DNA from: an uncultured Lachnospiraceae bacterium
GTDB lineage: Bacteria; Bacillota; Clostridia; Lachnospirales; Lachnospiraceae
NCBI GenBank assembly: GCA_905233955.1
Contig: CAJOFQ010000006.1
Span: 6,706-70,705, forward strand
DNA: 64,000 bases
Reading direction: 5' to 3'
In this document: positions 1 to 64,000 of the stretch, piece by piece
How the letters are laid out: the number at the start of each line of letters is the position of its first letter
Numbering within the stretch: the stretch's first letter is position 1
Translations under genes and position numbers: made by a program
The notes under the pieces: generated by a model
The model's database searches: none
What the model was told of the DNA's origin: nothing
Seen by the model: the letters and a program-made list of their open reading frames with translations, nothing else

Positions 1-1
1 A

Positions 2-220
2 TCACCTGCCTGTGGTATACCTATGTACTATGTACAATCAGCTCCGCTTATCTGTTTTGTACTAACGGCTTTCAGGCTGATTCAGAGATGGATAATTAAT
101 CTTCGCATTGTATTAGGCAAGGACGAGCAGTTCCCTCCTGAGGGTAATCTGGCTGAATCCATTGTTGAGACAGTGGACGATGGAATAAAGGACAATGCCA
201 GGGAAGGGAGGGGTAAATAA
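2..220 (+). CDS. dctQ: TRAP transporter small permease, C-terminal fragment (5' end outside window)
   Basis: The frame is open from the window edge and ends TAA 218-220, overlapping the dctM ATG (TAATG). It has a hydrophobic last helix followed by a charged tail. Its position immediately upstream of dctM fits the Q-M arrangement. Confidence 0.45.
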   Translation, partial: SPACGIPMYYVQSAPLICFVLTAFRLIQRWIINLRIVLGKDEQFPPEGNLAESIVETVDDGIKDNAREGRGK

Positions 221-1509
221 TGCCTGTATTTGTTATTTTTATAATCTTCATGATCTGCCTTCTGATAGCAATCCCCATTTCTATTTCATTGGGAATCGTG
301 GCAGTTCTTCCGGGAGCCTTCGATCCCTCATTTACCGCAAGCGGAAGCTATGTGATCCGCTCCATGCTGGGAGGCATAGACAGCTTTCCCCTTCTGGCAG
401 TGCCGATGTTCGTTATGGCGGGTATCATTATGGCACATGGCCAGATATCTAAAAAGCTTTTTGATATATTCACTTATTTTCTGGGCAGCTTTACGGCGGG
501 AGTTCCCTGTGCAGTAATAGTAACCTGCCTGTTTTACGGCGCGATATCCGGCTCTGCTCCGGCGACTGTAGCGGCTGTAGGAAGTATGACCATACCTTTT
601 TTAATGGAGCTTGGTTATCAGAAAAAATTTGCCACGGCAATAGTAGCTGTTGCCGGAGGACTGGGCGTTATAATCCCCCCAAGCATTCCTTTTATCATGT
701 TTGCTATGGCATCCGGCGAATCTGTTAGTGATCTTTTCCTGGCAGGAATAGTTCCGGGACTGTTAATAGGCTTTCTGTTAATGGTATACGCCTATGTGTA
801 TTGCAGGAAAAACGGTGAAGATCGTGCCAGGATCAATAAAAAGGTAAAGGAGCTGCATGATCGCGGTTTATGGAATGTTTTTAAGGACGGATTTTTTGCG
901 GTTCTCTCTCCCGTTATAATCTTAGGCTGTATTTATTCAGGCGTTGCTTCGCCTACAGAGGCAGCAGTAATATCTGTATTCTATGCTCTTATAATAAGCT
1001 TGTTTGTATACAAAACCATGACAGTGCCCGATGTAGTCAAGGTTCTTTCGGAAGCGCTCCACACCTATGCGCCGATACTTTTTATTCTGGCTGCTTCGAC
1101 AGCATTCTCACGGGTGCTTACTTTGATGCAGGTGCCGCAGACGGTCAGCGCCTGGATACTTTCGCATTTCAATAATTATATTATTCTGATGCTGGTAATC
1201 AATGTGTTCCTGCTTCTGGTGGGAATGATAATGGATACTACTCCGGCAATACTGATTCTGTCCCCGATATTGCTTCCTATAGTTACGGGAGTGGGAATGA
1301 ATCCTATACATTTTGGTGTTATGATGGTAGTCAATCTGGCAATAGGTTTTGTTACGCCGCCTATTGGGGTTAACCTGTTTGTAGCAAGCTCGCTTACAGA
1401 TGTACCTGTTATGGAAATCGCAAAAGAGGCAGCACCATTGATTGTAATGTTCCTATGTGCGTTGTTGTTGATTGCGTTTGTACCGCAGATTGCATTGTGT
1501 CTGTTATGA
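220..1509 (+). CDS. dctM: TRAP transporter large permease subunit (DctM family)
   Basis: 429-aa polytopic membrane protein with a typical DctM-like sequence (e.g. PLLAVPMFVMAG, TPPIGVNLF). It is followed by a DctP-type SBP gene. Confidence 0.9.
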   Translation: MPVFVIFIIFMICLLIAIPISISLGIVAVLPGAFDPSFTASGSYVIRSMLGGIDSFPLLAVPMFVMAGIIMAHGQISKKLFDIFTYFLGSFTAGVPCAVIVTCLFYGAISGSAPATVAAVGSMTIPFLMELGYQKKFATAIVAVAGGLGVIIPPSIPFIMFAMASGESVSDLFLAGIVPGLLIGFLLMVYAYVYCRKNGEDRARINKKVKELHDRGLWNVFKDGFFAVLSPVIILGCIYSGVASPTEAAVISVFYALIISLFVYKTMTVPDVVKVLSEALHTYAPILFILAASTAFSRVLTLMQVPQTVSAWILSHFNNYIILMLVINVFLLLVGMIMDTTPAILILSPILLPIVTGVGMNPIHFGVMMVVNLAIGFVTPPIGVNLFVASSLTDVPVMEIAKEAAPLIVMFLCALLLIAFVPQIALCLL

Positions 1510-1526
1510 TAAGGGGGATGAATGAT

Positions 1527-2540
1527 ATGCGACTTAAAAAAGCAGGTATCTTAGCTCTTGCTGTTGGTGTGCTGATGACAAGCAGCCTGTTGGCAGGATG
1601 TCAGGGTTCATCCGATACTGGAGAGCAGCGATACGCATGGCCATTAGGAACATCAAGTCCAGAGGATACAGTCACACAATTATATGCTGTCAAATTTGCT
1701 GATGAGGTATCCAGGCTAAGTGATGGCAAAATGAAGATTCAGGTCTATCCCAACAGTGTGCTGGGAGGAGACAGAGAGCTTTTGGAATCCTGCCAGGATG
1801 GAGATATTCCATTTGTTGTACAAAATACTGCTCCGCAGGTTACATTTATGCCGGATATAGCAGTATTTGACATGCCATGTGTATTTGAAACCATTGAGGA
1901 TGTCAGAAAAGCCATTGATGATGAGATGTTTTTGAACAAAATCCAGCAGGTATACAAAGAGGGAGGCTATGAGCTTTTAGGATATGCGGATCAGGGATTT
2001 CGAGTAATGTCTACCTCCAAGCCTGTATACGAGATTGAAGATTTTAAAGGGCAGAAGATCCGTACAATGGAAAACAGCTATCACATGCAGTTCTGGAAGG
2101 AACTTAAAGCCAACCCTACTCCCATGACCTTTTCCGAGGTCTATATAGGATTGGAGCAGGGAACTATTGACGCCCAGGAGAATCCTTATGAGGTAATTGT
2201 TTCCAACAAGCTTTATGAGCAGCAGGATTATATTGTGGAGACAAATCATCTTCCGCATCTGATATCCCTTATTGTAAGCGACTCTTTTATGAAGGAGCTG
2301 CCCGAAGATCAGCAGGAGATTATCCGCCAGGCGGCTGATACAGCCAAGGTTTATGCAAGGCAGCAGTCTGATGAGCGCATAGCTTCTCGTGTTGAGATAA
2401 TAGAAGAGAGTGGGACCGCCATTCTTCCGATGGACAAAGAACTTCGTACAGAGGTTGTAAAAAGATGTGAACCGGTATATACTAACATCCGTGCAACTAT
2501 AGACGCGGATCTGGCGGATGCCTATCTGACTAAGCATTAA
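1527..2540 (+). CDS. dctP: TRAP transporter substrate-binding lipoprotein (DctP family)
   Basis: Start chosen at ATG 1527, preceded by AAGGGGG (1511-1517). Signal peptide with lipobox LLAGC. DctP-like body. The ORF-track start 1455 overlaps dctM and is unlikely. Confidence 0.9.
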   Translation: MRLKKAGILALAVGVLMTSSLLAGCQGSSDTGEQRYAWPLGTSSPEDTVTQLYAVKFADEVSRLSDGKMKIQVYPNSVLGGDRELLESCQDGDIPFVVQNTAPQVTFMPDIAVFDMPCVFETIEDVRKAIDDEMFLNKIQQVYKEGGYELLGYADQGFRVMSTSKPVYEIEDFKGQKIRTMENSYHMQFWKELKANPTPMTFSEVYIGLEQGTIDAQENPYEVIVSNKLYEQQDYIVETNHLPHLISLIVSDSFMKELPEDQQEIIRQAADTAKVYARQQSDERIASRVEIIEESGTAILPMDKELRTEVVKRCEPVYTNIRATIDADLADAYLTKH

Positions 2541-2630
2541 GTCACAGTTCCTAAGCCATTATCTGCAAATAGTTTTCAACTGTTCCAGGAGTTTTGACAA
2601 TACCAGGCGAAACACAAAGGAGTTAATAGT

Positions 2631-3437
2631 ATGAATCAGCTCGAGAAGATACGCGAAAAGATTGAAGTATGCGACGACAAGATCATAGACGCGCTTGCAG
2701 AGAGGATGATCTATATCCAGGAGGTTATATCCTACAAAAAGGCTACCGGTATTCCCATTCTTCAGGAGGACCAGGAGAAAAAACAGACAAACAGGCTGGA
2801 GGAAAAGCTGGCAGATAATGAATTCGAGGAGGAAATCCTGGATATTTTCAAATACATTATCAAAAACAGCCGTCGTGTCCAGGCCAAGAGTCTGTTTGAC
2901 TACAATGTATTCCTGGTGGGATTCATGGGTGCAGGCAAGACCACAGTTGCAAGCGAGCTGCAGCGCAAGCTGGAGATGAACCGCGTTGAGATGGACCAGA
3001 TGATCGTGGAAAAGCAGGGTATGTCTGTTTCGGAGATATTTGATGAATATGGAGAAGTGTATTTCCGTAATCTTGAGAGTAACTGTCTGATCGAGCTCCA
3101 GAGAGAGAAGCAATGCATTGTTTCCTGTGGCGGCGGCGTGGTTATGCGTGACGACAATGCAGACCACATGAAGGCCAATGGCAGGGTAGTATTGCTTACC
3201 GCCCAGCCTGCGACCATATTAGAGCGGGTCAAGGATTCCGATGAGCGCCCTCTCCTCAATAACAATATGAATGTGGATTTTATTTCCAGTCTGCTGGACA
3301 AGCGGCGTGAGAAGTACCGTGCGGTTGCCGATATCATAGTAGAGACAGATGGCAAGAGTATCGACCAGATATGCGATGAAATAATCGCCGGTCTCATTGC
3401 TTTTGATAACGAAAGAGAAGAAGCACAGCAAAGCTGA
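2631..3437 (+). CDS. aroK: Bifunctional chorismate mutase (type II, N-terminal) / shikimate kinase
   Basis: The N-terminal ~85 aa are AroQ-like helices (LEKIREKIEVCDDKIIDALAERM). They are followed by the P-loop GFMGAGKTT and a shikimate-kinase body. RBS AAAGGAG lies upstream. Confidence 0.85.
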   Translation: MNQLEKIREKIEVCDDKIIDALAERMIYIQEVISYKKATGIPILQEDQEKKQTNRLEEKLADNEFEEEILDIFKYIIKNSRRVQAKSLFDYNVFLVGFMGAGKTTVASELQRKLEMNRVEMDQMIVEKQGMSVSEIFDEYGEVYFRNLESNCLIELQREKQCIVSCGGGVVMRDDNADHMKANGRVVLLTAQPATILERVKDSDERPLLNNNMNVDFISSLLDKRREKYRAVADIIVETDGKSIDQICDEIIAGLIAFDNEREEAQQS

Positions 3438-3450
3438 GAGGAGAGATTCT

Positions 3451-3630
3451 ATGGCAAATCAAGCAGAACAGTCGGAAAAGTGGATTGAGAGATTCACAGA
3501 TCTGCAGCGCATAAAAGATGCAAAGAACAGAGATTATGAGATAGAGTATCAATTGTCTATTGCCAAGGCGCAATTGGAAGCATTAGGTATACCTACGGAG
3601 AATCTGATTCATAAGGAACCAAGGGATTGA
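3451..3630 (+). CDS. Hypothetical small charged protein (59 aa)
   Basis: ATG 3451 is preceded by GAGAGGAGAG. Its stop TGA 3628-3630 overlaps the uvrB ATG 3630 (TGATG). I recognised no family. Confidence 0.5.
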
Positions 3631-5606
3631 TGAATTTCAAATTACACGCTCCTTACGCCGCCACCGGAGACCAGCCCCAGGCAATAGAGCAATTAGTAAA
3701 AGGCTTCAAGGAAGGGAATCAATTCCAGACTTTATTAGGTGTGACGGGTTCCGGCAAGACCTTTACGATGGCGAACATCATTGAGGCGCTTAATAAGCCG
3801 ACACTCATCATTTCCCACAACAAGACCCTCGCCGGCCAGCTTTACGGGGAGATGAAGGAGTATTTCCCTGAAAACGCCGTTGAGTATTTTGTGTCATATT
3901 ACGACTACTATCAGCCTGAGGCATATGTGCCTCAGACTGATACTTATATTGCCAAGGATTCATCCATTAACGATGAGATTGATAAGCTTCGGCTGTCCGC
4001 CACAGCTTCTATGGCGGAGAGGAAGGATGTTATAATTGTAGCATCCGTTTCCTGTATTTATGGCATTGGCAGTCCCGAGGATTATGAGAACCTTATGGTT
4101 TCACTAAGGGAAGGGCAGCAGATTGACCGTGATGAGGTCATCAAGTCCCTTGTCGCCATGCAGTACCTTCGCAATGATATGGATTTCCAGCGAGGTACAT
4201 TCAGGGTAAGGGGCGATACTCTTGAGATAATTCCTGCGTATGTTTCCGACTATGCATACCGTATCGAATTCTTTGGGGATGAAATAGACCGCATAGTCGA
4301 GACAGATATTATAACAGGCGAGGCGAAAAAAGAATGGGCGCATGTGGCGATTTTCCCGGCGTCGCATTATGTGGTGCCTCAGGACAAGATCAACAAAGCC
4401 TGCGACGCAATTGAGGCTGAGCTTGCCGAGAGGGTGGCATATTTCAAGTCTGAGGATAAGCTCTTGGAAGCCCAGCGTATCTCTGAGAGGACTAATTTTG
4501 ATGTGGAAATGCTCAGGGAAACAGGTTTTTGTTCCGGAATTGAGAATTATTCCAGACATCTTACAGGTCAAAAGCCAGGGGAGCCTCCCCAGACACTTGT
4601 AGATTATTTTGGTGATGATTTCCTGGTTATCATTGATGAGTCGCACATGAGCGTGCCGCAGATCAGGGGGATGTACGCAGGAGACAGGTCGCGTAAGACT
4701 ACCCTTGTAGAGTATGGCTTCAGGCTTCCCAGCGCTTTGGATAACAGGCCGCTTCAGTTTGGAGAATTCGAGGGCAAGCTGGATCAGGTCATGTTTGTGT
4801 CCGCCACTCCCGGCAGCTATGAAGCAGAACATGAGATGCTTAGGGCAGAGCAGGTGATCCGTCCGACAGGTCTCCTTGATCCCAAGGTGGATGTTCGTCC
4901 TGTGGAGGGCCAGATAGATGACCTTATTTCAGAGATAAAAAAGACTGAAGGCAAGGTATTGATCACCACTCTTACCAAGCGTATGGCGGAGGATCTTACC
5001 AGTTATATGCAGGAGCTTGGCATCAGGGTCAAATATTTGCATTCGGATATAGATACTCTAGAGAGGTCGGAGATTATAAGAGATCTCAGGCTGGATGTAT
5101 TCGATGTTCTGGTGGGAATTAACTTGTTAAGAGAAGGACTTGATATACCGGAGATTACCCTTGTGGCCATACTGGATGCTGACAAAGAGGGTTTTCTCAG
5201 GTCAGAGACATCTCTTATTCAGACCATAGGCCGCGCTGCCAGGAACAGCAAGGGACATGTTGTAATGTATGCAGACACTATAACTGATTCCATGAGGGTA
5301 GCGATAGATGAGACCAACAGAAGGCGCTCTATTCAGCAGGAATATAATGCAGCCCATGGAATAACCCCTAAGACCATTGAAAAGTCAGTTCGTGATGTGA
5401 TAGCCTTATCCAAGGCAGTAGCAAAAGACGAATTAAAAACCGGCAAGCGCCCTGAAGAAATGGACAACAAGGAGCTTACAAAAGAGATTGAAGATGTCAA
5501 GCGCAAGATGGAACGGGCTGCGGCTGACCTTAATTTTGAAGCAGCAGCACAGTACAGAGATCGAATGATAGAACTAAAAGGACACTTGGCTGAGGTTAAA
5601 AAATAA
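3630..5606 (+). CDS. uvrB: Excinuclease ABC subunit B
   Basis: GVTGSGKTF Walker A, DESH box (IIDESHMS), helicase motifs, and the C-terminal UVR motif ([13 protein letters not shown]). ATG 3630 is preferred over the TTG at 3627. Confidence 0.97.
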
Positions 5607-5936
5607 ATGTTCCTTGAATTATTCAATAAAAACAAAAAATCTTTTTCCAACAAGAGTAAAGAGTTCGAAAAGCAGTTGGCACTAACGAACAGGCTGATTG
5701 ATAATTTAGACTTTAACATTTCTGAATTCAGACGCAAGCTAATGAATCTTCAGATGCGGGGCAAGTCAGCCCAGAGCGTTTCCGAATTGGAATGGATGTT
5801 AAGAGACATGCACCGGCAGGCTGAGGAAGCCCAGAAAGCAGTCAACAGTCTTGAAAAGAAGCACATAGACTGTGTTTCTCTGGTGGACAAGCTGGTTGAT
5901 GAATTCGAAGAAGCGCTAAAGGACGCACCCGATTGA
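5607..5936 (+). CDS. Hypothetical coiled-coil protein (109 aa)
   Basis: The ATG directly follows the uvrB stop. The sequence is charged and heptad-like. No clear SD and no family recognised. Confidence 0.45.
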   Translation: MFLELFNKNKKSFSNKSKEFEKQLALTNRLIDNLDFNISEFRRKLMNLQMRGKSAQSVSELEWMLRDMHRQAEEAQKAVNSLEKKHIDCVSLVDKLVDEFEEALKDAPD

Positions 5937-7277
5937 TTATTTTTTTGTGTTCTTGTCTTTGTCAGGCCATACGAAGGTGACATCCTTGGGTACAGTTGAT
6001 GCCCTGATCATGCGCACCTTGGTTCGGAAATCCTTTCTATCGGATGTATTGATGGTGAATTTGGCAAAGTGATTAATCCCTCCAAAGGCTTTTGGCCCGA
6101 TACCTGTAAGAGTTCTGGCATTTATGGTTATGGAGGTAAGGTAGTGATTGCCCCTAAATGATTCGCCAGAGATATAGGTTACTCCGCTGCCTATGGTAAG
6201 ATCTGTCATATAGTCGCAGCCTCTGAATGCGTGTTTGCCGATGGTCTGTACGCTGTCAGGGATCTCCAGTGAGGTTATTCCGGTGAATGCAAAGGCCTTT
6301 GCGCCTATCCTGGTCATACGGTTTCCAAGAGTTGCCTTAGTCAGATGAACATCCCCATAGAAGGCACAGTTGCCCAGACGGTACAGGCTGTCAGGAAGCG
6401 CAACGGATGTAAGGGATACATTGCCGCGGAATGCGTTCCTGGCTATGGTCTGAATGCGGTCGCCGAATTTGACTGAGGTAATATGTATATCATTTTTAAA
6501 AGCTCCGGGACCTATGGTATCCATCATATTTCCGAAGGTTAATGAAGATAGGGCATCATCCCCTGCAAAGGCGCGTTTGCCTATGAATTGCAGATTTGTG
6601 CCAAAGGTTACAGAGGACAGACGCTTAAGATGCAAAAAAGCTTCGGCACCTATACTGGTCACACGATTGCCAATGGTTACGGATTCCAGAGCATGAACCT
6701 GATAAAAGGCATGGTCAGCTATGGTCTCCACATTGTTGCCTATGGTAAGGGTTTTGACGGTACGATTACCGGAAAGGACAGCTGTCTCTATAGCAGTGAC
6801 AAAGTAGGTTCTGCCGTTGTCACATGTTACGGTATCAGGGATTGATACAGAAGTTTGATTGGATTTGATCTGGGTTAGTTCAATGTTTGGAGACCCGAAA
6901 GAGGTTTTGTAATACAGGATGGTCTTCTCTTTGTCCATCGTTTCATCAGGTTCTCCATAATCATAAGGATCTGTAGTTTCTTCCTCGTCATCGTCATCAT
7001 CATCGTCATCATCATCGTCACTTTTAGAACTGCTGCTGGATTTGCTGCTGCTTTGACTGCGGCTCCTTTTGTTTGGAATCACAGAGCTTACCTGAACTGC
7101 ATCATCTGAAAAAACCTGTATGATCTCTTTGGAAGACATCTTGTATCCGATAGGTCCGGAGGCGCTCCCACTGCTTTTTGCATCAGTATCAAAGGATGGC
7201 GAGCCAAGAAACAATCCTACCAACAAAGCTATAATAGAAATGCATGCCAGAAAGCGTTTTATATTTTTTTTAAGCAT
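5937..7277 (-). CDS. Secreted BspA-type leucine-rich-repeat surface protein with Ser/Asp-rich acidic linker
   Basis: Start chosen at the ATG whose complement is 7275-7277 (MLKKNIKRF...), which has GGAG 8 nt upstream; the ORF-track start 7292 lacks an SD. Signal peptide, S/K-rich then D11-E3 tract, then about 11 tandem ~23-aa LRR units (xIGxxAFxxCxxLxSVT pattern). Confidence 0.85.
   Translation of the reverse strand: MLKKNIKRFLACISIIALLVGLFLGSPSFDTDAKSSGSASGPIGYKMSSKEIIQVFSDDAVQVSSVIPNKRSRSQSSSKSSSSSKSDDDDDDDDDDDEEETTDPYDYGEPDETMDKEKTILYYKTSFGSPNIELTQIKSNQTSVSIPDTVTCDNGRTYFVTAIETAVLSGNRTVKTLTIGNNVETIADHAFYQVHALESVTIGNRVTSIGAEAFLHLKRLSSVTFGTNLQFIGKRAFAGDDALSSLTFGNMMDTIGPGAFKNDIHITSVKFGDRIQTIARNAFRGNVSLTSVALPDSLYRLGNCAFYGDVHLTKATLGNRMTRIGAKAFAFTGITSLEIPDSVQTIGKHAFRGCDYMTDLTIGSGVTYISGESFRGNHYLTSITINARTLTGIGPKAFGGINHFAKFTINTSDRKDFRTKVRMIRASTVPKDVTFVWPDKDKNTKK
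6051..6842 (-). repeat. Tandem ~69-nt (23-aa) LRR coding repeats inside the surface-protein gene
   Basis: Repeated protein pattern: IGNNVETIADHAF.., IGNRVTSIGAEAF.., FGTNLQFIGKRAF.., FGNMMDTIGPGAF.., FGDRIQTIARNAF.. and further units. Confidence 0.7.
6987..7019 (-). repeat. In-frame (GAT/GAC)x11 triplet tract encoding poly-Asp
   Basis: The + strand reads gtc atc gtc atc atc atc gtc atc atc atc gtc, which is 11 Asp codons on the minus strand. It is flanked by EEE and Ser/Lys-rich codons. Confidence 0.9.
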
Positions 7278-7424
7278 AGCTTCAATCTCCATAGAGAATA
7301 ACTAGTCCAGTTCAGACACCATATCTTGTACATAATAATAGAAAAAACACAAAATATCAACTGTTCTTCCGTTTTAGGATACAGATTTTGGGAAATAATA
7401 TCCTATATCTGTAATCGGCTGATT

Positions 7425-7453
7425 TTGCCCTGGGATCAATAGTGTGGTATAAT
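7425..7453 (+). promoter_or_regulatory. Sigma-A-type promoter for uvrA: TTGCCC-17 nt-TGgTATAAT (extended -10)
   Basis: TTGCCC at 7425-7430, TG at 7445-7446, TATAAT at 7448-7453. Only 8 nt separate the -10 from the uvrA ATG at 7462, and no SD is present. Confidence 0.5.
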
Positions 7454-7461
7454 TTTTAACC

Positions 7462-10338
7462 ATGAAAACGAAAAAAAATGATCAATCCGTAAAATACATA
7501 AGGATCCGTGGAGCCAACGAGCATAACCTGAAATCAATTAACCTGGAGATACCCAGAGACCAGTTTGTAGTGCTTACAGGTCTCTCAGGCTCCGGCAAGA
7601 GCTCTTTGGCGTTTGATACAATATTTGCTGAAGGACAGAGAAGGTATATGGAGTCTCTTTCATCCTATGCCAGGCAGTTTCTGGGGCAGATGGAGAAGCC
7701 TGATGTGGAGAAGATAGAAGGGCTTCCTCCGGCGATATCCATCGATCAGAAGTCGACCAACCGTAATCCCAGATCTACAGTGGGCACTGTAACGGAGGTG
7801 TATGACTATTTCAGGCTGCTTTACGCCAGGATTGGAATACCTCATTGCCCCAATTGCGGCCGTGAGATATTCAAGCAAAGCGTCGATCAGATGGTGGATC
7901 AGGTGCTGACACTTCCCGCCAGAACCAGATTCCAGGTACTCGCACCTGTGGTGCGGGGACGAAAGGGCGCCCAGGAGAAGCTTTTTGAGAGAGCCAAAAA
8001 AAGCGGCTATGTAAGGGTAGTGGTAGATGGTGACCTCTACGAGCTGGACGAAGAGATCAAGCTTAATAAGAACCAGAAGCATAACATTGAGATAGTAATT
8101 GACAGGCTGGTAGTAAAAGAAGGTATAGAGACCAGGCTTGCAGGCTCGCTGGAGGATGCCCTAAAGCTTGCCAATGGTCTTGTTGTAATAGAAATAGTCA
8201 AATCTTCTGACGATACGGATGACAATACTCCCGGCAGGATGCAGTTTTCCGAGAGTTTTTCATGTCCGGATTGTGGGATTTCCATCGAGGAGGTTGAGCC
8301 CAGGAGCTTTTCCTTTAACAATCCCTTTGGTGCCTGTCCCCAGTGTGCTGGGCTTGGGTTTACAATGGAATTTGATGAAAGGCTTATGATACCTGATCCG
8401 TCGTTGTCCTTTAATGAAGGCTGCGTGGCAGTTTTGGGCTGGCAATCCAGCACCGATGAAAAGAGCTATACACACGCTCTTTTGAAGGCACTATCCGAGA
8501 ATTATGGTTTTTCCCTTGATACCCCGTACAAGAAGCTGCCAAAGAAGATCCGCGATATGTTTATCCATGGTTTTGACCGTGTGGTCAAGGTTCCGTACCG
8601 GGGACGATGGGGCGAGGGTATCTACGATGTTCAGTTCGAAGGCCTGATAGCCAATTCCAGACGGCGCTACCGTGAGACAAAATCCGAGCTTCAACGGGCT
8701 GAATACGAGGAATTCATGGAGATCAATCCATGTGCGGCCTGCAATGGACAGAGGCTAAAGCCCGAATCCTTAAGTGTTACTGTATGTGATAAGAATATAT
8801 ATGAGATCACTACGCTGTCTATCAAGGATCTGGCGGTATTTTTGACAGATATGCAGCTTACGGATTACCAGAAAAAGGTAGGTCATCTGATTCTTCAGGA
8901 GATCAAGGCCAGGGTTGGCTTCCTTAATGATGTGGGATTGGACTATCTCTCACTGTCCCGTGCCACAGGAACTCTGTCCGGAGGTGAGGCCCAGCGCATC
9001 AGGCTGGCCACACAGATAGGCTCGGGACTTGTAGGAGTCACATACATACTGGACGAGCCTTCCATCGGGCTTCATCAGAAGGATAATGACAAGCTGCTTG
9101 CCTCATTGAAGGGACTTTGTGCCCTTGGCAATTCTGTTCTTGTGGTAGAGCATGACGAGGACACTATGAGGGCAGCGGATTTTATAGTGGATATCGGCCC
9201 CGGAGCCGGAGATCACGGAGGTGAAGTAGTAGCCTCAGGCAGTGTAGAGGATATTATGGCCTGTGAAGAATCCATAACAGGGGCGTATCTTTCCGGCAGG
9301 AAGCGTATAGAGGTTCCAAAAGAGCGCAGGACTCCTGCAGGATATATTACCATTCATGGAGCCAGGGAGCACAATCTTAAGGACATAGATGTTGATATTC
9401 CTCTTGGTATTATGACCTGTGTGACAGGGGTTTCGGGATCAGGCAAGAGCTCATTGATTAACGAGATACTCTACAAATCCCTTGCCAGAACACTCCACAG
9501 GGCTCACAGGCTGCCGGGAGAGCATGATTCTATAGAGGGTGTTGATCAGCTTGACAAGATTATTGCCATCGACCAGTCGCCCATAGGTAGAACCCCCAGA
9601 TCCAATCCTGCCACATATACAGGTGTCTTTGATCTGATAAGGGATTTGTATGCCGGCACCAACGAAGCCAAAGCCAGAGGCTATTCCAAAGGACGGTTTT
9701 CATTTAATGTTAAGGGCGGCAGATGCGAAGCCTGCTCCGGAGATGGAATTAAAAAGATAGAGATGCATTTTTTACCGGATGTATATGTACCCTGTGAGAT
9801 CTGCGGCGGCAGGCGCTATAATCGAGAGACTCTGGAGGTACTCTACAAGGGCAAGTCCATCTACGATGTACTGGAAATGACAGTGGAAGAAGCGTTGGAG
9901 TTTTTCGAGAATATCCCGACTATCCGCCGTAAGATAGAGACATTGAATGATGTAGGACTGTCATATGTCAAGCTGGGGCAGCCATCCACCACTCTTTCAG
10001 GAGGAGAAGCCCAGAGAATCAAGCTTGCCACAGAATTATCCAGACGCAGCACAGGCAAGACCATATATGTTTTGGACGAGCCTACTACGGGACTGCATTT
10101 TGAGGATGTTAACAAGCTGGTGGGCATACTTCGCAAGCTCTCGGACGGCGGCAATACCGTTGTGGTCATCGAGCATAATCTGGATGTTATCAAGACAGCG
10201 GACTATATTATAGACCTGGGGCCTGATGGCGGTGACGGGGGAGGAACGATAGTCGCGGCAGGCACACCGGAGGAGCTGGCCAAACATCCTTCCAGCTATA
10301 CAGGAGTTTATATCAGGAAATCTTTGGAAAATGTTTGA
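7462..10338 (+). CDS. uvrA: Excinuclease ABC subunit A
   Basis: 958 aa. Two ABC modules (GLSGSGKSS and GVSGSGKSS Walker A; LSGGEAQR twice) and zinc-finger Cys clusters (CPNCG, CPDCG..CPQC, CEACSG..CEICGG). Confidence 0.97.
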
Positions 10339-10379
10339 ATAATAACACAAAATCATCACAAAAATAGGTAAAAATGCTA

Positions 10380-10407
10380 TTGAAAATTCGTGTGAAGCGT
10401 TTATAAT
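10380..10407 (+). promoter_or_regulatory. Sigma-A-type promoter upstream of mreB: TTGAAA-16 nt-TATAAT
   Basis: TTGAAA at 10380-10385 and TATAAT at 10402-10407, about 78 nt upstream of the mreB ATG, which has an AAAGGAG SD. Confidence 0.5.
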
Positions 10408-10484
10408 GGTAATGCTGTACTCTGGTGCAGGAATTCCTATGTGGGAGTTCATATGTGTGTGATTTTTGAAAGGAGTAAGTCCTA

Positions 10485-11486
10485 ATGGCGGCGTCTGATA
10501 TCGGAATAGATCTTGGTACAGCCAGTATATTGGTATATGTTAAGGGCAAGGGAGTCGTTCTGAAGGAACCCTCTGTTGTCGCTTTTGATCGTGATACAAA
10601 CAAGATAAAAGCTATCGGGGAGGAAGCCAGGCTGATGCTGGGCCGTACTCCCGGCAATATAGTAGCAGTTCGTCCTCTTCGTCAGGGGGTTATTTCTGAC
10701 TATACAGTTACAGAGAAGATGATTAAGTACTTCATCCAGAAGGCCATAGGAAGGAGAAGCTATCGCAAGCCGCGTATTTCGGTATGTGTGCCCAGCGGAG
10801 TTACCGAGGTGGAGAAGCGTGCTGTGGAGGATGCAGCATATGCAGCAGGAGCCAGAGAGGTTTTTATCATCGAGGAGCCTATTGCGGCGGCTATCGGGGC
10901 AGGGATCGATATATCCAGGCCATGCGGTAACATGATAGTGGACATAGGCGGCGGGACAGCAGATGTGGCCGTTATTTCTCTGGGCGGATCAGTTGTATCC
11001 GCTTCCATCAAGATAGCAGGAGATAACTTCGATGAGGCTATTGTCCGTTATATGAGGAAGAAGCATAATCTTCTCATAGGTGAGCGGACGGCTGAGGATG
11101 TCAAGATTCGCATAGGAACCTGCTTCCCGCTTCCACAGCCTGAGACTATGGAGGTACGAGGCAGGAATCTGGTTACAGGGCTGCCTAAGACCATTGAGGT
11201 CTCATCTGAAGAGACTAACGAGGCGCTTCATGAACCTACTGCGCAGATTGTGGAAGCTGTCCACAGCGTATTGGAGAAGACGCCTCCTGAATTGGCGGCG
11301 GATGTTTCCGAGAGGGGAATTGTACTCACCGGAGGCGGTGCCCTGCTTCGGGGCTTAGAGGAACTCATGGAAGAAAGGACAGGCATTAACACCATGACTG
11401 CCGAAGATCCCATGACTTGTGTTGCTATAGGAACAGGTAAATATGTAGAATTTATGGCAGGAGATCATTCGGGTATGGAATCCTGA
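10485..11486 (+). CDS. mreB: Rod-shape-determining actin homologue MreB/Mbl
   Basis: DIGIDLGTASILVY phosphate-1 motif, DIGGGTADVAV, and GIVLTGGGALLRGL. 333 aa. Confidence 0.9.
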   Translation: MAASDIGIDLGTASILVYVKGKGVVLKEPSVVAFDRDTNKIKAIGEEARLMLGRTPGNIVAVRPLRQGVISDYTVTEKMIKYFIQKAIGRRSYRKPRISVCVPSGVTEVEKRAVEDAAYAAGAREVFIIEEPIAAAIGAGIDISRPCGNMIVDIGGGTADVAVISLGGSVVSASIKIAGDNFDEAIVRYMRKKHNLLIGERTAEDVKIRIGTCFPLPQPETMEVRGRNLVTGLPKTIEVSSEETNEALHEPTAQIVEAVHSVLEKTPPELAADVSERGIVLTGGGALLRGLEELMEERTGINTMTAEDPMTCVAIGTGKYVEFMAGDHSGMES

Positions 11487-11498
11487 CCTTAAGATACC

Positions 11499-11528
11499 AA
11501 GTCATCGTCATAACGATGGCTTGTTTTT
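11499..11528 (+). terminator. Rho-independent terminator after mreB
   Basis: Stem AAGTCATCG (11499-11507) pairs with CGATGGCTT (11514-11522), with one G-U pair. The loop is TCATAA, followed by GTTTTT. Confidence 0.6.
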
Positions 11529-11596
11529 GAAAAACCGTGGCATCCGACAGTCATAGTCAGATAAAATCTGTCGTTTTAGAAGAGGAGATGTGACAG

Positions 11597-13729
11597 ATGC
11601 AGGAGAATAAGAAGTACACAGCTCTCATAGTAGATGATTCAGCGATGAATCGTGAGATCCTCAAGGAGATTTTGGAGGACGAATTAGATATAGTTGAGAT
11701 AGATAACGGTAGTGATGCATGTGAGTATATGATCAATCACTCATCTGAGTTGAATATAGTAATCCTGGATCTGGTAATGCCGGGGATGAACGGTTTTGAG
11801 GTGCTCAAGTTCATGAAGTACAAGCACCTGCAGGATACTCTTCCTGTTATCATGATCTCGGCTGACAGCGATGGAACTAACATTGAGAAGGCATTTGACC
11901 TTGGCGTAATTGACTTTCTGTCCAGACCTTTTTCGGAGAGAATAGTTACCAGAAGGGTTATGTCTACGATACGCCTTTTCAAGCGACAGAAGGAGCTGGT
12001 AGACGAGCTGGATCGTCAGTACAAGGCTGATGACATTCGCATTGATGATCTGACAGGTCTTGACTACAAGCAGACCTTCCTCAACAAGGTCTACACTCAT
12101 CTGAGAGGCAACCCCAATGATAACCTCTTGATGATTGCTGTTGACATAGATCATTTCAAATTGTTCAACAACTACTATGGCTGGGAAGAGGGAGACAAAT
12201 ATCTCAAGCTTATTGCCAGGTACATGAAGGAATTCACTCAGCGTTATGGTGGGTTGGCAGGCTATCTGGGCGGTGATGATTTTGCTCTTTTAGCTCCCAA
12301 GAAGCGCCCTGAGCTTTTGGCCTTTGCTAATATGGTCTGGAACAGCGACGAATTGTCGGGATTTGAAGTAGGCTTTGCGCCCAAGGTTGGAATATATGAG
12401 ATTAAGGATACCACGGAAGCTGTTGGGAGCATTTACGATCATGCCAAGATAGCTCTGGAAAGTATAAAAGACGATTATACAAAACGCATTTCCTGGTATG
12501 ATCACTCAATGTTCCAGAATGTAAGGGATGAATTTGAACTTCTTGTTGATATCAAGAGGGGAGCCGCAGCCAACGAATTCATATTCTTTGTTCAGCCCAA
12601 GGTCAATATGTTTACAGGCAAGATTGTAGGCGGAGAGGCTCTGGTACGCTGGGAGCACAAGGACAAAGGACTGGTGTCTCCCGGGGTATTCATACCGATA
12701 TTGGAGAAAAACGGCTTTATTTCCCAGATAGACAAGATGGTATGGGAGGCAGCGGTACAGTGGCTTAAGAAGAGACAGGATGAAGGATACAGGGCGATAC
12801 CTTTGTCCATCAATGTTTCCAGGGCTGATATATTTACTATGGATGTCTCTGGTTTCTTAAAAGGACTTTTAGAAAAATACGATGTGCCTGTAGAGCTCCT
12901 GGAGGTGGAGATTACTGAGAGTTCCTTTGTGGAAGAAGAGGATAAAATACATCACGAATTAAGAAAACTGCGAGACGCTGGTTTCACGCTGTTGATGGAT
13001 GATTTTGGATCAGGATATTCTTCTCTTAACACATTAAAGGAGCTGGACATTGATATCTTAAAGATTGACATGAAGTTCCTTCGTATGGATGTCACCAATA
13101 TTGACAAGGGTGTAAGCATTTTAGAGAGCGTTGTCAATATGGCCAGATCTCTTCACTTGCCTACTATCGTAGAGGGCGTGGAAACTGAGTCTCAGGTGGA
13201 ATACCTTACAAAGATGGGATGCACATATGCCCAGGGGTTCCATTTCTACAGACCTATGCCTGTAATAGAATATGAGAGACTTCTCTCTGAGGAGGAGAAT
13301 GTTGACTATAACGGAATCTTTGTTTCCAATCTCGAACCGGTTCATGTAAGGGAATTTTTGGACGAGAACCTGTTCTCGGATGTGCTGGTTAACAACATTC
13401 TTGGGCCGGTAGCCTTTTTTGAGGTTGAGGCAGACGGAACCGTCAGGCTTATCCGTATGAATGAGCAGTACAGCAAGCTCATAGGCCGCAATTTCGAGCC
13501 TGATGGACAGGAATCAGTTGAGATTATGATAGACAGAGTCAGGCCCAGGGAACATGATACCTTCCACGACCTGTTCCAGGCAGCCTATCACGCTCCCCTT
13601 ACTGGAGTTAAGGATGTACTGGACTTTACCAGGGATGATGGTCAGGAAATCGCTCTCCAGATCAGACTGTTCTTCCTTCGCAAGCGTCCGGATGTAAGAG
13701 TGTACTACGCAAGCGTTGTAAAGATTTGA
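11597..13729 (+). CDS. Response-regulator receiver / degenerate GGDEF / EAL phosphodiesterase protein with ~150-aa C-terminal extension
   Basis: REC domain (DDS.., LDLVMPGMNG). GGDEF-domain signature reads GGDDF (12269-12283). EAL signature motifs are present: EALVRW (12634-), DDFGSGYSS, KIDMKF, EGVETE, QGFHFYRP. Confidence 0.9.
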   Translation: MQENKKYTALIVDDSAMNREILKEILEDELDIVEIDNGSDACEYMINHSSELNIVILDLVMPGMNGFEVLKFMKYKHLQDTLPVIMISADSDGTNIEKAFDLGVIDFLSRPFSERIVTRRVMSTIRLFKRQKELVDELDRQYKADDIRIDDLTGLDYKQTFLNKVYTHLRGNPNDNLLMIAVDIDHFKLFNNYYGWEEGDKYLKLIARYMKEFTQRYGGLAGYLGGDDFALLAPKKRPELLAFANMVWNSDELSGFEVGFAPKVGIYEIKDTTEAVGSIYDHAKIALESIKDDYTKRISWYDHSMFQNVRDEFELLVDIKRGAAANEFIFFVQPKVNMFTGKIVGGEALVRWEHKDKGLVSPGVFIPILEKNGFISQIDKMVWEAAVQWLKKRQDEGYRAIPLSINVSRADIFTMDVSGFLKGLLEKYDVPVELLEVEITESSFVEEEDKIHHELRKLRDAGFTLLMDDFGSGYSSLNTLKELDIDILKIDMKFLRMDVTNIDKGVSILESVVNMARSLHLPTIVEGVETESQVEYLTKMGCTYAQGFHFYRPMPVIEYERLLSEEENVDYNGIFVSNLEPVHVREFLDENLFSDVLVNNILGPVAFFEVEADGTVRLIRMNEQYSKLIGRNFEPDGQESVEIMIDRVRPREHDTFHDLFQAAYHAPLTGVKDVLDFTRDDGQEIALQIRLFFLRKRPDVRVYYASVVKI

Positions 13730-13770
13730 CAGATATTGAGTTCCTGGCTTTTGTGGTATAGATTTTTGTA

Positions 13771-13800
13771 TTGACATTACTTATTGCGTCATGCTACACT
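13771..13800 (+). promoter_or_regulatory. Candidate sigma-A promoter for the ABC operon: TTGACA-18 nt-(TGc)TACACT
   Basis: TTGACA at 13771-13776, TGc at 13792-13794, TACACT at 13795-13800. Confidence 0.4.
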
Positions 13801-13844
13801 ATGCCGGTGTAAAAAAGCGAACATACATGTAGGAGGGAGTACAA

Positions 13845-14900
13845 ATGAACAAGAGAAAACTTATGGCACTGATGCTTGCAGGCGTCATGACTTTTGCAAT
13901 GAGTGCCTGTGGTGGAGCTTCTGGTACCAACGATGCTGACAACAGTGCATCTGAGGATACTGCAGCAGAGCAGACTGATGACAGCGCAGCAGATGAGGCT
14001 TCCGGTGATTCTTATACAGTAGGTGTGGTACAGTTAGTACAGCATCCTGCACTTGATGCTGCTACAGAGGGTTTTGAGGCTGCCATCAAGGAAGAGCTGG
14101 GAGATTCTGTTACAGTAGATGTCGAGAATGCAGCAGGCGATTCCGCACAGTGCGCTACCATAGCTAACGGTTTTGTAAGCTCCGGCTACGACCTGATCAT
14201 GGCTAACGCTACTCCGGCACTTCAGGCCGCACAGGCAGCAACTGCTGATATTCCCATCGTAGGTACCTCTATTACGGATTACGCTACAGCTCTTTCCATT
14301 GATGATTGGACAGGAACTACAGGCATGAACATTACAGGCTACTCTGATCTTGCTCCATTGGATGAGCAGGCAGACATGCTGGAGGAGTGGTTCCCTGTAG
14401 ACAGCTATCCTAATGTAGGTATTGTATATTGCTCTGCAGAACCTAATTCAAAATATCAGAGCACGGTTATTACAGAGGCTCTTGAGGGCAAGGGCTATGC
14501 AGTCAAGGAATACACATTTGCTGATACCAACGATGTAGCTTCTGTTGTGGATACAGCCTGCAAGGACAATGAAGTACTCTACATCCCTACAGATAATACG
14601 GCTGCAAGCTGTACCGAGAATATCCGCAATGTAGCAGTTCCTGCCAATACACCTATCATCTGTGGTGAGGAAGGCATCTGCCAGGGCTGCGGAGTTGCTA
14701 CACTTTCCATTTCATACTACGACATGGGATACCAGGCAGGTAAGCAGGCTGCTGACATATTAGCTAACGGCACTGACCCGGCTACAACCGAGATCGGATA
14801 CGCTACAGACCTTACTAAGGAATACAATGCCGAGATCTGCGAAGAGATGGGTCTTACACCTCTTGACGGATATGAAGCTATTGCAGTTAGTGAGGAGTAA
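13845..14900 (+). CDS. ABC transporter substrate-binding lipoprotein (ABC_sub_bind / PF04392-like)
   Basis: Signal peptide with lipobox MSAC, an acidic linker, then VGVVQLVQHPALDAATEGF.. and DLIMANATPALQAAQ.., typical of this SBP family. Permease and ATPase genes follow. Confidence 0.85.
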   Translation: MNKRKLMALMLAGVMTFAMSACGGASGTNDADNSASEDTAAEQTDDSAADEASGDSYTVGVVQLVQHPALDAATEGFEAAIKEELGDSVTVDVENAAGDSAQCATIANGFVSSGYDLIMANATPALQAAQAATADIPIVGTSITDYATALSIDDWTGTTGMNITGYSDLAPLDEQADMLEEWFPVDSYPNVGIVYCSAEPNSKYQSTVITEALEGKGYAVKEYTFADTNDVASVVDTACKDNEVLYIPTDNTAASCTENIRNVAVPANTPIICGEEGICQGCGVATLSISYYDMGYQAGKQAADILANGTDPATTEIGYATDLTKEYNAEICEEMGLTPLDGYEAIAVSEE

Positions 14901-14938
14901 AAAGGGTTTTTGCCATATGTAATTATGTTTCTTTAAGT

Positions 14939-14986
14939 GTAACTGTTCAAGACCGCCCTGGTTTTGGACAGTTACCTTTTGTTGTT
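14939..14986 (+). terminator. Intra-operon hairpin + U-rich tract (partial terminator/attenuator) between SBP and permease genes
   Basis: Stem GTAACTGTTCAA (14939-14950) pairs with TTGGACAGTTAC (14964-14975), with one G-U pair. CTTTTGTTGTT follows. Confidence 0.5.
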
Positions 14987-15024
14987 AGTTAGAATCAAAG
15001 TTGTCACAGACAAAGGATTTGGAC

Positions 15025-15963
15025 ATGGATATAACGGCACTTATTTCGGCTCTGCCGGGCAATGTCGCCCAGGGACTTATCTGGGGGATCATGGCGCTGG
15101 GAGTCTTTCTTACTTTTAAAATACTTGACTTTGCTGATCTGACTGTGGACGGCTCTTTGGCAACGGGAGGCGCAGTTACGGTTATGCTGATCCTGTCGGG
15201 CTGGTCTGCCCCGGCGGCGCTTGTTGCTGCATTTGCTGCCGGAATATTAGCAGGACTTGCTACAGGGCTGCTACATACGCTGCTTGGCATTCCTGATATT
15301 CTATCCGGAATTTTGCTTCAGTTGGCATTGTACTCCATCAATCTTAATATTATGGGTGGAGCGGCCAATATGGCTCTTCCTGTCAGTCAATACCAGCTGC
15401 TTGTTTCGCTCAGGTACATTGTTCCGACCATTATGGTTGTTGCAGGGATAGTTATTGTGCTGATTTCCGTCATGTATTGGTATTTCGGAACTGAGCAGGG
15501 AAGCGCGATCCGTGCCACCGGAACTAATCCGGCCATGAGCCGGGCCCAGGGTATCAATATTGACCTTATGAAGGTTATAGCACTGGCTCTTTCCAATGGT
15601 ATGGTGGCTTTTTCAGGCGGACTTTTGTCCCAGTATCAGGGCTTTTCAGATATCAATATGGGTCGTGGAGCGATAGTCATTGGCCTTGCCGCGGTTATCA
15701 TAGGCGAGGTTATCGGCAACGCCCTCTTTGGCAAGAGGATGAATTTCATTATCAGGCTTTTGTTTGTGGTGTTTGGAGCAATTTTGTATTACATCGCCAT
15801 AGGTGTTGTATTGTGGCTTAGGATGCCGACCAACAACCTTAAGATGTTTACCGCTATAATAGTAGCATTGTTTTTGGCTGTTCCCCATCTGAAGGACAAA
15901 GCTAACAATTCCTTTGCAAAAGCGGGAAGGAGGGGAGAGAGCATCCATGATTCAGCTAACTGA
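15025..15963 (+). CDS. ABC transporter permease (partner of the PF04392-type SBP)
   Basis: Polytopic membrane protein. ATG 15025 is preferred over the TTG at 15001. It overlaps the downstream ATPase gene. Confidence 0.85.
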   Translation: MDITALISALPGNVAQGLIWGIMALGVFLTFKILDFADLTVDGSLATGGAVTVMLILSGWSAPAALVAAFAAGILAGLATGLLHTLLGIPDILSGILLQLALYSINLNIMGGAANMALPVSQYQLLVSLRYIVPTIMVVAGIVIVLISVMYWYFGTEQGSAIRATGTNPAMSRAQGINIDLMKVIALALSNGMVAFSGGLLSQYQGFSDINMGRGAIVIGLAAVIIGEVIGNALFGKRMNFIIRLLFVVFGAILYYIAIGVVLWLRMPTNNLKMFTAIIVALFLAVPHLKDKANNSFAKAGRRGESIHDSAN

Positions 15964-16744
15964 TATCAGAAAAACCTTTAACCCCGGTACTATTAATGAG
16001 AAGCTCGCACTGGACGGAGTGTCTCTAACTATGAAGGAGGGGGACTTTGTCACCGTTATAGGCGGCAATGGGGCAGGTAAATCTACCATGCTGAACGCCA
16101 TAGCAGGCACCTGGCCCGTAGATGATGGAAGTATAGTTATAGATGGTATCAATGTCACCGGTTTATCCGAGTACAAGAGGGCAAAATACCTTGGCAGAGT
16201 ATTCCAGGATCCCATGACAGGAACTGCTGCAAGCATGGGGATTGACGAGAACCTTGCACTGGCAGCCAGGCGCGGAAGGATGCGCGGACTGGGCTGGGGC
16301 ATTCATAAAAAGGAACGGGAGGAATACCGCAAGCTCTTGGCAGAGCTTAATCTGGGACTTGAGGATAGAATGACCAGTAAGGTAGGTTTGTTATCTGGCG
16401 GCCAGAGGCAGGCGCTTACACTTCTCATGGCGACCCTGCAGAAGCCCAAGGTATTGCTTTTAGATGAACATACAGCGGCTCTTGACCCTAAGACCGCAAA
16501 GACAGTGTTAGAGACGACCCAGCAGATCGTGTCCGAGCATCAGCTTACCACCATGATGGTAACTCATAATATGCGTGATGCCATTCACTATGGTAATCGT
16601 ATTATTATGATGAATGAGGGCAGGATAATACTGGACATTTCAGGAGTAGAGAAGAAGAACCTCACTATAGAGGATCTCCTCCACAAATTCGAGGAAGTAT
16701 CCGGTGAGGAGTTCACTAACGATCAGGCTATTTTATCGAAGTAA
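15947..16744 (+). CDS. ABC transporter ATP-binding protein
   Basis: ATG 15947 is preceded by GGAAGGAGGGGAG. GGNGAGKST Walker A, LSGGQRQ signature, and LLLDEHTAALD Walker B. Confidence 0.9.
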   Translation: MIQLTDIRKTFNPGTINEKLALDGVSLTMKEGDFVTVIGGNGAGKSTMLNAIAGTWPVDDGSIVIDGINVTGLSEYKRAKYLGRVFQDPMTGTAASMGIDENLALAARRGRMRGLGWGIHKKEREEYRKLLAELNLGLEDRMTSKVGLLSGGQRQALTLLMATLQKPKVLLLDEHTAALDPKTAKTVLETTQQIVSEHQLTTMMVTHNMRDAIHYGNRIIMMNEGRIILDISGVEKKNLTIEDLLHKFEEVSGEEFTNDQAILSK

Positions 16745-16771
16745 CACTGTGGAATGATATGAGGATTTTTT

Positions 16772-18307
16772 ATGACTTTATCACAAATATTGATTATAGT
16801 TAGTATTGTAGCCTATATGGCTGTTGTCATAGGAATAGGAGTATATTTCTCCAGGAAGAACAAAAGCTCAGATGACTTTTATCTTGGGGGCAGGAGTTTA
16901 GGCCCCATAGTTACAGCTATGTCGGCAGAGGCATCGGACATGTCCAGCTGGCTTTTGATGGGGCTGCCGGGACTTGCGCTGATCTGCGGTGTGGCGGATC
17001 CTGCCTGGACTGCAATCGGTCTTGCAATAGGCACCTATGTTAACTGGCTTATAGTCGCAAAACGCTTAAGAAAGTATTCCCATATGGCAGGGAATGCCAT
17101 CACCATACCTGAATTTTTCAAGAATCGTTACAATGATTCCACAAATGTGCTTTTGGCACTGTCTGCCATAGTAATACTGGTCTTCTTTATTCCATATACC
17201 GCCAGTGGATTTTCAGCTTGCGGCAAGCTGTTCTCTTCTCTTTTCGGGATAGATTATCTCCCTGCTATGATCTTGTCAGCATTGATAATTTCACTGTACA
17301 CAATGCTGGGAGGTTTTTTGGCTGCGAGTACCACTGACCTGATTCAGAGCATTGTAATGTCGATAGCTCTGGTGATAGTTGTGGTATACGGTGTGGATAC
17401 CGCAGGGGGATTAGACAATATCATAAATAATGCAAAAAGCGTCGAGGGATATCTTTCACTTACTCAGATGGGCAATACAGCCACCGGAGAGGTTTCTGAC
17501 TATGGCCCGATTACGATTATCTCCACCATGGCGTGGGGACTGGGGTATTTTGGAATGCCTCACATCCTGCTTCGGTTCATGGCGATTCGTCATGAGGACG
17601 AGGTTACTCTGGCGCGAAGGATAGCGAGTGTCTGGGTGGTTATATCCATGTCAGTTGCAATTTTCATAGGAATTATAGGCTATACCCTTTCTGTTCAGGG
17701 TGTTGTACCCAGATATGAGACTACTGCGGAATCAGAGAGAATCCTTATAGCCATAGCCGGTATATTAAGCCAGCGGGGAGTTGTGTTGGCACTTGTGGCA
17801 GGTATAATACTGGCCGGTATTCTGGCTTGTACCATGTCTACAGCCGATTCACAGCTTTTGGCGGCTTCTTCATCGGTTTCCCAGAATCTTATGATTGATG
17901 TAATAGGAATGAAGCTAAATGATGCACAAAGGGTTATAGCAGCCAGGGTAACAGTTATTGTGATTGCTCTTGTAGCGATTGTTATCGCATGGAACCCTAA
18001 TTCATCGGTATTTACAATTGTATCCTTTGCGTGGGCTGGCTTTGGCGCTTCCTTCGGACCCATTATGCTGTTTTCACTGTTCTGGCGCAGAACCACCAGA
18101 TTGGGAGCTATAGCAGGCATGTTTACCGGAGGTGTCAGCGTATTTGTTTGGAAGTATATGGTCCGCCCTCTGGGAGGAGCATGGAATATATATGAATTAC
18201 TGCCGGCGTTTTTGCTGTCATGTGTTGTAATAGTGGCAGTTAGCCTTGCGACAGAAGAACCCGAGCAGGAGATTTTAGATACCTTTGACGCAGTTGGCAA
18301 AGTATAA
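16772..18307 (+). CDS. putP: Sodium:solute symporter family protein, proline-symporter-like
   Basis: 511-aa SSS-family membrane protein with a PutP-like N-terminus (..FYLGGRSLGP..) and about 13 hydrophobic segments. Confidence 0.8.
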   Translation: MTLSQILIIVSIVAYMAVVIGIGVYFSRKNKSSDDFYLGGRSLGPIVTAMSAEASDMSSWLLMGLPGLALICGVADPAWTAIGLAIGTYVNWLIVAKRLRKYSHMAGNAITIPEFFKNRYNDSTNVLLALSAIVILVFFIPYTASGFSACGKLFSSLFGIDYLPAMILSALIISLYTMLGGFLAASTTDLIQSIVMSIALVIVVVYGVDTAGGLDNIINNAKSVEGYLSLTQMGNTATGEVSDYGPITIISTMAWGLGYFGMPHILLRFMAIRHEDEVTLARRIASVWVVISMSVAIFIGIIGYTLSVQGVVPRYETTAESERILIAIAGILSQRGVVLALVAGIILAGILACTMSTADSQLLAASSSVSQNLMIDVIGMKLNDAQRVIAARVTVIVIALVAIVIAWNPNSSVFTIVSFAWAGFGASFGPIMLFSLFWRRTTRLGAIAGMFTGGVSVFVWKYMVRPLGGAWNIYELLPAFLLSCVVIVAVSLATEEPEQEILDTFDAVGKV

Positions 18308-18361
18308 CAGGATACAGGAATTTACCACAGCAATAGTTACACAGTATTATTAAGGAGCGCG

Positions 18362-20431
18362 ATGAGCAGACTTGTACGCCTGATGGCAGGCTTGAATCCA
18401 CCATCGAATGATGGTCCTGATAAGAATAACGGTTCTAAAGGGAATCCCCCCGGTGGAAGCGGGCCTAAAAGCCCGATGTCCATGTTTGTGCTTTTTTCCA
18501 TAATAGCTCTCTTGGCTACACATTACATGTACAACTCCTTCAGCGGCAGCACCGATCCGAAGGAGATGTCATATTCTACATTCATTAACCTTGTCAAGGA
18601 GGGACAGGTTGAGAGTGTAGAGATTGAGACCAAGAAAATCAATATTACACTCAAGCCGGATACAACCTATCAGGGTGGGGAAGCTGCTGTCGGTAAAGTC
18701 TCTTCAGATGCTGCACAGGGTATTACAACCTCCAAGCAATTGGAATACTACACCAATTTCATACCCGATGATTCTTTGCTTGAGACATTGGAAGAACACG
18801 ATGTGGAGATCAATGTCGCCAAGGAAGATAATACAGCGGCTATTATCTACAACCTCATAAGCTTTATTCTGCCGGTTGTGCTGTTGATTGGATTTTATGC
18901 TTATCTTATGCGCCGTTCAGGCGGCAATCCTTTCTCTGTAGGACGAAGCACAGCCAAGGTCTATGTGGAAAAATCCACGGGAGTTACCTTTGCTGATGTG
19001 GCAGGTCAGGATGAGGCCAAGGAATCCTTGCAGGAGGTGGTTGATTTTCTGCATAATCCGCAAAAATACACAGCCATCGGAGCAAAGCTTCCCAAGGGAG
19101 CGCTCCTTGTGGGACCTCCGGGAACAGGTAAGACATTGCTGGCCAAGGCTGTCGCAGGAGAAGCAGGCGTTCCCTTCTTCTCTCTGGCAGGCTCTGATTT
19201 TGTGGAGATGTTTGTAGGTGTGGGAGCGTCTCGTGTCCGTGATCTCTTCAAGGACGCCCAGAAAGCTGCCCCATGCATTATATTTATTGACGAGATTGAC
19301 GCTATTGGTAAGAGCCGTGACTCCCGTTATGGCGGCGGCAATGATGAGAGGGAGCAGACCTTGAATCAGCTTCTGGCTGAGATGGATGGATTCGATACCT
19401 CCAAGGGACTGCTGATCCTGGCAGCTACTAACCGCCCTGAAGTATTAGACAAGGCATTGCTTCGCCCGGGACGCTTTGACAGGCGTATAATAGTTGACAG
19501 ACCTGACCTTAAGGGGCGTCTTGAGACATTAAAGGTTCACTCCAAGGATGTTGCCCTTGATGAGACAGTGGATCTGGATGCAATGGCTCTGGCTTCAGCA
19601 GGTCTGGTGGGATCTGATCTTGCCAATATCATTAACGAAGCAGCTATTATAGCTGTTAAAAACGACAGAAAATATGTCAATCAAAGTGATCTTTTCGAGG
19701 CCTTTGAGCTTGTGGCTGTTGGAGGCAAGGAGAAAAAAGACCGGGTTATGAGTGAAAAGGAACGCAGAATAGTTTCCTACCACGAGGTTGGACATGCTCT
19801 TGTTTCGGCTCTTCAGAAGAATACCGAGCCTGTTCAGAAGATCACCATAGTACCCAGAACAATGGGAGCTTTGGGATACACGCTCCAGACTCCTGAGGAA
19901 GAAAAATATTTAGAGACAAAGGATGAGCTGCTTGCCAAGATCACTACCTTTATGGCAGGCAGGGCAGCAGAGGAGCTGGTATTTGAATCCTCTACAAGCG
20001 GTGCTGCTAATGACATCGAGAAAGCCACATCCATTGCCCGTAATATGGTTACCAGATTCGGTATGAGCGAGCATTTTGGAATGATGGGGCTTGCAACAGT
20101 TGAAAGCCAGTATCTGGAAGGTCGTGCTGCCCTTACCTGCGGCGAGACTACTGCAAGCGAAATAGACGGCGAGGTACTTGGCATTATAAATGACTGCTAT
20201 AACAAGGCGTTTAGTCTGCTGGATGAGAACCGCAGTGTATTGAACGAAATATCTGATTACCTGTACAAACAGGAGACTATCACCGGCAAGGAATTTATGG
20301 AGATGTTCAGGAACCTTACGGGTATCGAGGAAGAGGAAAAAGACGAGTCTCCTTCTGATGAGGATATGTTCGAGGATGAGGAATCCGAAGAGAACACAGT
20401 AGGCAGACATGTAGATCTGGTGGCGGAATAA
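18362..20431 (+). CDS. ftsH: ATP-dependent zinc metalloprotease FtsH
   Basis: [18 protein letters not shown] Walker [17 protein letters not shown] zinc motif. Also a low-complexity N-terminal tail and an acidic C-terminal tail. Confidence 0.95.
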
Positions 20432-20455
20432 AATCACAGATGGGAGGAGTGCTTA

Positions 20456-22690
20456 GTGTTTACAAGAAGTGTCTTTTGTCGTGTACTAATAATACTTTGT
20501 ATAATTATGATACTTTTTACCACGGCACTCACCACATTATCCTACCGCAGGATGCAGGCGGATACATATGTACACGACGGGGTACTTAATACAGTAAGCA
20601 CCGTAAGGAAGCTTAATTATTCATTGAGTTTTGGGAAGCCTCTGGACAAATATTACGGTCTTAAGGAACTTCTTGAAGAGGTAGAAGAGCTTTCCTGGGA
20701 TATCACAGGTGTTTGTATCACAGATCTTGAAGGAAATGTCATAGAAAGCACCGGTGAAGAGATCAGTGGTATCACATTACAAAATCCCGATAACGAGTAC
20801 CTGGTAAGAAGGGACGGAGTTTATGCCTTCGTCCCTTTTGATGCGGGTAATATCATAATCAAACAGAACATAAGTGTGATCAATGACCGGACAAGGGATT
20901 ATCTTAAATTTTTATGGGGCATTGATGCATTGATCCTGCTGGCGGTAATTGTGTCAGCACTGATTACATCCCTTGTCGCGTCCTCTAATGGCATATCATT
21001 AAAGCGTTTCAAAATAACAAGTATTCTGATACTGGTAACGGCGCAATCCCTCCTGGGTGTTTTGTCCATGCGCCATCTTGATAATTCCTATCAACAATCT
21101 ATAGCAAGGATTGCCGAGACTACCTCTCTTACCGTGGAGAGGGATATCAATGCAGTTATAGAAAAGGGTGTTCCTTATGGACAGCTTAAGGGTCTTGATG
21201 GCTATCTATCTAATCTGGTAGACGATATACCGGAGCTTTCCAATCTGTCGCTGGGAATGCAGACCCAGGCTACTCAAAATGACATGACAGGCTTTGATCT
21301 TGATATTGACGGTATGGACAGTGGTGCTGTCAGCCTTCTATGTTACTATGACAAAGAGCTTATACATTCACAGAGGATCAACAATATTATTGATATTCTT
21401 ATCCTTGTTTTGATAACTGTCTTTATAAGTCTGGAGGCGTCTACATTTCTGACCAGGCATATGGAAATGAAAAGTGAACGAAAAAAAGGTCAGCTTTATC
21501 TGCCCGGCTTTCGGCTTTTTGTCTTTATACAGGGAATTACATTTACATTGGATGTAGGCTTTTTCTCCGTCTTGAGTGCAAAGCTTTTTAGAGCGATGGA
21601 GCTGCCCCAGTCCATGTCTTTTTTAAGCGGTATGCCAAACACCATGTACTCGGTGGCTGTGCTCATAGGCCTACTGGGGTGCAGCTCTTTGATACGCCGT
21701 TTTGGTATGAAGCGAATGCTGATCTTCGGTATAGTAATGGGCATCGTTGGTTATGTGCTGTGTGCCCTTGCCGTCAACCTGTCGCTTTTGATAATGGCAC
21801 GCTTCGTCTATGGCTTCTGTGACGGTATCATAATCAATTCCATACGGCTTTATGCCTCGTCTCAATCTGACCCCAAGATGCATACCAGGATTCTGGTGGA
21901 ATACATGGCTGCCGCCAATCTTGGAGTAAGCTGCGGCGTAGTGATCGGAGGTCTGATAGCTGATGTGGCATCCTATACCTTTGTTTTTGTTACAGGTGCG
22001 CTGCTTGGTATAGTATGTCTCTTTCTCATATTGTTTGCAGGCTTCCCTGACAGGCAGGAGGATGGCGATAAGATGTCATTCCTTACGGCTCTTAAGGAAA
22101 TGAAAAAACCAAGGGTCGCGCTTTTTATGATTGCAGCAGTCATTCCTGTTTACATTGCCACATTGTTTGTTGCGTTTACCTTTCCGCTGTTTGGTGACGA
22201 AGCGGGCTTTTCCAATTCCATGGTCTCCGGTTGCCTGATGCTTAATTTTATTATAGTTGCTTATCTGACGGATCCCATCTCTGATTGGGTAATAAAGAGA
22301 GTCAGACCGGATATAGCTATGGGAATATATATGCTGCTTCAGACCGCCAGCATAGGTGTTTTTGTGTTATCAGGGAGCGTTTGGGCTGCTATACTGGCAC
22401 TTGTTCTGACAAGTCTGTGGGATTGCTTTGGCATGGTGGTAATGGACCTGGCACTTGATCATGTGGAGGGTACATCCACGGAAAAATGTACGCTCCTGCA
22501 AATGCTATTCGGAAAATTTGGTCTGGTCGTAGGACCGGTTGCCATCACTTCATGGCTGGGCAAGGGAGCAGCGGGCGCAACCGGCGTCATCGTTATAATA
22601 ATGCTGGTTGGAGCTCTAATATACGGAAGTTCCCTGGTATTCGGTTACCATTCACAGCTTCGTAAGCCGGATGAAGGAATTAAGGAGTAG
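20456..22690 (+). CDS. Fusion protein: N-terminal membrane-anchored extracytoplasmic sensor-like region (~330 aa) + C-terminal MFS transporter (~12 TM)
   Basis: GTG start 7 nt after GGGAGGAG, only 24 nt after the ftsH stop. TM1, then a ~125-aa loop with Cache/PDC-like character (..ITDLEGNVIESTGE..), then 2 TM, a second ~110-aa loop, then an MFS-like body. Confidence 0.75.
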   Translation: MFTRSVFCRVLIILCIIMILFTTALTTLSYRRMQADTYVHDGVLNTVSTVRKLNYSLSFGKPLDKYYGLKELLEEVEELSWDITGVCITDLEGNVIESTGEEISGITLQNPDNEYLVRRDGVYAFVPFDAGNIIIKQNISVINDRTRDYLKFLWGIDALILLAVIVSALITSLVASSNGISLKRFKITSILILVTAQSLLGVLSMRHLDNSYQQSIARIAETTSLTVERDINAVIEKGVPYGQLKGLDGYLSNLVDDIPELSNLSLGMQTQATQNDMTGFDLDIDGMDSGAVSLLCYYDKELIHSQRINNIIDILILVLITVFISLEASTFLTRHMEMKSERKKGQLYLPGFRLFVFIQGITFTLDVGFFSVLSAKLFRAMELPQSMSFLSGMPNTMYSVAVLIGLLGCSSLIRRFGMKRMLIFGIVMGIVGYVLCALAVNLSLLIMARFVYGFCDGIIINSIRLYASSQSDPKMHTRILVEYMAAANLGVSCGVVIGGLIADVASYTFVFVTGALLGIVCLFLILFAGFPDRQEDGDKMSFLTALKEMKKPRVALFMIAAVIPVYIATLFVAFTFPLFGDEAGFSNSMVSGCLMLNFIIVAYLTDPISDWVIKRVRPDIAMGIYMLLQTASIGVFVLSGSVWAAILALVLTSLWDCFGMVVMDLALDHVEGTSTEKCTLLQMLFGKFGLVVGPVAITSWLGKGAAGATGVIVIIMLVGALIYGSSLVFGYHSQLRKPDEGIKE

Positions 22691-22701
22691 ATGCAAAGAT
22701 T

Positions 22702-23874
22702 ATGAGAAAAAGATATACAATAATCGCAGCAGCCAGTGCGCTGTGTCTTATTATAACCATATCAGCCTGCGGTATCACATCTTTGGGTTTTGGCGGTACT
22801 AATGTTGTTAATGCCGCTCCATTGGTCAGGATCGGTTATGTCCAGACAAGAGAATACGGTCCCTTCACCCAGGTTCTTTTAGCTACAGCCAGAGAGTTAG
22901 TGGCTCAAGGCTGTCTTTCCAGGTCATTTTTGGATAAATATAAGGATGCTAATTTTGAAGAGCATTTCAGCGACGGAGATACAAAAAAGCTGTGGGATGA
23001 TATATGTGATGCGACGGTGGAAGGCGCTTCATACCAGTTTTCACCGGAGGCATTTTTTGATATGAATACCATGTCGGAGGATGAATACCCTTCAATGGTT
23101 AATCGCAGTGATGTGGATATTACTTTTACAATGGGGACAGACCCAAGTGTGTATTTTTTTGAAAATGAAAAGAAAAACAAATTCATGAGTCTTTATGCTG
23201 CGGATCCCATACAGTCCGGAATTGTAAAGAGTACGACTGAGCGTTATACGGATAATTCTTATGCACTTATGGATCTGACGCCCTATCTTCGACAGCTTGA
23301 TGCGGGCTATAAGTTTTTGAAATTTAAAAAACTTGGCGTAGTTTATGAAGATTCCCGGGCTGCCTATGATTATTCGGACATAAGGGAGATCGAGCAGAAA
23401 GCGAAGGAGCATGGATTTGAGGTGGTCTATGAGCATGTCAATGAGCCTGTGTCTGAAGATGATTTCGAACGCTATTACAGTGAATTAAAACAGGCCTATC
23501 GCAGTCTTGTGGACAAGGGGATTGACTGCCTTTATGTTACCATATCCTCTATCAATTATGAGGAAAAAATGCAGGAGCTTTTAGATGATGCGATCATTCC
23601 GGCAGGGGTTTATTCCCTGGCTCAGGATGATGTGGCTCCTGTGGCATATGGAGTTTTGTTCGGGATGAGCATAAGCGATGCCGAGGAAGTGGCTGCCTAT
23701 GTATTCAAACAGATCAGGCTGTATGCCGAAGATGGGGTACCCTTTGACGAGCTTGATATGGTATATGAGTGTACGCCTAAGATTGCACTGAATTATACTA
23801 CGGCACAAAGGGTAGGTTTCGACCTTACTTTTGAAGATCTTCAACTGGTGGACAGGATCTATAAGAATGAGTGA
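22702..23874 (+). CDS. Orphan SBP-like lipoprotein (distant ABC_sub_bind/PF04392-like fold)
   Basis: Signal peptide with lipobox ISAC. VRIGYVQTREYG.. and LKFKKLGVVYEDSRAAY.. resemble the two lobes of the SBP encoded at 13845. No adjacent ABC permease or ATPase. Confidence 0.55.
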   Translation: MRKRYTIIAAASALCLIITISACGITSLGFGGTNVVNAAPLVRIGYVQTREYGPFTQVLLATARELVAQGCLSRSFLDKYKDANFEEHFSDGDTKKLWDDICDATVEGASYQFSPEAFFDMNTMSEDEYPSMVNRSDVDITFTMGTDPSVYFFENEKKNKFMSLYAADPIQSGIVKSTTERYTDNSYALMDLTPYLRQLDAGYKFLKFKKLGVVYEDSRAAYDYSDIREIEQKAKEHGFEVVYEHVNEPVSEDDFERYYSELKQAYRSLVDKGIDCLYVTISSINYEEKMQELLDDAIIPAGVYSLAQDDVAPVAYGVLFGMSISDAEEVAAYVFKQIRLYAEDGVPFDELDMVYECTPKIALNYTTAQRVGFDLTFEDLQLVDRIYKNE

Positions 23875-26800
23875 GAGTAATAGAATGAAAATTAAAAAGA
23901 CTTTATATCCGGACCGTATTAGATCTGCCATAAAAAGCTTTGGCAAAAACCTGGCTTTATCCTTTGGGGACAGAAGATACAGCTATAACGATCTGGATAG
24001 TATTACGGGGCGATTGGCTGCGTATCTGATATCACAGGATATCGGCTGCGGGGATATCGTCTCTGTTCTTATATCCCGAAATGAATATATTACCATTGCG
24101 CCTCTTGGCATAATCCGCAGTGGTGCAGCATATCAGCCTCTTGATATCTCACATCCCACCGATCGTATCCGCAGTATGATTGAAAATGCCGGATCACAGA
24201 TTGTTATAGTGGAAAAAGAGTATGAGCATCTGTTGGATGATGTGAACTTTGGAACTGACAGAAAAAAGCTCTATATCGAAGATATACCGCTCCTGCCAGA
24301 GCCTGAAGAAGGTCCCTGGCCGTATGCCGATCCGGAGGATGACTTTGCAATATTGTACACCTCAGGTTCCACGGGAGAACCCAAAGGGATAGAGATAACA
24401 CATAGAAATATAATTAGCCTTCTGGACTGGTATATCGACTATTATGGTGTGGATGAAAACAGCCGGATAGGTCAGCATACCAGCTATGTTTTTGACCCTG
24501 CCATTGCGGAATCCATGCTGCCTCTGGCTGCAGGAGCTGCAATTTTTATTATTCCGGAGGAGATCCGGACGGATCTGTTTTTGCTGGATCGCTTTTATAA
24601 TGAAAACAAAATAACCCACGCATCACTGACGACCCAGCTGGGGCGTCAGTTTGCCATGCATATGGAGGGAAGAACCCTTAAGCATCTTGTGGTAGGCGGA
24701 GAGGCATTAATGTCTGTTGCGCCTCCAAAGAATTACACCCTCCACAACGGTTATGGTCCTGCAGAAGGAACCTTACTGATTACCATATTTGCTGTTTTGA
24801 AGGAATATCCCAACAAGGTTCCTCTGGGCAGCCCTCTTCCAGAGGTTAAGATCTATCTTTTAGATGAGAAGGGCAGACAGGTTTCTGACGGCCAGCCGGG
24901 AGAGCTGTGCTTTGCAGGAGCTCATGTTACAAAGGGCTATCTGAACCGCCCGGATCTTACCGCAAAGGTTTATACCGTCAACCCATTTTCTGACGATCCC
25001 GAATACAGCAGGCTGTATCATACGGGGGATCTGGTAAAAAAGGACGCAGATGGATACTACGAATATCTGGGAAGGATCGACCGGCAGGTTAAGATCCGTG
25101 GATTTCGTATCGAGCCAGCCGAGATAGAGGCTATTCTCAAAGGCTGTGAAGGCATAGATGACGCAGTTGTGGTTCCCCTGGATATGGGAAATGAAAAAAT
25201 GCTGGCGGCCTATTATCTTTCAAATGCTTCAGTGGATGAGAAACTGCTGTCGGATCTGATATTGTCCCAAAAGCCATCCTACATGCTGCCTTCGTTTTTC
25301 ATACATATGGATTCTTTTCCGCTTACCATTAACGGGAAAATAGATTATAACGCTCTGCCAGGACCCATGCGCGAAGCAACCAGCCAATACGAGGAGCCAA
25401 AAAGTGATACTGAAAGGGTTTTGGCCGGGCTGTACCGCGATATATTGGGCATAGAACATGTTGGACGGCAGGATAATTTTCTGCACCTTGGCGGTACATC
25501 CATGTCGTCGGCGATACTTTTATATAATATTTTCGATGCCTTTTCCTGCCGGATCGGTATAAGGGATATAATGGAGCATCCCGTACTTTATGATCTGGCA
25601 GACAGGATCGATGAGAAGCTTTTGTCAAAGGAGACTGATAATATCAGCTTCGAACAAAAATTACTGCCCTTGCAGGCTGAGTACGATGTAAGCTATTCGC
25701 AAAATCGTATGTTTACCGCCCAGGAGCTTTTGGGTTATGACGATCCTACATATCTTTTGCGACTAAAAATATCTATAGATGGCGCATTTGACAAATCAAG
25801 GATACAGAATACGATAAAGGCTTTAATTCTGCGTCATGAAAGCTTAAGGACAGAATTTTTCATTTCACAAGACAGCTTAAAGCAAATTATAGTAAAGCCC
25901 ACAGAAGCATGGCTTAATGACGCGGTTATTAGAACCGAAGACAGGGACCTTTTCCCTGGATTTTCTATGGAGGAAGCACCACTTTTTGCATGGAGCGCAT
26001 CTGAAAATGAGATTGAATTTCAGTGGCACCATATCATAAGCGATGGAGTCAGCAGTTCGCTTTTTGCACAGGAATTTATTGAGGCTTATAACGGTAATAC
26101 CCTCCCGCCCCTTAGGGTTCATCAAAAAGAATACGCCGAATACGAAAAACAATACATGGCTTCCCCGCTATATAAAAAGAGCCTGGATAGCTGGAGAAAT
26201 TATTCTTCCGATCATGTTGATGCAGAAGAAATCAAGCTGCCCCAGGATAATACATTTTTACCGGGGATGGAGCGTATAGCAGGCCATTTTAAGAGTGTTC
26301 TTCCAAAATCGCTTTCCGAAGAGATCAATATTTTTTGCCATGAAAAAAACATAACGGTATATATGTTTTTGCTTTCTGTTTTTTCCATACTGCTTCACAG
26401 GTATACCCGGATGGAGAAGTTGATACTTGGAACGGTTATGGATGGCAGAAATGAACCCGGTACTGATAAGCTGCAGGGTATGTTTGTAAATACGCTGCCC
26501 TTATTTATTACAGTAAGTGATGATTATTCCATATCAGATTTTTACAGTAAGATTTCTGAGATTGTACTTTTTTCCATGGAGAATCAGTCCGTACCATTGG
26601 AGGAAATTGCAGACGCTTTTTCCAGAATGGGAGGATACCAAAGGACTTCCCGTGGGAGCTTATTATTTGATTATTTATTCGTACTTCAGAATTTTAAGAA
26701 CCAGGTTGAGGATATTGACGGATGTGAAGTAAGCCTGGAATATGGTGACGGCGGCAGAGCGATGTACGATCTGACCCTTGAAATGGAGGAAATGGAGGAT

Positions 26801-29800
26801 GGATTCCACTGTGATTTTGAATATTGCAGGGGGTTGTTTTCTGAGGAAAGTATCCGAGTATTTGCTCATCATTTTGATGTGCTGCTTTTAAATTGCCTAA
26901 GTTCAAGTGACAAACAGACTATAGGCTCTCTATCTGTCATTGATGAAAATGAACAAAAAAAGCTGCTCTATGATTTTCAGGGAGTGCCCTTGGATGAAAG
27001 AGCTTTGGTATATACAGTAGTTGATCTTTTGAGGGATCGTGCAAGAGAAAATCCAGACAGCACTGCTGTGGTTTTTTGTGATGAAGCTCTGTCCTACAGG
27101 GGATTGTGGGACAAATCAGGTTTACTTGCCAATAAGTTAAATCAATTATTTGACCAAAATACAGAAAATCATGCAGTCATTTTCGCAAATCGGGGAATAT
27201 CCATGATTACCACAATATGGGCTGTACTTCGGGCAGGGGGAGCGTATGTCCCGGTGTCGCCGGAGTATCCTGATGAGCGGATAAGCTACATACTTGATGA
27301 CTGTGATGCTGTATGTGTTATAGAGTGTGACGCTAAGGTACCTGATGCCGTAAGAGAACTTTTGTCACAGAGGAATATTCCTGTAATCTCAGGGAACGAC
27401 TTAGGTGATACAGTTGAGTTTCATGATGGCTTGCAACATGAGGTGCAAATACATGAAAATAAGCTTCCGGGCTATCAAATACATGGCTCAAACGCTTCAG
27501 GGATAATGCTTCAAAAGGACTCCGAGGCTTATATGATATATACCTCCGGAACTACCGGAGAGCCTAAGGGAGTTGTAGTAAGTCATGGCAACCTTTCAGC
27601 CCTGCTTTTTGCCTACAATGATATATACAAACTGACACCACAGGATGCTGTGCTGCAATTTGCGGATTTTGTTTTTGATCAATCCGTATGGGAGATCTTC
27701 CACATTCTGACAGTTGGCGGAACACTTTGCATGATTACTTCCGATATGGCCCGTGATCCGCAAAAGCTGTCTTATTATTGTAATAAAAATCATGTCACGG
27801 TATCCATGCAGACACCGGGTTTTTTGCGGCTTTTAGACCCTGATGAATTCAAGGGTATAAGGCTTGTAGATGTGGGTGGAGAGGCTCCTGATTATAAGCT
27901 TCTTAAGGCGTGGTCAAAGGGCAGAACCGTTTTAAACACCTATGGCCCCACTGAGACTACGGTAAATGCCGCAAGCTATATCTTCAGTGAAAATGGCAGG
28001 CAATTAACGGCTGAAAAAGACAATGTTCCCATAGGAAAACCGATTGACGGAACACGCATTTATATTTTAGACGGGGATCGGCTGTGCGGCATTGGTATGC
28101 CGGGAGAGCTGTGTATTGCCGGTGCCCAGGTGACCCTGGGATATTACAATAGACCACAGCTTACCGGGGAGAAATTTGTTAAAGATCCGTTTTTTGACGG
28201 AGCAATGTACAGGAGCGGTGATCTGGCAAGGTACCTTCCTGATGGAAATATCGAATTTTCAGGCCGCATAGACGATCAGATCAAACTTCGGGGATACAGG
28301 ATAGAGCTGGGGGAAATTGAATCCGCCATTAGAAGGGTTCCCGGAATAAAGGATGCCGTTTGTACCCTGCAGGATACCGGTGATAATAAGACCCTGTGCG
28401 GGTATTATATTTTAAATGATACAGATACTGCTGTTACGGAGGATGAGCTTCGACAGCTTTTATCGGAGCAGCTGCCCTCATACATGGTTCCGGTTCATTT
28501 GATGCCCCTTTTGGAATTTCCACTTACAGTATCCGGCAAGATTAATAAAAGGGCTCTGCCAAAATTCGATATGGTCTGGCAGGATGGTGACGAGGGTGCC
28601 AAAACCGATATAGAAAGAGACCTTGCGGATGCCTTTGCTGCTGTACTGCAGCTTGAGCGGGTAAGTGTTACTGCGGATTTTATAGCACTTGGAGGCGATT
28701 CCATTAAAGCGATTCGTATAGTCTCGCTGCTCAGGGAAAAGGGCTACCATCTTAGTGCAGGTCATCTCCTGAAAAACAGTACAATAAGGTCAATTGCACC
28801 TCTTTTAAAAAAGACGGAGGGCATTTCCTATAAAGAGTTTGACCATGTATCGCCCACTCCGGTAATGAAGCTGTTTTTTGCTGCCGATATGCCAAATTCC
28901 CATTGGTATAATCAGTCAGTTATGCTTTTGATGAAAAATTATCCGGGCGAGAATGCCCTTAATAATGCCTTATCCGATCTGATCAGTGCTCATGGATGCT
29001 TAAGGATGATACGGAAGGATGGGGGTATTGTAATAAGGGATATTTCCAAAATGCCAAGTGTCAAGCTTGCTGTCTTCGAAAATTGCACTAAGAGCAAAAG
29101 AGAGGATATCTGCACCCGTTTACAATCCTCTATGGATCCGGACAACGGCATTGTAATGCAGGCAGCCATATTTAAAAATGACAATGAACACAGACTGTTT
29201 CTGGCCTTTCACCACCTTGTTATAGACGAGGTGTCATGGGGGATAATTCTGGAGGATCTTGACAGGCTTTTAAACCACGAAGCTTTGTATGACAGGACAA
29301 TATCATTTGGTGAATGGTCAAAAAAGCTTTGGTCCTATTCTAAGTCAGATGATTTTCTTTCTGAGAAGGCTTACTGGATGAGACAGTACAAAGAGCTAAA
29401 AAAACATGACAAGGACATACAAAGCTGGCTTTCATCTTATGAAGACTTAAATACTCAAAAAACCGGTTTTTCATCCTTATCTCTGTCGGTTTCAGATGAT
29501 ATGGCGCAAAAGCTTTCTTCAATTGCAGCATTAAAATATCAGTCCGGTATGGACGCTTTTTTGCTTGCAGTTTTGATACATACGATTAAATTACACGACA
29601 ATATTTCTTCAATTTCTATTCAGATGGAAAGTCATGGAAGGGGCAATATTGGCGATGTGCATTGCGATCGTACAGTGGGCTGGTTTACTGCTTTGTATCC
29701 GGTTTTGTTTGATGTGGCGGATACATTTGACGAGCAGATCGTTGTTGTAAAAAAAGCTCTTTTGGATGTACCAAACTACGGAATCGGATACGGATTGTTA

Positions 29801-32800
29801 TACGATGATCTGTTTCGGCAGGGTGGTATTGTATTTAACTATCTGGGTAATGAAAGAAAAAATACCTATGATAATTTTGGATTTGCAGGGGAGAGCAGCG
29901 GACTTGATATGGATGCCGCCAATGGTGATCCATATACCATTTCCATAGACATCCGTCAGGATGAGCAGGGACTTTTCATAGATGCCTGGTATGACAATGC
30001 TTTTGACGGCGTAGAGATCAAAGGACTTTTGAACTTCTATAAGTCAAAGCTTGAGGAAATATCAGAGCTTGTTCCTGACAAAAATAAGATCTATGCTCCC
30101 AATGATCTTTGTGCGGACTCCGGGATGTCACTTTCGGACTGGTACAAATTGACACAGAGGTTTTTGCCGGAAAGTGTTATGGCAATCGCCCGTCTTACAC
30201 CGCTGCAGCAGGGGATGCTCTACAGATATATCGCCGAGCCGGAGGGCAGGGCGTATTTCCTGCAGGATAAGCTTACGATATCAGGCGTATTGCAAAAAGA
30301 AAAGCTTAAAGCTGCACTTAAATTATTGTCTTTAAGATACGACGCGTTAAGAACAGTTTTTTTATACGACAATCTGGATGAACCCTGGCAGATAATATTA
30401 AAGGAACGCACTCCGGAATTTGTGGATATGTCAGATTTAGCTTTTTCTGATGTGCTTGCAATTGACGGGAAAAGAGGTTTTTCCCTGACAAAAGATCCGC
30501 TTATGCGCTTAACAGTCTGCAAACAGAAAAATGGTTCAGCAGAGATTTTGATCTCCATGCACCATATGATAACGGATGGCTGGAGTTTTCCGATTTTAAC
30601 CCGCAAGCTGATGGAATATTACAGGGATCTGTGCAGCGGTGCGGATGAGAGTATCATTGCCGGGCAGGTAAAAAAAGAGGCAGCAGATAACTGTTCCTTT
30701 ACAGATTATCTGAGATATTGCGCAGGATTAAACAGACCCAAAATCACGAAAAAATGGGTAGAATATCTGCAGGGAGCAGATGAAGGCGCGGCTCCTTATG
30801 TTTTTGATCCAGATAATAGTGATACTTTTATTTTCGCAGGGCGAAGCTTTCGTATCAGCAGGGAAATGGAAGATCGTATCAGGGCGTACACAGTCCAAAA
30901 TCATATTACCACAAGCAGCTTTTTCGGAGCGCTTTGGGGAATATTGCTGGGTTTTGAAAGCGGTGTGGAAAATGTAGTTTTTGCAGAGACTCTTTCAGGG
31001 CGCAATGCGGATATTGCCGGAATTGAGTCGGCGGTTGGAATATTCATACATACTATTCCTGTTTGCATCAGGCTAAGGGACAGTAAAACTGTGCTTGATC
31101 TCATGAAAAAAAGGCAGGAGGACTACATATCCATGCAGCCCTATGAGAATGCTGCCTTAAGTGAGATCGGCGCTGCAACAGGCTTTGGTTCTGCGCTGAT
31201 AAGGTCGTTATATGTATACGAGAATTATCCGGTGGAGGATGAAGCTGATTGGTATCATATAAATGGAATTCATGAGGAAGTGGATTACGCGATTACCTTC
31301 TGTGTGGAGGAAACAGATGGTATATCTTTGAATCTGCTGTTTGATGAGAATAAATATCACAGAGATTATATCGGACTTTTGATGGACAGGCTGATATATC
31401 TGGCACATCAGGTTCTGACGGATGAAGCCGTTACTGTTTTTTCCCTTGATCGTATTACACCAGAGGAGCAGAAACTAACGCTTTTAAATCTGGCAGGGGA
31501 GAATATGGATTTTCCGAAAAAATCCTTCCCCGAAATGTTTTTTGACCAGGCAAAAGACGACCCATCCAGGAGCGCTCTTTTGATGGATGGAAAAACCATA
31601 AGCTACGGCAAGCTCTTGAATGCTTCATGCGGACTGGCAAAAGAGATTGGACCAGGGGAAGAGAGATTTATTGCTGTAATGGCTGACAGAGGTTTTGAAC
31701 TTATAGCAAGCCTCATTGGAACGATGCTGGCAGGAGCAGCTTATGTGCCGTTGGATCCTGATTATCCTGTAGAGAGAATCAGGTATATACTTAATGACTG
31801 TGTTCCTACTTGTGTGCTTTATTATGTTAAGGAAGAACAGCCTGATGTCAGAAATTTGTTTGAGGAATATGATATTCCTGTTATTTCCACACCCATTGAT
31901 ACATTTGAATCCAAAGATCATACCTTTAAGCCAGGACAAAAGCTTATGTGTCGTCTGGCATATATGATCTATACATCAGGGACTACCGGCGAACCTAAGG
32001 GCGTTGAGATTGAACACTGCTCCCTGTCGGATATGATCTATGCCCATGAGGTTCGTTTTGGCAGCTTGTATAATGATACGGTTCTTTTTATGTCAAATTT
32101 TGTTTTTGACGCGTCTGTGCAGCAGATATTTACGCCTCTTGCCCAAGGCGGCAGAGTATGTATCATAACAAAAGAAAGGATGAACTCGTCAAAGGAGATC
32201 GCCCAATATTGCAGGGACAACAATGTTACCTTTATTGGTGCGACTAATGCGCTGCTTAGAATACTTTCCCCGGCGGATTTTGATGGTATCAGGGTTCTAA
32301 GCATCGGAGGTGATGAGGCGGATCCTGGGCTGTTTGAAAAATGGTCTCATTATTCTAAGCTTATTATCAATGACTACGGGCCCACAGAAGCTACCATACA
32401 TGCCATTTCCCATGCTTATACATCCGGGGAGAAAAGGCCTGTGCCTCTGGGAAAACCCTATCCAAATAAGCGGATATATATTATGCAGGGTGACAAGCTG
32501 TGCGGTATAGGGCAGCAGGGGGAGATCTGTATAGGTGGAAAGGGTTTGGCCAGAGGATATCACGGCAGACCGGAGCTTACAGACAGGCATTTTGGACCGG
32601 ATCCCTATTCTGATGGCAGGATATATCGTACAGGGGATCTGGGATTGTATCGCCCGGATGGGCAGGTGTTATTCAAGGGCAGAAATGATTCTCAGGTCAA
32701 GATCCGGGGATTTAGAATAGAATTACAGGAGATTGACAGCTGCCTTATGTCCTATGACGGAATAAAAGATGCTGTGACGATATGCAGGCAGGAAAAGAGC

Positions 32801-34105
32801 AGAGAAAACTACCTGATATCCTATGTGACTTCGAACAATAGGATTGAAATTAAAAAAGTCACTTCATATTTGAGAAGTCATTTGCCGGCATACATGGTTC
32901 CTGCATTTGTTATCCCCGTTGACTTTATTCCACTGAATTTCAGTGGTAAGGTTGATGTGGGAAGGCTTCCCGATCCTAAGCCCGATAAAAGAATTGAGTA
33001 CGAAAAGCCTCAAAATGATCTTGAAGAAAGAATTGCCGGATTATTTGAAAGGATCCTTGGCAGGACAAATGTAGGCAGAAATGATTCCTTTATCGACCTG
33101 GGAGGAACATCCCTTGACATGATGAGGCTTTTGTCAGGACTTAACGATCCGGGGATTCGTCTGGCTGATATAGCAAGTAACCCTACACCTGAAAGTTTAA
33201 GCGGCATTCTTCGAAACAGATATCAAAAGCAGGAAGGATGTCTTTTGCTCTGGGATGGCGATCCATATGTACCGCAGATATTCTGTGTCCCACCATCGGG
33301 AGGCATGTCATTATGTTATCTTGAGCTTTTCAGACAGATAGGATACAGGGGGCGGATCTATGGTCTTACTGACGAGAAATATAAGAGGTTCGGCAGTATG
33401 ACCATTGAAGAATTGGAAGGATATGATATACTTCGAGATGATCTGTGGGAAGCGAATCTTTTAAGCTATATGGAATCCATCCAAAGTGTCTTTAAAGCCG
33501 GTGATATCCTGATAGGCTATTCACAGGGAGGAGCGGCTGCCCATGAGCTGGCACTTAGGTTAGAAGGAATTGGCAAACCCTGTGGAAGGCTTATTATGCT
33601 GGAGGCAGTACCCTTTGGAACAGATGAATCCCGGGTGTTTGAGGCTGAAAGCGAAAATGACAGACTAAAAGCGGTAGAGAATATCTTTTTTGGCAGCGAG
33701 GTTTATAGAGATGACGAGGATGTAACAGAAATATCCTTGAAGGAAAGACTCTTGGAAATGCTGGAAGGGCATGGAAGCGCTTTGGATGAGGCCATGCTGC
33801 ACGCTTTGTTTGAAACATATCTGGTATACTCAATCAACACACTCCATCCGCTGACAATCAGCGGAAGAACCAGGGCACGGATCGACTCTGTTCTTTTGCC
33901 TGGTGATGGAGAAAAAGAGGCAGCCCAAATTATATTAAGTGACAAGGATCCTTGGATTGACTATACTTTAAAAAAGGGAGAATCCTGCAGACTGGGACAT
34001 GATGGCAATGAGCATCTGGTATTTCTGTCAAAATACAAAACACAGATAGCCGCACAGCTGAAAAAATGGCTGGAAACAGATAAGTGGAGCGAAAAAAATG
34101 CATAA
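23867..34105 (+). CDS. Trimodular non-ribosomal peptide synthetase, A-T-C(LCL)-A-T-E-C(DCL)-A-T-TE
   Basis: A3 cores are at ~24353 (LYTSGSTGEPKG), ~27533 and ~31963 (MIYTSGTTGEPKG). A8 motifs GRxDxQVKIRGFRIE and A10 Lys occur three times. Carrier Ser codons are at 25499 (LGGTS), 28700 (LGGDSIKAI) and 33110 (LGGTS). C1 has HHIISDG at ~26027. E-domain motifs are PVMKLF, HHLVIDEVSW (~29210), ESHGRG, RTVGWFTALYP, PNYGIGYG and FNYLG. C2 has LTPLQQGMLY and HHMITDG (~30560). TE has GYSQG (33514-). Start is ATG 23867, overlapping the upstream stop, or alternatively ATG 23885. Confidence 0.95.
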   Translation: MSESNRMKIKKTLYPDRIRSAIKSFGKNLALSFGDRRYSYNDLDSITGRLAAYLISQDIGCGDIVSVLISRNEYITIAPLGIIRSGAAYQPLDISHPTDRIRSMIENAGSQIVIVEKEYEHLLDDVNFGTDRKKLYIEDIPLLPEPEEGPWPYADPEDDFAILYTSGSTGEPKGIEITHRNIISLLDWYIDYYGVDENSRIGQHTSYVFDPAIAESMLPLAAGAAIFIIPEEIRTDLFLLDRFYNENKITHASLTTQLGRQFAMHMEGRTLKHLVVGGEALMSVAPPKNYTLHNGYGPAEGTLLITIFAVLKEYPNKVPLGSPLPEVKIYLLDEKGRQVSDGQPGELCFAGAHVTKGYLNRPDLTAKVYTVNPFSDDPEYSRLYHTGDLVKKDADGYYEYLGRIDRQVKIRGFRIEPAEIEAILKGCEGIDDAVVVPLDMGNEKMLAAYYLSNASVDEKLLSDLILSQKPSYMLPSFFIHMDSFPLTINGKIDYNALPGPMREATSQYEEPKSDTERVLAGLYRDILGIEHVGRQDNFLHLGGTSMSSAILLYNIFDAFSCRIGIRDIMEHPVLYDLADRIDEKLLSKETDNISFEQKLLPLQAEYDVSYSQNRMFTAQELLGYDDPTYLLRLKISIDGAFDKSRIQNTIKALILRHESLRTEFFISQDSLKQIIVKPTEAWLNDAVIRTEDRDLFPGFSMEEAPLFAWSASENEIEFQWHHIISDGVSSSLFAQEFIEAYNGNTLPPLRVHQKEYAEYEKQYMASPLYKKSLDSWRNYSSDHVDAEEIKLPQDNTFLPGMERIAGHFKSVLPKSLSEEINIFCHEKNITVYMFLLSVFSILLHRYTRMEKLILGTVMDGRNEPGTDKLQGMFVNTLPLFITVSDDYSISDFYSKISEIVLFSMENQSVPLEEIADAFSRMGGYQRTSRGSLLFDYLFVLQNFKNQVEDIDGCEVSLEYGDGGRAMYDLTLEMEEMEDGFHCDFEYCRGLFSEESIRVFAHHFDVLLLNCLSSSDKQTIGSLSVIDENEQKKLLYDFQGVPLDERALVYTVVDLLRDRARENPDSTAVVFCDEALSYRGLWDKSGLLANKLNQLFDQNTENHAVIFANRGISMITTIWAVLRAGGAYVPVSPEYPDERISYILDDCDAVCVIECDAKVPDAVRELLSQRNIPVISGNDLGDTVEFHDGLQHEVQIHENKLPGYQIHGSNASGIMLQKDSEAYMIYTSGTTGEPKGVVVSHGNLSALLFAYNDIYKLTPQDAVLQFADFVFDQSVWEIFHILTVGGTLCMITSDMARDPQKLSYYCNKNHVTVSMQTPGFLRLLDPDEFKGIRLVDVGGEAPDYKLLKAWSKGRTVLNTYGPTETTVNAASYIFSENGRQLTAEKDNVPIGKPIDGTRIYILDGDRLCGIGMPGELCIAGAQVTLGYYNRPQLTGEKFVKDPFFDGAMYRSGDLARYLPDGNIEFSGRIDDQIKLRGYRIELGEIESAIRRVPGIKDAVCTLQDTGDNKTLCGYYILNDTDTAVTEDELRQLLSEQLPSYMVPVHLMPLLEFPLTVSGKINKRALPKFDMVWQDGDEGAKTDIERDLADAFAAVLQLERVSVTADFIALGGDSIKAIRIVSLLREKGYHLSAGHLLKNSTIRSIAPLLKKTEGISYKEFDHVSPTPVMKLFFAADMPNSHWYNQSVMLLMKNYPGENALNNALSDLISAHGCLRMIRKDGGIVIRDISKMPSVKLAVFENCTKSKREDICTRLQSSMDPDNGIVMQAAIFKNDNEHRLFLAFHHLVIDEVSWGIILEDLDRLLNHEALYDRTISFGEWSKKLWSYSKSDDFLSEKAYWMRQYKELKKHDKDIQSWLSSYEDLNTQKTGFSSLSLSVSDDMAQKLSSIAALKYQSGMDAFLLAVLIHTIKLHDNISSISIQMESHGRGNIGDVHCDRTVGWFTALYPVLFDVADTFDEQIVVVKKALLDVPNYGIGYGLLYDDLFRQGGIVFNYLGNERKNTYDNFGFAGESSGLDMDAANGDPYTISIDIRQDEQGLFIDAWYDNAFDGVEIKGLLNFYKSKLEEISELVPDKNKIYAPNDLCADSGMSLSDWYKLTQRFLPESVMAIARLTPLQQGMLYRYIAEPEGRAYFLQDKLTISGVLQKEKLKAALKLLSLRYDALRTVFLYDNLDEPWQIILKERTPEFVDMSDLAFSDVLAIDGKRGFSLTKDPLMRLTVCKQKNGSAEILISMHHMITDGWSFPILTRKLMEYYRDLCSGADESIIAGQVKKEAADNCSFTDYLRYCAGLNRPKITKKWVEYLQGADEGAAPYVFDPDNSDTFIFAGRSFRISREMEDRIRAYTVQNHITTSSFFGALWGILLGFESGVENVVFAETLSGRNADIAGIESAVGIFIHTIPVCIRLRDSKTVLDLMKKRQEDYISMQPYENAALSEIGAATGFGSALIRSLYVYENYPVEDEADWYHINGIHEEVDYAITFCVEETDGISLNLLFDENKYHRDYIGLLMDRLIYLAHQVLTDEAVTVFSLDRITPEEQKLTLLNLAGENMDFPKKSFPEMFFDQAKDDPSRSALLMDGKTISYGKLLNASCGLAKEIGPGEERFIAVMADRGFELIASLIGTMLAGAAYVPLDPDYPVERIRYILNDCVPTCVLYYVKEEQPDVRNLFEEYDIPVISTPIDTFESKDHTFKPGQKLMCRLAYMIYTSGTTGEPKGVEIEHCSLSDMIYAHEVRFGSLYNDTVLFMSNFVFDASVQQIFTPLAQGGRVCIITKERMNSSKEIAQYCRDNNVTFIGATNALLRILSPADFDGIRVLSIGGDEADPGLFEKWSHYSKLIINDYGPTEATIHAISHAYTSGEKRPVPLGKPYPNKRIYIMQGDKLCGIGQQGEICIGGKGLARGYHGRPELTDRHFGPDPYSDGRIYRTGDLGLYRPDGQVLFKGRNDSQVKIRGFRIELQEIDSCLMSYDGIKDAVTICRQEKSRENYLISYVTSNNRIEIKKVTSYLRSHLPAYMVPAFVIPVDFIPLNFSGKVDVGRLPDPKPDKRIEYEKPQNDLEERIAGLFERILGRTNVGRNDSFIDLGGTSLDMMRLLSGLNDPGIRLADIASNPTPESLSGILRNRYQKQEGCLLLWDGDPYVPQIFCVPPSGGMSLCYLELFRQIGYRGRIYGLTDEKYKRFGSMTIEELEGYDILRDDLWEANLLSYMESIQSVFKAGDILIGYSQGGAAAHELALRLEGIGKPCGRLIMLEAVPFGTDESRVFEAESENDRLKAVENIFFGSEVYRDDEDVTEISLKERLLEMLEGHGSALDEAMLHALFETYLVYSINTLHPLTISGRTRARIDSVLLPGDGEKEAAQIILSDKDPWIDYTLKKGESCRLGHDGNEHLVFLSKYKTQIAAQLKKWLETDKWSEKNA

Positions 34106-35894
34106 CAATCACAAAAAAGTAAGTCTAATAACAAAATTCATTGTAATGTTTACTGTCTTTGGAGTAATATCCACGCTGGTAAGCGGGATATTTACCTTTA
34201 TGACACAGACCAGGATCTACCACAATGAATGCGAGAGTAATCTTAAAAATATCACAGATCAGTTGAATTCAATGATACAGGATGACGGCGAGGATTTCAT
34301 TGATGTTTTGGATTACTTCAAGGAGCACAGAGACGAGATGCATATTAAGCCGGAATCAGCCGGTGATTATCAGCCGGAGCTTTTGGCATTTCGTAAATTA
34401 TTCGCCCAAAAATATCCGAATAAGACTTACGGAGTGGATATTACTTTTTCCGAAATGGATGATGATCTGCAGAAGGTTTATGCAGAATATAAGGTGGATT
34501 ACTGGATGACAATGTTTTCTCAGGCGTCAGAATCCTTTAACCTTGCGTACACCTATTTCATCTATCCTGATCCTGAGCCGGACATCACTTATTTTATCGA
34601 TCCCCTTCCGGAAACAAAGGAGGTCAATGGTGAAGAGTACTATTCACTTGGATTTCACGGTTTTGAAGATCCCGAAAAATATAAAATGGTGTGGGAGGCA
34701 TGGCACACCGGCAAGAATCCCTCGGGCTTCGATGTCTTTGATAATGAGTTCGGATATACTTACGCTTATTATTCTCCGGTCTGGATTGACAGTGAAGAGA
34801 TAGGTCTTGTCTGTGCTGAAATATCCGTGGAAAGGGTTCACAGCACCATAATACACGATGTGCTGCTCTTAAGTACAGGGATGATCGTTGCTATCGTGAT
34901 CGGCATTTTTATTATGGTCATGTTGCTGCGCAAGATCTTTTTGTACAGGATTTTAAATCTCGAAAAAAATATTGCGCTTTACTCGAATTCCAAGGATGTA
35001 TCCCTGGCCGGAGCTATACAGCAGCAGGAACAGGGGGATGATGAGATCAGAAGCCTGTCCGACCAGTTTGCGTCCATGATTACTGAGTTAAAGAATTATA
35101 TGGACAATCTGCAGCAGGTTACTGCTGAAAAAGAGCGTATTGGAGCTGAGCTTTCCGTGGCTACCACTATCCAGGAGGGTATGTTGCCGCGTATTTTCCC
35201 ACCCTATCCTGACCGAAAGGAATTTGATCTTTACGCATCTATGGATCCTGCCAAGGAAGTGGGAGGAGATTTTTACGATTTCTTTATGGTGGATGAGGAT
35301 CATATTGCGCTGGTAATGGCTGATGTATCCGGCAAGGGTGTCCCTGCGGCGCTTTTCATGGTAATTGCCAAGACTCTTATTAAAAATGCCGCCCAGATGG
35401 GAAAAGACCCTTCTGAAACTTTGGAATACGCCAATGACCAGCTCGCCGACAATGAAGGACAGATGTTTGTTACTGTATGGATGGCAATAATCGAGATATC
35501 CACAGGCAAGGGAATAGCAGCCAACGCCGGACATGAGCATCCTGCCCTCAGGCATGAAAATGGCAAATACGAGCTTGTGGTTTACAGACATTCTCCGGCA
35601 GTGGCTACGATGGAGGGTATTCCCTTCCGTCAGCACGAGTTTGAGCTTCAGCCGGGAGATTCGCTGTTTGTATATACTGATGGTGTGCCGGAGGCGACTG
35701 ACGCCCATGACGAACTTTTTGGAACGGATCGTATGATAGAGGCCTTGAATCAGGATCCTGACGCCTCCCAGGATGTGGTGCTTGCCAATGTACGAAAGGC
35801 AGTGGACGCCTTTGTTAAGGATGCTCCGCAGTTTGACGATCTTACCATGCTGGGTTTCAAGTATTACGGGGTCGAAGGGAAACATGATTCATGA
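34098..35894 (+). CDS. Transmembrane receptor-type PP2C (SpoIIE/RsbU-like) Ser/Thr phosphatase with extracytoplasmic Cache-like domain and HAMP-like linker
   Basis: TM1 (aa ~12-35), a ~220-aa loop (..GYTYAYYSPVWIDSEEIGLVCAEISV..), TM2, an amphipathic linker, then PP2C motifs GGDFYDFF (~35262), ADVSGKGVPAALFM and DGVPEA. The ATG overlaps the NRPS stop by 8 nt. Confidence 0.85.
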   Translation: MHNNHKKVSLITKFIVMFTVFGVISTLVSGIFTFMTQTRIYHNECESNLKNITDQLNSMIQDDGEDFIDVLDYFKEHRDEMHIKPESAGDYQPELLAFRKLFAQKYPNKTYGVDITFSEMDDDLQKVYAEYKVDYWMTMFSQASESFNLAYTYFIYPDPEPDITYFIDPLPETKEVNGEEYYSLGFHGFEDPEKYKMVWEAWHTGKNPSGFDVFDNEFGYTYAYYSPVWIDSEEIGLVCAEISVERVHSTIIHDVLLLSTGMIVAIVIGIFIMVMLLRKIFLYRILNLEKNIALYSNSKDVSLAGAIQQQEQGDDEIRSLSDQFASMITELKNYMDNLQQVTAEKERIGAELSVATTIQEGMLPRIFPPYPDRKEFDLYASMDPAKEVGGDFYDFFMVDEDHIALVMADVSGKGVPAALFMVIAKTLIKNAAQMGKDPSETLEYANDQLADNEGQMFVTVWMAIIEISTGKGIAANAGHEHPALRHENGKYELVVYRHSPAVATMEGIPFRQHEFELQPGDSLFVYTDGVPEATDAHDELFGTDRMIEALNQDPDASQDVVLANVRKAVDAFVKDAPQFDDLTMLGFKYYGVEGKHDS

Positions 35895-37789
35895 CCAAGG
35901 TTATAGAAGAACAGCTTAGCCGGCTTCCTGATAAGCCCGGAGTATATCTTATGCACAATGCCAGGGATGAGATCATCTACGTTGGCAAGGCAAAAAGCCT
36001 AACCAAACGGGTGCATCAGTATTTTCAGCCTTCTCATGACGAGGGAGTAAAAAAACAGCAGATGGTCCGCCAGATCCACTATTTTGAATACATAGTGTGT
36101 GATTCTGAGCTGGAGGCTCTGGTCCTTGAGAATAATTTCATCAAGGAACATCGTCCCAAGTATAATACTATGCTCAGGGATGACAAGACCTATCCCTACA
36201 TCAAGGTAACAACCTACGAGGATTATCCAAGGGTTGTGCTGGCCAGAAGAACTGAAAAGGACGGCTCCAAATATTTCGGACCCTTTCCCAGCGGCGGGGC
36301 TGTACACGAGACGATTGAACTGGTTCAGAAATTATTCCATCTTAGAACCTGCAACAGGCAGTTTCCGCAGCAATTTGGCAAGGAACGCCCCTGTTTGAAT
36401 TTTCACATGCAGCAGTGTGACGGGGTGTGTCAGGGAACCATATCCAAGGAAGATTATGGCAAAAGAATTGATCAGGCGCTGGATTTTTTAAACGGTAATG
36501 ACAGCAGTATTCTGGCGGATCTTAACGAAAAAATGGAGCAGGCTTCTGCCAATATGGAATTTGAAAAGGCGGTTACATATCGTGATCTGATAAAAGCGGT
36601 CAAGGTGTGCATGAGCCGCCAAAAGGTTACGAGCTTTGACAATCTTGACAAGGACATTATTGCCCTGGCACAGGATGAAGAAGACGCCCTGATACAGATA
36701 TTTTTCATCAGAAGCGGCAAGATGATCGGCAGGGAGCATTTCTTTATGAATGTCTGCCTGGATGATGAAAAAGACAGCGTAATGGCCGCTTTTTTGCAGC
36801 AGTATTACAGCAAGACGCCGTTAATTCCAAAAGAGATATACATATCCCTTTCAGTGCCCGAGGAGGATATGCTAACCCAGTGGCTGTCGGAGCGCAGGGG
36901 AGCTAAGGTGTATCTTCATACTCCCAAGCGCGGAGCCAATAATCGTCTGGTAAAGATGGCTGAAAAAAATGCCCTTATGACCCTTTCCGCAGATAAAGAA
37001 CGGCTAAAGCGTGAGGAAGGCCGTACAATAGGCGCTATGAAGGAGATTGCTGCCATACTTAATCTTCCCGGGATTATGAGAATGGAGGCCTTTGATATTT
37101 CAAATACCAACGGCTATGAATCAGTGGGATCTATGGTAGTATTTGACAAAGGAAAACCTCTAAGAAGCGCTTACAGAAAATTCCGTATAAAATCGGTCAT
37201 AGGTCCCAATGACTATGCCTCCATGAAGGAGGTTCTTACAAGGCGTTTTACCCATGGACTTAAAGACAGGGATGAATCTGCCGGGGAAGGTTTTTCCCAT
37301 TTTCCCGACATTATCATGATGGACGGAGGAAAGGGACAGGTTCATATAGCCCTGGAGGTCCTGCATGAATTAGGACTTGACATACCGGTGGCCGGAATGG
37401 TCAAAGACGATCATCACCGTACCAGAGGACTTTATTATAACGATGTGGAGCTTCCCATTGACAAGCATTCCGAGGGCTTTAAGCTGATAACCCGTTTGCA
37501 GGACGAGGCTCACAGATTTGCCATTACATATCATAAATCCTTAAGAGGCAAGGCGCAGGTTCACAGTTTTTTAGATGACATTCCGGGCATTGGTCCGGCC
37601 AGGCGCAAAAGCCTTATGAGAAGCTTTGCATCCTCAGACGATCTGAAACAGGCGTCCATTGAGGAACTTGAAGCGGTTGATGCCATGAATCACAAGGCGG
37701 CTGTAAGCTTGTATGAATTTTTGCATCAGGAGCAGATATCTTCTGCCGCAGTTGGTCAGACCGGCGTGGAGGAGAAAAGTACGCTTTGA
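35891..37789 (+). CDS. uvrC: Excinuclease ABC subunit C
   Basis: GIY-YIG N-terminus (PGVYLMHN..IIYVGKAKSL), UVR motif, endonuclease V and (HhH)2 C-terminus. The ATG overlaps the upstream TGA (ATGA). Confidence 0.95.
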   Translation: MTKVIEEQLSRLPDKPGVYLMHNARDEIIYVGKAKSLTKRVHQYFQPSHDEGVKKQQMVRQIHYFEYIVCDSELEALVLENNFIKEHRPKYNTMLRDDKTYPYIKVTTYEDYPRVVLARRTEKDGSKYFGPFPSGGAVHETIELVQKLFHLRTCNRQFPQQFGKERPCLNFHMQQCDGVCQGTISKEDYGKRIDQALDFLNGNDSSILADLNEKMEQASANMEFEKAVTYRDLIKAVKVCMSRQKVTSFDNLDKDIIALAQDEEDALIQIFFIRSGKMIGREHFFMNVCLDDEKDSVMAAFLQQYYSKTPLIPKEIYISLSVPEEDMLTQWLSERRGAKVYLHTPKRGANNRLVKMAEKNALMTLSADKERLKREEGRTIGAMKEIAAILNLPGIMRMEAFDISNTNGYESVGSMVVFDKGKPLRSAYRKFRIKSVIGPNDYASMKEVLTRRFTHGLKDRDESAGEGFSHFPDIIMMDGGKGQVHIALEVLHELGLDIPVAGMVKDDHHRTRGLYYNDVELPIDKHSEGFKLITRLQDEAHRFAITYHKSLRGKAQVHSFLDDIPGIGPARRKSLMRSFASSDDLKQASIEELEAVDAMNHKAAVSLYEFLHQEQISSAAVGQTGVEEKSTL

Positions 37790-37813
37790 CCTTCATATAT
37801 ATGGTGACATAAA

Positions 37814-38467
37814 ATGTCAGATAAAAAGGAAATATACACTCCCGGAGAGGGAGAGTACACAGAAAAAAAATCGCGCTTTCTGGGAATTGTCTCTTCAGTG
37901 AAAAATGAAGAAGAGGCTGTCGCATTTATAGAGGCAAAGCGCAAGCAATACCACGATGCAAGACATAATTGCAGTGCATATATTTTAGAGGATGAAAATG
38001 GCAGGATATTAAGCCGTTACTCTGACGACGGAGAGCCACAGGGAACAGCAGGTATGCCGATCCTTGAGGTTTTGGAGGGAGCGCATCTTGTGAATACCAT
38101 TTGTGTTGTCACCAGGTATTTTGGCGGTGTGCTGCTGGGCACAGGCGGATTGGTTCGCTCCTATACCAATGCAGCTAAGGCGGCGATAGATAACGCTGCT
38201 TTATTGGAGAAGCACGAAGGACTTCCCCTTACAATTACTACGGATTACAACGGTTATGGCCGTATAGAATATATTCTCAGACAGGAGGACATCCCAATTG
38301 CGGATACCTCTTATGCAGTTGATGTAGACATATCATGTGTCATTCCTTTTGACAAAAAAGAATCCCTGGAAGCAAAATTATCAGAGGCTACAGGGGGAAG
38401 TGTCCTTTTGGATTACGGGGAAAAAAGAAGCTACGGCCTTTATGAAGGCAGGATTATCTGGCTTTGA
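37814..38467 (+). CDS. yigZ: YigZ / IMPACT-family protein
   Basis: KKSRFLGIV.., DARHNCSAYIL, DDGEPQGTAGMPIL motifs. 217 aa. Confidence 0.8.
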   Translation: MSDKKEIYTPGEGEYTEKKSRFLGIVSSVKNEEEAVAFIEAKRKQYHDARHNCSAYILEDENGRILSRYSDDGEPQGTAGMPILEVLEGAHLVNTICVVTRYFGGVLLGTGGLVRSYTNAAKAAIDNAALLEKHEGLPLTITTDYNGYGRIEYILRQEDIPIADTSYAVDVDISCVIPFDKKESLEAKLSEATGGSVLLDYGEKRSYGLYEGRIIWL

Positions 38468-38473
38468 AGTACT

Positions 38474-40420
38474 ATGGATAAAAAATTATTTATAACAGAG
38501 AAACCAAGTGTGGCTGGTGAATTTGCCAAGGTTATCGGTGATGAACTGAAGCGACATGACGGATATATGGAAGGATCCGGCACAATTGTGACCTGGTGCT
38601 TTGGTCATCTGGTTACCATGTGCTATCCCGAAGCATACGATGAAAAATACAAAAGGTGGAGACTTGATACGCTGCCTTTTTTGCCGGAGAATTATCTGTA
38701 CGAGGTTATAAATTCCGGCAGCAGCAAGAAACAGTTTCAAACCGTCAAAAAACTTTTGAACCGCAGTGATGTGGCAGTCATATATGTGTGCACCGACTCA
38801 GGAAGAGAGGGGGAGTATATATACCGCCTGGTGCGCCAGATGGCAGGAGTTTCCGGCAAGGACGAGCGCCGCGTCTGGATCAATTCACAGACTGAGGAAG
38901 AAATACAGCGGGGTATCCGGGAGGCTAAGCCCTTGTCTGATTATGACAACCTTTCAGATGCTGCATATCTTCGAGCCAAGGAAGATTATCTGATGGGCAT
39001 TAATTTTTCCCGTTTGCTCACCCTAAAATACGGTAATGCAGTGGCAGCCTTTTTAAGAAAAAAACACTGTGTTATCTCCGTGGGAAGGGTAATGACCTGC
39101 GTACTGGGCATGGTGGCAAAGCGCGAGAGGGAGATAAGAAACTTTAAAAAGACTCCCTTTTTTAAAGTGATAGCTGTTATTGACGGAGAAGACGCACCGG
39201 AATGTGAATGGCGAGCGGTAGAGGGCAGCAGATATTTTAACAGTCCGCTTTTGTATAAGGAGAACGGTTTTTTAAAGGAGGAAGATGCAAAAGCCCTTCA
39301 AGCCCTCATGTCAGGCAAGGATGCCGTGGTGGAGGCTATTTCCAGAAGACAGGAGAAGAAAAACGCGCCGCTGCTTTTTAATCTTGCAGAGCTTCAGAAT
39401 GAATGCACAAAGCTTTTTAAGATAGCCCCTGACCAGACTCTTTCTATCATCCAGGAGCTGTATGAAAAAAAGCTGGTGACCTACCCCAGAACTGACGCCA
39501 GGGTCTTGTCATCAGCTATCGCAAGAGAGATAATAAAAAATATCCGGGGCCTGGGCAGTGTGGACATGTTCTCGCCTGTGGTGCAGGAAATCACAGACAA
39601 GGGACTTTATAAAAATATATCCAAGAGCAGGTATGTTAATGACAAGCAGATAACCGATCACTACGCTATCATCCCCACCGGCAGCACACAGGCGCTAAAG
39701 GGACTAAAGCCTCTTCATAGAAATATTTATGAGGTTATTGCCAGGCGCTTTTTGGCGATTTTTTTGCCTGAAGCAAAATACCGCAAAGCTGCTCTTACTA
39801 TAATGATTGACGGCGAGAGATTTTTTGCTTCAGAAAAATACCTTATTGATCCGGGATATCTTAAGGTGATGGATTATTCCTTCACTGAAAAAAAACAGCA
39901 AAAGGGTGCCTCGGTTTTAGAAGGATACCGCAAGGGGATGAAGGTTCCTGTAAGGGAAATAACCATCAAGCAGGGGGAGACGACTCCGCCCAAACGATAT
40001 ACCACCGGTTCCATGATCCTGGCAATGGAGAATGCGGGCAAGCTCATTGAGGATGAAACCCTTCGTGAACAGATCCAGGGCAGTGGTATTGGCACATCCG
40101 CCACCAGGGCAGAGATTTTAGATAAGCTTATCAGAATCGGTTACCTCAATAAGAATAACAAAAATCAGGTTCTTACCCCATCCCTGTTAGGTGAAATGGT
40201 ATATTATGTAGTGGGGCGATCCATTGGCTCCATGCTGAACCCTGAGCTGACTGCCGGATGGGAGAGAGGATTGTCATATGTTTCTGACGGCAAGATTACC
40301 GAAGAGGAATATATGGAAAAGCTGTCAGACTATATTATAAAATGGACTAATCGTGTTATGGATATGCACAACAGCTACGAGCTGCGCCAGTATTTTCAAT
40401 ATGCCAGCCAGTTCTATTAG
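38474..40420 (+). CDS. topB: Type IA DNA topoisomerase (topoisomerase III-like)
   Basis: TOPRIM N-terminus (LFITEKPSVA), DxD region (CTDSGREGE), and active-site Tyr context (LVTYPRTDARVLS). 648 aa with no C-terminal Zn fingers. Confidence 0.88.
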   Translation: MDKKLFITEKPSVAGEFAKVIGDELKRHDGYMEGSGTIVTWCFGHLVTMCYPEAYDEKYKRWRLDTLPFLPENYLYEVINSGSSKKQFQTVKKLLNRSDVAVIYVCTDSGREGEYIYRLVRQMAGVSGKDERRVWINSQTEEEIQRGIREAKPLSDYDNLSDAAYLRAKEDYLMGINFSRLLTLKYGNAVAAFLRKKHCVISVGRVMTCVLGMVAKREREIRNFKKTPFFKVIAVIDGEDAPECEWRAVEGSRYFNSPLLYKENGFLKEEDAKALQALMSGKDAVVEAISRRQEKKNAPLLFNLAELQNECTKLFKIAPDQTLSIIQELYEKKLVTYPRTDARVLSSAIAREIIKNIRGLGSVDMFSPVVQEITDKGLYKNISKSRYVNDKQITDHYAIIPTGSTQALKGLKPLHRNIYEVIARRFLAIFLPEAKYRKAALTIMIDGERFFASEKYLIDPGYLKVMDYSFTEKKQQKGASVLEGYRKGMKVPVREITIKQGETTPPKRYTTGSMILAMENAGKLIEDETLREQIQGSGIGTSATRAEILDKLIRIGYLNKNNKNQVLTPSLLGEMVYYVVGRSIGSMLNPELTAGWERGLSYVSDGKITEEEYMEKLSDYIIKWTNRVMDMHNSYELRQYFQYASQFY

Positions 40421-40432
40421 AAGGAGGAAAAT

Positions 40433-41110
40433 ATGTCACAGGGACAATACACTATTAGAGAGATGTTTGATCTCAACAAAACCATTGCGGCAGAAATATT
40501 TTCAGATATTACCTGGCCGTGGGAGGCTCTTCCTCTCATAGGGTCATTTATAATCAAGCTGGGCGAGACGCTGGATCCGGAGATATACGAAAAAAGAGGC
40601 GATAATATTTGGATAGCAGGTTCAGCAACCATAGCCTCCAGTGCCAATCTGACAGGACCGCTTATAATTGATGAAGACGCTGAAATCCGTCAGTGTGCCT
40701 TTATTCGTGGAAATGCAATAGTAGGCAAGAATACTGTAGTAGGCAACTCTACCGAGCTTAAGAATGTTATCCTGTTCGATAATGTTCAGGTGCCTCACTA
40801 CAACTATGTAGGGGATTCTATTTTGGGTTACAAATCCCATATGGGAGCAGGATCCATAACCTCCAATGTCAAATCGGACAAAACCCTTGTGGTGGTCAAA
40901 TCTGACGAAAAGAATTACGAAACCAAACTCAAGAAATTTGGAGCAATATTAGGTGATAATGTAGAGGTTGGCTGCAACAGCGTTTTAAATCCCGGAAGCG
41001 TTATCGGGGCAGGCACCAATATTTATCCTCTTTCACTGGTGCGGGGAATGGTGCCCTCAAACAGCATATTTAAGAATCTCCAGGGTCATACGATCGTACC
41101 GAAGGAATAA
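40433..41110 (+). CDS. Left-handed beta-helix (hexapeptide-repeat) transferase-family protein
   Basis: Repeated [LIV]-G-x4 hexapeptide pattern (IVGKNTVVGNSTELKNVILFDNVQV..., LGDNVEVGCNSVLNPGSVIGAGTNI). It resembles a stand-alone GlmU C-terminal-like domain. Confidence 0.65.
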   Translation: MSQGQYTIREMFDLNKTIAAEIFSDITWPWEALPLIGSFIIKLGETLDPEIYEKRGDNIWIAGSATIASSANLTGPLIIDEDAEIRQCAFIRGNAIVGKNTVVGNSTELKNVILFDNVQVPHYNYVGDSILGYKSHMGAGSITSNVKSDKTLVVVKSDEKNYETKLKKFGAILGDNVEVGCNSVLNPGSVIGAGTNIYPLSLVRGMVPSNSIFKNLQGHTIVPKE

Positions 41111-41588
41111 GAGACCTTGTGATCAGTGCCACGATGGCTGCCCCGCATATTCCACCAAACAGATCCAGCCATACATCCTGAATCTGTGGACCTCTGGCGG
41201 AGAATATCTGAATGGTTTCGTCTACAAGTGCCACCAAAAGTGTAGTATTTGCCGCTAAGGTTACTGGACTTATGAGGAAGCCTGTTACACGATTCTGATT
41301 CGGATATTTTTCGTATACTTTTTGCTGTGAATTTCTGATAGTAAACAGTCCGCAAAGCTGCATACCAAGGATGGCATATTCTATGAAGTGAGCGCATTTT
41401 CTTACTATATGATCTGCCATGTCATAATTGACTGACAGTGCATTCCACAGCATATGAAGCGCCGCCACTATTCTTCCGCTTTCAGACGATGAGATACGCC
41501 TTGGCATCATAGAGTGTCCCCATATAAAGCATATAGTAAGCGTAATAGTTGCCATGAGAATGTATTGGCATTTTTTTTGGGATATCAA
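41070..41588 (-). CDS. VanZ-family membrane protein
   Basis: Four hydrophobic segments and the motif HIVRKCAHFIEYAILG. TTG start with AGGTGG 10 nt upstream. The 3' end overlaps the convergent gene by 41 nt. Confidence 0.7.
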   Translation of the reverse strand: MISQKKCQYILMATITLTICFIWGHSMMPRRISSSESGRIVAALHMLWNALSVNYDMADHIVRKCAHFIEYAILGMQLCGLFTIRNSQQKVYEKYPNQNRVTGFLISPVTLAANTTLLVALVDETIQIFSARGPQIQDVWLDLFGGICGAAIVALITRSLIPSVRSYDPGDS

Positions 41589-41684
41589 TTTATTAAAACC
41601 ACCTGTCTTTTATCTTTTTCCTTTTGCTCCATGCATCACACTATACACCGTAAAAAATATATTAACAAGAAGATTTAGCCTTTT

Positions 41685-41713
41685 TTGACATAGTAAGAGG
41701 ATAAATGTATAAT
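41685..41713 (+). promoter_or_regulatory. Consensus sigma-A promoter TTGACA-17 nt-TATAAT upstream of prmA
   Basis: TTGACA at 41685-41690 and TATAAT at 41708-41713, both perfect hexamers with a 17-nt spacer. The ATG at 41746 has a GGGGGAAAG SD. Confidence 0.7.
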
Positions 41714-41745
41714 GATGAACCGTAGTTGACGGGGGAAAGTATACT

Positions 41746-42714
41746 ATGAGATGGATGAAATACAGTGTGGAGACCATACCCGAGGCAGTGTGGGCTGTCA
41801 GTGACCTGCTATATGATCTGGGTATTACATCCATAGAGGTGGAGGATCACAGGCCGGTTTTGGAATCCATTGACAAGGAAGGCGGTTACTACGAGGAACT
41901 TCAGCCTGATCTGGGCGAGGACGACGGTACTGCGAGGGTTATTTTTTATCTGGAAGAGGGACTGGATTCCAACGATATTCTTATCGACAAGCTGATCCAT
42001 GGCCTGGATTCACTTACGAATCGCATGGAGATTGGAAGCGGTATGCTCGCTGTCTCTATATCAGACGAGGCGGACTGGCGTGACAACTGGAAGGAGTTTT
42101 TTCATCCGTTTACCATCGGCAAGCTTTTAGTGAAGCCAACCTGGGAATCTGTTCCGAATGATTGGGATCCGCAATATGTAATAGACATTGATCCCGGAAT
42201 ATCCTTCGGTACAGGCCAGCACGAGACGACCCGTATGTGTATAGAAGAACTGCAGCAGCATATCAATGAGGGTGATGCAGTTTTGGATCTGGGCTTTGGC
42301 AGCGGGATTCTGTCGATTGCCGCCGCTAAGCTTGGAGCAGGCTCCATTACGGGAACGGACATTGATGAGGACTGCCGGGATACTGCTGTTACCAACTTTG
42401 AAAAGAACGGATACCCGGGAGACAGAGCCAGACTTCTCATAGGGGATTTAAGAAATGATGATGCCCTGGCCAAAGAAGTCGGGCAGGGCTGCTATGACAT
42501 AGTTTTGGCTAATATTCTGGCGGATATTATTATTGGTATGACAGATCGTATCCATGCAGCCTTAAGCCCCGGAGGAATGCTTATAGCCTCCGGCATCATA
42601 GATTTCAAGGAGAATGAAGTTTTAGACAAGCTGACTGATCGGGGATTTACCATCATTGAGACTAACCACTTAGGAGAATGGTCACAGATTTCAGCAAAGA
42701 AGGATATATATTAG
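41746..42714 (+). CDS. prmA: Ribosomal protein L11 methyltransferase
   Basis: PrmA N-domain plus SAM fold: IDPGISFGTGQHETT and VLDLGFGSGILSIAAAKLGA. Confidence 0.9.
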   Translation: MRWMKYSVETIPEAVWAVSDLLYDLGITSIEVEDHRPVLESIDKEGGYYEELQPDLGEDDGTARVIFYLEEGLDSNDILIDKLIHGLDSLTNRMEIGSGMLAVSISDEADWRDNWKEFFHPFTIGKLLVKPTWESVPNDWDPQYVIDIDPGISFGTGQHETTRMCIEELQQHINEGDAVLDLGFGSGILSIAAAKLGAGSITGTDIDEDCRDTAVTNFEKNGYPGDRARLLIGDLRNDDALAKEVGQGCYDIVLANILADIIIGMTDRIHAALSPGGMLIASGIIDFKENEVLDKLTDRGFTIIETNHLGEWSQISAKKDIY

Positions 42715-43869
42715 ATGAGTTCTTATTTGGATAATGCGGCTACTACCAGGTGCTTTCCCGAGGCAGCCAAGCTTGCGGCGAAGGTTATGACAGAGGAATA
42801 TGGCAATCCATCCTCTCTTCATGGCAAGGGCATCGAGGCAGAGCAGCACTTAAGGCACACCCGCAGGTCAGTTGCAAAAAGCCTCAAGGCAAGGGAGAAT
42901 GAGATCTATTTTACCTCCGGGGGCACAGAAGGTAATAACACTGCGATCTTTGGCACGGTAAGGGCCAGGAAACGCAGGGGCAGGCATATAATAACCACAA
43001 TGGTAGAGCACCCCTCCGTGTACAATGCCTTTTCCGCTCTGGAGGAGGAAGGCTGTGAGGTGACATATCTCCCCACAGATGGCAAGGGACTCATTTCTTT
43101 GGAGCAGCTTGAGAGTGCATTAAGAGAGGATACAATCCTGGTATCCATAATGCATGTCAATAACGAGGTTGGTACTATCCAGCCCATAGAAGAAGCGGCG
43201 CATATAATCCACCAGCATTCGCCGGAGGCTTTGTTTCATGTGGATGCTGTTCAGTCATACGGCAAGCTTCCCATCTACCCCGGCAGGATCGGAGTAGATC
43301 TGATGTCCGTAAGCGGTCACAAGCTTCACGCCCCCAAGGGGAGCGGTTTTTTGTATATACGGGAAAAGACCAGAATACTGCCCCTTATGTACGGCGGCGG
43401 TCAGGAAAGATCAATGCGTTCCGGAACGGAGAATGTTCCAGCGATTGCAGGGCTGGGCGTGGCTGTAGACAAGGTGTTTTCGGATAATTTTTTGCACAGT
43501 CAGAACATGTACAGGTTAAAACAGCAGTTGGCTGATGGCGTATCTGATATAGAGGGTGTTTCCATTCACAGTAATTTGGATGAGACATTTGCCCCGCATA
43601 TATTGAGTATATCCATCGAGGGCGTCAAATCAGAGGTTATGCTGCATGCACTGGAGGAAAGGGGTGTATATGTTTCCTCCGGAAGCGCCTGTTCATCCAA
43701 TCACCCCTCTGCCAGCAGAACCCTGCTTGCCATGGGTGTTAACAGGGAACAGATGGATACAGCCATCAGATTTTCCCTGTCAATGAATACTGATGAATCA
43801 GATATTACCGCCGCTTGTAATGCCCTAAAGGATCTGGTTCCCGTTTTGAGAAATTTTCAAAGAAGGTAG
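42715..43869 (+). CDS. Cysteine desulfurase (NifS/IscS class V aminotransferase)
   Basis: PLP-Lys motif SVSGHKLHAPKG and active-site Cys SSGSACSS. It lies immediately upstream of thiI, the classical partner arrangement. Confidence 0.9.
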   Translation: MSSYLDNAATTRCFPEAAKLAAKVMTEEYGNPSSLHGKGIEAEQHLRHTRRSVAKSLKARENEIYFTSGGTEGNNTAIFGTVRARKRRGRHIITTMVEHPSVYNAFSALEEEGCEVTYLPTDGKGLISLEQLESALREDTILVSIMHVNNEVGTIQPIEEAAHIIHQHSPEALFHVDAVQSYGKLPIYPGRIGVDLMSVSGHKLHAPKGSGFLYIREKTRILPLMYGGGQERSMRSGTENVPAIAGLGVAVDKVFSDNFLHSQNMYRLKQQLADGVSDIEGVSIHSNLDETFAPHILSISIEGVKSEVMLHALEERGVYVSSGSACSSNHPSASRTLLAMGVNREQMDTAIRFSLSMNTDESDITAACNALKDLVPVLRNFQRR

Positions 43870-43875
43870 GAAAAA

Positions 43876-45054
43876 GTGAAAAGAGCTTTTCTGATAAAAT
43901 ATGGAGAGATCGCCCTCAAGGGCAAGAACCGCCGCATATTCGAGGATGTTCTGGTAAAGCGCATCAGACAGGCACTGGATAGCGTGGATGGTACATATAA
44001 GATAGAGCGGCCAAGAGGCAGGATTTTTATCGAGCCGGAAACCGGAATGGATGAGCTTGAGACAATAGAAGCCTTAAAATGCGTTTTTGGAATAGTAGCG
44101 ATTTGTCCCGTGATCATGGTGGAGGATGAGGGCTTTGAGGCTCTGGCTGAGCATGTGGTGGATTTTTTTGGGGAATCCTTCAATGACAGAAGCCTTACAT
44201 TTAAGGTGGATTCCAGACGCTCCAGAAAGAATTATCCCCTTAATTCCATGGAGCTTAACGCCGATCTTGGGGAAAGGCTTCTGATGGCCTATCCCCAGCT
44301 TAAGGTGGATGTTCACAATCCCAAGGTACTTGTAAGGGTTGAGGTCAGAGACAATATCAGCATCTATGTAAGGGAGATTCCGGGACCCGGAGGTATGCCC
44401 ATCGGTACAAATGGCAGTGCACAGCTTTTGCTTTCCGGAGGAATCGATTCACCGGTTGCCGGATATATGATCGCAAAGCGCGGAGTTACTGTTCATGCCA
44501 CATATTTTCATGCTCCCCCCTATACAAGTGAGCGGGCCAGACAAAAGGTCGAGGATCTGGCCAGGATTCTGTCCCGGTATTTGGGATCTGTGACGCTTCA
44601 TGTGGTGAATTTTACAGATATTCAGATGACTATCTACGAGAAATGTCCCCACGACGAGCTGACCATTATCATGCGAAGGTACATGATGAAGATAGCGGAG
44701 CATTTTGCAAAATGCGATGGTGATCTGGGTCTGGTTACAGGAGAGAGTATTGGTCAGGTTGCCAGCCAGACCATGCAATCGCTGGCCTGTACCGATGCCG
44801 CCACCTCGATGCCGGTATACAGACCCCTTATAGGCTTTGACAAGCAGGAGATTGTGGATGTCTCAGAGAGAATTGGCACATATGACACATCTATTCTGCC
44901 ATATGAGGATTGCTGTACCATCTTTGTGGCAAAGCACCCTGTTACCAGACCCCGTATTGAGCGTATTTTAAAATCCGAAGAGAATCTATATGGGGTTATA
45001 GAAGATCTGGTGACAAAAGCGATTGAGGAAACAGATACAGTAGAGATAAGCTGA
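43876..45054 (+). CDS. thiI: tRNA 4-thiouridine synthase ThiI (no rhodanese domain)
   Basis: GTG start. THUMP region, then PP-loop LLLSGGIDSPVAG. 392 aa. Confidence 0.9.
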   Translation: MKRAFLIKYGEIALKGKNRRIFEDVLVKRIRQALDSVDGTYKIERPRGRIFIEPETGMDELETIEALKCVFGIVAICPVIMVEDEGFEALAEHVVDFFGESFNDRSLTFKVDSRRSRKNYPLNSMELNADLGERLLMAYPQLKVDVHNPKVLVRVEVRDNISIYVREIPGPGGMPIGTNGSAQLLLSGGIDSPVAGYMIAKRGVTVHATYFHAPPYTSERARQKVEDLARILSRYLGSVTLHVVNFTDIQMTIYEKCPHDELTIIMRRYMMKIAEHFAKCDGDLGLVTGESIGQVASQTMQSLACTDAATSMPVYRPLIGFDKQEIVDVSERIGTYDTSILPYEDCCTIFVAKHPVTRPRIERILKSEENLYGVIEDLVTKAIEETDTVEIS

Positions 45055-45066
45055 TAGATTTTTCCG

Positions 45067-45101
45067 ATAAAAAAGAACTCCGGGGCCATTAAACCCCGGA
45101 G
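45067..45101 (-). terminator. GC-rich hairpin between convergent thiI and the HPr-like gene; the U-tract is on the minus-strand transcript
   Basis: CTCCGGGG (45078-45085) pairs with CCCCGGAG (45094-45101). On the minus strand the hairpin is followed by TTCTTTTTTAT (complement of 45067-45077). Confidence 0.55.
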
Positions 45102-45130
45102 AAAAAATTGGTTAAGTTATATACAGCCTG

Positions 45131-45358
45131 TTATACGATATATGACTTGAGAGCATCCATGATCTTGGAGTCGTCGTCAGCATGAATAGTAAGATCGATC
45201 GGCTGAGAAAGATCCAATGAGAAAATACCCATAATGGACTTGGCATCAATTACATATCTGCCGGAGATCAGATCAAAATCACTGTCAAACTGACTTACTG
45301 TATTGACAAAAGCCTTAACCTTGTCGATGGAGTTCAAAGAAATCTTTACGGTCTTCAT
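45131..45358 (-). CDS. HPr-fold protein lacking the His15 site but retaining the Ser46 motif (Crh-like)
   Basis: 75 aa. GGAGG lies 8 nt upstream. It aligns by eye with HPr, with KSIMG conserved, while the position equivalent to His15 falls in NSIDKV (no His). Confidence 0.6.
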   Translation of the reverse strand: MKTVKISLNSIDKVKAFVNTVSQFDSDFDLISGRYVIDAKSIMGIFSLDLSQPIDLTIHADDDSKIMDALKSYIV

Positions 45359-45438
45359 AAAAGCTACCTCCTATTCGTAATCCATTAACGCCTTTATCGT
45401 AATTGATTATCTATAAAAAGTCAACTGAAAACAAAAAA

Positions 45439-46728
45439 ATGAAGCAGGATCAGACAGAAAAAAAACGAGCGGCTTTTCACCATGTAGGATGTAAGGTCAA
45501 TTCATACGAAATAGAAAAAATGAAGCAGCTTTTGGAGCATGAGGGTTATGAGATTGTGCCCTTTGATTCTGTGGCTGATGTTTATGTGATAAATACATGT
45601 TCTGTTACAGCAATTGCGGACAAGAAATCCAGGCAGATGTTAAGACGGGCCAGACGGCGAAATCCCGGGGCTATAGTGGTTGCGGCAGGATGCTATGTAC
45701 AGCGCCAGGATATTAATCCTGAGGATCTGGAGTGTGATATCATCCTTGGCAATGATATGAAGCACACTATTGTTGAACAGCTTAAACAGTTCCAAGGCTT
45801 GCAGAAACAGGTTATAGCCAGGCTTGATATTAACCGTGCAAATGAAGAATATGAGGATTGGACGCTAAGTGATACGGGGGATGCCTCCAGTCATACCAGG
45901 GCTTTTATCAAGATTCAGGACGGGTGTGATCAGTTTTGTACTTATTGCACTATTCCCTACCTGAGGGGCAGAACCAGGAGCAGAAGCAAAAAAAGTATAA
46001 TAGAAGAGATACGAAGGGTCACAGAAGACGGCTACAAGGAGGCTGTGTTTACAGGTATACATATTAGCTCCTACAATGACGAGGGGGCTTTGCTTGCCGA
46101 TTTATGCCATCTTATTGACGCCGAAACCGATTTAAAAAGGCTAAGGCTTGGATCCCTGGAGCCCCGCATAGTTACTGAGGATTTTGTAAAGCGGATATCA
46201 AAGCTTTCGTGCATATGTCCTCATTTTCACCTGTCACTTCAGAGCGGAAGTGATTCTGTTATAAAGCGGATGAACCGCGGTTATACCACGGAGGAATTTA
46301 AGCGGGGCGTGGGACTTCTTAGAGAATACTTTGACAATCCTGCCATTACATGCGATGTAATTGCCGGATTTCCGGGAGAAAGCGAAGAGGAATTTGAGGA
46401 AACAAAGGAATTTGTAAGGGGAATTGGCTTCTATGAGATGCATGTATTTCCCTATTCCAAAAGAGCCGGTACCAAAGCGGCAGCAATGACAGGACAGTTA
46501 AGCAACAGACTAAAGTCCCAAAGAGCAGGAGAGCTTATAGAGCTTGCGCATGTTATGACGCAGGAATACCTGGATGCCTGGAAGGGTAAGAATGGTGAGG
46601 TTCTATGGGAAAAATGCGATATTGTTGACGATAAAAGGTGCTGGAGCGGATACACAAGAGAATATATCAGGCTGACCACTTTTTCTGAAGAAAATTTGGA
46701 GAATACTATTACGACAGTTGAGATTTAA
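45439..46728 (+). CDS. mtaB: Radical-SAM methylthiotransferase, MtaB-like (MiaB family)
   Basis: UPF0004 N-domain Cys residues (GCKVN, NTCSVT), radical-SAM CDQFCTYC, and a C-terminal TRAM-like region. ATG 45439 is preferred over the TTG at 45403. Confidence 0.85.
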   Translation: MKQDQTEKKRAAFHHVGCKVNSYEIEKMKQLLEHEGYEIVPFDSVADVYVINTCSVTAIADKKSRQMLRRARRRNPGAIVVAAGCYVQRQDINPEDLECDIILGNDMKHTIVEQLKQFQGLQKQVIARLDINRANEEYEDWTLSDTGDASSHTRAFIKIQDGCDQFCTYCTIPYLRGRTRSRSKKSIIEEIRRVTEDGYKEAVFTGIHISSYNDEGALLADLCHLIDAETDLKRLRLGSLEPRIVTEDFVKRISKLSCICPHFHLSLQSGSDSVIKRMNRGYTTEEFKRGVGLLREYFDNPAITCDVIAGFPGESEEEFEETKEFVRGIGFYEMHVFPYSKRAGTKAAAMTGQLSNRLKSQRAGELIELAHVMTQEYLDAWKGKNGEVLWEKCDIVDDKRCWSGYTREYIRLTTFSEENLENTITTVEI

Positions 46729-46757
46729 GGAAATACTGATTAATTCAGTATTTCCTT
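46727..46757 (+). terminator. Perfect 13-bp hairpin overlapping the mtaB stop (no U-tract)
   Basis: AAGGAAATACTGA (46727-46739) pairs with TCAGTATTTCCTT (46745-46757). The loop is TTAAT. It is followed by AAAGAG, so terminator function is uncertain. Confidence 0.4.
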
Positions 46758-46849
46758 AAAGAGATGCACAGAAAATCGCATAGGAATGCGCTTCGCGCTG
46801 CGATTTTCGCGCAGGAAACGCTTCCTTAACAGTAGTGAGGTGACAGATT

Positions 46850-47986
46850 ATGATAATAAAGCAGGCAAAGGTTTTTGGAGCGGATCACCATTTTCATATG
46901 CAGGATATCAGGATTGAGGATGGAAGAATCGCCGGCACATCTGAGAGCATCGCGGCAGGAGGCGGCGAGGAGGTAATTCCGGCAAATGGCATGTATGCCC
47001 TGCCGGCACTTGTGGATATTCACCAGCACGGGGCTGTCGGGTATGACTATTGTGATGCTTCGGAGGAGGCTCTTTCGGTCATAGCGGAATACGAAGCCCA
47101 AAACGGGGTGCTGGCAGTATGCGCTACTACAATGACCATTTCGGAAAATGATCTTTTAAGCGTGGCCAAGGTCGTATCCAACCATAAAAACAGCGCGGGA
47201 GCAGATATAGTCGGGATCAACCTGGAGGGACCCTTTGTAAGCCCTGACAGGCTGGGGGCGCAGAACCCTCTGCATCAGATGAATCCTGATGTTAATATGA
47301 TACGAAGAATACAGAAGAAATCAGGCGGAAAAGTAAAACTTTTAGATCTGGCTCCGGAACTGGACGGGGCTATAGAGGCAATATCCGAGCTTAGAAAAGA
47401 GATGACCATATCAGTGGCACATACCTCCTGTGATTATGAAACGGCCATTAGAGCCTACAAAGCCGGAGCGTCACATCTTACACATACATTTAACGCCATG
47501 AATCCAATGTTACACAGGAGCCCGGGACCAATTCCGGCAGCAGTTGAATCAGGCGCAAATGCCGAGCTTATCTGCGATGGAATTCACATTCATCCGGCAA
47601 TGGTAAGGCTGGTGTTTTCATTGTTCAAGGGCCGTATGATATTGATATCCGATTCTATGAGGGCCTGCGGTCTAAGTGACGGAACCTATGATCTGGGGGG
47701 ACAGGAGGTTCGTATTAACGGCAGACGGGCAGAGCTGGCCAGGGATTCAGGGGTACTGGCAGGCAGTGTAACAAACCTCTACGAATGCATGAAGACGGCT
47801 GTTAATGATATGGGTATTCCCATAGAGGAAGCGGTTTTGGCGGCAACCGAGAATCCTGCCAGGGCCATCGGCATAGACGACGAATACGGTTCTATAGCGC
47901 CGGGCAGGTATGCCAACATAGTGTTGTGCGATGAGAATCTGGATCTGATAAAAGTCTATCGCAGAGGGGAAGATATAACAAAATAA
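46850..47986 (+). CDS. nagA: N-acetylglucosamine-6-phosphate deacetylase
   Basis: Amidohydrolase motifs (DIHQHG, NLEGPF, HTFNAM, DGIHIHP). 378 aa. Confidence 0.88.
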   Translation: MIIKQAKVFGADHHFHMQDIRIEDGRIAGTSESIAAGGGEEVIPANGMYALPALVDIHQHGAVGYDYCDASEEALSVIAEYEAQNGVLAVCATTMTISENDLLSVAKVVSNHKNSAGADIVGINLEGPFVSPDRLGAQNPLHQMNPDVNMIRRIQKKSGGKVKLLDLAPELDGAIEAISELRKEMTISVAHTSCDYETAIRAYKAGASHLTHTFNAMNPMLHRSPGPIPAAVESGANAELICDGIHIHPAMVRLVFSLFKGRMILISDSMRACGLSDGTYDLGGQEVRINGRRAELARDSGVLAGSVTNLYECMKTAVNDMGIPIEEAVLAATENPARAIGIDDEYGSIAPGRYANIVLCDENLDLIKVYRRGEDITK

Positions 47987-48123
47987 AACTTCAATTTTTG
48001 TTCAAAATGTAGTATGATGATATAAGGGACAGAAAGTCCAAATTTTGCGCTTGCGCAATAATTTGAGACTTTATGAACCGTATCATAATAATAAGGGTTT
48101 GTTCATAGCTAAAGGGGGATACT

Positions 48124-49221
48124 ATGATCTCAAATCAAATATTACAAAAGACTGTGGATGGTCTTGCTGAAATTACAAAGGCGGATTTTGCAGTTTTGGA
48201 TTCAGACGGGGTATCGCTTGCGTCTACATTTGCAGATGTGGATACCTATGCCGGGGAAGCGGGGGATTTTGCCCGGTCGTCAGCCGACTCACAGACAATT
48301 GCTGACTGTCATTTTTTCAAGGTATACGATGATAAGCAGCTTGAGTTTGTGGTTCTGGTCAGGGGTGATGATGAAGCCCAATCGTCTACCATAGGTCGTA
48401 TGGCAGCCTTTCAGATTGAAGAGTTGGTAGTTGCTTACAAGGAACGGTTTGACAAGGATAATTTCATCAAGAACCTGCTGCTTGACAACCTGCTTCTGGT
48501 GGATATTTATAACCGTGCCAAGAAGCTGCATGTTGACATAGAAGCTAACAGAGTTGTTATGCTGGTGGAGTGTGCATCCTTTACGGATGGCGACGAGATG
48601 GACCGCGTCAGGAATGTATTTGGCGGCAGGAGCAGGGACTTTGTTACAGCTGTAGATGAGAACAATATAATCGTAGTCAGATATTTAGATTCACCGGATA
48701 ATGCTTATGAGGAATTAGAGCGCACAGCCCGTGTAATAGTCGACTCATTTTCAGACAGGCCTGACAGTGACAGGGTAAGGGTATCCTACGGGACTGTAGT
48801 AAGCGAACTGAAGGATGTTTCCAGATCCTACAAGGAGGCCGCTATGGCTCTGGATGTAGGCAAGATCTTTTTCAAGGAGCATCAGATCATAGCGTATTCG
48901 GTTTTGGGCATAGGCAGACTGATCTACCAGCTTCCTATTCCCCTTTGCAAGATGTTTATTCAGGAGATATTCGAGAAAAAATCTCCCGATGAGTTTGATG
49001 AGGAGACGCTTACCACTATCAACAAATTTTTCGAGAACAGCCTTAATGTTTCCGAGACCTCGAGACAGCTTTATATTCACCGCAATACTCTTGTATACAG
49101 GCTGGACAAACTTCAGAAGAGTACAGGTCTGGATCTTAGAGTGTTCGAGGACGCGATTACCTTCAAGATTGCGCTCATGGTAGTGGAATACATGAAATAC
49201 ATGGAGGATCTTAAGTACTAA
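48124..49221 (+). CDS. PucR/CdaR-family transcriptional regulator
   Basis: C-terminal HTH (ETSRQLYIHRNTLVYRLDKLQKSTGLDL) typical of the PucR C-terminal domain. The N-terminal part is a sensor-like region. Confidence 0.7.
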   Translation: MISNQILQKTVDGLAEITKADFAVLDSDGVSLASTFADVDTYAGEAGDFARSSADSQTIADCHFFKVYDDKQLEFVVLVRGDDEAQSSTIGRMAAFQIEELVVAYKERFDKDNFIKNLLLDNLLLVDIYNRAKKLHVDIEANRVVMLVECASFTDGDEMDRVRNVFGGRSRDFVTAVDENNIIVVRYLDSPDNAYEELERTARVIVDSFSDRPDSDRVRVSYGTVVSELKDVSRSYKEAAMALDVGKIFFKEHQIIAYSVLGIGRLIYQLPIPLCKMFIQEIFEKKSPDEFDEETLTTINKFFENSLNVSETSRQLYIHRNTLVYRLDKLQKSTGLDLRVFEDAITFKIALMVVEYMKYMEDLKY

Positions 49222-49222
49222 A

Positions 49223-49918
49223 ATGATAGAGCTAAGGCATGTGACTAAGAAATACGAAGAGGGTATTCATGCGGTTAATGATATCTCTTTGCACATTCTT
49301 CCGGGGGAATTTGTTTTTATAGTAGGAGATTCCGGATCCGGCAAATCTACACTTATCAAGCTCCTTCTCAAGGAGCTTGAGCCTACCAGCGGCAGAGTGT
49401 TTGTCAATGGCAAGGACATAGGGCTTATTTCCCACAGACAGATTCCCAAATTCAGGCGTAATGTAGGCGTGGTTTTCCAGAACTTCAGACTCCTGGAGGA
49501 CCGCAATGTATATGAGAATGTGGCGTTTGCACTGCGGGTAGTGGAAGCCCCCCGCAGCCGCATCAAGAAAAGAGTTCCCCTTATGCTTTCGCTGGTGGGA
49601 CTTGCGGCCAAGTACCGTTCGCTGCCCAAGCAGTTGTCTGGAGGCGAGCAGCAGCGTGTTGCCATAGCAAGAGCCCTTATCAATGAGCCCAAGATACTTC
49701 TGGCGGACGAGCCGACAGGTAACCTGGACGCTGCCAACGCCTGGGAGATCATGAAGCTTTTGGAGGAGATTAATCAAAAGGGCACCACAGTAGTAGTTGT
49801 TACTCACAACATGGATATAGTACGCGCCATGAACAAGCGTGTTATCACCATCCAGAAGGGGACAGTTGTGGAGGACAAAAAAGGAAGAGGTGAGTTCAAT
49901 CAGTACATTTCTGTATAA
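49223..49918 (+). CDS. ftsE: Cell-division ABC ATPase FtsE
   Basis: GDSGSGKST Walker A, LSGGEQQR signature, LLADEPTGNLD Walker B. ftsX follows. Confidence 0.9.
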   Translation: MIELRHVTKKYEEGIHAVNDISLHILPGEFVFIVGDSGSGKSTLIKLLLKELEPTSGRVFVNGKDIGLISHRQIPKFRRNVGVVFQNFRLLEDRNVYENVAFALRVVEAPRSRIKKRVPLMLSLVGLAAKYRSLPKQLSGGEQQRVAIARALINEPKILLADEPTGNLDAANAWEIMKLLEEINQKGTTVVVVTHNMDIVRAMNKRVITIQKGTVVEDKKGRGEFNQYISV

Positions 49919-50801
49919 TCTGCGTCAGGGCTTTGCGAATATTTGGCGCAATAAGATGTTTTCATTAGCTTCCATGGCCACCATGGCGGCGTGTATTTTT
50001 TTATTGGGTGTTTTTTATTCCATAGGCAGTAATTTCAATCAAATGGTACATGATGCCGAGGAAGGTGTGGCTGTAACTGTTTTCTTCGAAGAGGGGATTT
50101 CCGACAAGAAGATCGAGGCCATTGGCAGGGCTATCGGCAAGCGTGACGAAGTAGCGCGCTATGAATTTATATCGGCTGAGGAAGCATGGGAGGACTACAA
50201 GGACATCTATTTTGAAGGCAATGAAAAGGCTGCCGAGAATTTCAAAAATGACAATCCCCTTGCGGATTCAGCTAACTACCAGATTTATCTGGCGGATGTT
50301 TCGGAGCAAAGCGATCTGGTATCCTATTTAGAGAAGCTTGACGGAGTCAGGGAGGTTCACAAGTCCGAGGTTGCAGCCAGGACTCTTACAGACTTCAATT
50401 CACTTCTTACCTACATATCAGTTGGAGTGATCATAATTCTTATAGCTGTAGCAATATTTTTGATCAGCAATACTGTTACCGTAGGAATATCAGTTCGCCG
50501 TAAGGAAATAGCTATTATGAAGTTTATAGGCGCTACGGATCGTTTTGTAAGGGCGCCCTTTGTAGTTGAGGGCGTGGTCATAGGGCTTGTTGGCTCCATA
50601 ATTCCATTGGTTCTGTTGTATTTTGTTTATAATGCGATCCTGCAATATGTATATGACCGGTTTACCAGCTTGAACAGCATGGTTTCATTTATCCCCGCGG
50701 ATCAGATATTCCATGTTCTGGTTCCTGTATCTCTTATTTTAGGTGTTGGAATTGGATACATTGGAAGCCGTGTCACATTAAAACGGCACCTTAAGGTGTA
50801 A
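49890..50801 (+). CDS. ftsX: Cell-division permease-like protein FtsX
   Basis: N-terminus ..LYNLRQGFANIWRNKMFSLAS.., an extracellular loop, then 3 C-terminal TM. The start is uncertain: GTG 49890 after AAGGAAGAG, or the upstream GTG at 49839. Confidence 0.85.
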   Translation: MSSISTFLYNLRQGFANIWRNKMFSLASMATMAACIFLLGVFYSIGSNFNQMVHDAEEGVAVTVFFEEGISDKKIEAIGRAIGKRDEVARYEFISAEEAWEDYKDIYFEGNEKAAENFKNDNPLADSANYQIYLADVSEQSDLVSYLEKLDGVREVHKSEVAARTLTDFNSLLTYISVGVIIILIAVAIFLISNTVTVGISVRRKEIAIMKFIGATDRFVRAPFVVEGVVIGLVGSIIPLVLLYFVYNAILQYVYDRFTSLNSMVSFIPADQIFHVLVPVSLILGVGIGYIGSRVTLKRHLKV

Positions 50802-50845
50802 AACAATCGGATTTGCTTTTGTCGGCAGTCAGAAAGGATACAGTG

Positions 50846-52111
50846 ATGGATTTCAACGAAGAAATATTACCCTCTAACGGCAGCGGAATGCCGCCGGTAT
50901 ATGAACCACCCGAAAAAAACGGATTTGGTAAGGGAGTGCTTACAGGTGCGTTGGCCGCGGTTTTAATAATGACAATCGCGGCATTTTGTATTATTAGATT
51001 TGTTTTTGGTGGATCAGGGGATCTTTTGGATGGTACGGCTCGCGCCAAGCTTGGTTATATCCGCTCGCTTATTGATTCCAGCTTTTATGAGGATGTGGAC
51101 GAGGAGGATCTGAAGGAAGGACTCTACAAAGGCCTTGTCAGCGGTACGGATGATCCCTACTCAGAATATTATACCGCCAAGGAATACGACGATTTCAAGA
51201 TCAACACATCAGGTAATTACGCCGGATTGGGAGCACAACTGTCCCAGGACAAAGATACCATGGTTGTTACTATTTCAAGGGTATATGATGATTCCCCTGC
51301 AGCCAACGCCGGATTAAAGGCCGGAGATGTTATCATATCCGCAGACGGATTCATGGCCACTGACGAAGCTCTGGATGATTTTGTCCAGAGGATTCGCGGA
51401 CAGGAGGGTACATCCTTTGAGCTGGTATATTCCAGGGATGGCAATGAAGAGACTGTTACCATTACCAGAGCTTCCATTACAATTCCATCCGTATCCTACA
51501 GAATGCTTAAGGACGGCATAGGTATGATACAGATTGACGAATTTGCCAGCAACACCAGGGAGGAATTTGACGAGGCGCTATCAGCTCTGGAGGCTGAAGG
51601 ACTGAAGGGCATTGTGTTTGATCTTCGTACCAATCCGGGTGGAATGGTCAACAGCGTTACGGATATTTTAGACGAGATTTTGCCTAAGGGCACCACAGTT
51701 TACATGGTGGATAAAAAGGGCGAGAAGACAACCTATACTTCTGATGAAGAACACAAATTAGACTATCCGATGACAGTATTGATTTCAGAGAACACTGCCA
51801 GCGCAGCTGAGATATTTGCGGGAGCTATCAGGGATTATGACTATGGTACACTTATCGGCAAAAAATCCTACGGTAAGGGTGTAGTGCAGATGACATATCC
51901 CATGCCTGACGGCAGTGCTGTCAAGCTTACCATTGCCTCCTACTATACACCCAGCGGAGAATCCATCCATAAAAAGGGAATTGAGCCTGATATAGAATTG
52001 GATTATAAATATTCCGGTGATCTGGATGCACAGGAGTATGACTATTTAGCTGATAATCAGATCAAAAGGTCGATCAAGATTTTGGAGAAGGAAATAAATA
52101 GTGAAAAATGA
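50846..52111 (+). CDS. S41-family C-terminal processing peptidase with PDZ domain
   Basis: N-terminal TM anchor, PDZ domain (GLKAGDVIISADG), catalytic region (ENTASAAEIFAGA .. GKKSYGKGVVQ). ATG 50846 is preferred over the TTG at 50813. Confidence 0.85.
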   Translation: MDFNEEILPSNGSGMPPVYEPPEKNGFGKGVLTGALAAVLIMTIAAFCIIRFVFGGSGDLLDGTARAKLGYIRSLIDSSFYEDVDEEDLKEGLYKGLVSGTDDPYSEYYTAKEYDDFKINTSGNYAGLGAQLSQDKDTMVVTISRVYDDSPAANAGLKAGDVIISADGFMATDEALDDFVQRIRGQEGTSFELVYSRDGNEETVTITRASITIPSVSYRMLKDGIGMIQIDEFASNTREEFDEALSALEAEGLKGIVFDLRTNPGGMVNSVTDILDEILPKGTTVYMVDKKGEKTTYTSDEEHKLDYPMTVLISENTASAAEIFAGAIRDYDYGTLIGKKSYGKGVVQMTYPMPDGSAVKLTIASYYTPSGESIHKKGIEPDIELDYKYSGDLDAQEYDYLADNQIKRSIKILEKEINSEK

Positions 52112-52781
52112 TTATGTAGATATGGGCTTTGCCAGAATAGATACAGGCAGAAAAGAACGGACAGGTTTTGCTGAGGTTATATTCTGTCAGGGAAAGGCAG
52201 ATGAATACCTGGTCAAAATATTCCAAAGGATCCTGGCAGAAGAGGGAGAGGTATTTGGTACCAGAGCAAGTGAGGCTCAGTATGATCTGCTAAAAGGTTA
52301 CATTCCGGATATTTCCTACGATCCTGTATCGCGCATAATCAAATTTGAAAAACAAGACCATGATTATATTGGCAATATCGCAGTCTGCTGTGCCGGAACT
52401 GCGGACATATTTGTAGCGGAGGAAGCCGCTCAGACTGCGGAATTTTTTGGAGGCAGGGTTCACAGATTTTTCGATGTTGGCGTAAGCGGAATTCACAGAC
52501 TATTGGACAAGCAGCAGGAGATAGCTTCTGCAAACTGCGTAATAGCTGTCGCCGGAATGGAGGGAGCTCTGGCAAGCGTGATTGGAGGTCTGGTTAAAAA
52601 TCCTGTAATAGCTGTTCCCACATCAGTAGGCTACGGTGCCAGCATGGGAGGCTTGTCGGCGCTTCTTACAATGATCAATTCCTGTGCTAATGGAATTGCT
52701 GTAGTTAATATAGATAATGGCTATGGAGCGGGCTATATGGCTACGCAGATCAACCGTCTGGCTCAGGGGAATATGGAATAA
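52101..52781 (+). CDS. larB: LarB-like nickel-pincer cofactor biosynthesis protein (AIR-carboxylase/PurE-like fold)
   Basis: N-terminus ..GFARIDTGRKERTGFAEVIFCQGK.., then CCAGTADIFVAEEA and VAGMEGALASVIGG. The GTG start overlaps the upstream stop by 11 nt. Confidence 0.78.
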   Translation: MKNDYVDMGFARIDTGRKERTGFAEVIFCQGKADEYLVKIFQRILAEEGEVFGTRASEAQYDLLKGYIPDISYDPVSRIIKFEKQDHDYIGNIAVCCAGTADIFVAEEAAQTAEFFGGRVHRFFDVGVSGIHRLLDKQQEIASANCVIAVAGMEGALASVIGGLVKNPVIAVPTSVGYGASMGGLSALLTMINSCANGIAVVNIDNGYGAGYMATQINRLAQGNME

Positions 52782-52852
52782 AAGATATTCGTGGTGTCAG
52801 ACTTTTTTGCACTGGTATTACATATTAGCATCATGTGTTTGGGGGAGATGAC

Positions 52853-54175
52853 ATGGCAAAATACTATTATCTGGAATGTGAAGCCGGAGTGGCGGGGGAC
52901 ATGCTGGTAGCTTCGATGCTCGATATTGGAGCAGACGAGCAGGAGCTTCTTAAGGTTCTAAACAGTCTTCCTCTAAGCGGCTATGAGATCAAGATTTCCC
53001 GTGTAAAAAAATCAGGTATAGATGCCTGTGATTTTGATGTTATTGTTGATGATCCGTCAGGCGGTCTGGATCATGATATGGAATATCTCCACGGCAGCAC
53101 CGCTCATCATCACCATGATCATGATGAGCACGGATCTGAACACGATCACCACCATCATGGCCATGAAGAAAATGGTCATCATCATCACCATCATATACAC
53201 CGGCATCTTTCGGATATTCATGAGATTATTGATGCCGGGCAGATGACAGATAACGCCCGTACTCTTGCTAAAAAGATTTTTGATATAGTTGCACAGGCAG
53301 AGAGCAAGGCACACGGGATTCCTGTGGAGGAAGTGCATTTTCACGAAGTTGGTGCCATAGACTCCATAGTTGACATCGTTTCGATTGCGGTTTGCGCTGA
53401 CAATCTGGGATTAGAGGGATTTTTCGTTCCTTATTTGTGTGAGGGAATGGGAACAGTCAGATGCATGCATGGAGTAATACCTGTTCCGGTTCCAGCCGTA
53501 ACGAATATAGTTCAGGACAATGATATTCCCCTGAAAAGGATTAATATTCAGGGTGAATTTGTCACACCCACAGGAGCCGCCGCGGTTGCGGCCCTTCGTA
53601 TTACAGATCCCCTTCCATCCTCATATCGCATAACAAAGACCGGCATAGGAGCCGGCAAGAGAAGCTATGAACGGGCCAGCATGGTTCGCCTCATGGAAAT
53701 AGAATTGGGTCAGGAATCTTCAGATGCCCTGGATAGCGATTTTGTCTGGCGTCTGGAGACTGATATAGATGATATGACCGGAGAGCGTTTTGGCTATGTT
53801 ATGGACAGACTTTACGGGGCCGGTGCCAGGGAGGTTCATTTTTCGCAGGTGCAGATGAAGAAGAACCGCCCCGGAACAGAGCTTGTTGTTATATGTGACG
53901 ACAGCCATCGAAGAGCTCTGGAGGAGATAATCTTTTTTGAGACAACCAGCATAGGTATACGACGGGTCAAAATGGCCAGAACCATACTGCCAAGAACCCG
54001 GGCAATAACAAAAAGTGAATACGGATCCTTTGAAGCAAAATGTGTTACCATGCCTGATGGAAGCAGCCGGATATATCCGGAGTATGAAGAAGTATGCAGA
54101 CTTGTAAATGAACAGAAAATATCTTTTTTTGAAGCCTGGGAATTAATGGAAGCAATGATCAGGGGGAATCAATAA
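52853..54175 (+). CDS. larC: LarC-like nickel insertion protein with His-rich segment
   Basis: N-terminus YLECEAGVAGDM and HEVGAIDSIVDIV. His-rich tract HHHHDHDEHGSEHDHHHHGHEENGHHHHHHIHRH at ~53104-53205. Confidence 0.85.
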   Translation: MAKYYYLECEAGVAGDMLVASMLDIGADEQELLKVLNSLPLSGYEIKISRVKKSGIDACDFDVIVDDPSGGLDHDMEYLHGSTAHHHHDHDEHGSEHDHHHHGHEENGHHHHHHIHRHLSDIHEIIDAGQMTDNARTLAKKIFDIVAQAESKAHGIPVEEVHFHEVGAIDSIVDIVSIAVCADNLGLEGFFVPYLCEGMGTVRCMHGVIPVPVPAVTNIVQDNDIPLKRINIQGEFVTPTGAAAVAALRITDPLPSSYRITKTGIGAGKRSYERASMVRLMEIELGQESSDALDSDFVWRLETDIDDMTGERFGYVMDRLYGAGAREVHFSQVQMKKNRPGTELVVICDDSHRRALEEIIFFETTSIGIRRVKMARTILPRTRAITKSEYGSFEAKCVTMPDGSSRIYPEYEEVCRLVNEQKISFFEAWELMEAMIRGNQ

Positions 54176-57100
54176 ATGATCCAGAAGCAATATCGTGCCG
54201 GGACGCTTGAAGAATACAGGAGAAATCTATCCGAGATATCAGAATCAAGAGAATACAATACTGCCAAAACCGTAATGGCTCGTATTTACATTGAGTGCCA
54301 TGATGTTGAGGTTATTAAGAAAGCGGCGTCAATGGCAAGAGCCAGACTGCCAAAGGCAGTTATTTTTGGAATGACTAATGTTAATGGTGAGAGGTATGAT
54401 TTTTCCAATCTGTCACCGGATGACATTATCAAGCTTAGCAGTATAGTTATAGATCTTGTATGTATGGATACTTCATCAGTAGATGTTGAGGTTTATGACT
54501 GCGAAAAGACTCCGGAGCTTATAGCTGGAGGTCAGGTAGGTCTGAGGCTTAGCAATGAAATTAATGTCAAGGGTGTCGAACTGCTGGTTGCAGGTATTTT
54601 TACTTCTGTCGAGGATTTCATAGTAATGGCGTCAGCGGAGAATACAGACATACCTGTCTTTGGAAGTAAGGCATTCAATGCTCACTGCGATATTGATAAT
54701 GCTGACTATTCATATGTTTTTTTTAACGAGCAGGTGATAAGCAAGGGTATCCTTGTTGTTTACTGGAAGGGGCCTGATCTTAATATACGAACAGGCTACA
54801 ACTTTGGTTGGTCGCCAATCGGCAAAAAAATGACTGTCACAAAAATGCTGGATGAGCAAAGGGTTACGGAGATTGACGGTTACCCGGCTGCTCATGTATA
54901 TCGTAAATACCTTGGCTTGAAGCCGGAATTGATTACAGCGGAAAATGTCTGCGAATTTCCGTTTGGGGTTCAGAGGGGGAACCGGATTTTGGCCAGGATA
55001 GGATTAACTGCCAACGATGCAGATAATCCCAACGACATGTTTTTCTCTGCACCGGTCCATGAAGGTGAAGAATTTCAGTTTACATATGGTAACAGAGATA
55101 TTATTTTTGCGGAGACCTTTGCAGATGCAATGGAGGTCATGAGATTCGAACCGCAGGCGATTTATCTGATTGCATGTATGAATCGAAGCACCCTTTTGAA
55201 AAAAGATGTGAATGCAGAACACGATTTTTACCGCAATACCCTGCCTGAGCTTATGATTGTTCACGGTCAGTCGGAAATATTATTTGACAGTGAGGGAGGA
55301 GGAGAATTGAATTCCGCCCTTGTGTCCGTTGCCATGAGAGAGGGAGAGCCTCAGGGGAAGGAACCTTGGTTTAATGGCTTCGAAGGAGCAGTATGTCCAT
55401 ATAAGTCAGAGAGTATTCCCCTGGTTCAGAGGATGACAAAGTTTTTAGAGGCCACCACAAGAGATCTGGCGGACGCAGTAGAAAAGGCCAATCAGGCGAA
55501 TAAAGCCAAGACCCAGTTTTTATCCAGCATTTCCCATGAGATAAGAACTCCGATCAATGCGGTATTGGGAATGGACGAAATGATACTTCGTGAATCCCGT
55601 GAACCGCAGATTCGAAATTATGCTGCCAGTATCCAGAACTCAGGACGGACTCTTTTATCCCTGATCAATGACTTATTGGATTCCTCCCGTATCGACTCCG
55701 GCAAGCTTGAAATTATGCCGGTGGAATATGAGCTGTCATCACTGCTTAATGATCTTGTCAATATGACATCAGTAAGAGCCGATGAAAAGGATCTGGAATT
55801 AAAGGTCAATGTTGCCAACGATATTCCTCATGTGCTGCTTGGTGATGATACCAGGATCAAGCAATGCGCCCTTAATATACTTACGAATGCAGTCAAATAT
55901 ACCGAACAGGGTTCCGTAACCATAGATGTGGACTTTAAAAAGACAGACGACAGGCACATAGATCTTAGCTTTTCCGTTACGGATACGGGAATCGGAATCA
56001 AGGAAGAGGACATAGATAAGCTGTTTGTTGCCTATGAGCGCATAGAAGAGCAGCGGAACCGCAATATCGAAGGCACAGGGCTTGGTATGAATATTGTAAC
56101 TGCCCTGCTTTCGATGATGGATTCCAAATTGGATGTTAAGAGTGTATATGGCGAGGGGTCGGTTTTCTCATTTGTGGTATCACAAGAGGTAATAAATTGG
56201 GAGCCTATGGGTGACTTTACAGAGATGTACCGCCGCTCTATTGAGAGTATCCAGAATTACCATGAGAGCTTCCACGCTCCGGATGCCAGACTTTTGGTAG
56301 TGGATGATACCAGGATGAATCTTACGGTATTTTCCGGACTTCTCAAGGCTACACAGATTCAGATTGATACAGCGGAGAGTGGTAAGGAAGCTCTGAAGAA
56401 GGTCAAGAACAATTCCTACGACATTATTTTCCTGGATCAGAAAATGCCTGGAATGGATGGTATAGAAACCCTTCGCAGAATGAAGCATATGTATGAAAAC
56501 CGCAACCATGGCGTGCCAGTTATTATGCTTACTGCTAATGCTGTTGCCGGCGCCAGAGAGATGTTTCTGAGTGAAGGCTTTGACGACTATCTGTCCAAGC
56601 CCATAAACGGAAAAAAGCTTGAGAGGATGATACGGGAGAGGCTGCCTGAAGAAAAAGTTATTATTCCTGATCCGGATGAGGATAAATCATCCGATGATTC
56701 TTTGATAGCTGACAGTCCTTTTTTGCAGGGACTTGCAAAAATAGATACTCTCTCAGTATCCGACGGGCTGACTAACTGTATGAATGAGGAAATCTACAAA
56801 GCCACTATCAATGATTTTGTAACCAGTGCCGGATCTAATCTTAATGACATTCAGGGATTTATGGACAGTAATGACATAGAAAATTATACAATCCGTGTCC
56901 ATGCCCTAAAAAGTTCTGCCCGCATTATCGGGGCCAATGATCTGTCCGAACAGGCAAAATATTTGGAAAGCTGCGGAGATGAATCCAACATCGAAGAGAT
57001 TAGAAAAAACACTCCCAAATTATTGCAGGATTATCAGGATATTACGGAAAAAATCTCAGAGGTCTTAAATGGAAAAGAACCTAAGGCCAGTGAGACGGAA

Positions 57101-57331
57101 CAGGCTGCAAAAAGCGAGGAGAAAAATTCTATAGATGATTCCCAGATCAAATCAGCCCTGGACGGAGTAAAAGATTTTATTACAGTTTACGATTATGATG
57201 GTGCGGCTGATATACTAAAAATGCTTAGTGATTTTGACTTACCGGCCCATATCAGAAAATTAGTATCAACTCTTTCTGAACATATTACAAAATTAGAACG
57301 GGATGAGCTGTTGGAAAAATTATCAAATTGA
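54176..57331 (+). CDS. Cytoplasmic hybrid sensor histidine kinase: ~430-aa N-terminal sensor (possibly FIST-like) - HisKA - HATPase - REC - Hpt
   Basis: No TM segments. H-box SHEIRTPINAVLGM, N-box NILTNAVKYT, G-boxes DTGIGI and GTGLGM. REC (VVDDTRMN, FLDQKMPGMDG, YLSKP). Hpt (VHALKSSARIIGA). The ATG directly abuts the larC stop. Confidence 0.9.
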   Translation: MIQKQYRAGTLEEYRRNLSEISESREYNTAKTVMARIYIECHDVEVIKKAASMARARLPKAVIFGMTNVNGERYDFSNLSPDDIIKLSSIVIDLVCMDTSSVDVEVYDCEKTPELIAGGQVGLRLSNEINVKGVELLVAGIFTSVEDFIVMASAENTDIPVFGSKAFNAHCDIDNADYSYVFFNEQVISKGILVVYWKGPDLNIRTGYNFGWSPIGKKMTVTKMLDEQRVTEIDGYPAAHVYRKYLGLKPELITAENVCEFPFGVQRGNRILARIGLTANDADNPNDMFFSAPVHEGEEFQFTYGNRDIIFAETFADAMEVMRFEPQAIYLIACMNRSTLLKKDVNAEHDFYRNTLPELMIVHGQSEILFDSEGGGELNSALVSVAMREGEPQGKEPWFNGFEGAVCPYKSESIPLVQRMTKFLEATTRDLADAVEKANQANKAKTQFLSSISHEIRTPINAVLGMDEMILRESREPQIRNYAASIQNSGRTLLSLINDLLDSSRIDSGKLEIMPVEYELSSLLNDLVNMTSVRADEKDLELKVNVANDIPHVLLGDDTRIKQCALNILTNAVKYTEQGSVTIDVDFKKTDDRHIDLSFSVTDTGIGIKEEDIDKLFVAYERIEEQRNRNIEGTGLGMNIVTALLSMMDSKLDVKSVYGEGSVFSFVVSQEVINWEPMGDFTEMYRRSIESIQNYHESFHAPDARLLVVDDTRMNLTVFSGLLKATQIQIDTAESGKEALKKVKNNSYDIIFLDQKMPGMDGIETLRRMKHMYENRNHGVPVIMLTANAVAGAREMFLSEGFDDYLSKPINGKKLERMIRERLPEEKVIIPDPDEDKSSDDSLIADSPFLQGLAKIDTLSVSDGLTNCMNEEIYKATINDFVTSAGSNLNDIQGFMDSNDIENYTIRVHALKSSARIIGANDLSEQAKYLESCGDESNIEEIRKNTPKLLQDYQDITEKISEVLNGKEPKASETEQAAKSEEKNSIDDSQIKSALDGVKDFITVYDYDGAADILKMLSDFDLPAHIRKLVSTLSEHITKLERDELLEKLSN

Positions 57332-57390
57332 ATGAGAAAATTTTGTTAATAAATATTTAAAAATTTTAACAAAAATATTTATTATTATTA

Positions 57391-57419
57391 TTGCAATTAA
57401 ATCACGATTCGTGTATTAT
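57391..57419 (+). promoter_or_regulatory. Candidate sigma-A promoter TTGCAA-17 nt-TATTAT in an AT-rich spacer
   Basis: TTGCAA at 57391-57396 and TATTAT at 57414-57419. It lies upstream of a strong SD (GGAGGAG, 57471-) and the ATG at 57485. Confidence 0.45.
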
Positions 57420-57484
57420 CTACTTGTTATAATAATAACAATTCATTCAAATACATTTTGTGTTTTTCGAGGAGGAGATTTTTT

Positions 57485-57778
57485 ATGGCAGCAAAGAAGG
57501 AGACTGCGGCAAAGGCAACGGAAGCTAAGAAGGAAGCTCCGAAGAAGCGTGCTGCTGCTAAGAAGCCTGCAGCAGAGAAGAGTGTATCTCACATTTTTGA
57601 AATTGACGGTGAGCAGATCAATACTGATGATATCTCACAGAAGATTCAGGAAGCCTACAAGGCTGACGGCCATCAGATAGGACGCATGAAGTCAGTTGAA
57701 GTTTATTATAATTTTGGCGAGCGTAGGGCTTACTATGTTATCAATGGCAAGTCTGAGGACAAGTTTGTTGAGTTCTAA
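57485..57778 (+). CDS. Small protein with Lys/Ala-rich N-terminal tail and compact C-terminal domain (97 aa)
   Basis: ATG 57485 follows GGAGGAGATTTTTT. N-terminus is MAAKKETAAKATEAKKEAPKKRAAAKKPAAEK, and the C-terminus ..RAYYVINGKSEDKFVEF. A clean terminator follows. Confidence 0.65.
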   Translation: MAAKKETAAKATEAKKEAPKKRAAAKKPAAEKSVSHIFEIDGEQINTDDISQKIQEAYKADGHQIGRMKSVEVYYNFGERRAYYVINGKSEDKFVEF

Positions 57779-57811
57779 TATGTCGTCTCGATTTCGTTTT
57801 CGGTATTTTTG

Positions 57812-57840
57812 GCGTGACAGGATTTTCTGTCACGCTTTTT
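57812..57840 (+). terminator. Rho-independent terminator
   Basis: GCGTGACAG (57812-57820) pairs with CTGTCACGC (57827-57835). The loop is GATTTT, followed by TTTTT. Confidence 0.75.
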
Positions 57841-57860
57841 GCTGTACCCGGACTTTTATT

Positions 57861-58709
57861 ATGTGCTGTATGATTTTATTGACAGCATTTATGTTTTCTT
57901 TCTCATTATGCAGCGAAGTGTCAGCGGAGACCTCGAATCTTACTGTTTATGCCGGTGAGATTTGGTCATTGGATTACCACGGTGAGGTTCGATGGATAGA
58001 ATCGACGGATAACAGTATCGTAACGGCGGATTATTCCAAGAACAGGGTAACAGTAAGTTTCAAAGCTCTAAGACCGGGGGATGCAACAGTTACTGTTCAC
58101 AGAAAATACCTTTCAGATCCGGTATCCTATAATATTCATGTTATGGATAATTCCGGACTGTTTTCCACTATGTATGTAGGGCTGGATAAGAGCAGTAAAA
58201 AATATGTCTGGGAGATTTCAAACGAATCCAATATCAATTTTAAAAATGTAAAATTCACTGTAAAATATCCCGGGAAGAAATCAAAAAAGAACCAGTTGGT
58301 TCAGGGTGTTGAGGCTGGAGGTACTGCTATAGCCATCAGCCATTTTGCAACAAATTCTCATGCGGCAGACGCCCAGTTTGTGGTTTCAGAGCTTGAAAGA
58401 GAAGTATATTTCCAGGAAGGTTCTAAGCTTTCCAACCAGGTATCTGTAGAAGTGAAAAGAAAAAAGGTCAAATATGTCGGAACGGATTTTGAGTTTTATA
58501 TTAATAATTCTTCCAATGTCAGACCTGATGTGACAGTATATGCATATATTTACGATACTAAGTCCGGCAAGGTATTAAAGACTCTGGAGTGCACCTATTA
58601 TCATGAGGCTCAGGGAATGAAAAGGGTTCCCAGAACTATCAGGATCAATGGTATTTATGGCAAGCGGCTTCAGGTATATTGCTGGTGCAGCTCTATGGTG
58701 AATAATTGA
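57861..58709 (+). CDS. Secreted hypothetical protein with N-terminal Ig-like (Big_2-like) segment
   Basis: The start is placed after the terminator, at ATG 57861. Signal peptide MCCMILLTAFMFSFSLCSEVSAE. The segment ..VRWIESTDNSIVTADYSKNRVTVSFKALRPGDATVTVH resembles bacterial Ig-like group 2. No clear SD. Confidence 0.55.
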   Translation: MCCMILLTAFMFSFSLCSEVSAETSNLTVYAGEIWSLDYHGEVRWIESTDNSIVTADYSKNRVTVSFKALRPGDATVTVHRKYLSDPVSYNIHVMDNSGLFSTMYVGLDKSSKKYVWEISNESNINFKNVKFTVKYPGKKSKKNQLVQGVEAGGTAIAISHFATNSHAADAQFVVSELEREVYFQEGSKLSNQVSVEVKRKKVKYVGTDFEFYINNSSNVRPDVTVYAYIYDTKSGKVLKTLECTYYHEAQGMKRVPRTIRINGIYGKRLQVYCWCSSMVNN

Positions 58710-58812
58710 GATGGCTTAATTTGGCAAATCGAAGATGTCACCAGGTCCTTGTATCAGTTTATAAATTTTTAATAATTAGTTTATTGTATTTTGGATATTG
58801 CTTTGCTACACT

Positions 58813-58846
58813 AATGCCTGTCAACGCGACAGGCATTTCCCTTTTT
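58813..58846 (+). terminator. Rho-independent terminator
   Basis: AATGCCTGTC (58813-58822) pairs with GACAGGCATT (58828-58837). The loop is AACGC, followed by TCCCTTTTT. Confidence 0.75.
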
Positions 58847-59040
58847 CAGGGATAATTCTTTGGGTATTTCACCCGATTTTTCCACAACATTCACATATTA
58901 TCATTAGCGCTTCGTCTGTGATTCATGTTTGCTGCACTTTAGCACATTACATGCTTCCTAAGGAACAGGCTTCATGTCGTAATCTGCTGATCCTTGTATC
59001 ATATCATGCATAGGCGGGGCGTTTAGAAAGGAGCATGATT

Positions 59041-59241
59041 ATGCAGGAAATTATCAAAGAATATGGATCAGTCATCATATCAGTGGTTGCGATTTTTGCC
59101 CTGGCGGCCATGATCAAAACCCTCTTAGCCGATGACGGAACAGTAATGGAAGTATTTGGAGAGGTAATGGCCAAATTCTTTACCATGGCTGGCGATTTTG
59201 CAGGTATAGCGTCTGACTCTGCATCTAATGTTACCCCGTAA
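59041..59241 (+). CDS. Flp-like pilin candidate without recognisable leader peptide (66 aa)
   Basis: ATG 59041 lies 7 nt after GAAAGGAG. The N-terminus MQEIIKEYGSVIISVVAIFALAAMI has an EYG + hydrophobic helix as in Flp pilins. It is the first gene of the ATPase/platform operon. Confidence 0.5.
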   Translation: MQEIIKEYGSVIISVVAIFALAAMIKTLLADDGTVMEVFGEVMAKFFTMAGDFAGIASDSASNVTP

Positions 59242-59251
59242 GGAATAGACT

Positions 59252-60367
59252 ATGGATGGGACTGAGACTTTTTTAAGTGAGGATGAAACTTTTTTTGGAC
59301 CTCTGTACAGGTTCGTCAGTGACGATAATATTACAGACATAGATTTTAATGGCAGCCGTATATGGCTTACAAATACAGACAATACCCGCTATATGAGTGA
59401 TGTGGTACTGTCGGCGGAATTTGTAGAACAGTTTTCCAATCGGGTATCTAATGTTGTAAGCAAAGCATTTCACCAACAGCAGCCCATTTTAGAAGCCGAG
59501 ACAGATCGTCTCAGGATAACAATAGTTCATGAATCCGTTGCAGTATCGGGAAGGAGTATATGTATCAGAAAATCTCTGCCATATGTCAGGATGACTGAGG
59601 AGAGTATGCTTCGTGAGGGCTATTGCAGCAAGGAGATTCTTAAGCTGTTAAAAAACTGTGTACTGGCAAAAAAGAACCTGACTTTTTGTGGGGAGCCTGG
59701 CGTTGGCAAAACAGAGTGCGCAAAGTTTTTCTCACAATATATACCTGCCAACGAGAGAGTAATTACTATAGAGGATAATCCTGAATGGCATTACAGGGAG
59801 GTTAATCCAGGCAAGGATTGTATTGAATTAAAGGTTAATGACCGCATGGACTACACACAGGCGATCAAGACAAGCCTGAGGCTTAATCCCAAATGGATGA
59901 TGCTTTCTGAGTCGAGATCTGTTGAGGTGGTGAAATTAATTGAAGGTTTTTCAACCGGCGTTAGAGGAATGACTACTCTGCACACCGATGATGTAAGAAA
60001 GGTTCCTGACCGTATGGTCAATATGGGCGGCCAGATTCGCAGTGAAAGCCGTATGGAAAATGATATATACAGCTTCATAGATATAGCTGTCCTGATACGA
60101 AGGAAGGAACATAGAGATGCTGCCGGCCCAGGCAGGGTATACCGCTATATAGATCAGATATGCTATTTTGAGCGTAAGGATCAAACCAACTACTGTCACA
60201 TGATAGTAGACGATGGTGAATTTGTATGCGATCAGCTTCCGGAGAATCTGGAAAAAAGCTTTGAAGCTTTGCAGATGCAGAATGACTTTAGAGTAATAAA
60301 CGATCGATCTTCCTCTCCGGGATTAAGGGATCATGGAACCTATCGGGGATTTGCGGATAGTTTTTGA
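59252..60367 (+). CDS. T2SSE/CpaF/VirB11-family secretion ATPase
   Basis: Walker A GEPGVGKT (59691-59714), Asp-box/Walker B region RLNPKWMMLSESRS, His-box TTLHTDD. 371 aa. Confidence 0.85.
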   Translation: MDGTETFLSEDETFFGPLYRFVSDDNITDIDFNGSRIWLTNTDNTRYMSDVVLSAEFVEQFSNRVSNVVSKAFHQQQPILEAETDRLRITIVHESVAVSGRSICIRKSLPYVRMTEESMLREGYCSKEILKLLKNCVLAKKNLTFCGEPGVGKTECAKFFSQYIPANERVITIEDNPEWHYREVNPGKDCIELKVNDRMDYTQAIKTSLRLNPKWMMLSESRSVEVVKLIEGFSTGVRGMTTLHTDDVRKVPDRMVNMGGQIRSESRMENDIYSFIDIAVLIRRKEHRDAAGPGRVYRYIDQICYFERKDQTNYCHMIVDDGEFVCDQLPENLEKSFEALQMQNDFRVINDRSSSPGLRDHGTYRGFADSF

Positions 60368-60374
60368 AAGGCGG

Positions 60375-61724
60375 GTGAATAATGTGAAGTCTTTGTCCGA
60401 AGAACTGACAAGGTATGGATATGTGTTTTCCATGAAGAGAAGCATCATGTTGTATACCTTTGCCTTTGTGCTGATGCTGGCCCTGGGGAGGTTTTACTCC
60501 CTGGGGTTCATCGCCCAGGCAATTGTTTTTACGGCAGTTTTTTTAATGCTGCCGTTTTTTATAAAAAATATATTTGCAAACCGGTATAACCAAAAACGGT
60601 TTTCAGATCTTAATATATACATGGAACAGTTTTTGTATTCCTTCCAGCGCAGCGGCAAGGTGCTTGCCACCATCGAGGATCTTATCAGCATTTTTGAGGA
60701 TGGAACGATGAAGGCCACTCTGAAAAAGGCCAGGCATCATATTCTCCATACATTTAATGAAGCAAATGTGGAGGGAAATGCCCTTGCTATAATTGAAAAG
60801 GAATATCCATATGATGGGTTAAGAAGGATTCACCGTTTTGCTGTAGCATCCGAAGAAGTGGGCGGTGATTACAGGGAGTCCATAAGACTGCTGCTTGAAG
60901 CCAGAAGAATGTTCGCGGATAGAGCATATGCCCTTCAGCAGAAGCAAAAGGCAAAACGCCGGGAGGTATTTTTGTCTATAATAACTTCTTTAATCCTTTG
61001 TTCGATGATCTTTATGCTATCCTCCAATATAGGAGTGGACATTTCAGATATTCCCCTGGCTCAGGCTGTTACAGCTTCAGTATTGATAATGGATCTTATT
61101 ATATTTTATCTGGCTGATAAAAAGCTGACAGTCGGTTTTGTTGAGTCTGATCATCAAAGGGATGATGAAATGGTAAAGACCTACCATCGTATGAAGAATT
61201 ACAAGGATGGTATTTTCTTTCAGAGACTGGGAAAACAGATCGCAAAGAGGCGTCTGACCCGTGAGATTGAAAAGCAGTATCCGGGATGGCTGATGGAGAT
61301 TTCATTATTGCTGCAAACAGAAAATGTGCCTGTGGCTATCCAAAAATCATACAAGCTGGCACCAAAGGTATTACAGCCTGCCCTAGGAGATTTAATTCTT
61401 GGCATCCGCGAAAATCCGGCTTCCATGGAACCCTACAGATCCTTTTTGTCAGAATTTGCAATTCCTGAGGTTGCATCCTCCATGAAGATGCTTTATTCAA
61501 TATCATCCGGAGCAGGCGGTGATGCCAGAATGCAGCTTGCAGATATGATCAGAAGGAATCAGCAGATGTTTGATAAAGCCAAAAAGATGGAGAATGAAGA
61601 TTCCCTTTCCGGAATGCAGGCAATGTTTTTGGCACCTCAGCTTACAGGCGGCTTTAAAATGGCTGTGGATATGGCTTTGCTATTAATAGTATATATGGGA
61701 CAGCAGACAATAACGGCCGGGTGA
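60375..61724 (+). CDS. Polytopic membrane protein, probable TadB/TadC-type (T2SSF-like) platform, two-lobed
   Basis: Two modules, each a cytoplasmic helical region flanked by TM pairs. It sits directly after the ATPase. The start is uncertain: GTG 60375 or 60384 after AAAGGCGG, or the ORF-track ATG 60333 overlapping the ATPase gene. Confidence 0.55.
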   Translation: MNNVKSLSEELTRYGYVFSMKRSIMLYTFAFVLMLALGRFYSLGFIAQAIVFTAVFLMLPFFIKNIFANRYNQKRFSDLNIYMEQFLYSFQRSGKVLATIEDLISIFEDGTMKATLKKARHHILHTFNEANVEGNALAIIEKEYPYDGLRRIHRFAVASEEVGGDYRESIRLLLEARRMFADRAYALQQKQKAKRREVFLSIITSLILCSMIFMLSSNIGVDISDIPLAQAVTASVLIMDLIIFYLADKKLTVGFVESDHQRDDEMVKTYHRMKNYKDGIFFQRLGKQIAKRRLTREIEKQYPGWLMEISLLLQTENVPVAIQKSYKLAPKVLQPALGDLILGIRENPASMEPYRSFLSEFAIPEVASSMKMLYSISSGAGGDARMQLADMIRRNQQMFDKAKKMENEDSLSGMQAMFLAPQLTGGFKMAVDMALLLIVYMGQQTITAG

Positions 61725-61727
61725 ATA

Positions 61728-62057
61728 ATGGATAGTGTAATAAAAAGCTTTATGGGACTATATTTTATGGCTTTTTTATGTGTTATGGGGATAACCTTTT
61801 TACAGTCACAGCTTCAGTCATGCCTGGCAGAGGAATTTCTGCTGGAATCAGTGGTTAAAATCCAGGAGGCACATTATGATGAGGAGGTTATCAGGGAATG
61901 TGTCAATCTGGCTTCTGACAATGACTATTCTCTTAATGTAGATATAGAGGAAACTGACAGTGGATACTACAAAGGACAGGTTGAACTGGTCTATAAATTC
62001 AGCGTTCCGCTTATAAAGATTAAGCTGGAAAGAAGATTAATGGAGTACATAATATGA
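61728..62057 (+). CDS. Small protein with single N-terminal TM helix (pseudopilin/TadE-like position), 109 aa
   Basis: N-terminus MDSVIKSFMGLYFMAFLCVMGITFL. It starts 3 nt after the platform gene stop. No family recognised. Confidence 0.45.
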   Translation: MDSVIKSFMGLYFMAFLCVMGITFLQSQLQSCLAEEFLLESVVKIQEAHYDEEVIRECVNLASDNDYSLNVDIEETDSGYYKGQVELVYKFSVPLIKIKLERRLMEYII

Positions 62058-62152
62058 GATTAGCAGTAGAAGATTTTGGAATAGCAGTAATACAAATTAT
62101 ATTTGCAATATCAATGATTGGAATGTTTTGGACAGTTATTGAGATATTGTGA
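62054..62152 (+). CDS. Unlisted 32-codon ORF: minimal Flp-like peptide MRLAVEDFGIAVIQIIFAISMIGMFWTVIEIL
   Basis: The ATG overlaps the upstream TGA (ATATGA). The motif AVEDFGIAVIQIIFAI resembles the Flp core A-[IV]-E-[YF]-G-[LI]-hydrophobic. It is below the 60-aa ORF-track cutoff. Confidence 0.35.
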   Translation: MRLAVEDFGIAVIQIIFAISMIGMFWTVIEIL

Positions 62153-62171
62153 ATTCTGATAATGTAAAAAT

Positions 62172-62645
62172 ATGAAGGAAATCATAGAAGAATATGGAAG
62201 GACGCTTTTAAGTATAATTGCAGCGGCAGCAATAATGTTGATATTTACGGGAGGAGGACAGGAGGGTATTGCCGCAAGGCTTCTTACAGGTTCACAAAGC
62301 GGATATGGTATTGAGAGGGTATCGGCATCTTCAAATGGGATTTCAGCCGGAGATGATAAGCTTGATATTGTCGTTTCTAAGAAGCTTGTAGCCGGGGAAC
62401 AATATTCTCTTTTACAGATTATAAGTGCCGACAATGATGCAAGGTTTACAGGGGGAAATATTATTTTCGCGGATAAGGTATATGATCCTGATGAATTGGA
62501 AGAAGGTTTTTCCAATGATGTGGAATATGAAGGAGATGAGATTTTGTTTTTAAAACAGGGATTATATCATCTGTGTGTTTCAGTGGCATGTGAGAACGGA
62601 ACAGACTTTATGACAGACATTTATGTGGCGGTGGGGGAAGAGTAA
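62172..62645 (+). CDS. Pilin-like protein sharing the N-terminal MxEIIxEYG + hydrophobic helix motif, with ~120-aa C-terminal domain
   Basis: MKEIIEEYGRTLLSIIAAAAIMLIF aligns with the 59041 product MQEIIKEYGSVIISVVAIFALAAMI. 157 aa. Confidence 0.5.
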   Translation: MKEIIEEYGRTLLSIIAAAAIMLIFTGGGQEGIAARLLTGSQSGYGIERVSASSNGISAGDDKLDIVVSKKLVAGEQYSLLQIISADNDARFTGGNIIFADKVYDPDELEEGFSNDVEYEGDEILFLKQGLYHLCVSVACENGTDFMTDIYVAVGEE

Positions 62646-63286
62646 TGAGATATATTACATTTGGTTTATGTTGTATTTTACTGATTACAACCATATGGCT
62701 GGCTCTTTTTGGTTTGGAAAAAAGAACGGCATATGACAGAACACTAAAAATCGCGCTTCATAATGCCATGGAAGAGGCTATGAATAATATGTTAAAGGGC
62801 AGCTCTGGCAAGGCATATGACGATGATGATCTGAAAAATGACGCCATAAATATATTAGAGGAACAGCTTAAAAATGATGACAGGAATTTTTCTCTAAAGG
62901 TGGATTCTGTGACGGCGGATGCCAAAAAGGGCTTACTGTCAATGCATGTGACAGAATACTATACAAGAGCTAATGGTAAGGTTGGAAAGCTTGAGGATGA
63001 AGCTACAATTATTCTGGAAAGAAGTGCAAGGACCGGTTGTTCGGTAATTACATTCAAACTGCCTGATGATATTGCAAAAGGGCTTGAATATCCCAAAATC
63101 CTGGGACAATACACAATTTGCAACGGGCATGCATACAAGGTTCCTGCGGCGATTAAGCTTCTTGATGAGAAGGGGATTAGGATTGTATCATGGATTAACA
63201 CCAAATCCAATCAGAGCTATACACCAAAACAGCTTACAGAAAATATTGTTGACGGTGACGCAGAGTTTTTAGCTGTCATACGGTGA
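62645..63286 (+). CDS. Membrane-anchored hypothetical protein of the pilus-like operon (213 aa)
   Basis: The start overlaps the previous stop (TAATG). N-terminal TM MRYITFGLCCILLITTIWLALFGL, then a soluble domain. Confidence 0.45.
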   Translation: MRYITFGLCCILLITTIWLALFGLEKRTAYDRTLKIALHNAMEEAMNNMLKGSSGKAYDDDDLKNDAINILEEQLKNDDRNFSLKVDSVTADAKKGLLSMHVTEYYTRANGKVGKLEDEATIILERSARTGCSVITFKLPDDIAKGLEYPKILGQYTICNGHAYKVPAAIKLLDEKGIRIVSWINTKSNQSYTPKQLTENIVDGDAEFLAVIR

Positions 63287-63297
63287 TGGTAAGGAAT

Positions 63298-63326
63298 TTG
63301 ACAAGCAAAATATTAACGATTACAAT
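63298..63326 (+). promoter_or_regulatory. Sigma-A-type promoter TTGACA-17 nt-TACAAT upstream of the histidine kinase gene
   Basis: TTGACA at 63298-63303 and TACAAT at 63321-63326. GGAGG at 63361-63365 precedes the ATG at 63376. Confidence 0.55.
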
Positions 63327-63375
63327 GGTGTGGCATTGTGTACAGATCAAGGCTAAGTATGGAGGCATTATAGCT

Positions 63376-64000
63376 ATGAAGCTGCGATACCAGCTTATTA
63401 TCGCTTTTATAATTATAGTTACGCTGCCTCTTTTATTATACGGCCCCATGATATTTGACAGTATTCCGGGGATCAGTGATCGTCAGGGAGCCTATATTCC
63501 CGATAATGTTATTACGGATAATGTCCGTCAGAGGGTAATGGACGATTTCATATCCGGAGTTCTGGTTATGACGCTGACTTCTGCCATGCTTATTATCTGG
63601 ATATATCACGGGGTTATGCGCAAGGTTTCTACGCTGGTAGACGGCGCCTTAGCTATCAAGGAAGGTGATCTGGATCACCCCATGGAGCTAAAAGGGCGGG
63701 ACGAGCTTTCAGAACTGGCTTCGACTATGGAGGAGATGAGGCTTCGCCTCAAATCCGACGCCCAGGATCGTATTGCGTCAGATCGTAATCAAAGGCACCT
63801 GGTTTCCAATATTGCTCACGACTTAAAAACCCCTCTTACTGCCATAAGAGGATATTCCGAGGGTTTGATGGACGGTGTTGCGGACACAGATGAAAAACGC
63901 ATGTCCTATATTGCCACTATCCATAACAAGGCTGTTGAGATGGACGCTTTGCTCAATGAGCTTACAGCCTATTCCAATCTTGATGCCAACAGGATTCCAT
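63376..64000 (+). CDS. Sensor histidine kinase, N-terminal part (TM-loop-TM-HAMP-HisKA); 3' end outside window
   Basis: Not in the ORF track because there is no stop in the window. MKLRYQLIIAFIIIVTLPLLLY.., HAMP-like LVDGALAIKEGDLDHPMELKGRDELSELASTMEEM, and H-box SNIAHDLKTPLTAIRGYSE. Confidence 0.85.
   Translation, partial: MKLRYQLIIAFIIIVTLPLLLYGPMIFDSIPGISDRQGAYIPDNVITDNVRQRVMDDFISGVLVMTLTSAMLIIWIYHGVMRKVSTLVDGALAIKEGDLDHPMELKGRDELSELASTMEEMRLRLKSDAQDRIASDRNQRHLVSNIAHDLKTPLTAIRGYSEGLMDGVADTDEKRMSYIATIHNKAVEMDALLNELTAYSNLDANRIP

Follow-up and report, generated by a model that had tools for sequence, protein, structure and literature searches.

A clostridial operon for a probable Tad-like type IV filament machinery with candidate subunits that start without a leader

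The window (the whole stretch of DNA analysed, 64,000 nucleotides from an uncultured Lachnospiraceae bacterium) contains seven genes within 59041-63286, surrounded by the chromosomal core genes uvrC, topoisomerase, ftsH, proS and cca. The genes and their flanking elements are as follows.

58813-58847, + strand: upstream terminator-like hairpin with a 10-bp stem, 5 G-C pairs and a T-rich tail
59041-59241, + strand: major-subunit candidate, 66 aa, N-terminus MQEIIKEYG
59252-60367, + strand: secretion-type ATPase, 371 aa, VirB11/CpaF/FlaI clade
60384-61724, + strand: polytopic platform, 446 aa, with two remote T2SSF-like halves
61728-62057, + strand: minor-subunit candidate, 109 aa, MDSVIKSFMG followed by a hydrophobic helix
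62054-62152, + strand: mini-subunit, 32 aa, MRLAVEDFG plus a single hydrophobic helix and nothing more
62172-62645, + strand: minor-subunit candidate, 157 aa, MKEIIEEYG, a helix and a C-terminal beta-type domain
62645-63286, + strand: tip/adhesin-type minor-subunit candidate, 213 aa, with MRYITFGLCCILLITTIWLALFG as N-terminal helix and a C-terminal domain of extracellular type
63298-63326, + strand: promoter-like site of the next gene, TTGACA-17-TACAAT, 11/12 matches

All ORF positions given by the first-pass annotation were reproduced, and both its terminator and its downstream promoter were recovered. The core gene order that it described, an ATPase, a polytopic platform and four small proteins with N-terminal helices, also holds. 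The hairpin is intrinsic-terminator-like and would mark the end of the upstream gene and the 5' limit of the operon, and the promoter-like site before the next gene, which encodes a HAMP/HisKA kinase, would mark the 3' limit. Because the genes overlap or abut between the terminator and the next promoter, they can be read as a single operon: the ORF at 62054 overlaps the stop of the 109-aa gene, with a GGAG 8 nt upstream, and the start of the 213-aa gene overlaps the stop of the 157-aa gene.

The ATPase is assigned by profile matches to the hexameric secretion-type ATPases of the VirB11/CpaF/FlaI clade, and it is presumed to be the assembly motor. It matches Pfam T2SSE at 5.5e-19, and a PDB profile search returned VirB11 (1.9e-27), CpaF (2.1e-22), archaeal GspE (6e-20) and FlaI (7e-16); PilB/GspE-type ATPases match its family only at 1e-8 to 1e-10. 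No NCBIfam cutoff was reached, the VirB11 (1.8e-30) and TadA-type (4.2e-24) models both remaining far below theirs. We collected 2121 homologues, and those with names are from Lachnospiraceae. The motifs GEPGVGKTE (Walker A), ITIEDNPE, LSESRS and TTLHTDD are conserved. The Walker B region of the window protein reads WMMLSESRS, and the SESR noted earlier in place of GE[IV]R is not a local peculiarity, since LSE[AST]RS replaces the usual GE[IVL]R throughout the family.

The platform lies in a maximal ORF of 463 aa (60333-61724), and its start is probably the GTG at 60384 (446 aa) because the homologues measure 444-449 aa. T2SSF was the top Pfam family, found in 7/39 orthologues with a best E of 2.5e-4, which is below threshold. 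In hhalign comparisons, the C-terminal half aligned with TadB (probability 75%, P 2.6e-5) and the N-terminal half with TadC (P 6.7e-4) and with p38 of the plasmid pLS20 (P 1e-4), the reversed-template controls giving P >= 0.03. Both halves contain an [SE]xGGD motif. The AF2 model is all-helical (pLDDT 82, pTM 0.76), and neither Foldseek against the PDB nor a search of PDB sequences using the profile of the platform gave a match. These sub-threshold similarities suggest a remote two-domain T2SSF protein that resembles a fused TadB-TadC or PilC.

The 66-aa protein is the candidate major subunit, and the 109-aa, 32-aa, 157-aa and 213-aa proteins are candidate minor subunits. For the 66-aa class we obtained 50 unique orthologues with the consensus MQEIxKEYGPAxITVVAI...LIGxD..S.VG.AF..LI..FF; in related loci this subunit has 55-66 aa and is sometimes tandemly duplicated. 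In the window protein, a hydrophobic stretch of ~20 residues comes after MQEIIKEYG, and the chain ends in an amphipathic tail that is short. The 109-aa class (46 orthologues) has the consensus ME.IIK.F.G.FF.LLL; metagenome gene callers give 96 aa for the window member, and we place its start at 61728 because the N-terminus then fits ME.IIK.F.G. The 32-aa ORF is a third member of the EYG-type class, its 41 unique orthologues (32-36 aa) sharing M[KR]x[IL][IV]E[ED][YF]G. Among the 44 unique orthologues of the 157-aa class (139-185 aa), weak PKD and Ig-like Pfam matches occurred in 4/30 (best 5e-4), and among the 31 collected for the 213-aa class, Flg_new, the Listeria-Bacteroides repeat, was found in 6/23 aligned and scanned (best 8.6e-6). 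Since these C-terminal domains are of Flg_new and PKD type, the proteins would have an N-in, C-out topology as in pilins.

The EYG motif lies close to the initiator Met, as the first-pass annotation had pointed out, and the start sites in the window bear out its reading that no Gly-ended leader precedes the motif. The product of 59041 begins MQEIIKEYGSVIISVVAIF and has AAAGGAG 7 nt upstream; the preceding in-frame stop is the TAG at 59011, and the sole alternative start, ATG at 59035, would add 2 residues and lies 1 nt after GGAG. At 62172, an in-frame TAA lies three codons upstream, and the interval contains no start codon. With these stops and no suitable starts, a Gly-terminated leader is impossible for either product.

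We then compared the window with 80 related loci from gut and rumen Clostridia, mostly Lachnospiraceae with some Clostridium and Roseburia. ORFs of the MxEIIxEYG type, whose distribution was a point left for checking, are present in 79/80 of them, 229 in number and every one on the operon strand; in 165/229 no second in-frame start exists, and a GGAGG-type Shine-Dalgarno site lies 5-9 nt upstream in most. An unbiased scan of the same loci plus the window, in which Met was not required, found 284 motif sites, 277/284 on the operon strand, with the nearest ATG exactly three codons upstream in 252/284. A phmmer search of 1.84 billion proteins with the 66-aa protein aligned residue 1 to residue 1 in 14/16 non-self matches, and residue 2 to residue 2 in one further match. 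The conserved end, M-x-[ED]-I-[ILF]-x-[EQ]-[YF]-G, runs from the initiator Met, and the register I4-I5-K6-x-[FY]8 is common to four EYG-type length classes and the ~110-aa class. Leaderlessness is thus kept in 79/80 loci across five paralogue classes, and the EYG-at-Met1 N-terminus appears to be a family trait. The fixed register supports the absence of a leader because a removable leader is expected to vary in length.

The same conservation bears on whether the small ORFs are chance or decayed frames beside an orphan VirB11-like ATPase, with no functional system at all. Pfam and NCBIfam hold no curated family for the small proteins, the 66-aa protein included, and a word-index search with the latter returned only itself. 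Against this, 79/80 loci, across families of Clostridia, keep the gene order, the strand, the start register and the Shine-Dalgarno sites; the orthologue alignments are coherent and the genes are translationally coupled. We regard this explanation as effectively refuted by the conservation data, with hardly any probability left to it.

The operon shares much with the Tad/Flp systems (type IVc; Caulobacter Cpa, Aggregatibacter Tad). These likewise have a ~60-aa major subunit with Glu-Tyr, a hydrophobic helix of ~20 residues and a short amphipathic tail; they, too, use a single ATPase of the CpaF/VirB11 clade, a platform with T2SSF-type domains and several minor subunits with N-terminal helices. 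The window operon differs in that its subunits have no Gly-terminated leader, the EY pair lies at 7-8 from Met1 rather than at +5/+6 after cleavage, the platform is a single fused protein, and TadV/CpaA, TadZ/CpaE and CpaB are absent from the locus. In the profile check, T2SSE was recognised while Flp_Fap, TadE and T2SSF stayed below threshold. Pfam Flp_Fap matched none of the 50 members of the 66-aa class, and hhalign against five canonical Flp sequences was not significant (P 0.018-0.056), although the tail LIG.D..S.VG.AF..LI..FF is colinear with that of canonical Flp (...LG(T/D)..(K/R)T.F...). The ATPase, below all NCBIfam cutoffs, matches VirB11 at least as well as CpaF. The proposed family membership, for the pilins and for the system, fails these tests, and the operon is not a canonical Tad member. 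Of the earlier idea of a minimal Gram-positive Tad-like machine, the basic design of a type IV filament machine and the missing leader are supported; Tad/Flp membership is not.

A Tad-like locus of TANB77, an uncultured gut clade, is also clostridial and has a TadA-like ATPase, a platform that joins TadC and TadB in one protein, and a series of small one-helix proteins that are pilin-like only from context (PMC11680825). It differs from the window operon in having CpaB, TadZ and CpaE, a much larger ATPase (640 aa) and platform (693 aa) and pilin-like proteins of 143-237 aa, and the EYG-at-Met1 feature is not described for it (PMC11680825). The Com pseudopilus (ComGA/GB/GC, ComC) and type IVa pili (PilB/PilC/PilA, PilD) similarly use an ATPase, a two-domain T2SSF platform and one major and about four minor subunits in a single operon of a single-membrane bacterium. 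Their subunits, however, have a Gly-ended leader with Glu at +5 and require an A24 peptidase, and their ATPases are of the PilB/GspE type.

The absence of a prepilin peptidase and of TadZ/CpaE from the locus, claimed from the sequence at first reading, was confirmed. No A24-like ORF was found in 1.35 Mb around the 80 loci (+/-10 kb each) plus the window, in a search that picked up its positive controls at 5e-99 and 6e-69, and the window contains no ParA/TadZ-type Walker A and no TadZ-type gene. An Mrp-like P-loop gene lies 1-2 kb upstream in 26 other loci. A peptidase gene is also normally absent from the locus in some canonical monoderm Tad systems; the Bifidobacterium Tad locus is not known to have one, and PilD or ComC is present in many Clostridia. 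In MSH systems, too, a peptidase gene is missing from the locus (PMC6668835).

These precedents leave some room for the main alternative, the same machine with MxEIIxEYG as a nine-residue class III leader, cut after Gly9 by a PilD/ComC/TadV-type A24 peptidase encoded elsewhere in the genome. Such a cut is conceivable because Gly9 never varies among the 177 unique EYG-type sequences and ~20 hydrophobic residues come after it. The acidic end of canonical Flp leaders, [RK][DE][EQ]xG, resembles [KE][EQ]YG, and the best local hhalign match, itself not significant (P 0.018), pairs both Gly residues, setting KEYG|S against DEQG|A, where Flp is cleaved. In that case residue 10 would be the first of the mature subunit, which would have no Glu5/Tyr6 pair. 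Prepilin leaders are known to vary, whereas no other part of the protein would be as conserved as this one, and its length would be constant across paralogues and about 80 species; position 10 is Pro in 33/50 unique major subunits, and Pro is an unlikely +1 residue for A24 substrates. Moreover, the 213-aa class lacks a Gly at a consistent position (e.g. MKHVSIVSISTMV), the putative leader has a net acidic character whereas the leaders by which prepilins are oriented are basic, and a linked peptidase gene was found in 0/80 loci. We consider cleavage at Gly9 unlikely, though worth keeping in mind.

The nearest plasmid-borne relatives are not Tad loci but the VirB11-like modules of Gram-positive conjugative plasmids, whose ATPases share 27-31% identity with that of the window (E 1e-30 to 1e-38, versus 1e-15 to 1e-22 for CpaF). 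Related VirB11-like ATPases are also found on Listeria and B. anthracis/B. cereus-group plasmids. Genes 36-41 of pLS20 and their Enterococcus faecium plasmid equivalents are colinear with the operon, encoding the ATPase, the platform, a ~115-aa protein and small one-helix proteins, with a large adhesin gene adjoining. In pLS20, p38 aligns with the N-terminal half of the window platform and p39 with its C-terminal half; the plasmids have the platform split into two proteins, and the window has it fused. The 109-aa class is homologous to p40 of pLS20 and E. faecium (hhalign probability 70%, P 3.9e-5; reversed control 0.028). The plasmid small proteins (47-50 aa, three tandem copies in pLS20) are subunit-like and have no Gly-terminated leader, but they start MLDQNxDR and have no EYG motif. 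The pLS20-type genes are classed as unknown, and Gram-positive conjugative elements are said to make no pili (PMC8557374).

This kinship raises the question of whether the operon makes, instead of an adhesive pilus, a short pseudopilus or membrane complex that would export or display large surface proteins encoded nearby (S8 subtilases, repeat adhesins), or an accessory for DNA transfer. The closest plasmid ATPase relatives lie in conjugation operons beside thioester or SpaA-type adhesins, and the ~110-aa protein is a homologue of p40 of pLS20. The operon is followed in at least 17 loci by genes for giant proteins (1300-2150 aa) with a signal peptide; Peptidase_S8 was present in 3/5 tested, and at one locus (L010) a 213-aa-type N-terminus is fused to a 1462-aa protein with an S8 subtilase domain. 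The plasmid modules, however, sit inside T4SS operons with VirB4 and VirD4, whereas the window locus is chromosomal, among core genes, with neither T4SS genes nor a giant neighbour; VirB4, VirD4 and relaxase genes are also absent at another locus (L085). The N-termini of the giant proteins are ordinary Sec-type, and a 55-66-aa Flp-like major subunit, sometimes in tandem, is typical of a filament more than of a piston. We therefore judge such a role to be improbable.

In summary, the locus is probably, though far from certainly, a distinct and widespread clostridial variant of Tad-like type IV filament machinery with pre-matured subunits. From sequence comparisons we infer filament formation, the absence of processing and an adhesive function. 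In this model, a single VirB11/CpaF-clade ATPase would drive the fused two-domain T2SSF-like platform in the cytoplasmic membrane, which would pull out the small membrane-anchored subunits and stack them into a filament crossing the cell wall. The 66-aa protein would form the bulk of the filament, and the 109-aa, 32-aa, 157-aa and 213-aa subunits would prime assembly and occupy the tip, two of them bearing Ig-like or Listeria-Bacteroides-repeat modules for adhesion. All subunits would be translated already mature, with no class III leader, the cleavable hallmark of such pilins, and no need for a prepilin peptidase, and Glu7/Tyr8 would take over the role of Glu5/Tyr6 in processed Flp pilins. 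If the subunits are indeed unprocessed, the filament may assemble without a prepilin peptidase because they are made without a cleavable leader.

The operon comprises seven closely packed plus-strand genes between a terminator-like hairpin and the near-consensus promoter of the next gene, and both boundaries proposed by the first-pass annotation, a terminator from 58813 and a separate promoter from 63298, were found. Because several adjacent genes overlap or abut, transcription as a single operon is expected.

Features of the operon and its boundaries (window coordinates)
58813-58837: terminator-like hairpin with a T-rich tail after it; upstream operon boundary
59041-59241, plus strand: 66-aa protein, N-terminus MQEIIKEYGSVIISVVAIFALAAMI
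59252-60367, plus strand: ATPase, 371 aa
60333-61724, plus strand: platform, polytopic, maximal ORF
61728-62057, plus strand: 109-aa protein, N-terminus MDSVIKSFMGLYFMAFL
62054-62152, plus strand: 32-aa protein, N-terminus MRLAVEDFGIAVIQIIF
62172-62645, plus strand: 157-aa protein, N-terminus MKEIIEEYGRTLLSIIAAAAI
62645-63286, plus strand: 213-aa protein, N-terminus MRYITFGLCCILLITTIWLALFG
63298-63326: promoter of the next gene, TTGACA-17-TACAAT, near-consensus

The platform probably starts at GTG 60384, since its homologues are 444-449 aa long. We noticed that automatic gene callers mis-start genes of the operon, calling the 109-aa protein as 96 aa and the platform as 463 aa instead of about 446, and extend some major subunits too far upstream (the protein P0254, for example, is called as 100 aa). 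Consequently, the conserved N-termini are hidden from databases.

The 66-aa gene, the candidate for the major subunit, has AAAGGAG 7 nt before ATG 59041 and an in-frame stop at 59011; its sole alternative start, ATG 59035, would add two residues and has no usable Shine-Dalgarno spacing. The 157-aa gene has an in-frame TAA three codons upstream of its start at 62172. These upstream stops and start sites leave no room for a Gly-terminated leader on either protein, in agreement with the first-pass annotation, and the sole way to keep a leader is to read the N-terminal nonapeptide MxEIIxEYG itself as one. Upstream of MxEIIxEYG, neither the window nor the family has room for a class III signal peptide, whose Gly or Ala end is the point of cleavage before assembly.

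The family was collected by scanning one genome per GTDB species, which gave 329 confirmed places encoding a relative of the ATPase, and the best 80 of these 329 loci were read with up to 10 kb of flank each. The ATPase has 2121 homologues, the named ones coming from Lachnospiraceae, and the hosts of the 80 loci are Lachnospiraceae, Roseburia, Ca. Weimeria, Lacrimispora, Anaerosporobacter, Lachnoclostridium phytofermentans, Clostridium cavendishii, C. tyrobutyricum and BVAB1. The conserved plan runs from a 53-80-aa protein, in some loci as tandem duplicates, through the ATPase, the platform, a ~110-aa and a 32-36-aa protein, often a 44-51-aa protein that is missing in the window, to a 140-185-aa and a ~195-235-aa protein.

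The pattern M-x-x-[ILV]-[ILV]-x-[EQ]-[YF]-G, with a run of hydrophobic residues after it, occurs in 229 ORFs from 79 of the 80 loci, all on the operon strand; for 165 there is no second in-frame start, and a GGAGG-like site lies 5-9 nt upstream in most. When the Met requirement was dropped to avoid circularity, 277 of 284 motif sites were on the operon strand, and the nearest ATG was exactly three codons upstream in 252. Among 50 unique major subunits M1, Y8 and G9 are invariant, position 3 is Glu or Asp and position 7 Glu or Gln throughout, and position 4 is Ile in 47. The ~110-aa class, with the consensus ME.IIK.F.G.FF, keeps the same register from Met1 (I4-I5-K6-x-F8). A word-index homologue search with the 66-aa protein returned only itself, and its orthologues were recovered via the ATPase and genomic context. 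A phmmer search with the same query against 1.84 billion representative proteins gave 17 hits including the query; in the 16 others, residue 1 aligned on residue 1 in 14 and residue 2 on residue 2 in one, the exceptions being an over-extended gene call containing ...QMKEIFEQYG... and a spurious match within an 1851-aa protein. The leaderless N-terminus is thus a property of the family and not an accident of the window.

We also observed that a major subunit with the sequence MKEIFEQYGSVIIAAVAISALVAIIV[MV]LL[AS]TD, often in two tandem copies, is nearly identical among Clostridium, Anaerosporobacter, Lacrimispora, Lachnoclostridium, Anaerocolumna and Velocimicrobium (loci L055, L057, L058, L067, L069, L072-L079, L081, L085 and L086). 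In L085 it is immediately preceded by ParB-like and actin-like (ALP) genes, and the same actin-like N-terminus is found upstream in L078 and L086. This pattern across genera and families points to a small mobile island that has recently spread horizontally. Two loci each are present in C. fimetarium and in one rabbit-gut MAG. One locus (L061, JBQKHF010000003.1) is labelled Thermoguttaceae (Planctomycetota) while its operon is Roseburia-like and near-identical to that of another locus, L050; this assembly is likely mislabelled or contaminated.

The lack of a prepilin peptidase and of TadZ/CpaE in the locus, both noted in the first-pass annotation, also held up. We scanned six-frame ORFs of at least 80 aa over 1.35 Mb, covering the 80 loci (+/-10 kb), the 64-kb window and locus L001, with an HMM built on the TadV proteins of two canonical loci and with G.[GA]D.[KR], a motif present in both. 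The controls were recovered at 5e-99 and 6e-69, and nothing else in the 1.35 Mb scored below E 0.05, nor did any hydrophobic ORF carry the motif; no A24 prepilin peptidase was thus found in the window or within 10 kb of the 80 loci. No ParA-type Walker A of the TadZ/CpaE kind was found in the window or the operons. In 26 of the 80 loci, the window not being one of them, an Mrp/NBP35-like P-loop ATPase gene (SGKGGVGKS...ILDADITGPSIP; for example, L012 8557-9417 and L018 113-832) lies 1-2 kb upstream of the major-subunit gene. It stands outside the conserved operon and probably reflects conserved chromosomal synteny rather than a TadZ analogue.

These results bear on the main rival reading, in which MxEIIxEYG acts as a mini-leader that a peptidase encoded elsewhere removes behind the invariant Gly9. 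Canonical Flp leaders end in acidic [RK][DE][EQ]xG, which speaks for such a cut. We nevertheless consider it unlikely and favour unprocessed subunits, because the nonapeptide is the best conserved and least length-variable part of every paralogue, because the residue after Gly9 is Pro in 33 of 50 major subunits, because the 213-aa class has no consistently placed Gly, and because a peptidase was never linked to the locus in the 80 loci.

The ATPase is the only component with a Pfam or NCBIfam family. It matches Pfam T2SSE at 5.5e-19, above the 24.9-bit cutoff, and Walker A, Asp box, Walker B and His box are kept in 16 homologues, as in secretion ATPases of the PilB/GspE/TadA/VirB11 superfamily. 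The SESR reported in place of the usual motif is present and conserved in the family as LSE[AST]RS. Among NCBIfam models the protein resembles VirB11 (1.8e-30), TadA-type (4.2e-24), TrbB and FlaI, all far below their curated cutoffs, and a 16-homologue profile against the PDB gave VirB11 1.9e-27, CpaF 2.1e-22, archaeal GspE (GspE2) 6e-20 and FlaI 7e-16, with PilB and PilT at merely 1e-8 to 1e-10. From the PDB-profile and family-model scores, we place the ATPase in the VirB11/CpaF/FlaI clade and not clearly with CpaF. A SpoIIIA-like feeding-tube operon was rejected, as no SpoIIIAA occurs among the NCBIfam matches of the ATPase.

The platform has no Pfam or NCBIfam family at threshold. The Pfam family most often touched by its orthologues is T2SSF, in 7 of 39, with a sub-threshold best E of 2.5e-4. 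We compared it by hhalign with canonical Tad profiles from annotated plasmids of Rhizobium, Ralstonia, Novosphingobium, Pseudosulfitobacter and Sphingobium. The C-terminal half aligned with the TadB T2SSF region (probability 75%, P 2.6e-5) and the N-terminal half with TadC (P 6.7e-4) and TadB (P 5.7e-3), while reversed-template controls gave P >= 0.03. The halves did not align significantly with each other, their sole link being an [SE]xGGD motif at equivalent places in both. The AF2 model is of good confidence (pLDDT 82, pTM 0.76) and all-helical, with two helical bundles and membrane helices between them. Its Foldseek search of the PDB gave nothing better than E 0.05, a weak negative as the PDB may hold T2SSF proteins solely as short soluble fragments. 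A PDB sequence search with the platform profile returned noise only. Taken from these profile alignments, the assignment as a remote two-domain T2SSF platform is moderately supported.

The major-subunit consensus, MQEIxKEYGPAxITVVAIxALxAxIxxLIGxDxxSxVGxAFxxLIxxFF, has the build of an Flp pilin, with EY and a hydrophobic helix and no Gly cleavage site before them. Pfam Flp_Fap matched none of the 50 members. By hhalign, the family gave P 0.018-0.056 against five canonical Flp, not significant with or without the Flp leader, and the alignment with leader-stripped Flp was colinear at a non-significant P of 0.056. Four further proteins carry an N-terminal helix in a build analogous to TadE/TadF/TadG, two of them with extracellular modules, and none matches Pfam TadE. 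The 213-aa class has Flg_new (Listeria-Bacteroides repeat) in 6 of 23 members, the best at 8.6e-6, and the 157-aa class has weak matches to PKD and Ig-like families; these are extracellular domain types, which imply that the minor-subunit candidates would be N-in, C-out like pilins. At least 17 related loci continue beyond the operon with giant secreted proteins of 1300-2150 aa (L010 4650-9038, L053 4151-9199, L087 14366-19069, also L012, L019 and others); none lies beside the window operon. Three of five giant proteins tested have a Peptidase_S8 subtilase domain, and the one in L010 carries the N-terminal helix of a 213-aa-type subunit as a fusion, as if displayed on the putative filament.

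The proposal of a minimal Tad-like machine is partly supported, by the T2SSE ATPase, the platform with its remote T2SSF similarity and the helix-bearing small proteins; Flp_Fap and TadE gave no match and T2SSF stayed sub-threshold. Membership in the Tad/Flp family itself is not borne out, as the ATPase scores better with VirB11 than with CpaF, no major subunit matches Flp_Fap and TadZ is lacking. On balance, the operon is rather probably a variant within the type IV filament kind that is kin to the Tad family but outside it. Its defining oddity is the leaderless subunits.

Relatives were also sought on plasmids. PLSDB contained no close relative of the ATPase; the best matches (27-31% identity, E 1e-30 to 1e-38) belong to the CpaF/VirB11 family and lie on conjugative plasmids of Gram-positive bacteria, from Enterococcus faecium, the pLS20 family, the Bacillus anthracis/cereus group and Listeria, with canonical CpaF (1e-15 to 1e-22) and VirB11 (1e-11 to 1e-13) well behind. 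In pLS20 and one plasmid of E. faecium, two polytopic proteins of ~250-275 aa come after the ATPase and align with the N- and C-terminal halves of the window platform; next is a 120-aa homologue of the 109-aa protein. Then come 47-50-aa one-helix proteins (MLDQNxDR...WxIGAV...; three tandem copies in pLS20), while a large thioester or SpaA-type adhesin is encoded upstream. These modules lie at 4979-9447 of L090 (B. subtilis pLS20-type, NZ_CP014473) and 5602-10216 of L089 (E. faecium, NZ_CP027515). The pLS20 gene order recurs in the window operon for the ATPase, the platform pair and the p40-like protein: the ATPase matches its pLS20-type relatives at E 1e-33 to 1e-38, the 109-aa protein matches p40 at P 3.9e-5, and the platform values are weak (p38 with the N-terminal half, P 1e-4; p39 with the C-terminal half, P 8.6e-4 to 2e-3). 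The major-subunit family did not align significantly with pLS20 p41 (P 0.01). The plasmid module appears to be a distant relative of the whole window module, and its genes may build a filament.

The plasmid module sits in a T4SS conjugation operon with VirB4, VirD4 and relaxase, whereas the window operon does not; all three are absent from the window flanks and from L085. A piece of a conjugative element was ruled out, as the flanks have no T4SS genes. That the operon is an export, display or transfer accessory seems quite improbable to us.

The operon is flanked by chromosomal core genes on both sides, upstream by ftsH, a three-module NRPS, a spoIIE-type phosphatase, uvrC and topoisomerase and downstream by a kinase and response-regulator pair, proS, cca and HU, which ruled out a phage or plasmid origin of the window. 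The ATPase gene is identical on 11 metagenome contigs. The NRPS (23831-34105, 3424 aa) represents secondary metabolism on a Lachnospiraceae chromosome; condensation and adenylation domains are each matched three times in it and, by Pfam, a PP-binding stretch once. The SpoIIE-type phosphatase gene comes next. The stretch 54176-58709, upstream of the operon, encodes a hybrid histidine kinase of 1051 aa that combines a FIST domain with receiver and Hpt domains, then a DUF6465 protein rich in lysine and alanine, and also a ~282-aa secreted protein that weakly resembles Ig-like (Big_2) domains. Directly downstream, another pair of kinase and regulator adjoins the operon. These flanking kinase and regulator genes are possible regulators of the operon.

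In the pLS20 family, a 2021 study listed gene 37 as a putative VirB11 and genes 36 and 38-41 as unknown, and it stated that Gram-positive conjugative elements form no pili (PMC8557374). In 2024, clade TANB77 was described as having a Tad-like locus, also clostridial, in which TadC and TadB are fused into one platform and the pilin-like proteins are unrecognisable; it has TadZ, CpaE and CpaB and is a separate family from the window operon (PMC11680825). Denise et al. (2019) reported new Tad systems in Clostridia and MSH loci without a peptidase (PMC6668835). We found no description of leaderless pilins or of a system of the window type in open-access papers and bioRxiv.

The sequences show the gene content, start sites, conservation, family assignments and extracellular-type domains set out above; filament formation and the lack of processing are proposed, the assembly steps being modelled on the established type IV filament mechanism. 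The subunits would enter the membrane with their short N-terminus on the inside, and the hexameric ATPase would turn or push the platform, which would raise subunits from the bilayer into a growing helix with their N-terminal helices as its core. The four minor subunits would prime assembly and cap the filament, showing Ig-like and repeat modules. With the subunit end already mature, cleavage would be superfluous. In Flp pilins, core contacts are made by Glu5/Tyr6; here their place may be taken by Glu7/Tyr8, whose spacing from the free amine of Met1 is constant.

To our knowledge, every type IV filament system described so far, bacterial or archaeal, is defined by a class III leader on its prepilins and by a dedicated peptidase of the aspartic type. 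If a system that is both conserved and widespread does make its subunits mature from the start, it would break this rule and show how much N-terminal chemistry assembly needs, namely a free amine with Glu and Tyr at a fixed distance. More tentatively, and with some doubt, the operon might represent an undescribed type IV filament branch without class III leader or prepilin peptidase, in which the initiator Met is kept on polymerised subunits and which shares ancestry with genes 36-41 of pLS20-type, enterococcal and possibly pXO2-type plasmids. Some Gram-positive conjugative plasmids would then build a Tad-like filament, contrary to the view of pilus-free monoderm conjugation. The remote kinship with the unknown genes of pLS20-family and enterococcal plasmids suggests a role in mating-pair formation for those genes. 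The system is testable in culturable carriers, among them Clostridium tyrobutyricum ATCC 25755, Lachnoclostridium phytofermentans and Anaerosporobacter mobilis. Every component except the ATPase is annotated as a hypothetical protein, and the subunits and platform are invisible to profile-based pilus searches; surveys therefore probably undercount the surface filaments of gut and rumen Lachnospiraceae.
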